Assembly: GCF_026000115.1 (NCBI RefSeq)
Contig: NZ_AP026867.1
Location: 2,905,716-2,969,715, forward strand
Direction of reading: 5' to 3'
From: Aureispira anguillae
Lineage (GTDB): Bacteria > Bacteroidota > Bacteroidia > Chitinophagales > Saprospiraceae
DNA length: 64,000 bases
Below, piece by piece: positions 1-64,000 of the stretch. A program made the translations under genes and the position numbers. Below the pieces are notes generated by a model that worked only from the letters and a program-made list of their open reading frames with translations, searched no databases and was not told the DNA's origin. Each line of letters opens with the position of its first letter. The first letter of the stretch is position 1.

Positions 1-2
1 AT

Positions 3-3000
3 CCATGTAATGCTCCAACTTCATTTGACATAGATTGGATTGGATATGATAATGATGATCCAGGTTCTTATAGTACAGTATTAAATGAAGGAAACACAGG
101 TGTTCAGAATATGTCTTTAAGTCTACCTACCGTCGGAAATAGTAGCACTCAAGTTTATTCTGCAACAGGCAATAACAATTGTAATGCACCTCAGGAATAT
201 CGAATTACGCTTTTAATTGAGCATCTCCCACTGCCTGTAACTTATGTTGCTAACAATATCTGTAGTGCAATCCAAATTCCGGTCAACAATACGACTCAAC
301 AATTTGCTTGGTGCGGCAATCAATTACCTTTAGAGCCCAATGAACCAAGACTAGGAAACATCAATGCACATGGTTCTGCATGGTTTTATTTCACGGCTCC
401 TGCTAGTGGTCAAGTAGAAATTGAAACCAATTTAAATAGCACCGATTTTGGAACAGAAATGGTGATATATCATGCAGCCGATGGTGCGGGCTGCCTACAT
501 GGTACTAATAATTGGGTAGTTTATGCAGCTTCTCCTCCTATAAAATCAAAATTTGAATACCTTTCTTATCATGGTGATGCCAATGATAACTTCCCACTTA
601 CTGATGGGAAAGCAACAGGTTATTTTTGTGACATACTTAATGTCCCTGTTTCATTTCCTCCACAAGTTCGAGATGGCCATGCCCTAATTGCAGGAGAAAC
701 CTACTACATTCAATTAACAACCGACCAAAGCAATGAGAGAGGTTACGTTAGTCTTAAAATAGAAGATTTAGGAGGGACGCCTTTCCACAATCATGACATT
801 CCCTGTTTAGGAACAGATGTTTCTGCTGATGCTCAATCAACAACTGTTCGTACAGAAGCTGGAGGACAAGCTTTCTCAACTCAATTACAAAGAGGCACTT
901 TTTTGGGTGGTTCTGCTGTTAGTGACGAAGAAATTGGCGCTCCCTATACAGGAACAGATGCCACACAATTCCGTGCTTATGACTATACGCCAACCTTATC
1001 AAACGGTTTAGATGGTAGTATGTGGATTCAATTTACAGCTGCTAATAGTGGACGTATTTATTTTGAGGCTGATTTTGACAATGCACTTGTCAATGAAAAT
1101 GAAAACACAGCGCTCTATGCCCCAGATCCTCGCTTTGGTGCAGGTACTCCTGCTGATTTATTTTGTTCTAACATTACGCAAATAGCAGATGCAGAAGGTG
1201 GCATTGGTGGCATTTTAGGTGGTACTAAAACCGCCATCATTATGGAACAATGCCTTGAGCCAGGCTATACTTATTATGGTCTAGTAGATCCTCAAGGTGC
1301 AACAACAGCAGATGAAGCAGAAGTTTGGGTCTATGACCCTAGCGCCTCCGATCCTGCCAATAACCCTCCACCAAACGATATTTTATGTTTGAGTATGCTG
1401 GATACCATCTTTGAAATTCCAGTAAAACCAGCCAACCAAACCATTCCTTTTTCTGCGGTAGCGGGTGACAACACCAATGCTTGTATTGAAACGCTGGCAG
1501 GAGAACCATTCTCTCATCCCAATGCAGCCAATCGTGCCGATCAAACGGTTTGGCATTATTTCACAGTACCACCATCGGGGGTAGTTGAAATCAAATTGAG
1601 AGCTTATGTTGGTTTAGATAGCCTAAACTATGCGATTTATCCTTTACTTCAAGACAGTTTGTGTTATGGAGGTTTGCAACCTGCCACTTATACATTAGAT
1701 GGCACACAAGGAACGGCTCAAATTGCCGCAGAATTTAGCGGCACAACAGGTTTTAATGGTGATATTGTAGGACTTTGCTGTTTAACACCAGGTACGGTCT
1801 ATGCGATCCAATTGGATGGTAGTCATCCTGGCGATGAGGGGCAATATATCATTGAGTACATCAATGAAATTGAAGTCTATGCTGGTGATGCTCAATATAC
1901 CGTGCTAGACGACACCTTTAACTATACGGCTGTTGATACAGGGTATATTTGTTTTGGGGACACCCTCTATCCTAGCGTTATGGTAGATGGCAATGGTGTT
2001 TCTACTACTCGTATTGCGAATTGCTTGGACATTGGTTTTGTCATCCAAGATAGTGTGAACATTCCTGATTCTATTATCAATGGTAACTTCACCTTTATCG
2101 ATTCTGTTTATGCTCGTCCACAATATTGGGTCAACGACGGAGCAAATCCTGTCTCTCTAAATGCAGTGCATTACGTCAGTCCTATGGCAGATGAAATCAA
2201 TACTTGGGGAGCACTAACTTGTCCGAGTGCAAGTGCTGAAAATGGAGCACCATTTGTATTTTTAGCGCCCATTAACATCGCTACGACCTACAATTCAACC
2301 AACTGTATAATTGACTTTACCATTACAGGAGGGTTTCCTGCTTACAATGGAACCTTATTTGATTATTTAATTACCAATGCAGCAGGTGATACGGTTCTAA
2401 TGGGGCAATCTGCTAACGGTGCAACCGTTCAGTATGCCATCCCTACAGCAGATATTTACACCATAACCGTAACAGACAACAACGACTGTAACCAAACGGA
2501 AATTGTAAATGCAACGCCTTGTCAAGATCCATGTGTTAATAATCCAGTTATTATTACACCTGATCCGATTGACAGTTCTATTTATACTTGTTACCCAGGA
2601 GGTGATTCTGCCTTAGTGACCATTTTCCTTAATGGTGGACAACCTACGATTACTGCGGGACAAAATTACACTTCTACCGTAAGTGGCTCTACAACTCCTA
2701 ATGGTAATGGTACCTACACTACTCCTGGAACAGGCGCTCCTGCTGCCACTCCTTTCTCTTTTAGTGTGATGGATGGCGATGCTTGGATGGTAATTGTTTT
2801 AGACAACAATGGCTGTCCTGATACGGTTTCAGGCACCTTTGATTATAACTTGATCAATTGCCCTGATTATTGTCTATTAAACCCGATTAACAGTACATTT
2901 AGCTACAACTGTAATATGGATGGAACTGCTTTAGTGCAAATTACCGTTAACGGTGGTCAACCTAGCATTGATGGTTCTAACTACAGCGTTAACATTGCTG

Positions 3001-4616
3001 GTTCTACTGTATTTGGTCAAAACTACCAAAATGCACAATTAGCAGGGGTAATTGGTGGTGCTGCGAATTTCTCTTTTGTCGTTAACGATGGGGATAGCTG
3101 GACCTTTGATGTATTCGACATTAATATGTGTACAGATACCTTGATGGATAACTATACTTTTGATACGGCACACTGTCCAATTTGTAACATGATGCCTGTT
3201 CAAATACTACCCGACCCTGTTGACAGTACGGTTTATACTTGTAACTCTAATGGAGATGCTGTTGTAACACTCTTTATGACAGGAGGTGCGCCATCTTTTG
3301 ATGGCAGTCAATATACCATTACAACTTCTGGATCTAGTATTGCAGGGCAAAACGGTTCTACACAAGAAAATGTAGGCATCTATAACTTTAGCGTAGCGGA
3401 TGGCGATGCTTGGATGGTCATAGCAGTAGATAGCAATGGCTGTGCAGATACCGCAGCGGGCACCTTTAATTATAACCCATTGGCACTAGCAGTACAAGTA
3501 GAACCTTATGTTTGTTTGACAGACAAATCTGCTGATGTTACCATTCGTTTGAGTGGCGGTTTACCTGCGACAGATGGTTCTAATTATTTAGTAACCATCA
3601 TTGGAGCAACAACAACAGGAGCATCTGGTTATCAAATTCCTGTTTTAGGAACCATTGGCGATACCACAGATTATACCTTTAATGTTCAAGATGGAGACAA
3701 TTGGTTGGTTGTTGTAACTGATAACAGTCAATGTGGTGTTGATAGCATTGGTGGAACCTTCCTTTGGAATGCAAGTAATTGTGGCAATATCTGTAGCGAT
3801 CCCACCTATGTTGGCGTAGCTATTAATGGTGGTTCTGGTACTTATAATTACAGCTGTGATTCCGTAGGCAATGGTTTGTTGAGTCTACAAATTACAGGAG
3901 GGTTGCCTGCCCTTACCAATGGCAATGATGATTATATTGCCAATGTAACGATTAATGGTACAATGACTGCTTACTTAGTGAATTCTAATGGCACTTCAGG
4001 CACGCTTAATGTCAACTTAAGTAATGGTGACAACTGGTCTATTGTAGTATTTGATGCTTTGCAATGCGATACACCTTCTTTGGCTGCGACCTTTACTTCT
4101 ATTCAAGCCGTTGCCAATGCTTCTACGCCTCCTAATATGTTAGTGGGGCAAATAGCAACCTTAGATGGTAGTGCTAGTACGGGCAATATCAACAATTATA
4201 GTTGGACACCAACCAATAATGTTAGCAATCCATTGTCTGCCACAACGAGCACACAACCACTTAGCACGACTACCTATGTATTATCTGTTTCTGACACATT
4301 GGGTTGTGTAGATTCTGATTCTGTTTTGGTAGAAGTTGGGCGTTGTATTCCTCACCATGCAGGCTTTACGCCGAATAATGATGGGGTCAATGACTTGTGG
4401 GAAATTCCTTGTTTAAATTTATATACCAATAGAGTACAGGTATTCAACAGATGGGGACAACTGGTTTTTGAAGCGGAAAATTATGACGGTACTTGGGATG
4501 GCACCAACCTAGGACAGCACGTTCCTGATGCCACCTACTATTATGTTATTTCTGTAGACGATCCACAATTTAATAATCCTACTATTTACAAAGGAACAGT
4601 TACTATTATTCGATGA
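3..4616 (+). CDS. SprB-like repeat adhesin with T9SS type B (CHU_C / gliding-motility) C-terminal domain. The 5' end is truncated by the window edge, because the frame is open from base 3.
   Basis: The frame is open from position 3 with no upstream stop. About 100-aa repeats with the pattern C..GG.....V..GG.P...G..Y...V.G recur six or more times (SprB-repeat-like). A PKD/Ig-like segment precedes the terminal motif GFTPNNDGVNDLWEIP...YVISVDD, which is typical of the CHU_C type B sorting domain. Confidence 0.75.
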   Translation, partial: PCNAPTSFDIDWIGYDNDDPGSYSTVLNEGNTGVQNMSLSLPTVGNSSTQVYSATGNNNCNAPQEYRITLLIEHLPLPVTYVANNICSAIQIPVNNTTQQFAWCGNQLPLEPNEPRLGNINAHGSAWFYFTAPASGQVEIETNLNSTDFGTEMVIYHAADGAGCLHGTNNWVVYAASPPIKSKFEYLSYHGDANDNFPLTDGKATGYFCDILNVPVSFPPQVRDGHALIAGETYYIQLTTDQSNERGYVSLKIEDLGGTPFHNHDIPCLGTDVSADAQSTTVRTEAGGQAFSTQLQRGTFLGGSAVSDEEIGAPYTGTDATQFRAYDYTPTLSNGLDGSMWIQFTAANSGRIYFEADFDNALVNENENTALYAPDPRFGAGTPADLFCSNITQIADAEGGIGGILGGTKTAIIMEQCLEPGYTYYGLVDPQGATTADEAEVWVYDPSASDPANNPPPNDILCLSMLDTIFEIPVKPANQTIPFSAVAGDNTNACIETLAGEPFSHPNAANRADQTVWHYFTVPPSGVVEIKLRAYVGLDSLNYAIYPLLQDSLCYGGLQPATYTLDGTQGTAQIAAEFSGTTGFNGDIVGLCCLTPGTVYAIQLDGSHPGDEGQYIIEYINEIEVYAGDAQYTVLDDTFNYTAVDTGYICFGDTLYPSVMVDGNGVSTTRIANCLDIGFVIQDSVNIPDSIINGNFTFIDSVYARPQYWVNDGANPVSLNAVHYVSPMADEINTWGALTCPSASAENGAPFVFLAPINIATTYNSTNCIIDFTITGGFPAYNGTLFDYLITNAAGDTVLMGQSANGATVQYAIPTADIYTITVTDNNDCNQTEIVNATPCQDPCVNNPVIITPDPIDSSIYTCYPGGDSALVTIFLNGGQPTITAGQNYTSTVSGSTTPNGNGTYTTPGTGAPAATPFSFSVMDGDAWMVIVLDNNGCPDTVSGTFDYNLINCPDYCLLNPINSTFSYNCNMDGTALVQITVNGGQPSIDGSNYSVNIAGSTVFGQNYQNAQLAGVIGGAANFSFVVNDGDSWTFDVFDINMCTDTLMDNYTFDTAHCPICNMMPVQILPDPVDSTVYTCNSNGDAVVTLFMTGGAPSFDGSQYTITTSGSSIAGQNGSTQENVGIYNFSVADGDAWMVIAVDSNGCADTAAGTFNYNPLALAVQVEPYVCLTDKSADVTIRLSGGLPATDGSNYLVTIIGATTTGASGYQIPVLGTIGDTTDYTFNVQDGDNWLVVVTDNSQCGVDSIGGTFLWNASNCGNICSDPTYVGVAINGGSGTYNYSCDSVGNGLLSLQITGGLPALTNGNDDYIANVTINGTMTAYLVNSNGTSGTLNVNLSNGDNWSIVVFDALQCDTPSLAATFTSIQAVANASTPPNMLVGQIATLDGSASTGNINNYSWTPTNNVSNPLSATTSTQPLSTTTYVLSVSDTLGCVDSDSVLVEVGRCIPHHAGFTPNNDGVNDLWEIPCLNLYTNRVQVFNRWGQLVFEAENYDGTWDGTNLGQHVPDATYYYVISVDDPQFNNPTIYKGTVTIIR

Positions 4617-4730
4617 TTTTGAGTAGTCAATGCTCTAGTTATGGAGCATTGGCTACTTATTTAAATAACAAATGCTTTTCAGTGCTTTTTCGAAGTGCTA
4701 TAATGCAAAGCATAGAATATTATAAAGAAT

Positions 4731-5705
4731 ATGATTATGAAAAATTTCATTATAATATGTATTGGCTTCCTATTTCTTTGTCATGAAGCAAATGCACAAC
4801 AAGACCCATTGTTTGCCCAATACAATAGCAATGCGTTCTTAATAAATCCTGCCGTTGCGGGCTCAAAAGGCAATCATTCTTTCAGTCTGTTCCATCGTTG
4901 GCAATGGGTTCGTTTTCCTGGTGCCCCACAAACCTTTGGTTTGACTTACCAAGGAATTTTGACTAAAAAAAGCGTTGACAAAACATTTTTAGCATTAGGT
5001 GCTTTGGTATTTGGAGATGTTACAGGGCCTAGCTCCCGTTGGGGTGGAAAAGTATCTTTAGCGTCTCACATTCGTTTGGCGGAGAAAGTGCGTTTATCGG
5101 TTGGTCTTTCAGGACGTTTAGCGCACAACATTATCCGTACAGATATGATCCATTTAATTGATCCCAACGACCAAGCTGTCACCAATGGCGATCGAGGCGT
5201 TACTAGTGCCGATATGGAACTTGGTATATTTCTTTATACCAAAAACTTATCCATTGGTTTTGCTGCTCCTAACTTAATTCAAACAAAAATTGATTATGGA
5301 AATAGTGCCAATGGTAGAGATCCTATTGGGCATGGCTATCGTCATTATTTCTTGACTGCGGCGTACAAGTTTAGATTACCAGAAAAGAAAATGATTATTG
5401 AACCTTCTCTGATGGTAAAATACGTTCAAGGTTCTCTGCCTCAATTTGATGGTGGTATAATGGTGCATGTATTAGACGAACAAATGGCGTTTGGCTTGTT
5501 TTACCGCTCGCCAGCTTTCCTTTCTTTTCAATGCAAATTCTTATTTGACAAAAAAGTTCCTGTATTGCTAGGTTTTGATATTGCATTAAATACCTTTCAA
5601 CAACATAGCCTAGGCTCTACAGAGTTGATGATTGGTTATGAATTTCCTAGTAGCGACTTATTTGCTCCTAAACAAGCCTCTGATGAACCAGATGGAACCT
5701 TGTAA
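4731..5705 (+). CDS. PorP/SprF family T9SS outer-membrane protein
   Basis: A signal peptide is followed by the N-terminal QQDPLFAQYNSNAFLINPAVAG motif characteristic of PorP/SprF (TIGR03519). The gene lies 114 bp downstream of the type B CTD adhesin gene, which is the canonical sprB-sprF arrangement. Confidence 0.8.
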   Translation: MIMKNFIIICIGFLFLCHEANAQQDPLFAQYNSNAFLINPAVAGSKGNHSFSLFHRWQWVRFPGAPQTFGLTYQGILTKKSVDKTFLALGALVFGDVTGPSSRWGGKVSLASHIRLAEKVRLSVGLSGRLAHNIIRTDMIHLIDPNDQAVTNGDRGVTSADMELGIFLYTKNLSIGFAAPNLIQTKIDYGNSANGRDPIGHGYRHYFLTAAYKFRLPEKKMIIEPSLMVKYVQGSLPQFDGGIMVHVLDEQMAFGLFYRSPAFLSFQCKFLFDKKVPVLLGFDIALNTFQQHSLGSTELMIGYEFPSSDLFAPKQASDEPDGTL

Positions 5706-6018
5706 ACAAAACAGTTTTTTCTAATAAAAAAGACAAGCTCAATACTTATTTGGTATTGGGCTTTTTTTAATGCATTAGAAATCATACATTATATAATAAA
5801 AAATATAATTTATGTGAATTAGGCTTCTTTTTACATTTAAAAATCCTTACATTTATGGCAATATGTGACATAAGAGCACGATAGAAATTATGTTTTATTG
5901 ATAATATGTATTTCCACTTACCTACTCATCATTTGTTGCCTAACAGCAATTAATAGGGATTTTTGTTGTTGAGCATTGGTGAACTGATTCTTATCAAAAA
6001 ACTAATTTTGCTTATTTA

Positions 6019-7566
6019 TTGGGGATAATAAAACAGCACATGAAGTATCTACTAGAAATTTCTAAAATTGTAACTAAAAAGAAGGTAAAAAAGATTGAAA
6101 TCTTCGATGATCACTCTTTGAAACAAAAAAATTCAAAATTCAATGATTTTTATGGTCTCTTGATGGATGGGGCGTTAAAGGATGATCAAGAAGCTGCTAC
6201 AAAGCTTTACAACAGCAACCCTACCGATGACAAATACCGTCAATTAAAATCTAGATTCAAAAAGCGATTACTCAATACTTTATTCTTTTTAGATGTCAAT
6301 CAATCAGCAACTTCTAATTACAACCGTGCCTATTATTGCTGTCACAAAGATTGGACTTTGGTAAAAATATTGCTCTCTAACAATGCACAACAAACAGGTG
6401 CACAGCTAGCTCGAAGTATTATATCTATTGCGCTAAAATTTGACTTTGCTGATATTGTGGTTAACGCAGCTAGAATACTGAGAGAGCATGCCATGTTGGA
6501 AAAGAATGAAAAATTATATGAGGAATACAATAACCTTTGCCAGCAATATCAAATAATTCTGACAGCAGAAATCGAGTCGGAAGAGTATTACCAGCGCATC
6601 GTTATGAACAGCCTCAAATCAGCTTCTAAGCTACAACCATTCATTCCTCAATTTGAAAAATACTGTGCGAGGTTGCTAGAATTATCTCAGCTACATAGTT
6701 CTCCAGTTATTGTATACAATTATTATATTGTCTCTGCTCATTATTATGAGATGCAAAATGACTATCAAAACTTATATAAAATTTGTCAACAAGCAGAGCA
6801 ATACATTGAAGAAAATCCTCGATTTTATAGAGAAGATAAGTTGGCAGAAATTGCCTCCAAAAAGATGCTTGCCCTCTTGCATCTGCAAGATTTTGCACAG
6901 GGAGAAATTGAAGCAGAAAAATACCTAACTATTTTTGAGCGAAATGATGTCTGCATGAAATTGATGGAATATTATTTACTATTAGCGCTGCATACTCAAA
7001 ATTACTCCAAAGCTCACCGCATATTTGGACGAGCCTACGAAGATAAACGCTTCAAGAAATTAACGAGCGACGAGAAAGAAAAATGGAATGCTTTTGAAGT
7101 TTATCTTTGTTTTTTGCTTTGGAATAATCCTGAACAAAGCTTTGAAAGACCTAAACGCTACAAGCAGTTCAGGGTAAAACGTTTTTTGGAGGAGCCTGTT
7201 ATCTTTCCTAAAAACCAACGAATTTTTACCGTTCTATTGGTCATTGGGCAAGTACTGTTTTTATTAAAAGAAGAACGACTGGGGGAAGCATTTGAACGGA
7301 TTGAACGCCTAAAAGGCTACTCTAACCGATTATTAAAACAAGAAGAACACTATAGAGTGACTCAGTTTGTTCGTTTGCTGCAACAATTAGCGAAGGCGCA
7401 TTTTGATTACAAAAATATTGGAGTGCATCAAAAATACCTTGATCGTCTAGAAAATAAATCATTAAAATACAGAGGCTTGATTCATGAATTAGAGATCATC
7501 CCTTATCAAAACCTTTGGGCAATCATATTAAAAACAATTAACTCCAAGACAATGTTCAGATCATAA
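6019..7566 (+). CDS. hypothetical all-alpha (TPR-like) cytoplasmic protein
   Basis: A long ORF of 515 aa with no signal peptide. It is helix-rich and reads like a TPR-like protein, and I recognise no catalytic motif. Confidence 0.5.
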   Translation: MGIIKQHMKYLLEISKIVTKKKVKKIEIFDDHSLKQKNSKFNDFYGLLMDGALKDDQEAATKLYNSNPTDDKYRQLKSRFKKRLLNTLFFLDVNQSATSNYNRAYYCCHKDWTLVKILLSNNAQQTGAQLARSIISIALKFDFADIVVNAARILREHAMLEKNEKLYEEYNNLCQQYQIILTAEIESEEYYQRIVMNSLKSASKLQPFIPQFEKYCARLLELSQLHSSPVIVYNYYIVSAHYYEMQNDYQNLYKICQQAEQYIEENPRFYREDKLAEIASKKMLALLHLQDFAQGEIEAEKYLTIFERNDVCMKLMEYYLLLALHTQNYSKAHRIFGRAYEDKRFKKLTSDEKEKWNAFEVYLCFLLWNNPEQSFERPKRYKQFRVKRFLEEPVIFPKNQRIFTVLLVIGQVLFLLKEERLGEAFERIERLKGYSNRLLKQEEHYRVTQFVRLLQQLAKAHFDYKNIGVHQKYLDRLENKSLKYRGLIHELEIIPYQNLWAIILKTINSKTMFRS

Positions 7567-7637
7567 ATATGGTATGTAAATAATTGACCCCATAAAAGTA
7601 TACACCATTCTTACAATTTACTTAGTCAACCCTTTAA

Positions 7638-8648
7638 ATGATGACATTGCCCCTGATTAGCATCCTTATGCCCGTTAAAAACACGGCTCCGTTCTTAGTT
7701 GAATGCCTAGATTCTATTCTTGCGCAAACCTATTCCAATTGGGAATTAATTGCTGTTAACGATCATTCTACTGATGCTAGCTTAGCTATACTACAACAAT
7801 ATGCCAAAGATTATCCACAGATTGTTGTCCTTAATAATCAAGAACGAGGAATCATCCCTGCGCTCCGTTTGGCTTATTCTCACTCCAAAGGACAATTGAT
7901 TACTCGAATGGACTCGGACGACATAATGCCTGTTTTTAAATTAGAGCGTCTAAGTACTTCCTTACTTAGTAGAGGAATGGGGCATTTAGCAACGGGTTTA
8001 GTAGAGTATTTTAGTGCCGAAACGCTTGGCAATGGCTATCAACGTTATGCGCAATGGCTGAATGGGCTCAGTAGTACAGGAGAAAATTTTAAAGAACTGT
8101 ATAAAGAATGTGTGATTCCCTCCCCTTGTTGGATGATTTATCGAACTGATTTAGAACGCTGCAATGCTTTTAATTTGGATCGTTATCCAGAGGATTATGA
8201 TTTGTGTTTTCGTTTTTATGAAGCGGGGTTAATTTGTATCCCAACAACTGAAGTTTTACATCACTGGAGAGATTCGCAAGGTAGAACTTCTAGGCATGAT
8301 CCCAATTATGCGGACAATAATTTTTTAGCAATCAAAATTCATTATTTTCTAAAATTAAGCAACAACAACAAGCGCCCTTTAGTGCTTTGGGGGGCAGGAA
8401 AAAAAGGAAAATGCATTGCCCAAATGCTTACCAATGCCAAGGTGCCTTTTACTTGGATTTGCAATAATAAAAACAAAATTGGCAAAGATATTTATCAACA
8501 ACGCCTCTATCCGACCTCCCATCTTTCAACCTTAATTCAGCCGCAAATTATTGTAGCGATAGCAGAACCTATTGCTCAAAAAACAATCAAAGAATCATTT
8601 AGCAAACAAGGCTTAACAAGCATGAAAGATTTTTTCTTTTTTTGCTAA
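7638..8648 (+). CDS. family 2 glycosyltransferase
   Basis: The N-terminus reads ILMPVKN...ELIAVNDHSTD...RMDSDDIM, which matches the GT2 Rossmann signature and DxD-type motifs. Confidence 0.8.
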   Translation: MMTLPLISILMPVKNTAPFLVECLDSILAQTYSNWELIAVNDHSTDASLAILQQYAKDYPQIVVLNNQERGIIPALRLAYSHSKGQLITRMDSDDIMPVFKLERLSTSLLSRGMGHLATGLVEYFSAETLGNGYQRYAQWLNGLSSTGENFKELYKECVIPSPCWMIYRTDLERCNAFNLDRYPEDYDLCFRFYEAGLICIPTTEVLHHWRDSQGRTSRHDPNYADNNFLAIKIHYFLKLSNNNKRPLVLWGAGKKGKCIAQMLTNAKVPFTWICNNKNKIGKDIYQQRLYPTSHLSTLIQPQIIVAIAEPIAQKTIKESFSKQGLTSMKDFFFFC

Positions 8649-8887
8649 AAAATTTATTTTTTTGGTTAACAACCTTCATTTTTCTTTCCAAAAGCATGTT
8701 TTATCCAAATCTATTACTAATTTTGTAGTCGATTACACTTAAAAACTCCCCGTTTACCAATAATGCTGTATTAAAACTGCTTAATACCCCAACAAACATT
8801 ATATTGTATGCTCATATAGTATAATAATGTCCCTTTTAAGTAGTTTTATTTTGTATAAAATATTCCTACCAATCAATACACAAAAAC

Positions 8888-9301
8888 ATGGAGTACCATA
8901 CAAAAGAGCTAACCATTACGGTCAGACCTGATGATATTATAGAAATAGCGACCAATAAAAATTTCAAAGGAGAATACTCAATAGAAGCCGTAGCAGAGAA
9001 TTTAGCAACCTTTGAAAAAGCAGTTGATGGAAAAGTAAGAGCTACACTGCTCCATTTTCCAGATCATTATGTCAAAAAGGAAGTAATGAAAGGTTATGCT
9101 AATTCTGAAATTAGTACCGCAGCTACTGCTTTATTTGCTAAGTCATTTGCTTCTAAACTAATTGGGAATCTTTTTTTATCCCTAAGAAAACGGCTTGTTC
9201 AGTCTAGAACAATCCCTCCTACCAAGGTTTTTACAGATAAAAAAAATGCCATAGAATGGTTGTTAAAACATATTGAAGCGCACAAACAGCAACAATCTTA
9301 A
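8888..9301 (+). CDS. small cytoplasmic protein, paralog 1 of a 3-member family (unassigned; possibly STAS-like)
   Basis: 137 aa. It shares M(E/Q)Y(H/K)TKE(L/M)T(I/V)T(V/L)RPD at the start, YVKKEV(M/I)K.Y in the middle, and SFASKLIGNLFL then K(V/I)F...A.EWL at the end with the ORFs at 9529 and 11626. Confidence 0.6.
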   Translation: MEYHTKELTITVRPDDIIEIATNKNFKGEYSIEAVAENLATFEKAVDGKVRATLLHFPDHYVKKEVMKGYANSEISTAATALFAKSFASKLIGNLFLSLRKRLVQSRTIPPTKVFTDKKNAIEWLLKHIEAHKQQQS

Positions 9302-9528
9302 ACGAATTTCACCATTAGAGCATTGAGCTTCAGAAGCTAAAATTTCTAGGCATACATTCATAGGTTTTTACGTTATAAATAGTTTTTTCATTTGCGCTAA
9401 AAAAGCAAAAAAAAATCCCTTTTTTTTGCCTAAAAAACCGAAAAATATTCTACATTTAGTGTACATGTTCTACTGTATTTCTAGTTCTCCTCATTCCCCA
9501 AATCATTTTTAAAATTTGTACCACAGGA

Positions 9529-9948
9529 ATGCAATACCACACCAAAGAAATGACGGTCACACTTAGACCAGATAACATTCTAGCTGTAAAAATCAACGAA
9601 GGATGCAATGAGTTAACCACAGAGGGAACCGAAGAATGTCTCCAAGCAATGACAAAAGCGTTAGCACTTAATGACCACCCCAAAGCCATGATCTTTTGGA
9701 TGGCTCCCTTTTATGTCAAAAAAGAAGTAATAAAAAGCTACAGTACCAGTGAGTTTGATGAAGTTGCAGTTGCACTAGTTTGTCATTCTTATATTTCTAA
9801 ATTTGTGGCTAGTGTTGCTCTAAAAATGAGAGAGCGTTTTACTAGTTCAGAACATACCAACCAAAATGCTCCTATCAAAGTCTTCTTAAAAGAAGAAGAA
9901 GCATTTGAATGGTTACAAGAATGCTTAGCCAAGCGTCAGGCTATCTAA
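9529..9948 (+). CDS. small cytoplasmic protein, paralog 2 of the family
   Basis: 139 aa and the most divergent copy. Its conserved 5' leader ends in aggaATGCAATAC, as does the leader of paralog 3. Confidence 0.6.
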   Translation: MQYHTKEMTVTLRPDNILAVKINEGCNELTTEGTEECLQAMTKALALNDHPKAMIFWMAPFYVKKEVIKSYSTSEFDEVAVALVCHSYISKFVASVALKMRERFTSSEHTNQNAPIKVFLKEEEAFEWLQECLAKRQAI

Positions 9949-10031
9949 TTTTAATGACTTCATTAAACCTTTCATAAGTCTAAGAGTCTCAATAACAAAA
10001 AGTTAAGATTCTTCACCCAATAGACTTTATT

Positions 10032-11378
10032 ATGAAATCATTTTTTATTCTTCTAAATTTATTCGCAACGCTCCCCTTCCTAGCTCAACCAACACTACAA
10101 CCTAGCATTGGAATTGGAGCTTTGCCCAATGATAACGATACCATCTGTGCGTTTCCTACCTTTACTGGAAATTTTGATGCAGTGGGGTATGCCATTGGTG
10201 ATACCGTTCCTGATTTTACCTTATATACAACAAATGGAACCCCTGTTAATTTACAAACGGTTTTAGCTCAGGGCAAACCCGTCTTGTTGATTGGTGGAAA
10301 TTTGACTTGCCCAGTCTTTCGCAACAAAATAGCAACCATTAATAATATGGCTACTATCTATAATGGGCTACTAGAAATTTATATTATCTATGGAATGGAG
10401 GCTCATCCTACAAGCCCTAGCCCCTATAGTGGCACTATATGGATTACCAATTCAAACCAACAAGCAGGTATATTACACCCTCAACCCACAACTTATGGAG
10501 CACGTAAGGCACTTATTGATACGCTTTTGACAACTGAAACAATCCTTCCTCCTATTTTGGTAGATGGAGTTTGCAACGAATGGCTAAGCCATTTCGGTCC
10601 TGCCCCTAACAATGCTTATTTGATTGATACAACAGGCGTTGTTTATGAGAAACAAGGCTGGTTTCACAAATTACCAGATGATATGTATTGCGAAATTGAT
10701 AGCCTCTTGGGTACAACAAATGGATTGTGTAATGCCACAGGCAATAATGGTTTATTTACCTTCGCTTATGTTAACGATACCATTGAGTATGGTGCAGCAG
10801 GAACTATCCTTGGTGTAGAAGCTACTCTAAACAATGTCTCAGCAACAGATAACGTTGTCATTGATATTATTCGGAGGTTCGTTAATGTACCCCAAAATTG
10901 GCAAACAGCAATATGTGTAGACATTTGCTTGCCACCTACAACCGATACTACTCAGGTCACTATCCCCCCAGGAATGACCCAAGATTTCACTTTTTACTTT
11001 TATACGGCCCCTACCATCGATAGTTTTGGCTTTGCTCAACTTGGGTTCAAAAATGTCAATAATAATCAAAATAAGTTCCTTCGTTATTTTTGGGCTGAGA
11101 CAGGCAAAACAACTTCCTCTCCAAAAGTAAGCTCAGCAGAGAACGATCTTCTTTTTTATCCCAACCCTTCATCGGGAATTGTTTATTGGACAGGAACAAA
11201 AACCGTTGAAGGAAGCATCCAAATCATAGATTCCAAGGGCGTAAAAGTCAAGCATTTTACGCCTAAAGTTTGGCAAGACCAACAGATACTCAATTTAAGT
11301 ATGCTTCCTAGAGGCTTGTATTTCCTCCAATTATCCAGTAAAAAAGGTCAAATAACAAAAAAAATAATACTTCGATAG
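10032..11378 (+). CDS. T9SS-secreted protein with thioredoxin-fold (redoxin / deiodinase-like) domain and type A C-terminal sorting domain
   Basis: Signal peptide MKSFFILLNLFATLPFLAQ. The segment DFTLYTTNGTPVNLQTVLAQGKPVLLIGGNLTCPVF has a thioredoxin-fold redoxin layout with a single Cys. The C-terminus LFYPNPSSGIVYW...GLYFLQL...KKIILR is a TIGR04183-like CTD. Confidence 0.7.
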   Translation: MKSFFILLNLFATLPFLAQPTLQPSIGIGALPNDNDTICAFPTFTGNFDAVGYAIGDTVPDFTLYTTNGTPVNLQTVLAQGKPVLLIGGNLTCPVFRNKIATINNMATIYNGLLEIYIIYGMEAHPTSPSPYSGTIWITNSNQQAGILHPQPTTYGARKALIDTLLTTETILPPILVDGVCNEWLSHFGPAPNNAYLIDTTGVVYEKQGWFHKLPDDMYCEIDSLLGTTNGLCNATGNNGLFTFAYVNDTIEYGAAGTILGVEATLNNVSATDNVVIDIIRRFVNVPQNWQTAICVDICLPPTTDTTQVTIPPGMTQDFTFYFYTAPTIDSFGFAQLGFKNVNNNQNKFLRYFWAETGKTTSSPKVSSAENDLLFYPNPSSGIVYWTGTKTVEGSIQIIDSKGVKVKHFTPKVWQDQQILNLSMLPRGLYFLQLSSKKGQITKKIILR

Positions 11379-11625
11379 TTTTGAAAACTAAGTCAATGTA
11401 ATTCAATGGTTACTGCAACAGTTTACCAATTATAAAACTTCTAAACCAAGGAATTACATAAATCAATATCAAACTTTTATTAATTTTAATATATTTTATA
11501 TGCTTTTCATTAATTTTATCAAGCAAAAAAAGCTATATTCGCCAACCAGCTGACCTACTATTACATTCCCCATTTTTCTTTTATAAAGAAGTCTATTTTT
11601 AATTTTCCAAATTTGCTCAATAGGA

Positions 11626-12030
11626 ATGCAATACAAAACAAAAGAGTTAACAGTTACAGTTAGACCTGATACTATTATCGAAATTACAACCAACCCAGAA
11701 ATTTCTGAATATACGATACAAGGAGCAGAAGAAAATGTAGCCCTAATGCGAAAAATTGTAGACAAAAAACCTAGGTCTGTTATGGTTTGGATGCCTAGTG
11801 CTTATATGAAAAAAGAAATTATAAAATACTATAATGAATTTGAAGAGGATAATGTAGCAACCGCCTTATTGACCGAATCTTTTGCGTCTAAATTAATTGG
11901 AAATCTTTTTCTCACACTTAGAACTCGACTTGTCCCCAATCAAAAAACCAAAACCAATCCAATTAAGATCTTCAAAGATCCAAACGAAGCGACAGAATGG
12001 TTGCTGGAACACCTTGCAAAATATCAATAA
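11626..12030 (+). CDS. small cytoplasmic protein, paralog 3 of the family
   Basis: 134 aa and about 50% identical to paralog 1, including an identical SFASKLIGNLFL block. Confidence 0.6.
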   Translation: MQYKTKELTVTVRPDTIIEITTNPEISEYTIQGAEENVALMRKIVDKKPRSVMVWMPSAYMKKEIIKYYNEFEEDNVATALLTESFASKLIGNLFLTLRTRLVPNQKTKTNPIKIFKDPNEATEWLLEHLAKYQ

Positions 12031-12338
12031 GCCAATCTGAATGGTTCTTTTTATTTAGTCGTTATTCCGTCAAAAACTATGCAGTAGTGGACAACTTATC
12101 GATAGAACCACCTTATTATTCAACATTACTCTGTTGAAAAATCGTATTCGATTATTACATGAGTGCTACGCAGTTGATTATCAAAATGATGCAATTTTAC
12201 CACTCAAAATATTAGTTATTTGATAATCAATTGAATACAAGATGTTTTTTTGTTTTTTTTTGTAAAAAAGCAAAAAATTAACGGAGTATTAATTCAAAAA
12301 ATACAAAGCTTAAGACAGAAACTCCGAACTAATATTAG

Positions 12339-12346
12339 TATTTTTG
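12339..12346 (+). promoter_or_regulatory. Bacteroidota-type -7 box (TATTTTTG = TAnnTTTG) upstream of cmk
   Basis: A match to the TAnnTTTG consensus 44 nt upstream of the cmk ATG. Confidence 0.3.
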
Positions 12347-12389
12347 TGTACGATATAGAAATAATCGTCTAAAATCACAATGTTCTTTC

Positions 12390-13097
12390 ATGGAAACTTC
12401 TAAAATAACCATTGCTGTCGATGGTTTTGCGGCTTGTGGCAAAAGTACCTTAGCCAAAGCACTCGCTAAAGAATTGGGGTATGTTTATGTTGATTCAGGA
12501 GCAATGTATCGTGCTGTTACGCTGTATTTTCTAGACCACCAAATAGATATACAAGATGCAATGGCTGTTGATGCTGCCCTCGATCAAATTACCATTCATT
12601 TTGAAAATGTAAATGGTCAAAATCAAACTTTTCTAAATCATGTTAATGTAGAGGATGCCATTCGAAGTATGCGTGTTTCTAGCTACGTAAGCCCTGTTGC
12701 TACTATTTCTGCTGTCCGAAAGGCAATGGTTAAATTGCAACAAACAATGGGAGCAAAAGGTGGCATTGCTATGGATGGTCGAGATATTGGGACTGTTGTT
12801 TTTAAGAATGCTGAATTGAAGCTTTTTTTAACGGCATCGATAGAAGAACGTACCCGTCGCAGACTTGCTGAATGGTCAAGCAAAGGAGTTCTAGACATCA
12901 CTAAGGAGGAAGTAGAAAAAAACTTGCGTACTCGTGACCACATCGATTCTACTAGAGCTGATAGCCCTTTATGTCAAGCAGATGATGCTATTGAAATAGA
13001 CAATAGCCTATTGACACCAGAAGAACAACTTCAGTTTGCGCTTTCCTTATCCAAGGAAGCAATAGAAAAAAAGTCCATGGGATTAGTGGCTAGCTAA
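12390..13097 (+). CDS. cmk: cytidylate kinase
   Basis: P-loop IAVDGFAACGKST, and the overall CMP kinase layout and length. Confidence 0.88.
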   Translation: METSKITIAVDGFAACGKSTLAKALAKELGYVYVDSGAMYRAVTLYFLDHQIDIQDAMAVDAALDQITIHFENVNGQNQTFLNHVNVEDAIRSMRVSSYVSPVATISAVRKAMVKLQQTMGAKGGIAMDGRDIGTVVFKNAELKLFLTASIEERTRRRLAEWSSKGVLDITKEEVEKNLRTRDHIDSTRADSPLCQADDAIEIDNSLLTPEEQLQFALSLSKEAIEKKSMGLVAS

Positions 13098-13117
13098 TCC
13101 TACCCTACTTAATTGTT

Positions 13118-13172
13118 GAAAAAATCATTTTTAAGATAAGTCAAAAAGTTCTTATTTTAAAAATGATTTTTC
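13118..13172. terminator. bidirectional terminator hairpin between convergent cmk and PNPOx-family gene
   Basis: gaaaaaatcatttttaa ... ttaaaaatgattttt form a stem of about 15 bp, flanked by T and A runs. Confidence 0.6.
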
Positions 13173-13188
13173 TAGCATTCAACCATCG

Positions 13189-13731
13189 TTACTCTACAAT
13201 TCCAGTAGCATGTCCATCTAAGCTAATGCTGTTTTTTTCTTTCCAATAAGCCTCAATTTTTTGCTTACCTTTCTTTTCAGCCCAAGTTTTCAGAATGGTT
13301 CGTTCTTCCTTATAATCCATAAAAGGTATTCCATACCCACAAGAAGTTTGCACCAAATCAATCTCCATTACAATAATTTGACGACTACCAACATCCTCAG
13401 GGAATAGATCAATATGCTCGTGAAATTCTTTGTCTCGCTCATGATAAGCCTTGGCTGTTCCATATAAACGCAAAATTAATGGCTTGCCCTCAAAAGCACA
13501 GAACATAATCGTCATTCGGCTACTATCCAATAAATGGGTAGCGGTCTCATTGCCACTTCCTGTTAAATTCAACCACACGATTCGATTCGCCCCCAAAACT
13601 CTAAACGTATCCATTCCCTTGGGAGAGATATTGACACGTCCTTCTTTCATTGCTGTACCGACAAAAAACATTTTTTGCTGGCGAATAAATTCCGTTAAAT
13701 TCGTTGTTAAACTTTCTAATTGTTTCCCCAT
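13189..13731 (-). CDS. pyridoxamine 5'-phosphate oxidase family (FMN-binding split-barrel) protein
   Basis: 180 aa with a PNPOx-like pattern (FFVGTAMKEGRVNISPKG...). It sits 68 bp downstream of the kinase-like gene on the same strand. Confidence 0.7.
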   Translation of the reverse strand: MGKQLESLTTNLTEFIRQQKMFFVGTAMKEGRVNISPKGMDTFRVLGANRIVWLNLTGSGNETATHLLDSSRMTIMFCAFEGKPLILRLYGTAKAYHERDKEFHEHIDLFPEDVGSRQIIVMEIDLVQTSCGYGIPFMDYKEERTILKTWAEKKGKQKIEAYWKEKNSISLDGHATGIVE

Positions 13732-13799
13732 CGTTTGGTTTTATTTTGAGTGATGATACGAAATAAGTTCTTGAGTAACTAAAAACCATAAAACCAGGC

Positions 13800-15929
13800 T
13801 TATTGTTCTAGATTCATGACTAATCCTAGTTTTTTTAACATTATTTGGAGTGGTTCTAACAATTGTTCGTACTTGGTATCAAAGTCTTTCTCCAAGGTAG
13901 TCAATGCTTTTTTAAGCGCCATTTGTTCCAATTCCATTTCACTTAATAGGGTCTTATATTTCAAATCAAGCCGTTGATTTAAGAGCATTTTTTTATTGAG
14001 CGCTAAGCTTTCAATCGCATCCAATTGTTCACAATAATTGTGTACCGAGTCTTTTATGATTTTTTGTTGCGCCTCATAATATTGATTCGTTTCCTTTTTT
14101 TGAGCTTGAATCGCATCAATAATTTTTTGCCTTGCTTCCACAAAACGATCTTCTGCTTCTTTTTTTGCCTTGACCCTTTGAAATGAGACGTTTTTGCTAA
14201 TTAGATCTAACTCTTCATAAAATTTATACTCCAAATCTTGCCAAATTGCTTGATGTTCAGCATCAATTGTTTTGATCTTTTGTTGCTGTTCATCTGCTAA
14301 ATTTTGTAAACAGCTTGGCAAGTATTTTTTCTTTAGAAAGCGTTGTTTTTCTTCGGATGTTCTACCGACAAATTGTTTCCACAATGGCTGCTGATTTCGT
14401 TCTTGAGTGATTGCTACATTTTTTTGCCATTTCTCTTGATTCAATTGCCTGCATTTTTTTTTGTAGACCTTCGTATTTTCCTCCCATTTTTTTTGCAATT
14501 CGCCAGACGTTTGATAAAAAGAAGAAATGAGTTGTTGGTACGCCTTTTTTTGATTCTGATACCCTTCAAAAAGCAGTTGTATTTTTTCGTTTAACAACGG
14601 TTTCCATTTAGTCGCCACATGCAGGGTTGTCGGCAAAAAAATAGGCGTTGGATCTTGCCTCTTTTGTTTTCGTTGGTTATACCATAATAATAGCGCAGCA
14701 ATAAAAACAATGGGCAAGACGAAATAATATTTTATACCTAAAAAAACAACCGTTCCTAAAGCTGCCACTCCCAATAGAGATTTGCCAATTAGTTTTTTCC
14801 AACTTCTTTGTTCTTCCTTGATCTTGTCAATAAGTTGAGACGACTGTTTGCTAATGGTTGCTCCAAAAGTTGCTTCAAATGAATGCACAAAAATAGAGTT
14901 GGAGGCGATTTCCAAAGCAGGAGTTTCTAAGGTTAAACCATCCATAGGGATAAAATAAGTTGGCGCTTCTGCTTCCTCTTTTTCCTCTCCTAAGGCCAAA
15001 CACCAATCTTCTGCTGTTGGTCTTGCCCCTAGCCGCTGAATGCCTTGTATAAAACAGCGATTAAATAAATATTGTAAGACTGTGGGCAGTTGATAAAAAG
15101 CAGCATGTGGAAAAGGAATCGTATCAAAATAATCTTGGTATACTTTATTGTGTACGTACAATCCATGCTTTACCTTTTGCCCTAAACCTACTGCGGTTTC
15201 ATATTTTCCTTGGGTGGTTGCTGCAAAAGGATGAATGCCTAGCAAAACTTTATAAAAAATAATTGCGATACTAAACTGGTCCCAACTAATTGGGATTGCC
15301 TGTGTCCTTTTTGTTAGTTGATGAAATTCTGGCGGCGCAAACTCTGGTGTAGCCATTGCAGCAGCAAAAAGAGTTTGGTTTCCGTTCACTATCTCAACCG
15401 AATCCATATCAACCAAAGAAACCAAGCCATTTTGCTGAATTAAGATATTATCAGGTTTCAGGTCTACCATTACATAGTGTCCCGTTTTATGGATATGATA
15501 AAGTGCTACTGCTATGTTAAAACAAACCTTTTGGCGCAATTTTGAAGCTTGAATGGTTCCTAATTTAAAACGCTGCCATTCTTCAGACAGGTATTGTGGT
15601 AATTTGGTGGTTGCCAATACCTCTAATAACTCGCCATTGGCAAATGGCATCAAAAAGCCCATAAATGCCTGTTTTTTTTCTAACAAAGCAATGGGCCAGC
15701 TTATCAGCATGGCTTGTTCTTTATTTTCAAATACAGGAGGATTTTGAACCAAATAACGCAACTTGTTCCATCGTTCTTTTGTTCTTTTTGGAGGATGATA
15801 TATTTTAGCAACAATAGCTGCATATCCTTTAGGAGCAACAACTCTATAGAGCAAACCTTCGCCCCCTCTGGCAAAAGGAGTCGATGCCAATTGCAAAATT
15901 TCACTAGTAGTGGTGTTTCTAACTTTCAT
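13800..15929 (-). CDS. eukaryotic-like Ser/Thr protein kinase with a central TM segment and long C-terminal coiled-coil
   Basis: VAKI lysine motif, catalytic loop HKTGHYVMVDLKPDNILI, an activation-segment TPEFAPPEF (APE-like), a hydrophobic TM stretch LLGVAALGTVVFLGIKYYFVLPIVFIAALLLW, and then about 300 aa rich in K, E and Q that read as coiled-coil. Confidence 0.7.
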   Translation of the reverse strand: MKVRNTTTSEILQLASTPFARGGEGLLYRVVAPKGYAAIVAKIYHPPKRTKERWNKLRYLVQNPPVFENKEQAMLISWPIALLEKKQAFMGFLMPFANGELLEVLATTKLPQYLSEEWQRFKLGTIQASKLRQKVCFNIAVALYHIHKTGHYVMVDLKPDNILIQQNGLVSLVDMDSVEIVNGNQTLFAAAMATPEFAPPEFHQLTKRTQAIPISWDQFSIAIIFYKVLLGIHPFAATTQGKYETAVGLGQKVKHGLYVHNKVYQDYFDTIPFPHAAFYQLPTVLQYLFNRCFIQGIQRLGARPTAEDWCLALGEEKEEAEAPTYFIPMDGLTLETPALEIASNSIFVHSFEATFGATISKQSSQLIDKIKEEQRSWKKLIGKSLLGVAALGTVVFLGIKYYFVLPIVFIAALLLWYNQRKQKRQDPTPIFLPTTLHVATKWKPLLNEKIQLLFEGYQNQKKAYQQLISSFYQTSGELQKKWEENTKVYKKKCRQLNQEKWQKNVAITQERNQQPLWKQFVGRTSEEKQRFLKKKYLPSCLQNLADEQQQKIKTIDAEHQAIWQDLEYKFYEELDLISKNVSFQRVKAKKEAEDRFVEARQKIIDAIQAQKKETNQYYEAQQKIIKDSVHNYCEQLDAIESLALNKKMLLNQRLDLKYKTLLSEMELEQMALKKALTTLEKDFDTKYEQLLEPLQIMLKKLGLVMNLEQ

Positions 15930-15989
15930 TAAATTGCTGCTTTTTTCAAAAAATCAGCCAACTATTAATTGACTAATTAATAGAAAATG

Positions 15990-15997
15990 TACCTTTG
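15990..15997 (+). promoter_or_regulatory. Bacteroidota-type -7 box (TACCTTTG) in the divergent kinase/lpdA intergenic region
   Basis: A match to TAnnTTTG about 95 nt upstream of the lpdA ATG. Confidence 0.25.
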
Positions 15998-16091
15998 TGC
16001 CAAGATTATGATTCAAAACAAATGTAATTAAAAAAATGGAGATGGTAGTTTTAAACTACTCTACTATTAACACATAAAACATACTCAAATT

Positions 16092-17489
16092 ATGAACTAC
16101 GATGTAATTGTAATTGGAAGTGGTCCTGGTGGCTATGTTGCGGCTATTCGCGCTGCTCAATTGGGGCTCAAAACAGCTGTTGTTGAACGTGAGTCTTTAG
16201 GCGGTATTTGCTTGAACTGGGGATGTATCCCGACCAAAGCATTGCTTAAAAGTGCACAGGTATTTGACTACATCAACCATGCTTCTGATTATGGTATTGA
16301 AACGTCTGAGGCAAAAGCTGACTTTGGCGCTATTGTAAAACGCTCTCGTGGAGTAGCAGACAAAATGAGTAAAGGGATCAAGTTTTTGATGAGTAAAAAC
16401 AAAATTGATGTCTTGATGGGGAGTGGTAAGTTAGTTGCTGGCAAAAAAGTAGCCGTTACCGATGACAAAGGAGGAAGCAAGCAGTATGGTGCAAAACATA
16501 TTATTGTTGCAACAGGTGGTCGTGCTCGCCAATTGCCTGGAATCGCAATTGATGGTAAAAAAATAATTGGCTACCGTGAAGCTATGGTACTACCTGAACT
16601 GCCTAAGAAAATGGTGGTAATGGGTTCTGGTGCAATCGGGATGGAATTTGCTTATTTCTACAAAACACTAGGTACTGAGGTAACAGTAGTAGAATACATG
16701 GACGCTATTTTCCCTAGAGAAGATGCTGATGTTTCTAAAGAAATGAAAAAAGTATTCAAGAAAGCTGGCATGGGCATCAAAACTAGCTCTGCGGTTACTC
16801 AGGTAGATACTAAAGGAAAGGGTTGTAAAGTAACCATCAAACACAACAAAACGGGCAAAGAAGAAGTCATCGAATGTGATGTAGTATTGTCTGCTGTTGG
16901 TGTGGTTCCCAATACTGAAAATATCGGTCTAGAATCTCTAGGGATCAAAACCAACAAACACGGTTTTATTGAGGTAGATGATTTTTATCAAACCAATGTT
17001 GCTGGCATTTATGCTATTGGTGATGTATTGGCGACACAAGCTTTGGCGCACGTTGCTAGTGCAGAAGCAATTACTTGTGTTGAAAAAATTGCAGGGCATC
17101 ATCCTGAAAAAATGGATTATAATAATATCCCTGGCTGTACTTACTGTATCCCAGAAATTGCTTCTGTTGGTATGACTGAAGCGGCTGCCAAAGAAGCTGG
17201 TTATGAATTAAGAATTGGTAAATTCCCATTCTCTGCTTCTGGTAAAGCAAGTGCTTCTGGCGCTAACCATGGTTTTGTAAAAGTTATTTTTGACAAAAAA
17301 TATGGTGAATTCCTAGGTTGTCACATGGTGGGTTCTAATGTAACGGAAATGATTGCTGAGGCTGTTGTTGCTAGAAAACTAGAAACTACTGGTCTTGAAA
17401 TCATCAAATCTGTACATCCTCATCCTACTATGAGTGAGGCAATTATGGAAGCTGCTGCTGCTGCTTATGATGAAGTAATCCATCTATAG
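16092..17489 (+). CDS. lpdA: dihydrolipoyl dehydrogenase (E3)
   Basis: FAD motif DVIVIGSGPGGY, the redox-active CLNWGCIPTK disulfide, and 465 aa. Confidence 0.9.
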   Translation: MNYDVIVIGSGPGGYVAAIRAAQLGLKTAVVERESLGGICLNWGCIPTKALLKSAQVFDYINHASDYGIETSEAKADFGAIVKRSRGVADKMSKGIKFLMSKNKIDVLMGSGKLVAGKKVAVTDDKGGSKQYGAKHIIVATGGRARQLPGIAIDGKKIIGYREAMVLPELPKKMVVMGSGAIGMEFAYFYKTLGTEVTVVEYMDAIFPREDADVSKEMKKVFKKAGMGIKTSSAVTQVDTKGKGCKVTIKHNKTGKEEVIECDVVLSAVGVVPNTENIGLESLGIKTNKHGFIEVDDFYQTNVAGIYAIGDVLATQALAHVASAEAITCVEKIAGHHPEKMDYNNIPGCTYCIPEIASVGMTEAAAKEAGYELRIGKFPFSASGKASASGANHGFVKVIFDKKYGEFLGCHMVGSNVTEMIAEAVVARKLETTGLEIIKSVHPHPTMSEAIMEAAAAAYDEVIHL

Positions 17490-17498
17490 GAAGTCCTT

Positions 17499-17577
17499 CA
17501 TTTGGAGATTTGAAAATATGGAATGGTAACAATTGATTTATTTCCGTACTTTCAAATCTCCAAATTAATTTTTTTTA
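17499..17577. terminator. bidirectional terminator between convergent lpdA and glcG-like gene
   Basis: A perfect 16-bp stem, atttggagatttgaaa (17500-17515) with tttcaaatctccaaat (17550-17565), followed by an 8-T run. Confidence 0.7.
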
Positions 17578-17586
17578 GCGATACAA

Positions 17587-17985
17587 CTACAGAGCAGCTG
17601 TTCCAGCTTCGGCTACCGCATGATCGTTCTCTACTGTACTTCCACTAACTCCAATTGCTCCAATCACTTCCCCTGCTTCATTTTTGACAGGTATCCCTCC
17701 AGGAAAAGTAATCAAACCACCATTGGAATGCTCAATATTGTACAATGGACCTCCTGGCTGAGATAATTCTCCAATTGCGCCAGTATTCATATCAAAAAAA
17801 CGAGCTGTTTTTGCCTTTTTAATAGAAATGTCCAAAGAACCTAACCAAGCTCCGTCCATACGAGCAAAGGCAATTAAGTTTGCACCAGCATCTACTACTG
17901 CAATATTCATTTTTGTGTCCAATGCTTTTGATTTTCGTTGAGCTGCCGCAATCATTTTCTCTGCTTGCGCTAAAGTAATTGACAT
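17587..17985 (-). CDS. GlcG/HbpS-like heme-binding (DUF336) protein
   Basis: 132 aa with the pattern [20 protein letters not shown]...GGIPV...GAIGVSG, typical of GlcG family proteins. Confidence 0.72.
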
Positions 17986-18598
17986 AATATATAATGTTTT
18001 ATAAGATGATATAATTAAAATGCAAAACTATAACAATAGCATTAAGTTTAAGTTTATTTTTTTCTTAAAAATAAGTTAAATTGTTTTTTAAACAAAAAAC
18101 AAACGCTCTATAAAAAACTAATAGTCAGCACCTCAACACTTTTTTATTAAATAAGCACATTAAAATAAAAGGTTCTTTTTTTCATCTGGCTATTCTTGTA
18201 GCAATTGGGCAATAATTTATTGATTTTATAGGATCAACACAATAAGACTTAGATAATATTAGTAATTTAGATGTAATTTCAGCCTAAGCATAAAAGTAGT
18301 TCATCAAATATTAAAGTCAGCTTCACCTATCTATAACAAACAGATTATCTAACAATTACATTGCCCCCTTTTCTCCTATTTCAACATAAATCATTGTCTA
18401 CTTCATCGTTGAGGCAACTAATATTACCCCAATTTTATTTATTCGTTATAAGGATCAATTCTTTAGTTTTCTCCTTAATAATTCTTAAGAATAGTTGTAT
18501 CTTTAAAAGCAGTTCCATTTTCTCATTAAAATCCTCAAGATCTAATTCCCAACAACGTCTAAAATTCAAACATCATTTTTTATCAAAACAGTTGACGA

Positions 18599-19852
18599 AT
18601 GTTGAAGCATATCTATTGGTTAGTATTTTTTTTAGCAAGTGGAATACTTAGCTCTTTTGCGCAGGTTACAACAATGGAATTAATCACTTCTTTGGAGCAA
18701 GAAGCGACTCAGTTAGAAGAACGACAAATGAGTTTATCGTTAGAGTTAGAGACTTTGCGCCTAAAAAAAATAAGAGAAGACCTGCACCATCTAGGGCTTC
18801 CTATTGTCAAAGAAGGTTCGGACAATGAAGTGGTCGAGCATAGTGCTATGGTCTTAGGGTATAACGAAAGTCACGAACAGGCAAATTGGGTGGCTCATCT
18901 AGTTATTCCTGCCGTTCACAAGGGAAATTTGTCTAGAACCAATGATTTCCGCAAAGATTCCTTGGTAACAACGGGTTCTGCTGAAAAGGCGGATTATTGG
19001 TATAGTGGCTATGATAGAGGGCATTTGGCTCCCTCTGCTGATTTTCGTTGGTCAAAACGTGCCATTAGCGAATCTTATGTCTATTCTAATATGGCACCTC
19101 AACGACCTGAACTTAATCGAGAAATTTGGGCTCGTTTAGAAAGCTTTATACGAAAACATGTTTGGGTACAGAATGAGCAACTCTATGTGGTTACAGGTCC
19201 CATTTTTGACAAACAAATAGAAACGATTACACAAGGCCCCAATGTAATTTCAATCCCCAAAAGCTTTTACAAAGTAGTATTAGATCTCAGCGGGCAGGAA
19301 AAAAAGGCAATTGCATTTGTTATGCCAAACGAATTGTGTAAACAACCTTTGGTTAGCTATGCCACATCGATTGATGAGGTAGAAAAATTAACAGGGATTG
19401 ATTTTTTTCCTAAGCTAGAAGCTACTTTAGCTGCTCAATTAGAAGGCAATTTTGATTTTGGAAAATGGGAAAGCCTAAAAGAAGGAGAAATTTCGGCAAA
19501 AGCTCCCCTAAAGGTAAACGAGCGGCCTAAAAACACCCTCAACTCCTTAGAAACTGATTTGTTTATGAACAAAAAAGCTTGTGTTTGTGGTACGGTAGTT
19601 TCTACTCGAAAAACCAAGAGTGGGCTTGTCCTTTTTAACTTCGATGCTAAGTTTCCCAATCATACTTTTTCGGGGTCGGTATCCTCTAGTAATGTCAAAA
19701 ATTTTAGTTACGATCCAGAAATTGAATTTTTAGGCAAAAAGCTATGTGTTACAGGAAAAATTACGGATTATAAAGGTAAATCAACCATGTCTGTTGAACA
19801 TGAAAAAAAAGTAAGCTTCTTAGACGACCAAGGTAAAGCCTTACCAAGATAA
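18599..19852 (+). CDS. secreted DNA/RNA non-specific endonuclease (NucA/Serratia nuclease family)
   Basis: A signal peptide and a YDRGHLAPSAD active-site motif (the DRGH motif of Endonuclease_NS). An N-terminal coiled-coil follows the signal peptide. Confidence 0.8.
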   Translation: MLKHIYWLVFFLASGILSSFAQVTTMELITSLEQEATQLEERQMSLSLELETLRLKKIREDLHHLGLPIVKEGSDNEVVEHSAMVLGYNESHEQANWVAHLVIPAVHKGNLSRTNDFRKDSLVTTGSAEKADYWYSGYDRGHLAPSADFRWSKRAISESYVYSNMAPQRPELNREIWARLESFIRKHVWVQNEQLYVVTGPIFDKQIETITQGPNVISIPKSFYKVVLDLSGQEKKAIAFVMPNELCKQPLVSYATSIDEVEKLTGIDFFPKLEATLAAQLEGNFDFGKWESLKEGEISAKAPLKVNERPKNTLNSLETDLFMNKKACVCGTVVSTRKTKSGLVLFNFDAKFPNHTFSGSVSSSNVKNFSYDPEIEFLGKKLCVTGKITDYKGKSTMSVEHEKKVSFLDDQGKALPR

Positions 19853-19876
19853 TTATCTCATCTAAATAACTTCAGC

Positions 19877-29445: not shown

Positions 29446-31275
29446 ATGACAAAGAATAAATCTTTTGTATTTACCCCATTAAATAATTCCCAAAAGATTG
29501 ACAAAACTAACGAGCTTGCCGTTCCCAATACTCGTTATTTTAAATCCAAAGAAGCATTTGATGCAGCAGTAGGGCGAGATTTTATTGATTATGCCAACGC
29601 AACTACTTCGCTAGGTCAGAAATTTTTAGTAGGCTTGGCACATGGGCAATCCCCTGCTGGTGCTTATCAATATATCTTAGAACATTTTCATGAAATAAAA
29701 CGCTCTTCATTAATTCGTTTTACGTTTACTAATTCTAGATTAAAACGCCAAAGGGGCTTAGAAGGGGTCATGGACGCCCGTGCCCTATTGACCAAGATGC
29801 TACGCAAGGGGCTCATCACCAAAGATCAGATATTAGGTCGAAGTTTGGATCGAGAGAACATAGAACAATATGCCATTGGATTTAATACCAACCTAAGAGA
29901 CTATTTAAGACAAAACAATAAAGTAGGTTACGATTATGTCTTCCTTAGTTTTGACCCTACAGGTAGAGTCGCTGGTATTTCTAGAAACTCTGAAGCTTTT
30001 GATTCTAACGAGCTTGTTATTATAGTAGATGATTTAGGAGAGCCAGAATTAACAGGAACACCTCAATTTTTGGCAAAGGCAAAACGAATTGCGTTTTTGG
30101 CCACCAAATCCGATAAGCGCCGCCCACTGGCTTGGTTGTATTATCGCTGGGGAAAAGTCAACGAAAGCCCTAGTTTTTTGAGGCATATTGACCAAGTAAG
30201 GGAACGAATGACTGTATTTATTGACGACCATGCTTTGACTTGGCCTCAGATAGAAATTGTTCGTCAAACCCCTTATGGTTCAAGTACGATTCGGCTTGAC
30301 TTTGCCAAGCCTTATGACCCCAATGCCACAGAAAAGCTGCCAGTAGTTTTGCTCATTCATGGCTTTTTAGGTCTCAACTCTTTTGATAGCATCCTAACGG
30401 CTTTGCCTACCCACGATTATATTGGTACTGCCATGCATTATGGCTCTATTCCTCATGACCTCCCTCCTAGTCTTTATTCTGATCATGTGGTCAAAAATAT
30501 TGACGAGGTGATTAGCTATTTTGGAAAAAAAGGACATCCTGTTTATATCTTTGATCATTCTATGGGAAATACTTACTTTATGCTCATGGACAGAGATTAT
30601 GACCAACTACCTGGCGTCAAACACTATTTGTATGGTCGGATAGGCTCCAATCCTTTCTTTTGCGAACACGCCAAACATGCCTTTGTTGGTTTCTTAGATA
30701 ATGTGTTATTACCTGCGGTGTCGTTTCGTCAAAACATTGGTGTCAAAACCATGTTAATGACCCTCCGTCGTTTGGTTCCGCTAGACACCAAAAAAGGAGT
30801 TCGCCAAAGGGGTATTAAATTGACAGATTGGCTCATACGAAAAGATTCCTTAATGCGAGAAAAATTATGGCAAGCGGTAAAAGAACGAATCTTGCACCTG
30901 ATGACCAACTTGGAATCGGTTCCTCATTTAGATAGAATTCCAATTGAACGAGCCTTGAGCCGACTTCCAGCCAAAGTCTTTGCCATACAAGTGCATGCTG
31001 CTTTGTTAGAGTCTAAATCGCACGACAAGCAAAAGTCAATGCCCAATATGGCAAAACACAATATCCCAATCTTGATTTTAAAGAGTAAAAAAGATGCCAT
31101 TGCTAAATTCTCTCCTCAGTTGCACAAAACGCCTAATATAACGGTGATTGATGTGACCAACCCAGATGAAGATGATTTATTTAGGGAACATTTGTACCAC
31201 ATGGTCAACCCTGAAAAGTCTACGAGAATTATCATTGATTTTATAAAACGTGCCGAAGCAAAACGAAAAGCATAA
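29446..31275 (+). CDS. fusion protein with an N-terminal 6-phosphogluconolactonase/NagB-like domain and a C-terminal alpha/beta-hydrolase
   Basis: The N-terminus has LAHGQSP and LSFDPTGRVAGIS motifs, which resemble the GLSGGSTP and GMGxDGHTAS motifs of the 6PGL/NagB fold. The C-terminus has LLIHGF (oxyanion HG) and FDHSMGN (nucleophile elbow). Confidence 0.6.
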   Translation: MTKNKSFVFTPLNNSQKIDKTNELAVPNTRYFKSKEAFDAAVGRDFIDYANATTSLGQKFLVGLAHGQSPAGAYQYILEHFHEIKRSSLIRFTFTNSRLKRQRGLEGVMDARALLTKMLRKGLITKDQILGRSLDRENIEQYAIGFNTNLRDYLRQNNKVGYDYVFLSFDPTGRVAGISRNSEAFDSNELVIIVDDLGEPELTGTPQFLAKAKRIAFLATKSDKRRPLAWLYYRWGKVNESPSFLRHIDQVRERMTVFIDDHALTWPQIEIVRQTPYGSSTIRLDFAKPYDPNATEKLPVVLLIHGFLGLNSFDSILTALPTHDYIGTAMHYGSIPHDLPPSLYSDHVVKNIDEVISYFGKKGHPVYIFDHSMGNTYFMLMDRDYDQLPGVKHYLYGRIGSNPFFCEHAKHAFVGFLDNVLLPAVSFRQNIGVKTMLMTLRRLVPLDTKKGVRQRGIKLTDWLIRKDSLMREKLWQAVKERILHLMTNLESVPHLDRIPIERALSRLPAKVFAIQVHAALLESKSHDKQKSMPNMAKHNIPILILKSKKDAIAKFSPQLHKTPNITVIDVTNPDEDDLFREHLYHMVNPEKSTRIIIDFIKRAEAKRKA

Positions 31276-31302
31276 TTCACTAGGTTGCAACTAGCCCTAA
31301 AA

Positions 31303-31349
31303 GTTTTAAGTCGTATGCTTTGTCTATAGCAAAACATACGACTTAAAAC
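31303..31349. terminator. bidirectional terminator between convergent fusion-hydrolase gene and TonB-dependent receptor gene
   Basis: gttttaagtcgtatg / catacgacttaaaac form a perfect 15-bp stem with a 17-nt loop. Confidence 0.65.
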
Positions 31350-31423
31350 CTAAAAATCATAGAGTTCTATCACTGAAGATAATGTACTTAAGGAGCCAAT
31401 AGAACGATTTTTATTGCGGTCTA

Positions 31424-34018
31424 CTACCCTCCAAAATCTACCGTAAAGCCTCCAATAAAACGAATGGGGTCTTGTGGTGATGCTCCTAAAGAAATCGTAG
31501 AATTATCGGTTGTATGGTAATATTGATTATTTAGCACATTGTTGACCTTAACAAAGAGATTTACCTTTGCTTTTTTCTGTTTGGCAAAACTATATTTAGC
31601 AAATAGATTCCAAACAACAAAAGCAGGATTGCCTGCCTGTATTAATTCGCCATCAATGTCAATAGATCCATTGTTGTAACTAGCAGAACGATATAGAATA
31701 TTATTGCTTATGCTAAAGCTTTTCCACTGAAACAACAAACCTGCTTTCAGAGTATGCTTGGCTGTAAATGGTAGGTATTCTAGCCCTTCCATTTTTCCAT
31801 CGGCATAGCTATAACTGGCATGGATTTTTAATTGAACTTGTTCCTCTTGACCAAACACCAAACGATAGTCTGCTCTTAAGGTTGTCCCATAAGTAATGGT
31901 AGGAATATCACTATTAACAGATTGTTCTGTAGCAGTAGCAGGAATCCCCACAAACATAGGTTTTTCATAGTTAGTCCTTGAAACAATAGCATTCTCTATC
32001 AAATTAAAATAGGTATTTAATCCTATTGAAAAATCTCCCTTTCCATATTTTCCAGAAAATTCTGTTGTACGCACCTTTTCAGGCAACAAATCCTCATTGG
32101 GAACATGCCAGAATCCGCCTGTAATGTGGGTATTGTTTCCAGCAGCATCTTGTACGGGAAAGAAGGTGCCAAAATGCTCGTATTTTTGTTCTGGCGCTGG
32201 TTGCAAAAATCCTTCGCCATAAAATAATTTTATATTAAAATTATTAAAAGGCTTGTAAATTAGCCCCAACCTAGGATTCAATGTATTATAAGCACGTGCT
32301 TCTTTATTGGGAGAATACTCACTGATGTCAATAATTTGATCAAATCTCAGACCTAAGGTCAACAGGAACTTCTTGTTTAAGTTCAAGCGATATTCGGCAA
32401 AAGCTCCCAATATAATTCTACGGATATAATAAAAGTCTTGATAGATTTTCAGGCTATTTCCGTCCAAATCTGTATAGTCTGTTCCTAAATAATAAATATC
32501 GTAATCTGGTGTATTTGCCATAGAAAAAGGCAAAAAAGGATTGTTATTTTGATGAGGCACATCATCACTTTTGGGCAGTGTGATGGAATGTTGCATCGTC
32601 ATCCCAAATGCTAATTTGTGTCGCTTGCTAATTTTATAATTAAAGGTCTCTGTCAAACGAACCCCAAAATCAGAACCGATACTGTAGGCATCTTTATAAT
32701 TCGAGAATGCATTGATGTATTTACTATTGGTGGGAGTAAACATCAAGGTGCCATTTAAAACACTTTTTAAGGTCCATTTTGAAGATCTTTTGGGCAAAAA
32801 CACATGTTCTATATTTAGTCCTGTTAAGGAACTCCCAAACCTAGATTCTGCCCAATAAGGAGAGTAATGAGATTTGGTGCTAACGGCACTGCTATGTTGC
32901 TCTTGATTATGAAAAATACCAATTTTCCACTTTTTGAACTCTAATTTACCTTCTACAAAGTAAGCAAAACGGCTCATATCAAACGGCTTAATAGGAAGCG
33001 TCTGCATATTTCCTTCTTGATCGACAGGACTATTTAAAATAGCTCCATCTTGCAGGTATTTTTTGTTGTAAAACCTAAACTCATCCAGATAATAGTCATT
33101 TAATTTTGCACCTTCCGAATAATAAAACCCACCTGACATAGAGAAAGAAACATCGTCATTTCCAACGCCAAACTGAAAAGCATTACTGGTTGTATGATTC
33201 ATACCATAACTTCCTGTCAATGAAAACTGCTCGCCTTTTTTACCTTCTTTGGTAATAATATTGATGACTCCCATATAGGCATCTGCCCCATAAAGCGCTG
33301 AAGCAGGCCCCAAAATTATTTCTACTCGTTCTGCATAGCGAATGTTGTAGTTTTCGAGCAGCGCATATTTGCTATTCACCATACTACTATAACGAATTCC
33401 ATCAATCAAAATTAAGACTTTTTCATTGCCATGAACCCCTCTTGCAGAAACAGAATTATAATCCTGAGAAGCATAACGGTCTTGAATTTCAATCTCAGGT
33501 ATATCTCTCAACAACTCATTGATTCCCATATAACCTTGCTGTTCTATCTCCTCCGCTGTGACCACATAAACAGTAGCAGGTGTATTTTCTATAGATTCTG
33601 TGGTGCTCGCTCCTGTTTCAATGGCCGTTTTTTGTTTGGCGGCTAATGCAGCATAACTATAAATATTGGTTACCTCTGCGGCATATCCTCTTGACAGTTT
33701 AAAATAAGCTAATTTTGTCCGATCTTCACGAACCTGAATTCCTATGATACGAGTTGTTTTAAACCCAAAGGCGGTACACTCTAAATTATAAACACCAGGC
33801 TTAATATCTGTAAAAATAAATTCACCTGCATCTTTAGAAAAAGACCTTTTTTCTTTTCCATTGCCCTCAAAAGGCACCAGTTTAATCGTAGCTCCTCGTA
33901 TGACCTGCCCTGATTCAGCATTGGTGACAATCCCTCTTATACCACCATTAATTTCGGTCCAGCCAAAAACAAAACTATAAGAAAAAAAGATTAGTATTAT
34001 ACTACAAAAAATTTTCAT
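31424..34018 (-). CDS. TonB-dependent outer-membrane receptor with N-terminal carboxypeptidase-regulatory-like domain
   Basis: A signal peptide, a CarbopepD_reg-like segment (IRGIVTNAESGQVIRGATIKLV), a plug region (TPATVYVVTAEEIEQQG), and an 864-aa beta-barrel length. Confidence 0.85.
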   Translation of the reverse strand: MKIFCSIILIFFSYSFVFGWTEINGGIRGIVTNAESGQVIRGATIKLVPFEGNGKEKRSFSKDAGEFIFTDIKPGVYNLECTAFGFKTTRIIGIQVREDRTKLAYFKLSRGYAAEVTNIYSYAALAAKQKTAIETGASTTESIENTPATVYVVTAEEIEQQGYMGINELLRDIPEIEIQDRYASQDYNSVSARGVHGNEKVLILIDGIRYSSMVNSKYALLENYNIRYAERVEIILGPASALYGADAYMGVINIITKEGKKGEQFSLTGSYGMNHTTSNAFQFGVGNDDVSFSMSGGFYYSEGAKLNDYYLDEFRFYNKKYLQDGAILNSPVDQEGNMQTLPIKPFDMSRFAYFVEGKLEFKKWKIGIFHNQEQHSSAVSTKSHYSPYWAESRFGSSLTGLNIEHVFLPKRSSKWTLKSVLNGTLMFTPTNSKYINAFSNYKDAYSIGSDFGVRLTETFNYKISKRHKLAFGMTMQHSITLPKSDDVPHQNNNPFLPFSMANTPDYDIYYLGTDYTDLDGNSLKIYQDFYYIRRIILGAFAEYRLNLNKKFLLTLGLRFDQIIDISEYSPNKEARAYNTLNPRLGLIYKPFNNFNIKLFYGEGFLQPAPEQKYEHFGTFFPVQDAAGNNTHITGGFWHVPNEDLLPEKVRTTEFSGKYGKGDFSIGLNTYFNLIENAIVSRTNYEKPMFVGIPATATEQSVNSDIPTITYGTTLRADYRLVFGQEEQVQLKIHASYSYADGKMEGLEYLPFTAKHTLKAGLLFQWKSFSISNNILYRSASYNNGSIDIDGELIQAGNPAFVVWNLFAKYSFAKQKKAKVNLFVKVNNVLNNQYYHTTDNSTISLGASPQDPIRFIGGFTVDFGG

Positions 34019-34177
34019 TTCAATTTATGGATTAATGCATCTAATAACCAATAAAGTTATGCACTGTTCTTTATAAGTAAACAGCTCAGATTAGGCAATA
34101 TCTCCCCACATCATCTATTGATATAAACAATGTGCATAGCTAATTTGAGCTGTTTACTGTGAAAACAATGTTGGTGT

Positions 34178-35284
34178 TTATAGACTGTCTTTAAAAGGAG
34201 TTAGCGTAGAAAAAGAATTGGCTATTGTATCAATGACATCATCAATATCAGAAGCCGTTGTTAGATAAAGATTAGCCTCTAGAGGATCAGCACTGCCAGC
34301 AAGCACTACCAGTAAGTTATTGATTTCTATATTGGATAATGTTTTCTGCATTCCATATTTTAGCCCTGAAATAATTCCATAAGCTTGCGTTAAATGATGG
34401 TAATAGATAGCAAGATCGGAAGTGTTTTTCTTAGCATCATTGAGGTAAGAAATGGCAGTGGCAGCAAGCAATTTTTCGGTTTCTATTCGTAGCAACTGAC
34501 GCATTTCATCTCTGGTATCGTAATCTCTAGCAGAAATTGCTGCTCTTCCTTTTAAATAGGCATCCATAAGCCTAGAATTAGATCCAACATAGGCATTTAC
34601 CTTATTGGAATAAGCTCCTAAAAAAGATAAGTTAGAATTGTTACTAGGAAAATTAGTCGGTACATTATAATAACCAAATGCCTCATCCCAGTAATGCTCC
34701 ATATTAGTTCCTCGGCCAGAAAATACCCTCTTATTATCTGTATTCATCTTTGTCTCGCCTAAGTGCACCACTGTAATTTGATAATAAAAACAAGCACTAA
34801 CCAATAGTTGCTCAATTATTTCGGCTAATTCAATGCCATTTCCATTCAATAAATAGCCCTTATTTGTAGTGGAACTGCTCATGATTCCTGACAAACCAAC
34901 GGAAGCAGTAACATTGAGGCATCTACTTGCTGAATCTAGTGCAGAAATATAGGTCTCTATTTCGTCTTGGATAGCTGGATTAGTTTTGTTCTTTAGCTCT
35001 ACCCCTGTAGTATTTAAATCTAACTCTGAGAAAGGAGCATTGGTATTGCGATACATATCAAGCATGATTTGCTTGCTGACATGCGGTACACTATAATCCC
35101 CTGCTGACTTAGCATAATCGGTTAATTCAGTCAACATCTTAATTCTTGCTTTCTGCCGATCATAGTTCACATTTTCAAACTGATAACTGGTTGGTATTGT
35201 ATAATCATTTGCCATTTTTTGGCAGGCAGACAAACTAACAAGGATCATACTCAAAAAGAGTAAGGATTGGATACGGATTTTCAT
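34178..35284 (-). CDS. lipoprotein partner of the TonB-dependent receptor (possibly DUF4856/imelysin-associated type)
   Basis: Lipobox LSAC, 368 aa, immediately upstream of and co-oriented with the TBDR. The family assignment is tentative. Confidence 0.5.
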   Translation of the reverse strand: MKIRIQSLLFLSMILVSLSACQKMANDYTIPTSYQFENVNYDRQKARIKMLTELTDYAKSAGDYSVPHVSKQIMLDMYRNTNAPFSELDLNTTGVELKNKTNPAIQDEIETYISALDSASRCLNVTASVGLSGIMSSSTTNKGYLLNGNGIELAEIIEQLLVSACFYYQITVVHLGETKMNTDNKRVFSGRGTNMEHYWDEAFGYYNVPTNFPSNNSNLSFLGAYSNKVNAYVGSNSRLMDAYLKGRAAISARDYDTRDEMRQLLRIETEKLLAATAISYLNDAKKNTSDLAIYYHHLTQAYGIISGLKYGMQKTLSNIEINNLLVVLAGSADPLEANLYLTTASDIDDVIDTIANSFSTLTPFKDSL

Positions 35285-35474
35285 AATGGTGTAGTGGATA
35301 AAGATTCGTTTTTTTTTCTGAACGATACAACAGACGAGTATTCTATAATTCAGAAGGATAAAAAATAGTTTTTTTCACAAAGTTAAGCAATAGCGTAGAA
35401 AGTGCTAATTTATAGATTAAAGTTGCTTTACTTTAACATATAAAACCAACTCTTATATCTTATAATAGAATCGG

Positions 35475-36041
35475 TTATTTAACCTTATACCTCTGTTGTC
35501 TTCGAGCTTCCAATATCTCATCTAATTTGACTCGTTCCTCACAAAATATATCCGTAATCAAAACACCTTTATCTGCTGCCCCCTCGATAGATTCAATATA
35601 AAACTCTAATGTTGTATGACTGTTAGTCGCATTAAAATGCGCTTTCTGATAAATAAAACTGCCTTCTTCTTTATTATTTTTAATCGTTTTTTGGTAGATC
35701 ACTTGATTGTCAGCGACCACAATCAATTTCTTATCCCCAGCATTCGGACGATGCGAATAAGCAAAAGTTAAGGTATAATTGGTTTGAGTCGTTTTAATGG
35801 TTTGCTCAAGGCTTGATTGTTGATCTAATTCTACAAAGCTAGTCTCAATATAGTTATCGGGCAAACCATACAAATCGCCATAGTTACTGTGCTCAATTGC
35901 TTGTTTTTCTATTGTTACTCTAGAAGAAGCAATCAACGGCTGCCATTCGTTGGTGCCCAGCTTAAAGTTGCCATTTTGTATTAAGTTCTGCGCAAAAACA
36001 GTAGTACTATTCAATAAAATAAGTAAAAAAATTGTTTTCAT
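35475..36041 (-). CDS. secreted hypothetical protein (galactose-binding/CBM-like N-terminus)
   Basis: A signal peptide followed by QNLIQNGNFKLGTNEW, a motif common at the start of CBM-like jelly-roll domains. Confidence 0.5.
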   Translation of the reverse strand: MKTIFLLILLNSTTVFAQNLIQNGNFKLGTNEWQPLIASSRVTIEKQAIEHSNYGDLYGLPDNYIETSFVELDQQSSLEQTIKTTQTNYTLTFAYSHRPNAGDKKLIVVADNQVIYQKTIKNNKEEGSFIYQKAHFNATNSHTTLEFYIESIEGAADKGVLITDIFCEERVKLDEILEARRQQRYKVK

Positions 36042-36180
36042 AATTTGTAAAAAATTAATAAAAATTTAGATCTAAAACGATGAGATAGCTCAAAGCACGA
36101 AATGAAGGTTAGCTTTGCTTGAAGTCCTTATTAAGAAGAGCTGTCAGAAAGACCGACAGCCCTTCTTCATGGATTTGTTA

Positions 36181-36630
36181 TTACTTGCGATTGATGGTTA
36201 CAGTAGTTGTTTTCTCTGCCCCTGTTTCATCCGTAATTTGAAACTTATAGGTACCATCTTCCAATGTTTTTACATTTAATGCGTTGTAATTGTTACCCGA
36301 CTCTAATTTTAGTACACGGTTAGCTGCCAATTCGTAACCTTCCTCATCAAACATCTTTAAAGCAATCTCTTTCTGTTGCTCTGTTTTTAATGAAAAAACA
36401 AAAACATCATCGTTTACTTCATCTTCTGCGATAAGTTCTACTTCTAAAATTTTGGCTACTTTCTCTGCTGCCATTAAAGAAGTATAAATTGTACTGATAA
36501 TTTCTTGATCATCGCCATCGTCCATCATTAGGACAACTGCCACCATTTTGTCTTCTTGTTGGGGTGTATCGAGTGAAAATCCAGTATTAATAAATAATAA
36601 GAATGTGAATAAAAAAGTTAAAGTTTTCAT
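36181..36630 (-). CDS. small secreted acidic protein, unknown function
   Basis: Signal peptide, 149 aa, Asp/Glu-rich. Confidence 0.5.
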   Translation of the reverse strand: MKTLTFLFTFLLFINTGFSLDTPQQEDKMVAVVLMMDDGDDQEIISTIYTSLMAAEKVAKILEVELIAEDEVNDDVFVFSLKTEQQKEIALKMFDEEGYELAANRVLKLESGNNYNALNVKTLEDGTYKFQITDETGAEKTTTVTINRK

Positions 36631-36852
36631 CGTATATTAAATTATAAATGAATAAAAATAGTTGTTGTTATTAAGTTTTTTTTAAGCTATTGAATCGCCA
36701 CTTTTTGGATGAAACCAATTCTGCCATTACTGTATTGAATGAGATAGGTTTCAATGATATAGTTGGAATAATCGATTACGCTTTCTTTGTATTTTTATTT
36801 TGCACACAACAATAGATATGTTCATATATTCATATCTAGATGTAAAAAAATG

Positions 36853-37233
36853 CTACCTTATAACTTCAGCTTTATGGGTCTCTACTACTGGATTTAAAAC
36901 TTCAACCATCAGAACATTATCGGCAAGCGATATTTCTTTGGCTAGTTCTACAGGTTCATCTACCTTAGTTCCTACTTCTAACAACACTCGTTCGCTAAAC
37001 TCATCCATTTTTATCGTTTCAACGACCTTCAGTTCATAAATCTCCGTAAACGTTCCCAACACACTATTTTTATTATTCATTGTTTTTAATATATCACCTT
37101 CATAATAGATAATAAACTGTAAAGTCTCTTGTTCTCCTGGAGGTGGCGAAAAACTATTTGAGGCAAATCCTTGTGTTACAAAAAATGTTGTGAACAATAA
37201 TGCGATTAAAAGTGTTTTAAGTTTCGTGTACAT
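36853..37233 (-). CDS. small secreted protein, unknown function
   Basis: Signal peptide, 126 aa. Confidence 0.5.
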   Translation of the reverse strand: MYTKLKTLLIALLFTTFFVTQGFASNSFSPPPGEQETLQFIIYYEGDILKTMNNKNSVLGTFTEIYELKVVETIKMDEFSERVLLEVGTKVDEPVELAKEISLADNVLMVEVLNPVVETHKAEVIR

Positions 37234-37655
37234 TGCGTAGATATTATCTAATTTTTCAAAAAAAATACATTTATAAATACTTAATAGCGAAAATCATAGG
37301 GTCTAAACTATACCAAACCAAGTGGTATTAAAGCCTTAGTCCAAAACCGACCCAAAACAGAAGGCGCTATTTATCAACAAGATACAAATTGAATATATTT
37401 TAATACATTTCAATAATGAAACTCATATATCCATTGTTGACATATTTCAAAAAATCTATTTTTTGGTTAATCCTAAAAGATTGCCTTGCCTGCCTTATAC
37501 TATTGATAATCAACTTTTTTTGCTACACATTCCTATTTTCTTTCCAACTGCTTCAAAGATTAATTAAAACAACCTTCGTTTCAAAACGCCATGCTATTAG
37601 ATTAATCCTTTATTCTAAACATTTTTGTTTTGGAATTAAATTCTAAATCTTCTAC

Positions 37656-37696
37656 AAAAAAAAAGCTTTCTACTCTTATCAAGTAGAAAGCTTTTT
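37656..37696 (-). terminator. rho-independent terminator of acnA
   Basis: aaagctttctact / agtagaaagcttt form a perfect 13-bp stem with a 7-nt loop. A run of nine A's on the plus strand supplies the U-tract after the hairpin on the minus strand. Confidence 0.75.
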
Positions 37697-37722
37697 ATGA
37701 TTTATTTCAAGTTGGATAAATC

Positions 37723-39999
37723 CTATAAACCTTGATCTTTTCGAATTTTATTTAATGCAGAACCAGCATTTACCCATTCAATTTGAGCAGCATTATACGT
37801 ATGCGCTACTTCGAAAGAATCCTCTGTACCATCTGCATGATGTAGTACTACTGTTAAGTTTTTACCCTCTTCAAAAGTATCAAAACCTAAAATATCTACT
37901 TTATCATCTTGACGAACCAAGTCATAATCAGCAGGATTAACAAAAGTTAACGCCAACATACCTTGTTTTTTCAAGTTTGTTTGGTGAATACGAGCGAATG
38001 ATTTTACGATTACCGCTTTTACTCCCAAGAAACGAGGCTCCATAGCAGCATGCTCACGAGAAGAACCTTCCCCTAAGTTATCTTCACCAAAAACAACCGT
38101 ACCAATTCCTGCTTGTTGATACTTGATCGCAGAATCAGGAACAGGCATATAAGCAGGCTCATTACTAGCTGCATAATTAGCTACGTTATTCGTTTCTTCA
38201 TTAAAGAAGTTTACAGCACCAATGTAGCAGTTTTGCGAAATATTCTCTAAGTGTCCACGGTACGTCAACCAAGGACCAGCCATAGAAATATGATCTGTTG
38301 TACATTTCCCTTTCGCCTTAATCAACAGACGCATGCCTGTTAATTCTTCTTGGTTCATTGGCTTAAATGGAGTCAACAGCTGTAAACGCTTAGATTCTGG
38401 ATTAACAACCACATTAATTCCTGAACCATCTTCGGCAGGAGCAACATAACCAGCATCCTCTACATCAAATCCTTTCACAGGTAATTCATCCCCTGTAGGA
38501 GGATCTAATTTTACTTCTTCACCATTTTCATTAATCAAAGTATCTGTCAATGGATTAAATTTCATATCTCCAGCAATTGTCATAGCCGTCACCAATTCAG
38601 GAGAAGCTACAAAAGCTTGCGTATTAGGATTACCATCTGCACGTTTAGCGAAGTTACGATTAAACGAGTGGATGATTGCATTTTTCTCTTGTTTTTCAGC
38701 ACCAACACGTGCCCACATACCAATACAAGGGCCACAAGCATTTGCCAACACCATTCCGCCAATTTTCTCAAAATTGTCCAACAAACCATCACGTTCTGCG
38801 GTAAAACGTACTAACTCAGAACCTGGAGTAACTGTAAATTCGGCTTTTGCTTTTAAATTCTTTTCAGCAGCTTGCTTAGCAATAGAAGCTGCACGTGTCA
38901 AATCTTCGTAAGAAGAGTTGGTACAAGAACCAATCAAACCAACAGACAATTTAGAAGGAAAATCATTGGCATCTACTGCTTTAGCAAATTCAGAAATCGG
39001 CCAAGCACGATCTGGCGTAAATGGACCATTCAAATGAGGCTCTAAAGTAGTCAAGTCAATTTCAATTACTTGATCAAAATAATCACTAGGATTTTCGTAT
39101 ACCTCAGCATCTCCAGTCAAATGTTCTTTAACTCCTTCTGCCAAAGCAGCAACATCTGCACGATCCGTTGCCTCCAAGTAGCGTTTCATAGAGTCATCGT
39201 AACCAAAAGTAGAAGTAGTTGCTCCAATCTCTGCTCCCATGTTACAAATAGTACCTTTACCAGTACAAGACATGCTAACAGCTCCTTCGCCAAAATATTC
39301 TACGATAAATCCAGTACCACCTTTAGCCCCTACAATCCCAGCTACTTTTAGGATTACATCTTTAGGAGAAGTCCAGCCATTTAGTTTACCAGTTAGTTTT
39401 ACACCAATCAATTTAGGCATTTTAAGTTCCCAAGGAAGTCCAGCCATAACATCTACAGCATCCGCACCTCCAATACCAATAGCCACCATACCCAAACCAC
39501 CAGCATTCACAGTATGTGAGTCTGTTCCAATCATCATTCCACCAGGAAAAGCATAGTTTTCTAGTACAATTTGGTGAATGATACCAGCACCTGGTTTCCA
39601 AAAACCAACACCATATTTGTCAGAAACAGAACTTAAAAAGTCATAAACTTCTGCGTTTTTATCATTAGCTGTTTCCAAGTCACTTTCAGCACCAACCTTT
39701 GCCTGAATCAAATGATCGCAATGAACAGTAGATGGTACAGCAACTTTGTCTTTGCCCGCCATCATAAATTGTAACAAAGCCATTTGTGCAGTAGCATCTT
39801 GCATGGCTACACGGTCAGGAGAAAAGAATACATAATCCTCACCACGTTTGAAATCTTGAATTGGAGAATCTTGATTTAAATGAGCATACAAGATTTTTTC
39901 TGCTAAAGTAAGTGGTTTTCCAAGAGTTTCGCGTGCAGCCTGAATTTTTGAAGGCAAAGAAGCATAGTGCTTCTTAATCATATCAATGTCAAATGCCAT
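37723..39999 (-). CDS. acnA: aconitate hydratase (AcnA/mitochondrial type, 758 aa)
   Basis: Aconitase-family sequence throughout, including Fe-S cluster cysteines and the C-terminal swivel domain. A perfect rho-independent terminator follows. Confidence 0.9.
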
Positions 40000-40281
40000 A
40001 GTGCTATAAAATGATTTTATATAATTAACTAATCTAATTATTGGTTTCCTATAATTAATAACCTTTTAGGAAGGCTATGGTTGCGAAAATACATTTTTTT
40101 TGTGAAAAAATGTATTGGGCTTATTATTTAGACTAATTCTATAGAAGGATCACTACTGATCCCTCCCTCAAAAGATTTTCTTCCAACAATTGCCCTAATC
40201 AAAAATAAGCGACTTCATCGCTATTATATTCACAAAAAAAATGTTCTATTCTTAGCCCATTTTAATCCTTATAGAATAACA

Positions 40282-41052
40282 TTACAATGCTTCAGAGTTT
40301 TCTATCATTGTTATAAATTGGGTTGCAAAATTGTAAACATCTCCTGGCCACCTTGCCGACAAGTAATTTCGATCTTTTACAACAAAACCACATTTTAGAT
40401 TTTGTGCTGTATCTCTCTGAATAGGGCGAGGTCCTTTCAAAAAATGCTCTTTTGTTGCCAAGACCCTTAGCACTTCATCTTCTGTTGTTGTTTCGGGATA
40501 CGTTAAATAATAATCCCCCATCCAAAGTCTGGTTAAATTAAATGCCAATAACTCTTGTAGTTTTAACAAAGCTGTTGTCTTATAATTAAAAAGAACAGAT
40601 TTTTGGGTTGCTGGATCGATGCTTCTAGCAATTAAAATAACCCCATGACAAATGCCTGCAACGGGCTTCTCTGCTCTAAAAAAATCAACAATAAGCTGTT
40701 GTAATAGCTTTGATTCTAGATATTCTTTTACCTTCTTGTCGTGTCCTCCTGGCAACAGAATGGCATCAAAATCCGCTGCATTCAGCTCACTATATTTTAA
40801 TGGATGGCAAAAGGAATTCTGTTTTTCCATTTCAGTATATGCTTCTCTAGCATCTTTTCTAGCCCATAACAACGATTTAAAAATGCCCAAATGCTTACCT
40901 GTTAACATAATTTGATCTGCTGTCCCCTTCTCTCCTGTAGGCGTACTAAAAACAAGGTCGTAATTTTTTTTGTGCATCAATTTCCAAGGAATCGCAATTT
41001 CGGTAGGATCAACCCCATAAGTTGGCAAAGGAATCAAGACTCTTTTTCTCAT
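40282..41052 (-). CDS. DJ-1/PfpI (type 1 glutamine amidotransferase-like) family protein
   Basis: AGICHGV nucleophile-elbow Cys context and an overall ThiJ/PfpI layout. Confidence 0.72.
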   Translation of the reverse strand: MRKRVLIPLPTYGVDPTEIAIPWKLMHKKNYDLVFSTPTGEKGTADQIMLTGKHLGIFKSLLWARKDAREAYTEMEKQNSFCHPLKYSELNAADFDAILLPGGHDKKVKEYLESKLLQQLIVDFFRAEKPVAGICHGVILIARSIDPATQKSVLFNYKTTALLKLQELLAFNLTRLWMGDYYLTYPETTTEDEVLRVLATKEHFLKGPRPIQRDTAQNLKCGFVVKDRNYLSARWPGDVYNFATQFITMIENSEAL

Positions 41053-41113
41053 GTTTTTAGTTTTTATTGGGACATTAGGGGAAATTTATTTCGAAAAGTA
41101 GTGCTTCCCCCTC

Positions 41114-41662
41114 CTATTCTACCAGTGTATCATAAATAACAGCATCGACAGGAGTATCATGAGGCTCAACAGGTATTGTTTTTAGCAGTTGAAAAGGGTA
41201 AGCCACTGCTGCCTTATAAGCAGTAATTTGCTGCGCTAAGAAGTTATCGTAATATCCACCACCATATCCCAAACGATTCTTATTTTCGTCGAAAGCCAAA
41301 CCAGGAACAATAATTAGATCAAATTTGCCTTCATAGGTCTTAGCTGCTATAGGATGTTTTGTCCCCCAAAGACCAGATTCTATGGCATCCAAATTGGTTA
41401 GTTCCAGATGTTCTAGCTTTCTATTTTTTAGTGTTTTGGGCGTATATACCCTTATCTTGGTCTCTAACAATCGTTGGAGCAAAGGATAAATATTAACCTC
41501 TTCACCCATGGGTAAATAAGCATGTACTGTAGCACATTTTTTAGCCATAATGAGTTGCTCCAAGCTCAAACAAATTTTTTGATCGTAGCGCTCTTTGTCC
41601 TTACTATTTAATAGGGCTCGCTGCTTCAATAATTGTTTTCTTAAGTCTTTTTTTTCTTTCAT
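41114..41662 (-). CDS. 5-formyltetrahydrofolate cyclo-ligase
   Basis: LRKQLLKQR at the N-terminus and the hallmark GYGGGYYD motif. Confidence 0.8.
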   Translation of the reverse strand: MKEKKDLRKQLLKQRALLNSKDKERYDQKICLSLEQLIMAKKCATVHAYLPMGEEVNIYPLLQRLLETKIRVYTPKTLKNRKLEHLELTNLDAIESGLWGTKHPIAAKTYEGKFDLIIVPGLAFDENKNRLGYGGGYYDNFLAQQITAYKAAVAYPFQLLKTIPVEPHDTPVDAVIYDTLVE

Positions 41663-41850
41663 TTTGGCTCTTTGACAAGTTGTGTACTACAAATATAGGC
41701 TAAGGCTAAATTATTCTATTTGGGAATATTAGCACCTAGGGTACCTTGTTCTTAGATTCCTAAAATCTAATACCCAAACGGCATAATTAAGACCGCTAAT
41801 TAAAATTTCCACATGCTTTACTGCGTGAGCCTAAGGGGTATTAAAGAATG

Positions 41851-43272
41851 TCATTTTTTAATAGGACTCAAGCCCAACTCTTTTGCCTTTTCAAGCATAA
41901 AATTAAAGGCTTCCTGATAGTCGTTCTTAATCTCACCATCTAGGATAGCTTCTCGAATGCTATTTTTGATTTGCCCAACCTCACGACAAGGTTGTAGCCC
42001 AAACGTTTCCATAATAATTTCTCCAGAAATAGGCGGCTGCCAGTTGCGCAAACGATCTTTTTCTTCTAAGGCTGCAATTTGAGCCGTTAGTACTTTTAGA
42101 TTTTTGGCATATTTATCCAACTTCCATTGAAACTTAGACGTAGAATCTGCTCCACAAAACAACAACAAATCATCAATATCGTCCCCAGCCTCAAACATCA
42201 AACGACGCAAGGCAGAATCGGTAATCTCCTCTTTGGTCAAAACAACAGGGCGTTGGTGCAAGCCTACTAGTTTTTGGACGTATTTCATCTCATTGCCCAT
42301 TGGCAATTTCATTCTTCTAAAAAACTTGGGTACAAAACGAGCCCCCAAAGCTTCATGACCATGAAACGTCCATCCCTGTCCATTGATAAACCGCTTGGTT
42401 AATGGCTTTGCAATATCGTGCAGTACAGCCACCCAGCGCAGCCAAATATTATCACTCACCTTAGCCACATTGTCCAAAACCTGCAAGGTGTGGTAAAAAT
42501 TATCTTTATGCCCTTGACCATTTTTATATTCCACGCCATACATAGCATCCAAGGCAGGAAAAATCAACTTCAACAAACCTGTATCAAACAACAACTTATA
42601 GCCAATAGATGGTTTTGAAGCAGCCATTATCTTTTGCAATTCGGTCGTAATACGCTCTTGTGAGATAATCCGAATTCTCTCCTTTTGATCAGAGATTGCT
42701 TGTATGGTGCTTTTGTCAATTGAAAAATTAAGTTGAGTTGCAAAACGAATGGCTCGCATCATCCGAAGGGGATCATCCGAAAACGTAATATTGGGGTCCA
42801 ATGGCGTTTTGATTAGTTTTTCGTCCAGATGAACAAGCCCACCAAAGGGGTCTACCAAACTACCATAGTTCTCCGCATTCAAACTAATTGCCATGGCATT
42901 AATGGTAAAATCACGCCTATTTTGATCGTCTTCTAGCGTTCCATCTTCTACGGTTGGTTTGCGAGAATCTTTGCGATAAGATTCCTTTCTAGCACCAACA
43001 AACTCCAGTTCCAGATCTTTAAAATTCAACATAGCTGTCCCAAAACGCTTGTAAACGACAACTTTGGGTTTGGGCTTTAATTTGGAAGCTAAACGCTTTG
43101 CCAATTCAATACCACTCCCCACACAAACAATATCCATATCTTTAGACAAACGATTCAGTAATCGATCTCTGACATAGCCGCCAATTACATAAGCAGGATA
43201 GCCCAACTCTTGGGCGGACTCACTCAATAATTTAAATATCTCTTGCTCTTTTTCTTTTATCTCGATTTGCAT
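41851..43272 (-). CDS. CCA tRNA nucleotidyltransferase (PolyA_pol head + HD domain)
   Basis: GGYVRDRLL...DMD nucleotidyltransferase motif and an HD motif (VLHDIAKP). Confidence 0.8.
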   Translation of the reverse strand: MQIEIKEKEQEIFKLLSESAQELGYPAYVIGGYVRDRLLNRLSKDMDIVCVGSGIELAKRLASKLKPKPKVVVYKRFGTAMLNFKDLELEFVGARKESYRKDSRKPTVEDGTLEDDQNRRDFTINAMAISLNAENYGSLVDPFGGLVHLDEKLIKTPLDPNITFSDDPLRMMRAIRFATQLNFSIDKSTIQAISDQKERIRIISQERITTELQKIMAASKPSIGYKLLFDTGLLKLIFPALDAMYGVEYKNGQGHKDNFYHTLQVLDNVAKVSDNIWLRWVAVLHDIAKPLTKRFINGQGWTFHGHEALGARFVPKFFRRMKLPMGNEMKYVQKLVGLHQRPVVLTKEEITDSALRRLMFEAGDDIDDLLLFCGADSTSKFQWKLDKYAKNLKVLTAQIAALEEKDRLRNWQPPISGEIIMETFGLQPCREVGQIKNSIREAILDGEIKNDYQEAFNFMLEKAKELGLSPIKK

Positions 43273-43454
43273 ATTAATAAGCTATAGCGTTTATCTAAAG
43301 TAGCCATTTGGTCTATTTTAAAATGGTACTTATTCCCTTTCGTTGGTTTAAATTTTGCGCAAAGTTATAAGAATTGTTCTTCGCCTCCTCATTCCTTTGA
43401 CTAAATTTTATGAAAAAAACACATTTTTATTATTCAAAAGGAGTAATGATTGGG

Positions 43455-44024
43455 TTACTTTCTAATAAAAATTAAATCCTTCCCATCTACTACCTTAACA
43501 ATAACGGAAGGCAAGGCATCCGATTGTTCGTATTGCTTGTGTTGTGCTATTCCGTCCACTCCCTTTTTGATGGTAGCATCTACCTCTGAAAAACTCTGAG
43601 GATAAGGCTGCCCACTAATATTAGCAGAAGTAGAAACAATTGGTTTGCCAAAAGCATGAATCAAAGCCTTGCAAAAGGGATCTAAAGTCACACGAATGGC
43701 AATGGAGCCATCTTCTGCCAACAAAGACGATGGCAAATTTTTCGGTTTATTATAAATAATGGTCAATGGACGAGTATGAAAAGCGATTAAGTTATTCGCT
43801 TTAGGAGGGATATAATCTACATAGTCAGCCAATAATTCAAGGCTATCAACTAAGAGAATATAATTTTTTCCTGCTGCTCTTTTTTTCAGTGCATCGACCT
43901 TTTGTATAGCAGCTTCATTGGTAGCATCACAACCAATTCCCCAAATGGTTTCTGTCGGATACAAAATGAGATTCCCAGCTTCTAATTCTTTAACTAAAGT
44001 TGATATGTCCTTGGTAAAATTCAT
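43455..44024 (-). CDS. tsaC: L-threonylcarbamoyladenylate synthase (YrdC/TsaC family)
   Basis: LILYPTETIWGIGCDA... YrdC signature, 189 aa. Confidence 0.8.
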   Translation of the reverse strand: MNFTKDISTLVKELEAGNLILYPTETIWGIGCDATNEAAIQKVDALKKRAAGKNYILLVDSLELLADYVDYIPPKANNLIAFHTRPLTIIYNKPKNLPSSLLAEDGSIAIRVTLDPFCKALIHAFGKPIVSTSANISGQPYPQSFSEVDATIKKGVDGIAQHKQYEQSDALPSVIVKVVDGKDLIFIRK

Positions 44025-44350
44025 CGCTTATATGATAATACTTAAGTTTTTTTATTTTTGTTTTTTGACAACCTATTGGCTCATGTAGTAAACGGTTTGA
44101 AGTAGAAAAAAGTAGTTGAAAGTGTACCCTACCCTTTATTAGCATTTACCACATGGCTTGTTAAAGAAGGCTATTTTCCTCAAACATTACTCCAAAAAAC
44201 AGCTTCTTATTCGCTTAGTAATTGATGCTGCAAAATACTGATTAAAGTAGTTAACTACAACTTTAAGCAAGAACTAATTTATTTTCTATATATTTAAGGC
44301 ATTAATAGCATCCATTAAGATGCGTTTTTATATTTTTTATCAATAACAAC

Positions 44351-46408
44351 ATGGCTTCTTCCAAAAAAAACAAGAAAAATAAAAAATCGGCTCGCCCTAT
44401 TGAACAAGCTGCCCCTTCTCCTAGTCAAGAAACCAAACAACAGAAAAATACCAAAAGCGATTTGAACAAGCTATTACCTGCTGCTATTTTTCTGCTATTG
44501 ATAACAATATTTGTCTATAAAGGAGCCTTAGATAATGACTTTGTCGATTGGGATGATTTTACTTATGTCATTGAGAACAATTTAGTTCGTTCGGACAGCG
44601 ATATTATGGCCTTTACCAATCTACAAGGAAAACCACAAAGTGTTGGCACTACTGTTGCCCCCTATAATACAGATTTAGGAGATGTTTTTCATCGAGCTGT
44701 TTCGCTGAATTATCATCCTCTAACCATACTCACAATGCGTTGGAATAACAATGCCTGCCCAAGCTGTTCGCAAGGAATTTCAGCACGACCATTTATTTTG
44801 TGGAACATCATTCTGCATCTTCTAAATACTCTCTTAGTCTTGTTGTTAATTTATCGGTTGAGCAGCAAAAATCTACTAGCAAGTATTTTTGTCGCCACTA
44901 TTTTTGCCTTACACCCTATGCATGTAGAGTCTGTGGCTTGGGTATCGGAGCGAAAAGACGTTTTATATACCTTTTTCTTTTTGTTGGGCTTGCTTAGTTA
45001 TTGGAACTATCTAAAAACAAGACTTCCTATATGGTTAGTGCATACCTTTGTCCTCTTTATTCTGTCTTGTTTGTCCAAAGCCATGGCTGTAGTCTTTCCA
45101 TTGGTAATGCTTTTGTTGTACTTTTGGGATCAACAAAAAAAGAACGGAGTTGAGGCCTTTACACAGACACTTAAACCCGCTTCTTGGATACATAGCATTC
45201 CATTTTTTGTGGCTTCCCTATTTTTTGGTTTGATGGCGGCTAGTGTTCAAAGTGGTGGTGATTTTGGTGGTTTGCTAGAAAAAGGAACCAGCGCAGTGGC
45301 CATCAATTCTTTTGATACCTTTAGTCTATTGCAACGCTTTCAATTTGCTTGCTATGGATTCATACAATATATCATCAAATTTTTCTTACCAACAGATCTA
45401 TGTACGTTCTATCCTTACCCCGATCAACAAAGTTACGACGATAGTTTGTTTTTTAAAGTCGCTCCATTTATTGTCTTTTTGTTTTTAGCAGGTGCCGTAT
45501 GGAGTCTCAAATTTACCAAAAGTATTTTTCTAGGGCTCGGCTTCTATTTCATAACGATTGTTTTGGTCTTGCAATTTGTTTCTGTTGGGGCGGTTATTAT
45601 GGCAGATCGTTATACCTATCTTCCCTATATTGGAATTGCCTTGATGTTAGCTTTATTGGTCGATGAATTTGTCCCCAAAAATGGGCAAAATGCGACTTAT
45701 ATAGGACTAATTGCTTTTGCTCTGTTGCTCTGCACCCAAACTATTCCTCAGATAGAAACTTGGCAGGATAGTGAAACGCTTTGGACAAGGGTGATTGATT
45801 TGCACAAAGTAGGCGACAATGTTCTACAACAAAATATGGAGCAACCACTCAGTATTCGAGGCAATTATTATGGCAAACGCTCCGAAAAAGCAAAAACACC
45901 TCAAGAACAACAAACCTATATCAACAAAGCGTTTGATGATTTTGTCCTTGCTGCCAAATTGGGCTCTAGACGCCCTGATGTTTACGAAGGAATGGGCAAT
46001 ACTTATGGAATGCGGGGCAATACCAAACAAGAACAGGCTAAGGCTTTAAAAAAACAAAATAAGCATCAAGAAGCAGAACAATTGATGCGTTTAGCCCTAA
46101 AAGATTTTGACGATGCCATTAACAATTACACCAAAGCTTTAGAAATAAAACCAACCAAAGGAAGTACTTACTTTAATCGTGGGGTGACGTATAGCTTGCT
46201 CAGAAAACATAACAATGCCATTGATGATTATACCAAAGTATTGCAATATGCTCCCGAACAGGCTATGATGGCGCACTTAAATAGAGGGATTTCTTATGTT
46301 GAAATTCAACGTCGCCAAGAGGCAATTGCAGACTTTCAACAAGTCTTAAAATACAATCCCAATGAAGCACTGGCCAAACGCTATTTAAAAATGTTATTGG
46401 GGAAGTAG
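44351..46408 (+). CDS. polytopic membrane protein with C-terminal TPR repeats (PMT_2/DUF1736-like glycosyltransferase-fold)
   Basis: About ten TM segments in the N-terminal 430 aa, then TPR-like repeats (AINNYTKALEIKP..., AIDDYTKVLQYAP...). Confidence 0.62.
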   Translation: MASSKKNKKNKKSARPIEQAAPSPSQETKQQKNTKSDLNKLLPAAIFLLLITIFVYKGALDNDFVDWDDFTYVIENNLVRSDSDIMAFTNLQGKPQSVGTTVAPYNTDLGDVFHRAVSLNYHPLTILTMRWNNNACPSCSQGISARPFILWNIILHLLNTLLVLLLIYRLSSKNLLASIFVATIFALHPMHVESVAWVSERKDVLYTFFFLLGLLSYWNYLKTRLPIWLVHTFVLFILSCLSKAMAVVFPLVMLLLYFWDQQKKNGVEAFTQTLKPASWIHSIPFFVASLFFGLMAASVQSGGDFGGLLEKGTSAVAINSFDTFSLLQRFQFACYGFIQYIIKFFLPTDLCTFYPYPDQQSYDDSLFFKVAPFIVFLFLAGAVWSLKFTKSIFLGLGFYFITIVLVLQFVSVGAVIMADRYTYLPYIGIALMLALLVDEFVPKNGQNATYIGLIAFALLLCTQTIPQIETWQDSETLWTRVIDLHKVGDNVLQQNMEQPLSIRGNYYGKRSEKAKTPQEQQTYINKAFDDFVLAAKLGSRRPDVYEGMGNTYGMRGNTKQEQAKALKKQNKHQEAEQLMRLALKDFDDAINNYTKALEIKPTKGSTYFNRGVTYSLLRKHNNAIDDYTKVLQYAPEQAMMAHLNRGISYVEIQRRQEAIADFQQVLKYNPNEALAKRYLKMLLGK

Positions 46409-46599
46409 GGGACTAAAATTGCCAAACACCCCACAGACCATCAAACCCCTTAATCAAATTCTTTTTCAGAAAAAATAGAATAGTCATTGAATAAAAGAAT
46501 ATTTTTCCTATCTTTTTCTTTTGTTTTTGCAAAAAATTACTTTTCCAAAAACAAAACCCAATCCCATATTAATAATCCTAATAAAAAATAGAAAAATAT

Positions 46600-48291
46600 A
46601 TGACTACAATGGACCGTGTTTGGCTCGATAGCTACCCCAAAGAAATACCTCATGATGTAAATATTGACCAGTATTCTTCCCTAATTAACTTTATTACAGA
46701 TAATCTTAAGAAGTACAAAGATAAACCTGCTTATACCTGTTTAATTGGAAGCAATCAAAAAACACTGACCTATGGCGATGTAGATCGCATGTCAAAAGCA
46801 ATGGCTGGTTATTTACAATCGCTGGGATTAAAAAAAGGAGATCGTGTAGCCATCATGTTGCCCAATATAGTACAATACCCTGTTGCCTTATTTGGTGTAA
46901 TGAGAGCAGGATTAATTGCTGTCAATACCAATCCCCTTTATACTTGCCGAGAAATCAAGCATCAGTTCAACGATTCGGGGGTTAAGGCTGTTATTATTGC
47001 CGAAAACTTTGCACACGAACTGGAAAAAGTAGTCAAAGAAACAGGGGTTGAGCATATTGTTACCGCATCCATTGGCGGTATGTTTGGTGGGTTAAAAGGT
47101 TTTATTATCAATACCGTACTCAAATTTAAGGGAATGGTCAAAAAATTTAACCTCCCTGGAGCGGTTAAGTTTCCTGCTGCACTCAAAGCAGGAACAGGAA
47201 AACCCGTTACTCCGCATCAATCTGAAAAAGAGGACATGGTTTGTATTCAATACACAGGAGGAACAACTGGTGTGGCCAAAGGTGCCGTATTGACCAACAA
47301 AAACTTATTGTCCAACATGGAACAAATGAGTGCTTGGATGGCAAATGCTAATATAAAAGTTGGTCAGGAGGTTATGTTAACCCCATTGCCCATGTACCAT
47401 ATTTTTTCGTTTACAGTCAATTGCTTGTGTATGTCCAATTTTGGAGCCTTAAATGTATTGGTTCCCAATCCTAGAGACATTCCTGGTTTGGTAGATGTCA
47501 TTAGCAAAACCAAACCAAGTTTGATGACGGGGGTCAATACCTTATACAATGCCTTATTAAACAATGCCGATTTTAGAGCCTTAGATTTCTCTCAACTTAA
47601 ATTTGCCATTGGTGGTGCCATGGCCATACAAGGTCCTGTTGCCAAACGTTGGAAGGAAGTAACCGCTAATGAATTGGTAGAAGGTTATGGTATGACAGAA
47701 ACCTCACCTGTTGTTAGTGCCAATCCTTTTGGGAGTGTGCAAATTGGTACAATTGGGCTTCCCTTCCCTTCTACTTATATGCGTATCATGGATGAAGATG
47801 GCAAGGTGCAAGGTCCAGGAGAAGGACGAGGCGAGATTCAAATCAAAGGTCCTCAAGTCATGAAAGGCTATTATAATCGCCCAGAGGCAACAGCCAACAG
47901 TTTTACAGAAGATGGCTGGCTAAAAACAGGAGATGTTGGGGTGATGTTAGAAGGTGGCTTTTTTAAGATTGTCGATCGGATAAAAGATATGATTTTGGTT
48001 TCAGGATTTAATGTTTATCCCAATGAAATTGAAGATGTTTTGGCTTCTCATCCCAAGGTTTTAGAAGTTGCTGCCATTGGTGTCCCTGATCCAAAATCAA
48101 CAGAAGCAGTAAAAGTCTTTATTGTAAAAAAAGATGCTTCTTTGACCGAACAAGAAGTTCGAGAGTTCTGTGTTGAAAACTTCACTGGATACAAAAAACC
48201 TAAACATGTTGAGTTTAGGGATGAATTGCCTAAAACCAATGTAGGTAAGATATTGCGTCGTGCCTTGCGAGATGAAATCAAAAAAGCTTAA
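46600..48291 (+). CDS. fadD: long-chain-fatty-acid--CoA ligase
   Basis: AMP-binding signature YTGGTTGVAKG, 563 aa, and a FadD-like N-terminus. Confidence 0.85.
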   Translation: MTTMDRVWLDSYPKEIPHDVNIDQYSSLINFITDNLKKYKDKPAYTCLIGSNQKTLTYGDVDRMSKAMAGYLQSLGLKKGDRVAIMLPNIVQYPVALFGVMRAGLIAVNTNPLYTCREIKHQFNDSGVKAVIIAENFAHELEKVVKETGVEHIVTASIGGMFGGLKGFIINTVLKFKGMVKKFNLPGAVKFPAALKAGTGKPVTPHQSEKEDMVCIQYTGGTTGVAKGAVLTNKNLLSNMEQMSAWMANANIKVGQEVMLTPLPMYHIFSFTVNCLCMSNFGALNVLVPNPRDIPGLVDVISKTKPSLMTGVNTLYNALLNNADFRALDFSQLKFAIGGAMAIQGPVAKRWKEVTANELVEGYGMTETSPVVSANPFGSVQIGTIGLPFPSTYMRIMDEDGKVQGPGEGRGEIQIKGPQVMKGYYNRPEATANSFTEDGWLKTGDVGVMLEGGFFKIVDRIKDMILVSGFNVYPNEIEDVLASHPKVLEVAAIGVPDPKSTEAVKVFIVKKDASLTEQEVREFCVENFTGYKKPKHVEFRDELPKTNVGKILRRALRDEIKKA

Positions 48292-48296
48292 GTTGT

Positions 48297-48352
48297 AAGT
48301 CGTAAGTTGTACACTATTCATTTTCAGCCATAAGGCGTACAACTTACGACTT
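48297..48352. terminator. bidirectional terminator between convergent fadD and lipoprotein gene
   Basis: aagtcgtaagttgtac / gtacaacttacgactt form a perfect 16-bp stem with a 24-nt loop. Confidence 0.65.
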
Positions 48353-48399
48353 CTATTATTTTACAATCGTCATACTTCATTTTTCACAATCAGATGGAC

Positions 48400-49137
48400 T
48401 CATTTTTTGCGCTTTAGTTCGTACAACAAAGGTCCTAATTCAGCCTGTTCAGAACAGTATAAATCATTTGTAGGGCATTTTAATTGATAAATGTACAATG
48501 TATTATCATTAAATTGAAAGCCATATTTTTGGTAATTTTCTCTTTGGTTTAACCACAACTGATCTAGTTTTTGATTGGTATTATAATGATTAATTACGGG
48601 ATTGTAGTTTTTTATCCCAAGCTCCTCCATTCCTCTAATTTTTCCATTAGCGCTAAACTCCACTCGTTTCCCATCCCAATAATAAACTCCCACAAATAAG
48701 ATTTCTTGCACCAACTGAACTTCTTTAGTCGTAGAGGAAGATGGAACAAAATAGCGCACGAAAATATCCTTCCCTAATTGCATTTTTTTTCTAGACAACA
48801 ACCTAGTTTGTAATTGTAATTCTGTATCAAAAACATGGCTAAAAAATAAACTTACGCTGTCTCTTCCAAGCATCCAATAGTCCCCTTCCCGAAAAGACAA
48901 AATTACCTGAGTAGGATTATTCATTAAGGTATCTTTTCGAATGGTAAGGGTATGAATTTTTACAGCTTGGTACGCCCGTTGGGGAGATTTTGTAATTTTT
49001 AAACTGTCTAAATAAGTTTTGTTGACCCAATTGCCCTCCATTTTTTGAGCCGTTTTGAGTAATAATATCTGCCTATTGCAAGCCATAGCCATACAACAAT
49101 AGCCCATTACAACAACAGCATATATTATTTTTTTCAT
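48400..49137 (-). CDS. hypothetical lipoprotein
   Basis: A signal peptide with Cys (MAMAC). It is convergent with fadD and shares a hairpin with it. Confidence 0.5.
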   Translation of the reverse strand: MKKIIYAVVVMGYCCMAMACNRQILLLKTAQKMEGNWVNKTYLDSLKITKSPQRAYQAVKIHTLTIRKDTLMNNPTQVILSFREGDYWMLGRDSVSLFFSHVFDTELQLQTRLLSRKKMQLGKDIFVRYFVPSSSTTKEVQLVQEILFVGVYYWDGKRVEFSANGKIRGMEELGIKNYNPVINHYNTNQKLDQLWLNQRENYQKYGFQFNDNTLYIYQLKCPTNDLYCSEQAELGPLLYELKRKK

Positions 49138-49799
49138 AGTTTATGTTAATACTCTGTGGATTACTAAGCTGCTTGTTTATGAGGATGTTTTAAATAATGT
49201 TCATCTATCAAACGCATTAATTCTAAATTTAAGGCTCTTTCCGTTTTTACTTCACAACTAGATCAATTGATATTTAACGCCTTTTCTGCTTTACCTCCCT
49301 TATTCGCTGTAAAATATTCTTGATTCCTTCCAAAAATTGACGTTTTCAGCTACTAATTTGAGTTGGAGCTAAGTCATATTTCTTTACCAAGTCTGATAAA
49401 CTAAACGCTTCTTCCAAGGCTTCTAATACTACCTTGGTTTTGAACCTGAAGGCTCAGCGAAGCTAACTTTGTGGTAAACTTTCTTTTTTCACAGCTCTAA
49501 TTTAAGCTTTTTTATTCACTTAAATAGTCGTCCTGTTTTTTTTGGGGTACATGGCAAATGTTAGGGTATGCCTATTTTAAATTGCATGATGTTTATTCCA
49601 ATAATGATTATCAAAGAATTTCTTTTTGAGTTTAAAAGAGTACATTTGTGAGTTTTTTTTATTTAACTTCGTATTAAAACTGTCCCCTATCCAAACTGCA
49701 TTTAGGGAACTATAAAGATTAAAACCATTTATATTTTTGCCTTACAGCTAAACATCAGAACGATTCCCTTCTAGAATCCTCTTTCAACTCCATTTAACC

Positions 49800-52700
49800 A
49801 TGAAAGTCTTTAAAACAGTATTCTATTTTTTATGTATTTTAATTCTAGCCCAAAATTCTTTTGCTCAATCTATTACCCTTGTACAACCTAATGGTGGGGA
49901 GGTTTTATATGCCTGTGAAACCTATCCTGTCCAATGGACTCAAACTGGAACGGTCTCAAACTATTGGAATATTGATTACTCATTAGACGGGGGGATTATT
50001 TGGACATCCGTTGCTAGTAATTACCTATCTACCAATGGACAATTTAACTGGACTGTTCCTAATGTTCAATCCTCTACTGTTTTAATGCGTGTTCGAGATG
50101 CTTTGAATACAACAACAGAAGATACAAGTGATGCTGTTTTTACCATCAATATTCCTATTACACTTATTTCTCCAAATGGTGGTGAAGTGTGGAAAGGGCG
50201 AACGGTTCAAAATATTACTTGGAATGCCGCTGGAACATCCAACTCTTATACGATTCAATATTCTACAGATAATGGAACAAACTGGAACAATCTTGCAATA
50301 GGATATAACAGTCCAACAGGTACTTATTCATGGACTGTGCCTAGCATGGACACTACTACAACTTGTATGGTTAGAGTGATGGATCATGTCCAAAATTGTA
50401 TGCAAGATGTCTCAAATGCTGTTTTTACGATTGTACCTCCTGATCCTGTCCTTACTGCTCCTAATTCTGGTACTTTGAGACCTCTATGTAATTATAATAT
50501 TAGATGGATTACATCTTCTTTCATTTCTAATGTCAAGTTAGAATACTCTCTAAACAATGGATCTACATGGACATATATCTCTACTGTACCAAATACAGGC
50601 AGCTATTCATGGGTCGTTCCTAGTACGGCATCAACACAATGTTTAGTAAAAGCTACCAATAGCCTTCATTCAAATCTTTATGACATTTCATCTAGCAATT
50701 TTACAATAACTCCACCTGTTGAAGTTACCGCTTCCAATGGTGGTGATACCCTCTATGGCTGCAATAATTATGTCATTTCATGGGACAAATCGAATTGTTT
50801 ATCCAATTGGAATATTTATTATTCTACCGACAATGGTGCTAATTGGAATACCATCGCTACAAATGTAACTAACGGCAGTTATTCGTCTCAAAATTATTCT
50901 TGGGCAGTACCCAATGGTATAAACTCTAGTCAATGTTTAATTAGGGTGGCAGAAGTTGGCTGGGGCGGTCGTTCCGATATTTCTGATGCTACTTTCACCA
51001 TACTGCCTTCTAACTCCATTACCGTAACTTCTCCTAATGGTGGTGAAGTTTGGCAAGGGCTAAGTACTCATCCCATCACATGGACCCATACTTCGGATGC
51101 ATCAGGGCAATTTAGAGTGGAATATTCGGATGACAATGGAACTTCTTGGTCTGCGCTTAACAATGGTACCTCTAACAATTCTTACAATTGGAATGTCTCT
51201 GGCAATCCTGGAACTTCCTATTTAGTGAGAGTCCTTGATTTTAACAACACTTGTCGTTCAGATGTCTCGGATGCCAACTTTACCGTTACACAGCCTACCC
51301 CTGTTTTAACAGCTCCGAACTGGGGCACACTAAGACCAGGTTGTAATTACAATATTACTTGGAATCAAGCTACTTTTTCTACTTCCATCAAGTTAGAATA
51401 TTCTTTGGATAATGGAAGCTCTTGGAATACTATTGCAACCGTTTCTAATACAGGTAGCTATTCATGGGTCGTTCCCAGTACGGCATCAACACAATGTTTA
51501 GTCAGAGCAAGTCATTATAATGATCCTTCTGTTTTTGATGTCTCTAATAGCAATTTTACGATAATTCCACCTGTTGAAGTTACCACTTCCAATGGTGGTG
51601 ATACCCTCTATGGCTGCAATAATTATGTCATTTCATGGGACAAATCGAATTGTTTATCCAATTGGAATATTTATTATTCTACCGACAATGGTGCTAATTG
51701 GAATACCATCGCTACAAATATAAACAACAGCAGTTATTCGTCTCAAAATTACTCTTGGACAGTACCCAATGGCATAAACTCTAGTCAATGTTTAATTAGA
51801 GTCGCAGAAGTTGGCTGGGGCGGTCGTTCAGATATTTCTGATGCTACTTTCACCATACTGCCTTCTAATTCCATTACCGTAACTTCTCCTAATGGTGGTG
51901 AAGTTTGGCAAGGGCTAAGTACTCATCCCATCACATGGACACATACTTCGGATGCATCAGGGCAATTTAGGGTGGAATATTCGGATGACAATGGTACCTC
52001 TTGGTCTGCGCTTAACAATGGTACCTCTAACAATTCTTACAATTGGAATGTCTCTGGCAATCCTGGAACTTCCTATTTAGTGAGAGTCCTTGATTTTAAC
52101 AACACTTGTCGTTCAGATGTCTCGGATGCCAATTTTACCGTTACACAACCTACTCCTGTTTTAACAGCTCCGAACTGGGGCACACTAAGACCTGGTTGTA
52201 ATTACAATATTAGATGGAATCAAGCTACTTTTTCTACTTCCATCAAGTTAGAATATTCTTTGGATAATGGAAGCTCTTGGAATACTATTGCAACCGTTTC
52301 GAATACAGGTAGCTATTCATGGGTCGTTCCCAGTACGGCATCAACACAATGTTTAGTCAGAGCAAGTCATTATAATGATCCTTCTGTTTTTGATGTCTCT
52401 AATAGCAATTTTACGATAATTCCACCTGTTGAAGTTACCGCTTCCAATGGTGGTGATACCCTCTATGGCTGTAATAATTATGTCATTTCATGGGACAAAT
52501 CGAATTGTTTATCCAATTGGAATATTTATTATTCTACCGACAATGGTGCTAATTGGAATACCATCGCTACAAATATAAACAACAGCAGTTATTCGTCTCA
52601 AAATTATTCTTGGGCAGTACCCAATGGCATAAACTCTAGTCAATGTTTAATTAGAGTGGCAGAAGTTGGCTGGGGTGGTCGTTCTGATATTTCTGATGCT

Positions 52701-55700
52701 ACTTTCACCATACTGCCTTCTAATTCCATTACCGTAACTTCTCCTAATGGTGGCGAAGTTTGGCAAGGGCTAAGTACTCATCCCATCACATGGACACATA
52801 CTTCTGATGCATCAGGACAATTTAGGGTGGAATATTCGGATGACAATGGTACTTCTTGGTCTGCGCTTAACAATGGTACCTCTAACAATTCTTACAATTG
52901 GAATGTCCCTGGCAATCCTGGAACTTCCTATTTAGTGAGAGTCCTTGATTTTAACAATACTTGTCGTTCAGATGTCTCGGATGCCAATTTTACTGTTACA
53001 CAACCTACTCCTGTTTTAACAGCTCCGAACTGGGGCACACTAAGACCTGGTTGTAATTACAATATTAGATGGAATCAAGCTACTTTTTCTACTTCCATCA
53101 AGTTAGAATATTCTTTGGATAATGGAAGCTCTTGGAATACTATTGCAACCGTTTCTAATACAGGTAGCTATTCATGGGTCGTTCCCAGTACTCCATCAAC
53201 ACAATGTTTAGTCAGAGCAAGTCATTATAATGATCCTTCTGTTTTTGATGTCTCTAATAGCAATTTTACGATAATTCCACCTGTTGAAGTTACCGCTTCC
53301 AATGGCGGTGATACCCTCTATGGCTGCAATAATTATGTCATTTCATGGGACAAATCGAATTGTTTATCCAATTGGAATATCTATTATTCTACCGACAATG
53401 GTGCTAATTGGAATACCATCGCTACAAATATAAACAACAGCAATTATTCGTCTCAAAATTATTCTTGGGCAGTACCCAATGGCATAAACTCTAGTCAATG
53501 TTTAATTAGAGTGGCAGAAGTTGGCTGGGGCGGTCGTTCAGATATTTCTGATGCTACTTTCACCATACTGCCTTCTAATTCCATTACCGTAACTTCTCCT
53601 AATGGTGGCGAAGTTTGGCAAGGGCTAAGTACTCATCCCATCACATGGACACATACCTCGGATGCATCAGGACAATTTAGGGTGGAATATTCAGATAACA
53701 ATGGTAGCTCTTGGTCTGCGCTTAACAATGGTACCTCTAACAATTCTTACAATTGGAATCTCCCTGGCAATCCTGGAACTTCCTATTTAGTGAGAGTCCT
53801 TGATTTTAACAACACTTGTCGTTCAGATGTCTCGGATGCCAATTTTACCATTACACAACCTACTCCCGTTTTAACAGCTCCAAATTGGGGCACACTAAGA
53901 CCTGGTTGTAATTACAATATTAGATGGGATCAATCCACTTTTTCTACTTCCATCAAGTTAGAATATTCTTTGGATAATGGAAGCTCTTGGAATACTATTG
54001 CTACTGTTTCTAATACAGGCAGCTATTCATGGGTCGTTCCCAGTACTCCATCAACACAGTGTTTAGTCAGAGCAAGTCATTATAATGATCCTTCTGTTTT
54101 TGATGTCTCTAATAGCAATTTTACGATAATTCCACCTGTTGAAGTTACCGCTTCCAATGGCGGTGATACCCTCTATGGCTGCAATAATTATGTCATTTCA
54201 TGGGACAAATCGAATTGTTTATCCAATTGGAATATCTATTATTCTACCGACAATGGTGCTAATTGGAATACCATCGCTACAAATATAAACAACAGCAGTT
54301 ATTCGTCTCAAAATTACTCTTGGACAGTACCCAATGGTATAAGTTCTAGTCAATGTTTAATTAGAGTGGCAGAAGTTGGCTGGGGAGGCCGTTCCGATAT
54401 TTCTGATGCTACTTTCACCATACTGCCTTCTAATTCCATTACCGTAACTTCTCCTAATGGTGGCGAAGTTTGGCAAGGGCTAAGTACTCATCCCATCACA
54501 TGGACACATACTTCGGATGCATCAGGACAATTTAGGGTGGAATATTCAGATAACAATGGTACCTCTTGGTCTGCGCTTAATAATGGTACCTCTAACAATT
54601 CTTACAATTGGAATGTCCCTAATAATCCTGGAACTTCCTATTTAGTGAGAGTCCTTGATTTTAACAATACTTGTCGTTCAGATGTCTCGGATGCCAATTT
54701 TACGGTTAGTCCTAGTGATCCAGTTTTAACAGCTCCCAATGGAGGGCAAACACTCTATTCTGGGACTACCTATAACATTACTTGGTTAGCATCTACATTT
54801 TTCTCAAGTTATGTCAAATTAGAGTATTCTTTAGATAATGGTGCTACTTGGAATTATATAGGGAGCGTTTCCAATACGGGTAGTGAAAGTTGGACGATTC
54901 CAAATGTGTATTCTACTCAATGTTTAGTCAGAGCAAGTAATAGTACTAATCTTAGTTTGAATGATGTTTCTTACAGTGTCTTTACAATAAAACCTGCTGT
55001 AACGCTTCTTACCCCTAATGGTGATAATGGAACAACTATTTGGGGAGGTTGTACGGTTACCTCTATTACGATTGACAGGTCTCCTGCATGGAATAGTTAT
55101 GAGGTAGAATATAGTTTGGATAATGGTTCAAATTGGACGACAATAACCTCTAATTGGACAACCAATGCAAACCCAGCCACTTATAATTGGACGATGCCCA
55201 ATACTCAAACCAATCAAGCAATGGTACGAGTAAGACCTAATTTCACTAGTTTTTCAGACAGGAGTGATTCCACTTTTACCATTACAAAGCCTGTTACAAT
55301 TATTCAACCAAATTTTGGTGGTGTTATGACAGTCGGAAATGTCTATAATATTTCTTGGTCTTCGGATGGAATTTCTAATATATATGACATTTTTTATTCT
55401 ACAAATGGAGGCGCAACATATACCAATATTGTTACAGGATATACAACTTCTACCAATACCTATGCATGGACAATTCCGAACACGCTTTCTAATAACTGCG
55501 TTATTTGGGTAAGAGACAACATCAACCATTGCAAAGAAGACATTAGTGATCAACTATTTACAATTAGCTCAGGACCTCAAGTAGTTCAATTATTGGCTCC
55601 TAATGGAATAGGTGATACGCTAGTTGGCTGTCATACCAAGACAATCAGATGGACAGACTTAAATTCGAGTGGCTCTTATAGTATTGACTATTCTGTAAAT

Positions 55701-57425
55701 AGTGGTGCTACCTGGATTAATATTGCTTCAGGGAGTATGAGCTCTAATCTTATAGCCTCTACTAATTATTCGTACGATTGGATTGTCCCCAATAACATTT
55801 CTTCCAATAATGTACTCTTACGAGTTCGCTCATTAACAACTCCTACTTTATTTGACCTAAGTGATGCTTTTTTTAGTGTTATAAATGGGAGTTTATCTGT
55901 TACACCTACCGATACATCCGCTTGTTATGCAGTTCCAATTCAATTGAACGTCACAGGAGGCGAGGTTAATAATTATAGCTGGTCACCTAGCATAGGATTA
56001 GATTCAAGTAATAGCGCTAGTCCCATTGCAGCGCCTTATGAAAGCACCAACTATGTCGTACAATGTACCAATGGTACTTGTATTTTAACAGACTCTATTA
56101 TGTTTACAGTTACCTTTGACTCCTCAATCGTTTCAGATGTTACAATTAGCGCTTCTGTTTTGCCTACAGATACAGTTTGTGCTGGTACAGCAATTACTTA
56201 TACTGCTACTGCAACCAATGAAGGGACAAGTCCTATTTACCAATGGAGAGTTAATGGGGTTAATGTAGGTAGTAATGCTGCAACATTTACAACTTCAAGT
56301 CTCAATAATAACGATGTAGTCACTTGTATCCTATATTCTAATATGCCTTGTGTATCAGGAAGTCCTGATACGTCTAATGCCCTTGTTGCTTCAATTTTGC
56401 CCAATGTAACCCCTAGTGTTACTTGGTCAACAACGCCTCACATAGATACAATCTGTGATGGAGTGCATGTAACTTTCACGGCAATTCCTAATCATGGAGG
56501 TACAACACCCAGTTATCAGTGGTTCTTAAATGGCTCTACGGTAGGGAATAATGGGAGTTTTAGTAGTTCTACCTTAAATAGTGGAGATATTCTTGAACTG
56601 ATGATGTCTTCAACAGCTAGCTGTGTTACTAATTCTATAGCCACATCAACAGATACCATTAATGTTAAGACTGTTCCTGCACAGCCCTTATCTATCACAG
56701 GCGCTCCATCTATTTGCACAGGTACTTCAGCAAGTTATACCATTCCTCTCGTAAATCATGCTACATCTTATACATGGACTTTGCCTAGTGGTTGGACAGG
56801 AAGTTCGACAACAGATAGTATTTCTGTAACAGCGAATTCCAATAGTGGGATCATTTCTGTAACTGCTAATAATGCATGTGGTGTAAGTAGTGCAGCACAA
56901 TTAAATATAACGGCAAACCTATTGCCAGTAGTAACATTTTCTTCTCTTGGAGTTGTTTGTGAAAATACTCCAGCCTTTGTTCTAACTGGCGGTAGTCCAA
57001 TTGGAGGAATATATTCTGGTATTGGTGTAACAAATGATTCTATTTTTACACCTACTGCCGTGGGAAATGGCTTATACACTATTACTTATACTTATACAGA
57101 TTCTTTTTGTACCAATAGCGATACTTCTACCATTCAAGTAGATATGTGTGCTGGAACGATTGGTTCAATTGAAAACGAAGCTATTTCTGTTTATCCTAAT
57201 CCTCTTAAGGATTACACCGTTTTCTATTTTGATGCATCTATACAATTTGAAAATATTCAAATACAGATCTTTGATGTTTTGGGAAGGGAAGTAAAACGGA
57301 TTGACAATATTAGACAAAATAAAGTAACTTTGAGAAGGAACAATTTAGAGAATGGCGTATATTATTATCGTGTAATGAATCAGGAGAAAGAAATAAAATC
57401 AGGAGAATTAATTTTTGCAAAATAG
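49800..57425 (+). CDS. giant cell-surface adhesin with about 21 Kre9/GPI-anchor-like (P.GGE.W..G....I.W...EYS.DNG.SW) domains, cysteine-containing Ig-like domains, and a T9SS type A C-terminal sorting domain
   Basis: Signal peptide. Repeated roughly 95-aa domains. The C-terminus VYPNPLKDYTVFYF...GVYYYRV...GELIFAK is a TIGR04183-like CTD. Confidence 0.85.
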   Translation: MKVFKTVFYFLCILILAQNSFAQSITLVQPNGGEVLYACETYPVQWTQTGTVSNYWNIDYSLDGGIIWTSVASNYLSTNGQFNWTVPNVQSSTVLMRVRDALNTTTEDTSDAVFTINIPITLISPNGGEVWKGRTVQNITWNAAGTSNSYTIQYSTDNGTNWNNLAIGYNSPTGTYSWTVPSMDTTTTCMVRVMDHVQNCMQDVSNAVFTIVPPDPVLTAPNSGTLRPLCNYNIRWITSSFISNVKLEYSLNNGSTWTYISTVPNTGSYSWVVPSTASTQCLVKATNSLHSNLYDISSSNFTITPPVEVTASNGGDTLYGCNNYVISWDKSNCLSNWNIYYSTDNGANWNTIATNVTNGSYSSQNYSWAVPNGINSSQCLIRVAEVGWGGRSDISDATFTILPSNSITVTSPNGGEVWQGLSTHPITWTHTSDASGQFRVEYSDDNGTSWSALNNGTSNNSYNWNVSGNPGTSYLVRVLDFNNTCRSDVSDANFTVTQPTPVLTAPNWGTLRPGCNYNITWNQATFSTSIKLEYSLDNGSSWNTIATVSNTGSYSWVVPSTASTQCLVRASHYNDPSVFDVSNSNFTIIPPVEVTTSNGGDTLYGCNNYVISWDKSNCLSNWNIYYSTDNGANWNTIATNINNSSYSSQNYSWTVPNGINSSQCLIRVAEVGWGGRSDISDATFTILPSNSITVTSPNGGEVWQGLSTHPITWTHTSDASGQFRVEYSDDNGTSWSALNNGTSNNSYNWNVSGNPGTSYLVRVLDFNNTCRSDVSDANFTVTQPTPVLTAPNWGTLRPGCNYNIRWNQATFSTSIKLEYSLDNGSSWNTIATVSNTGSYSWVVPSTASTQCLVRASHYNDPSVFDVSNSNFTIIPPVEVTASNGGDTLYGCNNYVISWDKSNCLSNWNIYYSTDNGANWNTIATNINNSSYSSQNYSWAVPNGINSSQCLIRVAEVGWGGRSDISDATFTILPSNSITVTSPNGGEVWQGLSTHPITWTHTSDASGQFRVEYSDDNGTSWSALNNGTSNNSYNWNVPGNPGTSYLVRVLDFNNTCRSDVSDANFTVTQPTPVLTAPNWGTLRPGCNYNIRWNQATFSTSIKLEYSLDNGSSWNTIATVSNTGSYSWVVPSTPSTQCLVRASHYNDPSVFDVSNSNFTIIPPVEVTASNGGDTLYGCNNYVISWDKSNCLSNWNIYYSTDNGANWNTIATNINNSNYSSQNYSWAVPNGINSSQCLIRVAEVGWGGRSDISDATFTILPSNSITVTSPNGGEVWQGLSTHPITWTHTSDASGQFRVEYSDNNGSSWSALNNGTSNNSYNWNLPGNPGTSYLVRVLDFNNTCRSDVSDANFTITQPTPVLTAPNWGTLRPGCNYNIRWDQSTFSTSIKLEYSLDNGSSWNTIATVSNTGSYSWVVPSTPSTQCLVRASHYNDPSVFDVSNSNFTIIPPVEVTASNGGDTLYGCNNYVISWDKSNCLSNWNIYYSTDNGANWNTIATNINNSSYSSQNYSWTVPNGISSSQCLIRVAEVGWGGRSDISDATFTILPSNSITVTSPNGGEVWQGLSTHPITWTHTSDASGQFRVEYSDNNGTSWSALNNGTSNNSYNWNVPNNPGTSYLVRVLDFNNTCRSDVSDANFTVSPSDPVLTAPNGGQTLYSGTTYNITWLASTFFSSYVKLEYSLDNGATWNYIGSVSNTGSESWTIPNVYSTQCLVRASNSTNLSLNDVSYSVFTIKPAVTLLTPNGDNGTTIWGGCTVTSITIDRSPAWNSYEVEYSLDNGSNWTTITSNWTTNANPATYNWTMPNTQTNQAMVRVRPNFTSFSDRSDSTFTITKPVTIIQPNFGGVMTVGNVYNISWSSDGISNIYDIFYSTNGGATYTNIVTGYTTSTNTYAWTIPNTLSNNCVIWVRDNINHCKEDISDQLFTISSGPQVVQLLAPNGIGDTLVGCHTKTIRWTDLNSSGSYSIDYSVNSGATWINIASGSMSSNLIASTNYSYDWIVPNNISSNNVLLRVRSLTTPTLFDLSDAFFSVINGSLSVTPTDTSACYAVPIQLNVTGGEVNNYSWSPSIGLDSSNSASPIAAPYESTNYVVQCTNGTCILTDSIMFTVTFDSSIVSDVTISASVLPTDTVCAGTAITYTATATNEGTSPIYQWRVNGVNVGSNAATFTTSSLNNNDVVTCILYSNMPCVSGSPDTSNALVASILPNVTPSVTWSTTPHIDTICDGVHVTFTAIPNHGGTTPSYQWFLNGSTVGNNGSFSSSTLNSGDILELMMSSTASCVTNSIATSTDTINVKTVPAQPLSITGAPSICTGTSASYTIPLVNHATSYTWTLPSGWTGSSTTDSISVTANSNSGIISVTANNACGVSSAAQLNITANLLPVVTFSSLGVVCENTPAFVLTGGSPIGGIYSGIGVTNDSIFTPTAVGNGLYTITYTYTDSFCTNSDTSTIQVDMCAGTIGSIENEAISVYPNPLKDYTVFYFDASIQFENIQIQIFDVLGREVKRIDNIRQNKVTLRRNNLENGVYYYRVMNQEKEIKSGELIFAK
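50436..54710 (+). repeat. five tandem 855-bp (285-aa, three-domain) repeat units inside the giant adhesin gene. Units 2 to 5 are near-identical.
   Basis: Unit boundaries fall at 50436, 51291, 52146, 53001, 53856 and 54711, an exact 855-bp period. Blocks such as caacctactcctgttttaacagctccgaactggggcacactaagacc recur, with only scattered substitutions between units. Confidence 0.88.
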
Positions 57426-57461
57426 AAGTTAAAACTTTATAAAAAGGACATTGTAACCTTA

Positions 57462-57527
57462 CCCTAAGCACCAAAAATTCGTACGCATTAGTGAATGCTA
57501 TAGTGTTGATGGTGCTTAGGGGGTTTT
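57462..57527 (+). terminator. structured element / terminator after the giant adhesin gene
   Basis: ccctaagcacc ... ggtgcttaggg form an 11-bp stem enclosing a nested gcatt/aatgc hairpin, followed by GGTTTT. Confidence 0.45.
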
Positions 57528-57697
57528 AGAATAGTAGAAAACTTATCCAAAAGGGAAAATGGAATTGCCATATATATGTGGCTTACTATATATATCCTTT
57601 GAAATCAGGTTTTTAAATTGACTACTCAAAAAACGATTGTGCAACATTTTGCAAAAAAAGATCAAACCTCAATAGTAGAGACCTTTGTCTATAAGAA

Positions 57698-58372
57698 CTA
57701 ATGATAAGTTCTAACCCCAAATAACAAAGAACCTACTCTAACCAAAGTACTCCCCTCTTCCAACGCTATTTCATAGTCTCCAGACATTCCCATTGATATT
57801 TCGTTAAAAGTATCTGAAGCAGCAAAAAATTGTGCCTTGAGTTCCTCAAAATATTTTTTTAGTGTTTTAAACTCTGCTCTTACCTGCTCCTTGTCTGCTG
57901 TAAAGGTTGCCATTCCCATCAATCCAGCAATACGGACATGTTTCATTTCTTTAAAGGCAGTAGAAGACAACAGCTCCACTGCTTCTTGGAGCGAAAGACC
58001 AAATTTTGTACTTTCTTCGGCGATATGAAACTGCAATAAACAATCAATCACTCGTTCGGATTTGGCTGCTTGTTTATTGATTTCTTTTAATAATTTCAAA
58101 GAATCAACCGAATGGATCATAGTTACAAAAGGAGCGATATACTTGACCTTATTTCGTTGCAAAGTGCCAATAAGATGCCAGGCTATATCTTGCGGTAATT
58201 CTTTTTGTTTTTCAACTAATTCTTGTACCTTATTTTCTCCAAAAATACGTTGCCCCAACTTGTACAAAGCTTGGATATCTTCCTTAGGTTTTGTTTTAGA
58301 AACGGCTACTAAATTGGCAGTTGCTCCTTGAGTTTTAGCCAATACCATTCTATAATTTTCCTGATTTATCAT
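57698..58372 (-). CDS. yggS: YggS-family pyridoxal-phosphate homeostasis protein
   Basis: 224 aa with an alanine-racemase N-terminal fold pattern (LVAVSKTKP...GENKVQE...LIGTLQRNK). Confidence 0.85.
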   Translation of the reverse strand: MINQENYRMVLAKTQGATANLVAVSKTKPKEDIQALYKLGQRIFGENKVQELVEKQKELPQDIAWHLIGTLQRNKVKYIAPFVTMIHSVDSLKLLKEINKQAAKSERVIDCLLQFHIAEESTKFGLSLQEAVELLSSTAFKEMKHVRIAGLMGMATFTADKEQVRAEFKTLKKYFEELKAQFFAASDTFNEISMGMSGDYEIALEEGSTLVRVGSLLFGVRTYH

Positions 58373-58788
58373 TTTTGTTTAACTTTTTTCTTGCTCAAAT
58401 TGTAAAAAAAATTCTCTTGAGTTTATTTTTAACACACAACACATAAAACACAAATATATACTCAATTTGAGTATTTATTTTTTTGAAGATTCGTAACAAT
58501 AACTTAATATTACATTAACCCTCCATACTCATTGAAAGCTTACTTTTGCGGTATCACAAGAGGATTTGATAGATTCTAAAATTAGAATCAATTGTATTCA
58601 ATAATAAACCACAAAATTAATAAATGAAAAACTAAATCAATCACTTATTTTTAACAAAGTTCCTTTATTCTAATATCCCTATAAGAAAACTTCGTTATCA
58701 CTCACACCCCATTCTGTACAATTTCATTAGACTATTCAAAAATATTTTATATTTTGGGTCATCAAACCTATTTTAATTTAATTTAACA

Positions 58789-59484
58789 ATGAATTCAAGC
58801 GAGTACAAAATACTAATCGCAGATGACGAACCCGACATTTTGGAGTTTGTTTGTTACAACCTTACCAAAGAAGGTTTTGAAGTGACTAGCGCTACTAATG
58901 GTTTGGAAGCTTTGCAAAAAGCGAAAGAAATTAAGCCACATTTAATCTTACTGGATATTATGATGCCAGAGATGGATGGCGTTGAAGTATGCAAGGAGCT
59001 TCGGGCAATTCCTGAATTTGAGAATACAATCATTGCATTTTTAACGGCTAGAAGTGAGGATTATTCTCAAATTGTAGGGTTTGAAGTTGGAGGAGATGAC
59101 TACATCACCAAACCCATCCGCCCTAGAGTTCTAATTAGTAGAATTAATGCTCTATTGCGCCGATTCAATAAAAAATCGCCCAAAACGGATAAAAATGTTA
59201 TTCAAGTATCTGATCTTTATATCAACAAAGAACAATTCATTGTTCAAAAGCAAGATACTGACGATAAAATTACCTTAGCAAAAAAAGAATTTGAACTACT
59301 TTGCCTATTAGCATCCAAACCTGGAAAGGTATTTACCAGAGAAGAAATTTTCAATAAAATCTGGGGGAGTAATGTAATTGTTGGCAATAGAACAATTGAT
59401 GTTCACATTCGGAAAATTCGCGAAAAAGTAGGAGAAAATTACATCAAAACTATCAAGGGAATAGGATACAAATTTGAGTTTTAA
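58789..59484 (+). CDS. OmpR-family response regulator
   Basis: A receiver domain (ILIADDEPDILEF...LLDIMMPEMDG) and a winged-helix C-terminus (ELLCLLASKPGKVFTREEI). Confidence 0.85.
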   Translation: MNSSEYKILIADDEPDILEFVCYNLTKEGFEVTSATNGLEALQKAKEIKPHLILLDIMMPEMDGVEVCKELRAIPEFENTIIAFLTARSEDYSQIVGFEVGGDDYITKPIRPRVLISRINALLRRFNKKSPKTDKNVIQVSDLYINKEQFIVQKQDTDDKITLAKKEFELLCLLASKPGKVFTREEIFNKIWGSNVIVGNRTIDVHIRKIREKVGENYIKTIKGIGYKFEF

Positions 59485-59782
59485 GCATTAATACTAGCAT
59501 AACGCTCTTTATAAACGGTCAGATTTATTCAATTGCGATAGGCTTATTTGATAAGGTACCTATTCGTGGAATAAATTTGGCTATTTTTTTTGTGTATTTA
59601 AGAATTAATACTCCGTTGCTGCTTCGTGGTAGCTGCAGCCTTGTTACTCACTCTGTTCAGGTTTTTAACAGAGTAATATAAGACACTAAGTAGCCCTAAT
59701 CATTGCAAATTTTACGCACAACCAATGCTACTTAAGTTATTTAACAATTGACCTATTTAGTATCTCTAATTCATTTTCGAAA

Positions 59783-60847
59783 ATGCTATTTTTTAAAACA
59801 AAAAATCCTAGTCCAGAACAATTGGCTTGGCTTACAGCAGCTAATAACTCAGGCATTCTATTGGTTTTCACGCTTGGAGCCAAATTACTCTTTAGTGAAA
59901 GTATTACTTGGGCGCTCGTTTTTTTGATTCCTTTGGTTTCGCTTGGTTTTGGATATTTAGCGATTTACGATTCGTTGCGTCGTTTTATTTATAGAAAAAT
60001 AAAGCTGATTTATAAAACGATTCACAGCATGAAAACGCCAACGACCAATGCTGTTGTTAGTGTAAACATGAAAAATCATATGATAGATCAGGTAGAGCAA
60101 GAAGTGGTAGAGTGGGCAAAAAATTGGACCAAGGAAATTTCATCGCTCAAAAGCATGGAGGTCTATCGCCGTGAGTTTATGGGCAATGTATCCCACGAAT
60201 TAAAAACGCCCATTTTTAATATTCAGGGCTATTTACATACCCTTCTGGATGGAGGAATGGAAGATCCCGATATTAATTATAAATATTTGACCCGTGCTGC
60301 CAACAATACAGAGCGAATGGCAAATATTGTTGCTGATTTGGGATATATTTCAAAGTTTGAAGCAGGAAAGCTTCAATTGCATTTAGTTGATTTTGACATT
60401 TGCCAGTTGATTAAGGATGTTTTGGACGATAGTGAGTTAAAGGCTTCCCAAAAGGGAATTAGCTTGGCGTTTAAAAATCCTAACCAAAAACCGCTAATCG
60501 TTAATGCTGATGTGGAAAGTATTCGCCGAGTAATTGTCAATTTAATTAGCAATTCGATCAAATATGGCAAAGAAAATGGAGAAACGCTAGTTGGGTTTTA
60601 TGATTTAGATAGCAATATTTTGATTGAAATCTCAGACAATGGCAAAGGAATTGCTCAAGAGCATATTCCTCGACTTTTTGAGCGATTCTATCGAGTAGAC
60701 AAAGGACGTTCTAGATCGGAAGGTGGTACAGGTTTAGGCTTGGCAATTGTCAAACATATCTTGGAAGCACACGAGCAAACCATCACTGCTAGAAGTCGTA
60801 TTGAAGTTGGTTCTACGTTTGGTTTCACCTTAAAAAAGGCAAATTAA
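59783..60847 (+). CDS. sensor histidine kinase (HisKA + HATPase_c)
   Basis: Two TM segments, an H-box (MGNVSHELKTP), N-box and G-box motifs (ISDNGKGI, GGTGLGLAI). Confidence 0.85.
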   Translation: MLFFKTKNPSPEQLAWLTAANNSGILLVFTLGAKLLFSESITWALVFLIPLVSLGFGYLAIYDSLRRFIYRKIKLIYKTIHSMKTPTTNAVVSVNMKNHMIDQVEQEVVEWAKNWTKEISSLKSMEVYRREFMGNVSHELKTPIFNIQGYLHTLLDGGMEDPDINYKYLTRAANNTERMANIVADLGYISKFEAGKLQLHLVDFDICQLIKDVLDDSELKASQKGISLAFKNPNQKPLIVNADVESIRRVIVNLISNSIKYGKENGETLVGFYDLDSNILIEISDNGKGIAQEHIPRLFERFYRVDKGRSRSEGGTGLGLAIVKHILEAHEQTITARSRIEVGSTFGFTLKKAN

Positions 60848-60965
60848 AAGCAGTCGAAAAAGTCATTTTTAGAACAGGACACAGTGTATATAAAACAGGC
60901 TGTTGGAGTTTTTCTCCAACAGCCTGTTTTTTTTAGTGCTAAAAAATTTAAACCACTGCTATGAT

Positions 60966-62177
60966 CTATTGTTCTAATTTAGCATTGATATTTTCTAACA
61001 ATTTCACGGTATCCTCTGTCCCTGTATCCATGCCAGAATCTTTTGCTGCCTTTAAGGCCTTTTCTGCATATACTTTAGCCGCTTCATAGTCTTTTGTTTT
61101 ATACAACAAGGCCGCTTTAGTATCTAAATTAAAAAAATTGGCCTCAATTTTAATGGATCGATCAATCCAGCCCAAAGCTTCTTTTAGTTTTTTGAGATCG
61201 TCCTCATTTTCATAGACCTTCCAAGCGACACTATTTAATTCATTAGCATCATTACACACCTTTAAATATTGAGTATATGTTTTTTGGATTTTTGCTTCGT
61301 TTGGAGGGGTTTCCATTGATGCCTCTACATAAGCTAAACGCTTCTTAAATTCTTTTTTAGCATCAGGGAATACCGCTAAGATTTCTTTTGTCAATTCCTT
61401 TTTCTTCTTTTTATCCTCTGTCTTTGCTATCTTCCAAACAGCCGCTAAATAAGTATTGGTAAGCAACATGGCAACATTTCCTTTGCTAGTCGCCTTTTCG
61501 TAAGCCGCTTTATTTTCCAATAGATATTGCGTGTATTGGTTCTCCAATTCAGCAAAACGATAAGAAGCTGCTGACATAAAAGTTAGGACTTTCTCGGTTT
61601 GTTTTTCTTCATCCGTTAACGTTTCCCAAAACTTTTCAAAAGGAGCAGAAACATCCTCTCCACAACTCACCAAGACCTCCATATATTCTGCTAAAAATGC
61701 TTTTTCATAGTTGCCACTTTCATATTTATTAACAAAGCCAACCAATTGTTTTTTGGGATCCAAAGCGTCATTACACAATGCAATTAAACCTTCTGCATCT
61801 CTAGCACCAACTCCTTTGTGCATTACTTCACCCTCTGCATTAAAATACAACAAAGTTGGATAAGCTTCTACCCCATATTTCTCAGCAAAAGCAGGCCCCT
61901 CTCCCTTTTCCATATCCATCTTATAAGAAATAAAGTTTTGGTTCAGGAACACACCAACTTCATCCTGCACAAAAATATTTTTTGCCATCCACTTACAGGG
62001 ACCACACCAAGTGGTGTAAGCATCCACAAATATGGGCTTATTTTCTTTTTGAGCTTTTGCTTTTACCGCTTCCCACGTTCCGTGTTCAAATTCAATGCCT
62101 TGAGCCTGCATGTTTCCTGCTGCAAGCAACAATAAACCCAATGCCACCCATTGCATTAAATTACCATTTTTCAACAT
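60966..62177 (-). CDS. secreted thioredoxin-domain protein with a helical (TPR-like) C-terminal region
   Basis: WCGPCK thioredoxin active site. The ORF track extends it to 62285, but the signal-peptide start MLKNGNLMQWVALGLLLLAAGNMQAQ begins at 62177 and is the more plausible initiation site. Confidence 0.68.
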   Translation of the reverse strand: MLKNGNLMQWVALGLLLLAAGNMQAQGIEFEHGTWEAVKAKAQKENKPIFVDAYTTWCGPCKWMAKNIFVQDEVGVFLNQNFISYKMDMEKGEGPAFAEKYGVEAYPTLLYFNAEGEVMHKGVGARDAEGLIALCNDALDPKKQLVGFVNKYESGNYEKAFLAEYMEVLVSCGEDVSAPFEKFWETLTDEEKQTEKVLTFMSAASYRFAELENQYTQYLLENKAAYEKATSKGNVAMLLTNTYLAAVWKIAKTEDKKKKKELTKEILAVFPDAKKEFKKRLAYVEASMETPPNEAKIQKTYTQYLKVCNDANELNSVAWKVYENEDDLKKLKEALGWIDRSIKIEANFFNLDTKAALLYKTKDYEAAKVYAEKALKAAKDSGMDTGTEDTVKLLENINAKLEQ

Positions 62178-62418
62178 AATTGTATTTTTTAAGATTTGTT
62201 GTTTAAATGCTGTCTTTAATAAAATACGCTTCCCTTTATAAGAAGAAAACAAATTGACTATCAAAAACTTTACACCTAAACACACTGAAATGATAAATAT
62301 AAAATCATTTCAATTTTAATAAAATTGAAGCTCAAAAATACAAATAAATAATTAGACCTACTTTGTCATTTTTGTTAAAGAATTTTAACATACTCTACCC
62401 GACGTTTTTTTTAAATTT

Positions 62419-62592
62419 AACCGAATGGGCTTTTTCTAGCCCTATTTTAGACCTTAGATCGTTTCACGCTTAGAAATTAGATCCCAATTAAGTTGTAATT
62501 AGGCTCTAATTTCTAATTTATAAGAGCAAAGCGGTCTAAAAATAGATAAAAGCTGCCCCAATTTTAATTTTTACAAAAACCATCGGGTAAAG
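62419..62592 (-). repeat. MITE-like intergenic repeat element, copy B (inverted relative to copy A)
   Basis: Its reverse complement aligns end to end with 23715-23885. The internal hairpin arms are slightly degenerate in this copy. Confidence 0.75.
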
Positions 62593-62710
62593 GGAGCATA
62601 TTCTTATCTTATATAAAGATGATTTTAGATTTTTTCTAGAATATGGATAACAAAAAAAAGAAATATCCGTAAGCCAATCCATTGTAATTTTTCATCAAAA
62701 AATATGTTTA

Positions 62711-63340
62711 ATGTACGGAATAGAAAATTGGGAAGTCTTTATCTTTACAGCCTTATTATTTATCATGACCCCTGGGATTGATACAGTATTTATTTTAAAC
62801 AAATCTATTAGCCAAGGACGAAAGGCAGGCATTTATTCAACAGTTGGAATAAATGGAGGCATCCTAGTCCATACTATTTTTGCTAGTTTGGGGCTTTCAT
62901 TGGTTATTGCACAATCAGCTATTGCTTTTATGGTTTTGAAATATGTTGGTGCCGCCTATTTGATTTATTTAGGTTTTCAGCAATTGCTGTCTAACAAAGA
63001 GCTAAAACTCAAAGCATCTAATCCCCCCCAATTATCCAATAAACAACATTTTTTTTCAGGCTTAGTGACCAATACGTTGAATCCTAAAGTAGCTTTATTT
63101 TTTTTAGCATTTTTTCCTCAATTTATATCAAAAGAATTAATGGGGAGCCCTCTACCATTTATAATTTTGGGGACAACTTATGCCTTTATTGGGCTATCTT
63201 GGTTTCTTTTATTAACCTTATGTGCTTCTATTTTTTCTAAACAATTAAAAAACAATACAAAATTCAATTATTGGTTAAACAAGGTTTCTGGACTAATTTA
63301 TATCCTAATGGGCATCAAAATAGCATTAACTAAAAAATGA
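62711..63340 (+). CDS. LysE/RhtB-family amino-acid efflux translocator
   Basis: Six TM helices, 209 aa, and a LysE-type N-terminus (FIFTALLFIMTPGIDTVFIL). Confidence 0.8.
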   Translation: MYGIENWEVFIFTALLFIMTPGIDTVFILNKSISQGRKAGIYSTVGINGGILVHTIFASLGLSLVIAQSAIAFMVLKYVGAAYLIYLGFQQLLSNKELKLKASNPPQLSNKQHFFSGLVTNTLNPKVALFFLAFFPQFISKELMGSPLPFIILGTTYAFIGLSWFLLLTLCASIFSKQLKNNTKFNYWLNKVSGLIYILMGIKIALTKK

Positions 63341-63505
63341 GTTTCATTCCACAATACCCATTAAGGATAAATTTCAACTATATTTTTCTTGCTTAAAGAA
63401 CTAAATAACCACAAATTTTAATTAACTTTGCAGGCAATATAAATCCTGCTACTTGTTTATCAAGCGACACAGGGTATTTTTGACTAAAAATAAAGTTAAA
63501 CCAAA

Positions 63506-64000
63506 ATGGCTTTAAAAATCCGTTTACAGCGTAAAGGACGCAAGAAAAAACCTTTTTATCACATTGTTGCGGCTGATGCTCGTGCTCCTCGTGATGGTAA
63601 ATTTATTCAAAAGCTAGGAATCTACAATCCATTGACAGTTCCTGCTACCATCGAGTTGGACAGAGATGCAGCTTATGACTGGTTGATGAAAGGTGCTCAA
63701 CCAACAGATACTGCTCGTGCAATTCTTAAATTCAAAGGCGTATACTACAAAAAACACCTTCAACGTGGTGTTTCTAAAGGTGCTTTTGATCAAGAAGCTG
63801 CTGACAAGATGTTGAATGAGTGGCTTGAAGCTAAAGAAGCAAAAGTTGAGAAACGTAAAGTTGCTACTCAAAATGAGCTTGAAGCACGTCGCAAAAAGAT
63901 TTTCGGTGTTGCTCCTGTCAAAAAAGTTGAAGAACCTGTAGAAGAAGCTGCAGAAGAAACAACTCCAGAAGCTGCTGTTGAATCAACTGAAACTCCAGCA
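63506..64000 (+). CDS. rpsP: 30S ribosomal protein S16, truncated at its 3' end by the window edge
   Basis: Translation gives MALKIRLQRKGRKKKPFYHIVAADARAPRDGKFIQKLGIYNP..., a textbook S16 N-terminus, followed by a K/E/A-rich tail as in Bacteroidota. It has no stop inside the window, so it is absent from the ORF track. Confidence 0.88.
   Translation, partial: MALKIRLQRKGRKKKPFYHIVAADARAPRDGKFIQKLGIYNPLTVPATIELDRDAAYDWLMKGAQPTDTARAILKFKGVYYKKHLQRGVSKGAFDQEAADKMLNEWLEAKEAKVEKRKVATQNELEARRKKIFGVAPVKKVEEPVEEAAEETTPEAAVESTETPA

What the first reader, a model, noticed from the sequence alone, without database searches (positions are those of the whole stretch)
8888..12030. Three paralogous 135-aa cytoplasmic proteins interleaved with a T9SS cargo gene
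Three ORFs (8888-9301, 9529-9948, 11626-12030) encode proteins with no signal peptide. They share a strict N-terminal block M(E/Q)Y(H/K)TKE(L/M)T(I/V)T(V/L)RPD, a central YVKKEV(M/I)K.Y block, and a C-terminal SFASKLIGNLFL ... K(V/I)F...A.EWL block. Copies 1 and 3 are about 50% identical and copy 2 about 30%. I cannot assign the family. Its size and C-terminal helix are reminiscent of STAS/anti-sigma-antagonist-like or SiaC-like small regulators, but the match is weak. Local expansion into a three-member array, with a T9SS-secreted thioredoxin-fold protein inserted between copies 2 and 3, is the pattern seen for diversifying partner or immunity-type proteins, or for small regulatory modules. 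Copies 2 and 3 also share a leader ending in aggaATGCAATAC and a cattcccca block upstream, which suggests common regulation.
Basis: seen in the sequence. Interest (0 to 1): 0.6.

Follow-up and report, generated by a model that had tools for sequence, protein, structure and literature searches.

The report
Tandem STAS-like DUF7793 signalling genes
Three neighbouring genes of the gliding bacterium Aureispira anguillae encode small cytoplasmic proteins of a catalogued but uncharacterised family (Pfam DUF7793) that has the anti-sigma-antagonist (STAS) fold. Tandem sets are normal for this family, which elsewhere is coupled to histidine kinases, and the secreted-protein gene lying among the three is a recent, unrelated insertion.

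Summary

The array is ancestral. Every Aureispira relative examined has 2-3 copies between the same GT2 and cmk genes, and none has a T9SS gene among them. The closest relatives carry c1-, c2- and c3-type genes side by side, so the T9SS deiodinase-like gene is an insertion specific to A. anguillae. Solo paralogues occur at unrelated loci.

Across the wider family, tandem arrays of up to at least 7 genes and 2-4 repeats in one polypeptide are common. The genes are fused to, or overlap the start of, soluble HAMP-headed output proteins (histidine kinases, PAS-STAS). The most likely role is as cytoplasmic input or adaptor subunits of such signalling proteins, without the canonical phospho-serine switch, because Tyr61 occupies that position. 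No partner lies in this window.

The immunity/diversifying reading is not supported. The shared 'cattcccca' leader block is no more than chance would give, although a short C-run does recur upstream of family genes. Verdict: an ordinary member of a known uncharacterised family, of low to moderate interest.

The parts
8888..9301 (+). c1: DUF7793 protein, 137 aa, the first-position array type
   Evidence: PF25056 32.5 bits (cut-off 26). AF2 pLDDT 92.5 with a STAS-like fold. Orthologues are 71% (L009) and 65% (L001, L013) identical at the same array position.
9529..9948 (+). c2: divergent DUF7793 paralogue, 139 aa. A distinct conserved subtype lacking the GNLFL motif.
   Evidence: PF25056 21.1 bits, below the cut-off, and a faint SpoIIAA-like PF11964 hit (E 0.02). 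It is 37-43% identical to c1 and c3. A 61% orthologue sits at the second array position in L009-L011. A c2-type solo gene (P0039) lies after mutL in another Aureispira MAG.
10032..11378 (+). T9SS cargo gene (signal peptide, deiodinase-related/thioredoxin-fold domain, Por_Secre_tail). A lineage-specific insertion, not part of the system.
   Evidence: Domain hits. tblastn finds it in none of the syntenic loci L001, L007, L009, L010 or L013.
11626..12030 (+). c3: DUF7793 protein, 134 aa, of the 'YMKK..IIKYYN' type
   Evidence: PF25056 32.9 bits. It is 57% identical to the third array gene of L009-L011, and also 57% to the solo gene P0015 that sits between a peptidase S13 gene and an AlaDH gene in other Aureispira.
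9946..10031 (+). Spacer after c2, a possible duplicate of the start of the ancestral c2-c3 spacer (left edge of the insertion)
   Evidence: It aligns end to end with 11481-11562 (local score 20 against 13.9 +/- 2.5 in simulations, p about 0.02) (D5, 61, 62). This is suggestive only.
11481..11625 (+). Probable ancestral c2-c3 spacer and c3 leader (145 nt, against 141 nt in L009). Contains the C-run 'ttccccatt'.
   Evidence: Length match, and the L009 spacer has 'tcccccatt' at the corresponding place. The alignment to the L009 spacer is not significant on its own (p 0.13).
9492..9500 (+). 'cattcccca' block in the c2 leader (starts at -37 from the ATG)
   Evidence: Read directly. The exact block is not conserved in the L009 c2-type leader. 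It belongs to a weak recurring C-run signal.
11564..11572 (+). 'cattcccca' block in the c3 leader (starts at -62 from the ATG)
7638..8648 (+). GT2 glycosyltransferase, the conserved upstream boundary of the array
   Evidence: Pfam Glycos_transf_2 E 3e-29. It is syntenic in all Aureispira loci examined.
12390..13097 (+). cmk (cytidylate kinase), the conserved downstream boundary of the array
   Evidence: Pfam Cytidylate_kin E 3e-64. It is syntenic and 83-85% identical in all relatives.

Best explanation
The three genes are old paralogues of the DUF7793 family, a branch of the STAS/SpoIIAA-like superfamily. They encode small soluble cytoplasmic proteins. Shown here: the fold; family membership; a conserved array of 2-3 genes at a fixed GT2-cmk locus across the genus Aureispira; insertion of the T9SS gene in A. 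anguillae only; and, across the wider family, tandem gene arrays, internal tandem repeats, and fusion or start/stop overlap with soluble HAMP-headed output proteins (histidine kinases, PAS-STAS proteins). Inferred: the proteins act as input or adaptor subunits that bind the HAMP-bearing N-terminus of a signalling protein, probably as homo- or hetero-oligomers of paralogues. They may also sense a small ligand, and they change the partner's output by protein-protein contact rather than through the canonical phospho-serine switch. In Aureispira the array is an 'orphan', with no partner gene adjacent or anywhere in this window, so it would act in trans. Each gene has its own leader.
Against: The kinase/HAMP association was shown for distant DUF7793 subgroups (about 25-30% identical), not for the Aureispira subfamily. 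That subfamily never has a signalling gene next to it in any locus seen. No HAMP-headed partner lies in the window: the only short kinase (59783-60847) is an ordinary membrane-bound partner of an OmpR-type regulator. Many metagenome loci are near-duplicates of one another, so independent lineages number perhaps eight rather than 23. Oligomerisation and direct binding are inferred only. No sequence-level link to canonical STAS was found (hhalign probability 0.1 against SpoIIAA; no PDB sequence hit).
Confidence: 0.55

Rival explanations
1. They are carriers or binders of a small hydrophobic molecule (SEC14/CRAL-TRIO-like), as proposed for the DUF3478 SpoIIAA-like proteins, with no dedicated signalling partner.
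Against: The carrier role is itself only a proposal for DUF3478. The best-conserved residues here are polar or charged surface-type positions (T5, E7, Y61, K64, K68, Y70) rather than a hydrophobic pocket. The carrier idea does not explain the fusion and coupling to HAMP-kinases. The two readings are compatible if a ligand is the sensed signal.
Confidence: 0.15
2. They are regulators tied to the conserved upstream cluster (CHU_C T9SS cargo, PorP/SprF, a 515-aa protein, GT2), for example controlling surface glycosylation, secretion or gliding.
For: The order CHU_C - PorP/SprF - ~505 aa - GT2 - DUF7793 array - cmk is kept, on the same strand, in every Aureispira locus examined.
Against: Spacers of 215-240 nt separate GT2 from the array, and each gene has its own leader. 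Paralogues of the same subtypes sit alone at unrelated loci. Outside Aureispira the family shows no GT2 or T9SS association. Synteny within a single genus may simply reflect shared ancestry.
Confidence: 0.15
3. They are canonical anti-sigma-factor antagonists (SpoIIAA/RsbV type) working by phospho-serine partner switching.
Against: In the Aureispira subfamily that position is a conserved Tyr followed by V-K-K, with no conserved Ser or Thr. There is no PF01740 hit. No RsbW/SpoIIAB-type kinase, PP2C phosphatase or sigma factor gene lies near the array. The Ser is not invariant even in the core group.
Confidence: 0.07
4. They are immunity-type or diversifying partner proteins for the adjacent T9SS cargo or for a polymorphic toxin.
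For: A multi-copy local array with a secreted protein gene among the copies. Array composition differs between Aureispira lineages (a/b/c types in L007 against c1/c2/c3 here).
Against: The T9SS gene is absent from every other array and has a redoxin/deiodinase-like domain rather than a toxin domain. Orthologues are 57-71% identical, within the range of neighbouring genes. There is no PADLOC or PHROG match. The family is wired to kinases elsewhere.
Confidence: 0.03

Closest known systems
Pfam DUF7793 (PF25056)
   Same: c1 and c3 score above the gathering threshold over nearly the full model (positions 5-111 of 113 for c3). c2 is a divergent member. They share the length (~130 aa), the P-x-K-x-F...A..WL C-terminus and the tandem arrangement.
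   Different: The Aureispira subfamily is genus-restricted among reference genomes. It has Tyr-Val-Lys-Lys where core members have Lys-Ser-Ile-x, and it is not adjacent to a HAMP-kinase. The family has no described function, and no paper in the searched library mentions it.
DUF3478 / PF11964 'SpoIIAA-like' proteins (PDB 2OOK, 2Q3L, 3BL4)
   Different: Only a sub-threshold PF11964 hit here (c2, 15.9 bits against a cut-off of 25). The positions most conserved in this family (T5, E7, Y61, K64, K68, Y70) are its own. I did not map the DUF3478 switch-region residues (His6, Tyr34, Trp71, Asp72/73) onto this family.
Stressosome STAS proteins RsbR/RsbS (Bacillus, Listeria, Vibrio)
   Different: The kinase here is a HAMP-headed histidine kinase, not the RsbT serine kinase. 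There is no conserved phospho-Ser/Thr and no N-terminal globin-like sensor. Assembly into a large complex is untested.
Anti-sigma-factor antagonists SpoIIAA/RsbV
   Same: beta-alpha STAS topology, small size, cytoplasmic location.
   Different: No DSSG-type phospho-serine, no PF01740 match, and no anti-sigma kinase, PP2C or sigma gene nearby.
SiaC (DUF1987) of the Pseudomonas SiaABCD system
   Different: The match is weaker than to STAS proper. There is no DUF1987 hit and no SiaA/SiaB/SiaD-like genes nearby.

Membership tests
Pfam DUF7793 (PF25056) | Score at or above the curated gathering threshold (26 bits) | tested here: met
   c1 32.5 bits and c3 32.9 bits. c2 scores 21.1 bits, below threshold, but is 37-43% identical to c1 and c3 (E 1e-27 to 1e-37), so it is a member by direct homology.
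Pfam DUF7793 (PF25056) | Conserved C-terminal P-x-K-x-F ... A-x-x-W-L signature and ~130-aa single-domain size | tested here: met
   F115, A121 and W124 are invariant, and P111, K113 and L125 are at least 90% conserved, in 36 subfamily sequences. F and W are invariant in distant members as well.
STAS / SpoIIAA-like superfamily (fold level) | Four- to five-stranded sheet with four helices in STAS order, and significant structural similarity to solved STAS domains | tested here: met
Anti-sigma-factor antagonist (SpoIIAA/RsbV) | Conserved phosphorylatable Ser/Thr at the N-terminus of helix alpha2 | tested here: not met
   By topology the site maps to residues 61-64 (Y-V-K-K). Y61 is at least 90% conserved and K64 is invariant, with no conserved S or T. 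The mapping is by secondary-structure order, not by a residue-level structural alignment.
Anti-sigma-factor antagonist (SpoIIAA/RsbV) | Sequence match to Pfam STAS (PF01740/PF13466) | tested here: not met
   No hit at E<=1 for any copy. hhalign against SpoIIAA (sequence recalled from memory) gave probability 0.1.
Anti-sigma-factor antagonist (SpoIIAA/RsbV) | Genomic pairing with an RsbW/SpoIIAB-type kinase, a PP2C phosphatase or a sigma factor | tested here: not met
   Neighbours within about 8 kb are CHU_C cargo, PorP/SprF, the 515-aa protein, GT2, cmk, PNPOx, a Hanks-type kinase, lpdA, HbpS-like, a nuclease and a LytTR regulator. The relatives' loci show the same picture.
DUF3478 / PF11964 SpoIIAA-like | Score at or above the gathering threshold (25 bits) | tested here: not met
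SiaC / DUF1987 | DUF1987 sequence match and a SiaA/SiaB/SiaD neighbourhood | tested here: not met
Polymorphic-toxin immunity proteins | Located immediately next to a toxin-domain gene, and hypervariable between strains | tested here: not met
   There is no toxin domain in the neighbours. The only secreted neighbour is redoxin/deiodinase-like and is absent from relatives. Orthologue identity is 57-71%, similar to GT2 at 66%. No PADLOC hit.
DUF7793 + HAMP-headed output protein module (association described here) | Family gene fused to, or overlapping the start of, a soluble HAMP-kinase or HAMP-PAS-STAS gene | tested here: not met
   Met in distant members. Not met for the Aureispira array: no such gene is adjacent, and 0 of 55 window ORFs carry the motif. 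The rest of the genome could not be searched.

The most novel reading that the evidence does not exclude
DUF7793 proteins are the input layer of a widespread, undescribed class of soluble two-component systems. One to seven paralogous STAS-like subunits assemble, in a stressosome-like way, on the N-terminal HAMP of a cytoplasmic histidine kinase or PAS-STAS protein and gate it. The Aureispira subfamily would be a derived branch that has replaced the helix-alpha2 N-cap Ser with Tyr, has become uncoupled from its kinase gene, and is driven from leaders that lack the usual Bacteroidota -7 box and carry a C-run element.
Probability: 0.2. Interest if true: 0.6.

Novelty: new member of a known kind. 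Interest (0 to 1): 0.3.

Why it matters
For this locus, the result removes an apparent oddity. The 'paralogues interleaved with T9SS cargo' pattern results from one recent insertion into an ancestral gene array, and there is no evidence of an immunity or diversification system.

More generally, the comparative work gives a first functional handle on an uncharacterised Pfam family that no paper in the searched library mentions. The family is a STAS-superfamily module that is repeatedly fused or translationally coupled to soluble HAMP-headed histidine kinases and PAS-STAS proteins, and it typically occurs in multiples. If confirmed, that would add a new input-domain class to bacterial two-component signalling, with a possible parallel to the multi-paralogue stressosome. 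That claim rests on distant relatives and is untested for the Aureispira proteins.

Tried and rejected
1. PDB sequence search with the three-protein profile gave nothing meaningful (best E 0.9).
2. hhalign of the subfamily profile against B. subtilis SpoIIAA (sequence recalled from memory) found no match, so the phospho-site was mapped by topology only.
3. Foldseek against the PDB gave no hit at E<=0.001. The afdb50 library was unavailable. Model coordinates are not exposed, so no surface or cavity analysis was possible.
I replaced it with a hand-made degenerate DNA pattern, which samples only the 'WLKGF' subgroup.
5. PADLOC, PHROGs and NCBIfam gave no family for c1-c3.
6. Rfam found nothing in the window or, at E<=1, in 8500-12500.
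7. The sigma-70-type promoter scan was no better than shuffles (15 against 14.2). There were five terminator-like sites against 2.4 expected, and none lies in the spacers except a weak hairpin at the end of c2 (9926-9943).
8. The window's short kinase (59783-60847) was considered as a partner and rejected. It has two TM helices, no HAMP-like motif, and an OmpR-type regulator immediately upstream.
9. dN/dS was not attempted, because orthologues are too divergent (57-71% at the protein level) for a reliable dS. Relative identity to syntenic neighbours was used instead.
10. Literature searches for DUF7793 (0 papers), DUF3478/PF11964 and Aureispira anguillae found nothing on function beyond the DUF3478 structure paper.
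Full report
OBSERVATION. Public gene calls for this genome agree. The three are unambiguous paralogues: c1-c3 51% identical (E 4e-45), c2-c3 43% (E 4e-37) and c1-c2 37% (E 4e-27). The N-terminal M(E/Q)Y(H/K)TKE(L/M)T block and the K(V/I)F...A.EWL block are in all three. The SFASKLIGNLFL block is absent from c2 (SYISKFVASVAL), and c3 reads YMKKEIIKYY in the central block. None has a signal peptide or a hydrophobic segment. A profile of the three finds no fourth copy in the six-frame translation of the window. The ORF between c2 and c3 (10032-11378, 448 aa) has an N-terminal signal-like sequence, a deiodinase-related/thioredoxin-fold region (NCBIfam deiodinase_rel E 3e-25, below the equivalog cut-off; weak AhpC-TSA, Redoxin and T4_deiodinase hits) and a Por_Secre_tail T9SS sorting domain. 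The window comes from Aureispira anguillae, since P0001-P0003 are these exact proteins.

THE ARRAY IS ANCESTRAL AND THE T9SS GENE IS AN INSERTION. In every Aureispira-type locus recovered, the gene order is CHU_C T9SS cargo - PorP/SprF - a ~505-aa protein - (a 179-aa protein) - GT2 - DUF7793 array - cmk - (PNPOx and a Hanks kinase on the other strand) - lpdA. The array has two copies in L001 and three in L006-L008 and L009-L011. tblastn with the 448-aa T9SS protein finds nothing in any of these loci, whereas all other neighbours are found. In the closest relatives (L009-L011) the three genes are a c1 type (71%), a c2 type (61%) and a c3 type (57%), directly adjacent and in the same order. c1, c2 and c3 are thus three old paralogue lineages, and A. 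anguillae acquired the T9SS gene between the second and the third. The 86 nt after c2 (9946-10031) align end to end with 11481-11562 (p about 0.02). The 145 nt from 11481 to the c3 start match the length of the 141-nt c2-c3 spacer in L009. Together these suggest that part of the spacer was duplicated at the insertion, though the evidence is no more than suggestive. In a more distant lineage (L007) the array holds different subtypes (a, b, c; 35-48% to c1-c3). There the c3-like gene (P0015, 57% to c3) sits alone between a peptidase S13 gene and an AlaDH gene, and a c2-like gene (P0039) sits alone after mutL.

NOT AN IMMUNITY OR DIVERSIFYING SYSTEM. Between the window and L009, identities are lpdA 95%, HbpS-like 85%, cmk 83%, PorP 78%, the 515-aa protein 78%, PNPOx 76%, c1 71%, GT2 66%, c2 61%, c3 57% and the Hanks kinase 50%. 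The three genes evolve faster than core metabolism but within the range of their non-essential neighbours. No toxin domain is nearby, and there is no PADLOC or PHROG match.

WHAT THE FAMILY DOES ELSEWHERE. An exhaustive profile search finds 1,067 cluster representatives at E<=1e-3, mostly 120-150 aa. The longer ones fall into two kinds. The first is two, three or four DUF7793 repeats in one chain. The second is sensor kinases: 2xDUF7793-(HAMP)-PAS-PAS-HisKA-HATPase(-REC) in P0188 and P0205, and REC-PAS-HisKA_3-HATPase-DUF7793 in P0128. None of these has a TM segment. In two unrelated lineages a stand-alone DUF7793 gene overlaps by 4 nt the start of a short kinase with no sensor domain (L019: HisKA_2-HATPase, 277 aa; L023/L024: HisKA-HATPase, 317 aa).

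A degenerate-motif scan of metagenome contigs gave 61 loci, 44 of them with family ORFs. Runs of adjacent family genes had sizes of 1 (33 loci), 2 (4), 4 (4), 5 (1) and 7 (2), and many are cut by contig ends. The downstream same-strand neighbour usually overlaps the last family gene. Of 23 such neighbours, about 16 carry HAMP, PAS, HisKA/HATPase or STAS domains: seven kinases (one directly after a 7-gene array), two PAS-STAS proteins, and several truncated HAMP or HAMP-PAS fragments. Upstream neighbours are heterogeneous. The partners share an N-terminal soluble HAMP-like module. Its signature G[IL]N.L.EEL[EA] is in 12 of 26 downstream neighbours (more if near-variants are counted) and lies just after the DUF7793 pair in both fused kinases. 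It is in 0 of 20 upstream neighbours and 0 of 55 window ORFs. P0072, the relative with context that is closest to the Aureispira type, is followed by a CheY-like receiver gene and then a CheB gene. Several of these metagenome loci are near-duplicates, so the number of independent lineages is perhaps eight.

MECHANISM. Shown: the fold, the family, the cytoplasmic location, the multiplicity (as genes and as repeats), and physical or translational coupling to HAMP-headed output proteins in distant members. Inferred: DUF7793 proteins are input or adaptor subunits that dock on the HAMP-bearing N-terminus of a soluble kinase or PAS-STAS protein and set its output. The gene arrays and fused repeats point to homo- or hetero-oligomers, by Rosetta-stone logic. 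The DUF3478 precedent suggests a dimer with open and closed states and a possible small-ligand site.

The canonical STAS phospho-switch is unlikely here. By topology the SpoIIAA Ser58 position (the N-cap of helix alpha2) maps to residues 61-64 (Y-V-K-K), where Y61 is at least 90% conserved and K64 is invariant. In the core DUF7793 group that N-cap is often Ser (KS[IM]x[RK]EAR) but not always, being Ala or Phe in some members. For the Aureispira array no partner is adjacent in any locus, and none lies in this window. The only short kinase (59783-60847) is a membrane-bound partner of the OmpR-type regulator immediately upstream. The functional assignment for these three genes therefore rests on family-level homology, and I put it at about 0.55.

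LEADERS. The literal observation is correct: 'cattcccca' is at 9492-9500 and 11564-11572, and both leaders end in agga before ATGCAATAC. But a shared 9-mer or longer arises in about 72% of simulated leader pairs. The two leaders are not similar overall (z -0.5), and the exact block is not kept in the orthologous leaders of L009.

A weaker signal does recur. A T-flanked C-run lies 25-70 nt upstream of the ATG in many family leaders across species: CCCC in 7 of 13 family leaders against 8 of 75 control leaders from the same loci, and TCCC in 8 of 13 against 12 of 75 (Fisher p about 0.001). None of the 13 family leaders has the Bacteroidota -7 box TAnnTTTG, against 20 of 75 controls. These tests are post hoc and the leaders are not phylogenetically independent, so I record them as unexplained rather than as evidence of co-regulation. 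Rfam finds no RNA family in the spacers.

COMPARISON AND VERDICT. The three genes are members of DUF7793. They are STAS-superfamily proteins by fold. They fail the tested defining features of anti-sigma antagonists, SiaC, PF11964 and immunity proteins (see the membership table). They most resemble, in logic though not in sequence, the multi-paralogue STAS proteins of the stressosome. The three-gene array is typical of its family, and the T9SS interleaving is incidental. The finding is an ordinary new member of a catalogued, uncharacterised family. The one point of wider interest is the family-level link to soluble HAMP-headed kinases, which no paper in the searched library describes.

Noticed in passing
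window 8648-8887, 9302-9528, 11379-11625; family leaders in L001, L007, L009, L013-L015: A short T-flanked C-run (CCC/CCCC) 25-70 nt upstream of the ATG is enriched in DUF7793 leaders (CCCC in 7/13 against 8/75 controls). None of the 13 family leaders has the Bacteroidota -7 box TAnnTTTG, against 20/75 controls. This could be a site for an alternative sigma factor or a transcription factor. The test is post hoc and not phylogenetically corrected.
   Followed up: partly
window 8625-8652, 9377-9437, 12241-12277: A recurring A/T-rich intergenic element of the form TTTTTTGC(T/C)AAAAAA / AAAAAAGCAAAAAA lies downstream of GT2, c1 and c3 (repeat families D2 and D4). One copy forms an A8/T8 hairpin, GCAAAAAAAAATCCCTTTTTTTTGC, at about 9406-9431. 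It may be an atypical terminator or a REP-like element.
   Followed up: no
window about 12319-12358 (cmk leader), compared with L009 about 6400-6440: A block of about 40 nt, agaaactccgaactaatattagtatttttgtgtacgatat, upstream of cmk is identical between A. anguillae and a relative whose other spacers cannot be aligned. It contains TATTTTTG, a match to the Bacteroidota -7 box, so it is probably the conserved cmk promoter.
   Followed up: no
window 10032-11378: A T9SS-secreted deiodinase-related/thioredoxin-fold protein with a ...GGNLTCPVF... motif that resembles the deiodinase/peroxiredoxin active-site region. It is present only in A. anguillae at this locus, and its origin was not traced.
   Followed up: partly
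window 13800-15929 (- strand): A 709-aa Hanks-type Ser/Thr kinase with a long, low-complexity, coiled-coil-like C-terminal half. It is syntenic near the array in most Aureispira loci but evolves fast (50% to L009) and is absent from L001. A link to the DUF7793 proteins (for example via T5 or Y61) is pure speculation.
   Followed up: no
window 6019-7566: A 515-aa protein with no Pfam or PADLOC hit, 69-78% conserved and always located between PorP/SprF and GT2 in Aureispira. A 179-aa ORF that follows it in relatives is missing in A. anguillae.
   Followed up: no
L074 4414-7329 (- strand); L031 whole contig; L077; L085: Arrays of 5 to at least 7 consecutive, often overlapping, DUF7793 genes. In L074 and L085 the array is followed directly by a HAMP-histidine kinase. 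These are good material for testing hetero-oligomer formation.
   Followed up: partly
L059 1188-2333; L082 178-1299: Some DUF7793 genes are coupled to HAMP-PAS-STAS (PF01740) proteins rather than to a kinase. This is a YtvA/RsbR-like architecture and places two different STAS-superfamily modules in one operon.
   Followed up: no
window 111-5705 and 49800-57425: Two other T9SS cargo loci. One is a 1501-aa CHU_C (type B CTD) protein with its PorP/SprF partner. The other is a 2541-aa protein with Reelin-subrepeat-B, BNR and PKD domains and a Por_Secre_tail.
   Followed up: no
window 19877-23634: A LytTR response regulator lies next to a 995-aa Reg_prop/Y_Y_Y/His_kinase sensor about 8 kb from the array. 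There is no evidence that it is linked to the array.
   Followed up: no

What the first reader, a model, noticed from the sequence alone, without database searches (positions are those of the whole stretch)
13189..15929. Eukaryotic-like Ser/Thr kinase with TM segment and 300-aa coiled-coil tail, followed by a PNPOx-family gene
The kinase core has canonical VAKI, HxDLKPDN and APE-like motifs, but an atypical glycine loop (ARGGEGLLYRV) and DMD in place of DFG. It is followed by one strong TM helix and a K/E/Q-rich coiled-coil of about 300 aa that would lie on the opposite side of the membrane. A pyridoxamine-phosphate-oxidase-family gene sits 68 bp downstream on the same strand. Kinases with this topology are uncommon, and their signalling partners in Bacteroidota are poorly described.
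Basis: partly seen in the sequence, partly recalled or inferred. Interest (0 to 1): 0.5.

Follow-up and report, generated by a model that had tools for sequence, protein, structure and literature searches.

The report
YegI-family membrane-anchored Ser/Thr kinase
This gene encodes a Bacteroidota relative of the E. coli kinase YegI; its odd motifs are hallmarks of that known family, its long helical tail most likely lies inside the cell with the kinase rather than across the membrane, and its link to the neighbouring PNPOx gene is only local, so the finding is largely ordinary.

Summary
Both ORFs exist as described: a 709-aa kinase at 13800-15929(-) and a 180-aa PNPOx-family gene 68 bp downstream. 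The window matches Aureispira anguillae. The interpretation needs correcting. The 'atypical' G-loop (GGEG) and DMD-for-DFG are hallmarks of the YegI/COG4248 kinase family (E=2e-21 to E. coli YegI). YegI is an active, Mn2+-preferring kinase that needs its DSD-S motif. Catalytic residues are invariant in 120 relatives, so this is not a pseudokinase. 'HxDLKPDN' is a register error: the HRD position reads M-V-D.

The hydrophobic stretch (aa 385-417) is two short helices split at K400, with R/K clusters on both flanks. About half of the orthologues lack it yet keep kinase and tail. YegI is experimentally two-pass with both termini cytosolic. The tail is therefore most likely cytoplasmic.

The tail is three long helices (AF2 pLDDT >90) and is restricted to this orthologue group. 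Its conserved 'knuckle' motif recurs in many paralogues.

PNPOx adjacency holds only in close Aureispira relatives. The conserved neighbour is divergent lpdA. Many paralogues sit in vWA-PP2C-kinase triads like E. coli yegL-pphC-yegI; this clade does not, but the genome has a PP2C-kinase pair elsewhere. Verdict: new member of a known family, modest interest.

The parts
13800..15929 (-). Gene for a 709-aa YegI-family Ser/Thr protein kinase (100% identical to an Aureispira anguillae 'protein kinase domain-containing protein')
14970..15929 (-). Kinase domain, aa 1-320. It has a complete bilobal ePK fold with a C-lobe extension.
   Evidence: AF2 pLDDT 93-98. Foldseek aligns about 305 columns to Aurora B, PhK-gamma, CaMKII and PknB at TM about 0.70. 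It aligns to YegI aa 9-305 with E=2e-21.
15846..15875 (-). G-loop FARGGEGLLY (aa 19-28). G22, E24 and G25 are invariant across the family.
15801..15812 (-). VAKI (aa 40-43). K42 is the ATP-anchoring lysine and is invariant in 121/121 sequences.
15447..15479 (-). Catalytic loop HYVMVDLKPDN (aa 151-161). The HRD position reads M-V-D. D156 is invariant, and K158 and N161 are present in 120/121.
15399..15410 (-). DMDS (aa 174-177), the family's replacement for DFG. S177 is equivalent to YegI S162, an essential autophosphorylation site.
14676..14780 (-). Hydrophobic hairpin, aa 384-418. Run 1 is LLGVAALGTVVFLGI, then K400, then run 2 YYFVLPIVFIAALLLWY. R/K clusters flank it on both sides. It is the predicted membrane anchor.
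   Evidence: by analogy with YegI topology
13830..14603 (-). Alpha-helical tail, aa 443-700, made of three long helices (443-512, 525-579, 585-700). It is restricted to this orthologue group.
   Evidence: AF2 pLDDT 91-98. The tail profile finds only 9 cluster representatives among 1.84 billion proteins: 7 full-length kinases of this orthologue group and 2 short fragments.
14346..14393 (-). 'Knuckle' QQPLWKQFVGRTSEEK (aa 513-528), a break between helices 1 and 2. It is the most conserved part of the tail, and W517, G522 and K528 are invariant.
   Evidence: The motif occurs in 51/121 family tails against 1.8 expected from shuffles.
13189..13731 (-). A 180-aa PNPOx_N-family (FMN-binding split-barrel) gene 68 bp downstream. 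It may be co-transcribed with the kinase, but the pairing is conserved only in close relatives.
16092..17489 (+). Divergently transcribed dihydrolipoyl dehydrogenase (lpdA). It is the only neighbour conserved throughout the kinase's orthologue clade.
   Evidence: TIGR01350 scores 577 bits against a cutoff of 409. lpdA is the immediate divergent neighbour in 10 orthologue-clade loci and lies 2.3 kb away in an eleventh.
15984..15997 (.). A 14-nt block in the lpdA-kinase intergenic region that is invariant in 7/7 loci. On the lpdA strand it reads AAAATGTACCTTTG, which contains an exact Bacteroidota -7 box (TAnnTTTG).

Best explanation
The gene encodes an active, atypical Hanks-type Ser/Thr kinase of the YegI (COG4248) family.

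Shown or well supported: the N-terminal 320 aa fold as a complete protein kinase. It has the family's own catalytic signature: a GGEG G-loop, the VAK lysine, xVD-L-K-P-x-N in place of HRD, D-x-D-S in place of DFG, TPE, and no conserved alpha-C glutamate.

Inferred from sequence, orthologues, AF2 and the YegI experiments: a short two-helix hydrophobic hairpin (aa 385-417) tethers the protein to the cytoplasmic membrane, and both the kinase and the tail stay in the cytoplasm.

Inferred by homology to YegI: the enzyme prefers Mn2+ and is switched on by intermolecular autophosphorylation of S177, the serine directly after D-M-D.

Inferred from the AF2 secondary structure: the 260-aa tail folds back on itself as a long antiparallel helical bundle. 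The conserved 'knuckle' (W517, G522, K528) would be a docking or regulatory site, and the tail would mediate oligomerisation or partner recruitment rather than extracellular sensing.

Dephosphorylation would come in trans from a PphC-type PP2C that the same genome encodes next to a paralogous kinase. The substrate is unknown. The PNPOx gene is a lineage-local neighbour. The only conserved neighbour is divergent lpdA.
For: Family membership: BLASTP to E. coli YegI gives E=2e-21 over 323 aa, with shared GxGGEG, VAKIYH and DxDS.

Catalytic residues: G22, E24, G25, K42, K56, D156, D174, D176, D217 and R303 are invariant in 121/121 sequences, and K158, N161 and S177 in 120/121.

Fold: AF2 pLDDT 91 and pTM 0.70. 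Foldseek gives 1425 PDB kinase hits with TM about 0.70.

YegI biochemistry (bioRxiv 10.1101/819920, published as FEBS Lett 2020;594:3530): YegI is an active kinase that prefers Mn2+ over Mg2+. Changing DSD to DFG or DSG inactivates it. The S162A mutant is dead. Kinetics are second order. PhoA-LacZ fusions show two membrane passes with both termini cytosolic.

Hairpin: two hydrophobic runs are split by K400, with +4 charge on each flank. All orthologues that have the segment show two runs. Twelve of the 25 orthologue-group sequences that span the region lack the segment but keep the kinase and tail. AF2 predicts a helix-break-helix.

Tail: pLDDT is above 90, and 20 columns are invariant in the tail alignment.

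Phosphatase in trans: A. anguillae PP2C P0134 lies 66 bp upstream of a 736-aa family paralogue.

Family context: vWA-PP2C-kinase triads occur in 18 of 88 loci, mirroring E. coli yegL-pphC-yegI.
Against: No experiment exists for this protein, so activity, metal preference and autophosphorylation rest on 26% identity to YegI.

The two hydrophobic runs (15 and 17 aa) are shorter than YegI's (21 and 21). The hairpin may therefore be re-entrant or monotopic rather than fully membrane-spanning. AF2 confidence there is low (46-64). No dedicated topology predictor was available.

The antiparallel packing of the tail is inferred from helix lengths and from generic SMC- and chemoreceptor-like Foldseek matches (best E=0.08). 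Model coordinates could not be inspected.

The tail shows no detectable similarity to YegI's C-terminal region or its weak HhH.

The kinase has no local PP2C or vWA partner.
Confidence: 0.8

Rival explanations
1. One reading: a single-pass receptor-type kinase whose K/E/Q-rich coiled coil lies in the periplasm and senses or binds something outside the cytoplasm.
For: A strongly hydrophobic segment separates the kinase from the tail. Many bacterial Hanks kinases, such as PknB and PrkC, are single-pass with extracytoplasmic sensor domains (established knowledge). At 33 residues the segment could in principle be one long tilted helix.
Against: Twelve of the 25 orthologue-group sequences that span the region have no hydrophobic segment or signal peptide yet keep the conserved tail, so the kinase and tail share a compartment. 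Positive charge clusters sit on both flanks. Every orthologue and most paralogues show two hydrophobic runs or a 35-80 aa span. YegI is experimentally two-pass with a cytosolic C-terminus. AF2 breaks the helix at about 398-404.
Confidence: 0.06
2. A pseudokinase or scaffold. The loss of HRD His/Arg, the DFG Phe-Gly and the alpha-C Glu would mean the domain no longer catalyses phosphotransfer and acts only as a membrane-tethered structural protein.
For: The HRD position reads M-V-D and DFG reads D-M-D. No acidic residue is conserved in the predicted alpha-C helix. Pfam Pkinase matches only the C-lobe (aa 106-244).
Against: The residues that carry out catalysis (K42, D156, K158, N161, D174) are invariant or nearly so across 121 sequences. 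YegI deviates even further from consensus (VGDxxQxS, DSD) and is an active kinase whose DSD motif is required.
Confidence: 0.05
3. A component of an anti-phage or biological-conflict system, related to kinase-based defence genes (PD-T4-6, mad6) or to vWA-PP2C-kinase modules, with a rapidly diversifying tail as the specificity element.
For: Weak PADLOC hits to mad6 (5e-11) and PD-T4-6 (3e-10). The family has many paralogues per genome with highly variable tails. Many paralogues sit in vWA-PP2C-kinase triads. Kaur et al. 2020 (PMC7159879) mention kinase+PP2C+vWA modules in the context of conflict systems.
Against: The PADLOC and NCBIfam hits cover only the generic kinase C-lobe, and the NCBIfam MAD6 score is far below its curated cutoff (32 against 460 bits). 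This clade sits in a stable position between housekeeping genes (lpdA, cmk), with vertical synteny down to 34% overall kinase identity. No effector, nuclease or mobile-element genes are adjacent. There is no local vWA or PP2C.
Confidence: 0.07

Closest known systems
E. coli YegI (b2070; COG4248 'protein kinase with helix-hairpin-helix domain'; Rajagopalan & Dworkin, FEBS Lett 2020)
   Same: The kinase domains are homologous (E=2e-21). Both have the GxGGEG G-loop, VAKIYH, D-x-D-S in place of DFG with the Ser conserved, no HRD His/Arg, and no conserved alpha-C Glu. The overall plan is the same: kinase, linker, a double hydrophobic segment at about aa 385-435, then a helical C-terminal region.
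   Different: The catalytic loop keeps the canonical D-L-K-P-D-N, whereas YegI has G-D-V-N-Q-N-S. The hydrophobic runs are shorter (15+17 aa against 21+21). The tail has no detectable similarity to YegI's and gives no HhH hit. There is no adjacent PP2C (pphC), vWA (yegL) or Hsp70-like (yegD) gene. The conserved neighbour is lpdA instead.
vWA-PP2C-kinase triads of Saprospiraceae, Cytophagales, Ignavibacteria and Methylococcaceae (paralogues found here, e.g. L031 in Saprospira grandis and L039 in Aureispira sp.)
   Same: Same kinase family (35-49% identity in the best tblastn segment over the kinase domain), the same hairpin, long helical tails, and in many cases the same tail 'knuckle' motif.
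   Different: Those kinases lie directly downstream of vWA and PP2C_2 genes on the same strand. The window kinase belongs to a separate monophyletic clade without them.
Classical bacterial Hanks-type receptor kinases (M. tuberculosis PknB, B. subtilis PrkC)
   Same: Bilobal ePK fold (Foldseek TM about 0.64-0.70 to PknB), a membrane association, and activation-segment autophosphorylation (the last inferred from YegI).
   Different: PknB and PrkC are single-pass with extracytoplasmic PASTA sensor domains and canonical GxGxxG, HRD and DFG motifs. This protein has a hairpin anchor, no extracytoplasmic domain, and the YegI-type motif set.

Membership tests
YegI / COG4248 atypical Ser/Thr kinases | Kinase-domain sequence homology to E. 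coli YegI | tested here: met
   BLASTP E=2e-21, 26% identity over 323 aa. phmmer with YegI against the window ORFs gives 2e-18.
YegI / COG4248 atypical Ser/Thr kinases | D-x-D-S in place of DFG, with the Ser retained (YegI D159-S-D161-S162) | tested here: met
   D174-M-D176-S177. D174 and D176 are invariant in 121/121 sequences and S177 in 120/121.
YegI / COG4248 atypical Ser/Thr kinases | G-x-G-G-E-G glycine loop and no His/Arg at the HRD position | tested here: met
   R21-G-G-E-G25. G22, E24 and G25 are invariant. The HRD position is [LMVIF]-[VI]-D in the 120 relatives and M-V-D here; YegI has V-G-D.
YegI / COG4248 atypical Ser/Thr kinases | Two-pass membrane hairpin with the N- and C-termini in the cytoplasm | tested here: inconclusive
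   Two hydrophobic runs with basic flanks, an AF2 helix-break-helix and orthologues without the segment all point this way. However, the runs are short (15+17 aa), no dedicated predictor or experiment was available, and a monotopic or re-entrant hairpin is not excluded.
YegI / COG4248 atypical Ser/Thr kinases | C-terminal helix-hairpin-helix element (the basis of the COG name) | tested here: not met
   There is no Pfam HhH hit in the tail. YegI itself gives only a weak HHH_5 hit, E=9e-4. hhalign of the tail and knuckle profiles against the YegI C-terminus gives 0.3% and 0.5% probability. The knuckle profile finds no HhH proteins in the PDB.
YegI / COG4248 atypical Ser/Thr kinases | Genomic linkage to a PphC-type PP2C phosphatase and a vWA protein | tested here: not met
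   Neither is present in the 64-kb window or within about 8 kb upstream and 1.5 kb downstream on the contig that was read. The triad is present beside paralogues in 18 loci. In A. anguillae itself a PP2C sits beside another paralogue.
YegI / COG4248 atypical Ser/Thr kinases | Mn2+-preferring autophosphorylating kinase activity | not testable with these tools
   Needs a biochemical assay. It is inferred only from the YegI data.
Hanks-type (eukaryotic-like) protein kinase superfamily, Pfam PF00069 | Profile match above the curated threshold and a bilobal kinase fold | tested here: met
   Pkinase scores 57.3 bits against a cutoff of 31.7, covering aa 106-244 only. The AF2 model gives 1425 PDB kinase hits, about 305 aligned columns, at TM about 0.70.
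Hanks-type (eukaryotic-like) protein kinase superfamily, Pfam PF00069 | Canonical invariant residues: GxGxxG, VAIK Lys, alpha-C Glu, HRD, DFG, APE and the subdomain XI Arg | tested here: inconclusive
   Present: K42, D156, N161, D174, E196 (as TPE) and R303. Altered or absent: G-loop GGEGxL, HRD reads MVD, DFG reads DMD, and no alpha-C Glu is conserved. This is the same deviation pattern as in active YegI.
Pyridoxamine 5'-phosphate oxidase (PdxH) proper, for the downstream gene | Match to a PNPOx equivalog model, not only to the general split-barrel domain | tested here: not met
   Only the general PNPOx_N domain matches (44.3 bits). The best NCBIfam hit, TIGR04025, scores 29 bits against a cutoff of 170. 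It is a generic FMN-binding split-barrel protein and cannot be assigned as PdxH.

The most novel reading that the evidence does not exclude
The lpdA-adjacent clade could be a dedicated regulator of lipoamide dehydrogenase, and so of 2-oxoacid dehydrogenase or glycine-cleavage flux, in Saprospiraceae. This clade is monophyletic and has lost the vWA-PP2C partners. It shares a compact divergent promoter region with lpdA that contains a 14-nt block invariant across kinases only 34-55% identical overall. The kinase would phosphorylate LpdA or an associated E1/E2 component from the membrane, and the conserved tail 'knuckle' would be the docking site. That would be a bacterial analogue of PDK or PknG-OdhI control, built on a YegI-type kinase, and it would give the YegI family its first physiological substrate.
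Probability: 0.08. Interest if true: 0.55.

Novelty: new member of a known kind. Interest (0 to 1): 0.3.

Why it matters
The practical value is corrective. The features flagged as odd (GGEG loop, DMD) are the signature of the YegI family, which has been characterised biochemically. The topology is most likely hairpin-anchored with a cytoplasmic tail, so 'extracellular sensing by a coiled coil' should not be pursued.

The analysis also produced some family-level observations:
- YegI-type kinases are expanded to several paralogues per genome in filamentous gliding Bacteroidota.
- Many sit in vWA-PP2C-kinase triads that mirror the E. coli yegL-pphC-yegI locus.
- One clade has swapped that context for a conserved divergent pairing with lpdA.
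- The membrane hairpin can be lost without loss of the rest of the protein.

The substrates and physiological role of YegI are still unknown. A clade with one fixed housekeeping neighbour offers a concrete candidate, LpdA or the 2-oxoacid dehydrogenases, that could be tested.

Tried and rejected
(1) Tail homology to YegI's C-terminal/HhH region. hhalign gave 0.3% probability for the full tail profile A3 and 0.5% for the family-wide knuckle profile A6. Both runs aligned only 8-13 residues ('EEKQRFLK' to YegI 'RQKQKFLE'), which is not significant. Rejected as unsupported.

(2) Tail against solved structures by sequence and by fold. Only designed helical bundles, SMC arms, chemoreceptors and alpha-pore-forming toxins came up, at E >= 0.08. 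This is generic long-helix similarity and gives no functional lead.

(3) Tail profile against 1.84 billion representative proteins. It hit nothing outside this orthologue group, so there is no evidence that the tail is a mobile domain used elsewhere.

(4) Defence-system assignment through PADLOC and NCBIfam. Only generic kinase C-lobe matches came up, far below the curated cutoffs.

(5) PphC, YegL, YegD and YegJ homologues in the window. None found.

(6) Rfam scan of 12900-16300. Nothing credible; one miRNA-family hit at E=0.2.

(7) A metagenome scan with the 18-nt intergenic block, meant to separate 'lpdA promoter' from 'pair-specific element'. Only 2 of 53 hits were relevant and both carry lpdA and the kinase, so the scan is uninformative.

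(8) The first AF2 run, with 18 orthologues, left the kinase domain unresolved (pLDDT below 50). The 119-sequence alignment fixed this.

(10) Kaur et al. 2020 was checked for a YegI-type triad description. YegI is not named, and there is only a brief mention of kinase+PP2C+vWA modules in actinobacterial GTPase systems.
Full report
OBSERVATION.
The window matches Aureispira anguillae (Saprospiraceae, Bacteroidota): the 709-aa product of ORF 13800-15929(-) is 100% identical to an NCBI protein from its 7.58-Mb chromosome. A 180-aa ORF at 13189-13731(-) follows after 68 bp, with no terminator-like site between them. Pfam calls Pkinase on the first (57.3 bits, cutoff 31.7, but only aa 106-244) and PNPOx_N on the second (44.3 bits, cutoff 28.1). 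The downstream protein matches only the general split-barrel domain and reaches no PNPOx equivalog model.

IDENTITY OF THE KINASE.
Several database hits carry the COG4248 name 'helix-hairpin-helix protein with protein kinase domain'. I fetched E. coli K-12 yegI. The two proteins align over 323 residues at 26% identity, E=2e-21, and share GxGGEG, VAKIYH and D-x-D-S. In an alignment of 120 database relatives plus YegI, the following are invariant in 121/121 sequences: G22, E24, G25, K42, K56, D156, D174, D176, D217 and R303. K158, N161, S177 and T194 are present in 120/121.

No acidic residue is conserved in the predicted alpha-C helix (aa 51-62); its invariant residues are R53 and K56.

With a 119-sequence alignment AF2 gives pLDDT 91 and pTM 0.70. 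Foldseek aligns about 305 columns to Aurora B, phosphorylase kinase gamma, CaMKII and M. tuberculosis PknB at TM about 0.70, with 1425 PDB hits at E <= 1e-3. The fold is a complete kinase.

WHAT IS KNOWN ABOUT YegI.
The sources are Rajagopalan & Dworkin (bioRxiv 10.1101/819920; published in FEBS Lett 2020;594:3530, PMC7658054) and the companion PphC paper (J Bacteriol 2018). They show the following:
- YegI is an active Ser/Thr kinase that prefers Mn2+.
- DSD replaces DFG, and converting it to DFG or DSG abolishes activity.
- S162, the serine directly after DSD, is an autophosphorylation site essential for activity.
- Kinetics are second order, which is consistent with dimers.
- PphC dephosphorylates YegI.
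- PhoA-LacZalpha fusions show two transmembrane segments with both termini in the cytosol.
- Substrates and physiological role remain unknown.

The query's D174-M-D176-S177 corresponds residue for residue to YegI's D159-S-D161-S162.

TOPOLOGY.
The hydrophobic stretch is 33 residues long (385-417). It consists of LLGVAALGTVVFLGI, then K400, then YYFVLPIVFIAALLLWY, with four R/K residues on each flank.

In the 18-sequence orthologue alignment, 8 sequences have a 35-43 aa hydrophobic span. It is always two runs separated by a short aromatic or polar turn. The other 10 have the segment cleanly deleted while keeping the kinase and a well-conserved tail. With P0012 and P0014 added, 12 of the 25 orthologue-group sequences that span the region lack it. 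These segment-less proteins have no signal peptide, so their kinase and tail must both be cytoplasmic. The simplest reading is that the same holds when the hairpin is present.

Across the wider family, most members have a 35-80 aa hydrophobic span at aa 370-470. YegI's own spans are 393-413 and 415-435. Both AF2 runs predict helix, break at about 398-404, then helix.

I conclude that this is a hairpin anchor with a cytoplasmic tail, with one caveat. The runs are short (15 and 17 aa), so the hairpin may be re-entrant rather than fully membrane-spanning. No dedicated topology predictor was available.

THE TAIL.
AF2 predicts three long helices (443-512, 525-579, 585-700) at pLDDT 91-98 in both runs. 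The last helix (116 aa) is about as long as the first two together (125 aa). From this I infer an antiparallel fold-back with a turn near 580-584; the model coordinates could not be inspected. Hydrophobic periodicity is 3.6-3.65, which fits an amphipathic bundle rather than a strict heptad coiled coil.

Conservation is not uniform. The short break at 513-524 (QQPLWKQFVGRT, the 'knuckle') is as conserved as the kinase domain (0.81 against 0.80), and W517, G522, K528, L537 and P538 are invariant.

A profile of the tail searched against 1.84 billion representative proteins found only 9 hits. Seven are full-length kinases of this orthologue group and two are short fragments. The tail has no Pfam family, no solved-structure relative and no significant fold match (best E=0.08, to SMC arms, chemoreceptors and alpha-pore-forming toxins).

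The knuckle motif [WFYLIM]-x-x-h-x-G-x-[TNSGD]-x-x-x-K does recur, in 51 of 121 family tails against 1.8 expected from shuffled tails. The tails are therefore probably fast-evolving homologues. I tested whether the knuckle is a degenerate form of YegI's weak helix-hairpin-helix (HHH_5, E=9e-4). hhalign gives 0.3-0.5% probability, and no HhH proteins appear in a PDB profile search. That idea is not supported.

GENOMIC CONTEXT.
In a TM-less orthologue (P0007) the whole block is syntenic: lpdA, kinase, PNPOx, a methyltransferase, cmk and DUF7793 x2. Beside more distant orthologues the PNPOx gene is absent. P0019 has a GT9 glycosyltransferase there instead, and P0023, P0020 and P0025 have unrelated genes. 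Overall the PNPOx gene accompanies the kinase in only 5 loci.

The neighbour that persists is the divergently transcribed dihydrolipoyl dehydrogenase (TIGR01350, 577 bits against a cutoff of 409). It is the immediate neighbour in 10 loci and lies 2.3 kb away in an eleventh, while genes further out differ.

Their intergenic regions are otherwise barely alignable, but they share an invariant 14-nt block, CAAAGGTACATTTT (window 15984-15997). On the lpdA strand this contains TACCTTTG, an exact match to the Bacteroidota -7 promoter consensus TAnnTTTG (my knowledge of that consensus). It lies about 95 nt upstream of the lpdA ATG. It is most simply read as the lpdA promoter embedded in the kinase's upstream region. 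A metagenome scan could not separate the two genes.

FAMILY CONTEXT.
A scan of species-representative genomes found 219 relatives. The best 80 are from Saprospiraceae (Aureispira, Saprospira grandis), Chitinophagales, Cytophagales (Microscillaceae, Thermoflexibacter, Cytophagaceae), one Ignavibacterium and one Methylococcaceae. Several genomes have multiple paralogues: at least 7 loci in one Aureispira MAG, and six tandem kinase ORFs in L085.

Clustering the neighbouring ORFs across 88 loci revealed two recurrent partners. One is a PP2C_2 phosphatase of about 288 aa (PF13672, E=8e-38), found in 22 loci. The other is a vWA protein of about 222 aa (PF00092, E=7e-10), found in 20 loci. Both occur together in 18 loci, typically in the order vWA, PP2C, kinase on one strand. 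This is the same triad as E. coli yegL-pphC-(yegJ)-yegI.

In a neighbour-joining tree of kinase domains, the lpdA-linked kinases form one clade (9 labelled members plus L012, whose contig is truncated). The PP2C-linked kinases fall in other clades. The window contains no PphC, YegL, YegD or YegJ homologue and no second kinase copy.

A. anguillae does encode a triad-type PP2C elsewhere: P0134, 66% identical to the Aureispira triad phosphatase. It lies 66 bp upstream of a 736-aa family paralogue that carries GGEG, VAK, DLKPDN, DTDS and TPE. A third paralogue, P0047, lies beside clpP and clpX without a phosphatase. FHA proteins were not searched for genome-wide.

MECHANISM (best estimate, confidence about 0.8 for the core).
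The protein is a cytoplasm-facing Ser/Thr kinase anchored to the membrane by a hairpin. It is probably Mn2+-dependent and probably activated by intermolecular autophosphorylation at S177. Its fold-back helical tail would provide oligomerisation and a conserved docking site, the knuckle. Fold, family membership and conservation of the catalytic residues are shown. Topology, metal preference, the autophosphorylation site and the role of the tail are inferred. The substrate is unknown.

RIVALS.
The rival explanations are a single-pass receptor kinase with a periplasmic tail (0.06), a pseudokinase (0.05) and a defence-system component (0.07). Each has specific evidence against it, given in the rival-explanations section.

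NOVELTY AND INTEREST.
This is a new member of a known and partly characterised family. It differs from YegI in four ways: a canonical K-P-x-N catalytic loop, a lineage-restricted tail without HhH, decoupling from the PP2C-vWA partners, and a fixed pairing with lpdA. A specialist would not be surprised by any of these.

The most novel reading the evidence still allows is that the lpdA-adjacent clade regulates lipoamide dehydrogenase or the 2-oxoacid dehydrogenase complexes. It rests only on conserved adjacency, and I put its probability at about 0.08. Overall interest: 0.3.

Noticed in passing
window 15984-15997 (intergenic region between the kinase start at 15929 and the lpdA start at 16092): A 14-nt block, CAAAGGTACATTTT, is invariant in 7/7 orthologous lpdA-kinase intergenic regions that are otherwise barely alignable. 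On the lpdA strand it contains TACCTTTG, an exact Bacteroidota -7 box. A second exact TAnnTTTG (TACATTTG, 16019-16026, minus strand) faces the kinase but is not conserved.
   Followed up: partly
window 16092-17489 (+) and loci L001-L008, L010, L011, L013: Divergent lpdA is the only neighbour conserved across the kinase's orthologue clade, down to 34% overall kinase identity, while all other flanking genes change. The lpdA-linked kinases form a single clade in a neighbour-joining tree.
   Followed up: partly
loci L016, L023, L031, L032, L037, L039, L050, L052, L055, L063-L066, L072, L078, L082, L084, L087: Paralogous kinases sit in conserved vWA-PP2C_2-kinase triads that mirror E. coli yegL-pphC-yegI. 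L082, L084 and L087 carry duplicated vWA genes, and L084 also has a second kinase.
   Followed up: partly
locus L085 (uncultured Cytophagaceae MAG), about 5983-14744: Six consecutive same-strand ORFs of this kinase family lie in tandem, a local paralogue array.
   Followed up: no
orthologues P0005, P0007-P0015, P0017, P0018 (alignment A1, columns about 388-440): The hydrophobic hairpin is cleanly deleted in one Aureispira sub-lineage, while the kinase, linker and tail stay conserved. These proteins are a naturally soluble or peripheral version of the same kinase.
   Followed up: partly
window 8888-9301, 9529-9948 and 11626-12030 (+): Three paralogous small genes of about 135 aa from the DUF7793 family (MxYHTKELTVTxRPD...). 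A T9SS-sorted AhpC/TSA- and deiodinase-like protein (10032-11378, Por_Secre_tail) lies between the second and third. Two DUF7793 copies are also syntenic in L001 and L002.
   Followed up: no
window 49752-57422 (+), repeats at 50370-54396: A giant 2557-aa ORF contains five tandem copies of an 855-bp (285-aa) unit. A 300-nt core is 93-94% identical between copies and the adjacent part about 70%. The high identity suggests recent expansion or ongoing homogenisation of a repeat-domain protein, possibly a surface protein or adhesin.
   Followed up: partly
window 19877-20623 (+) and 20647-23634 (-): A LytTR-type response regulator lies convergent with a 995-aa sensor histidine kinase that has Reg_prop/Y_Y_Y domains. 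Next to them is a secreted Endonuclease_NS gene (18599-19852). This is unrelated to the Ser/Thr kinase.
   Followed up: no
locus L091 (A. anguillae read assembly), 175-3317: A. anguillae encodes a PphC-type PP2C (P0134) 66 bp upstream of a 736-aa paralogous YegI-family kinase, followed by a PKD/CHU_C giant protein of at least 1629 aa. The contig begins at the PP2C gene, so whether a vWA gene precedes it is unknown.
   Followed up: partly
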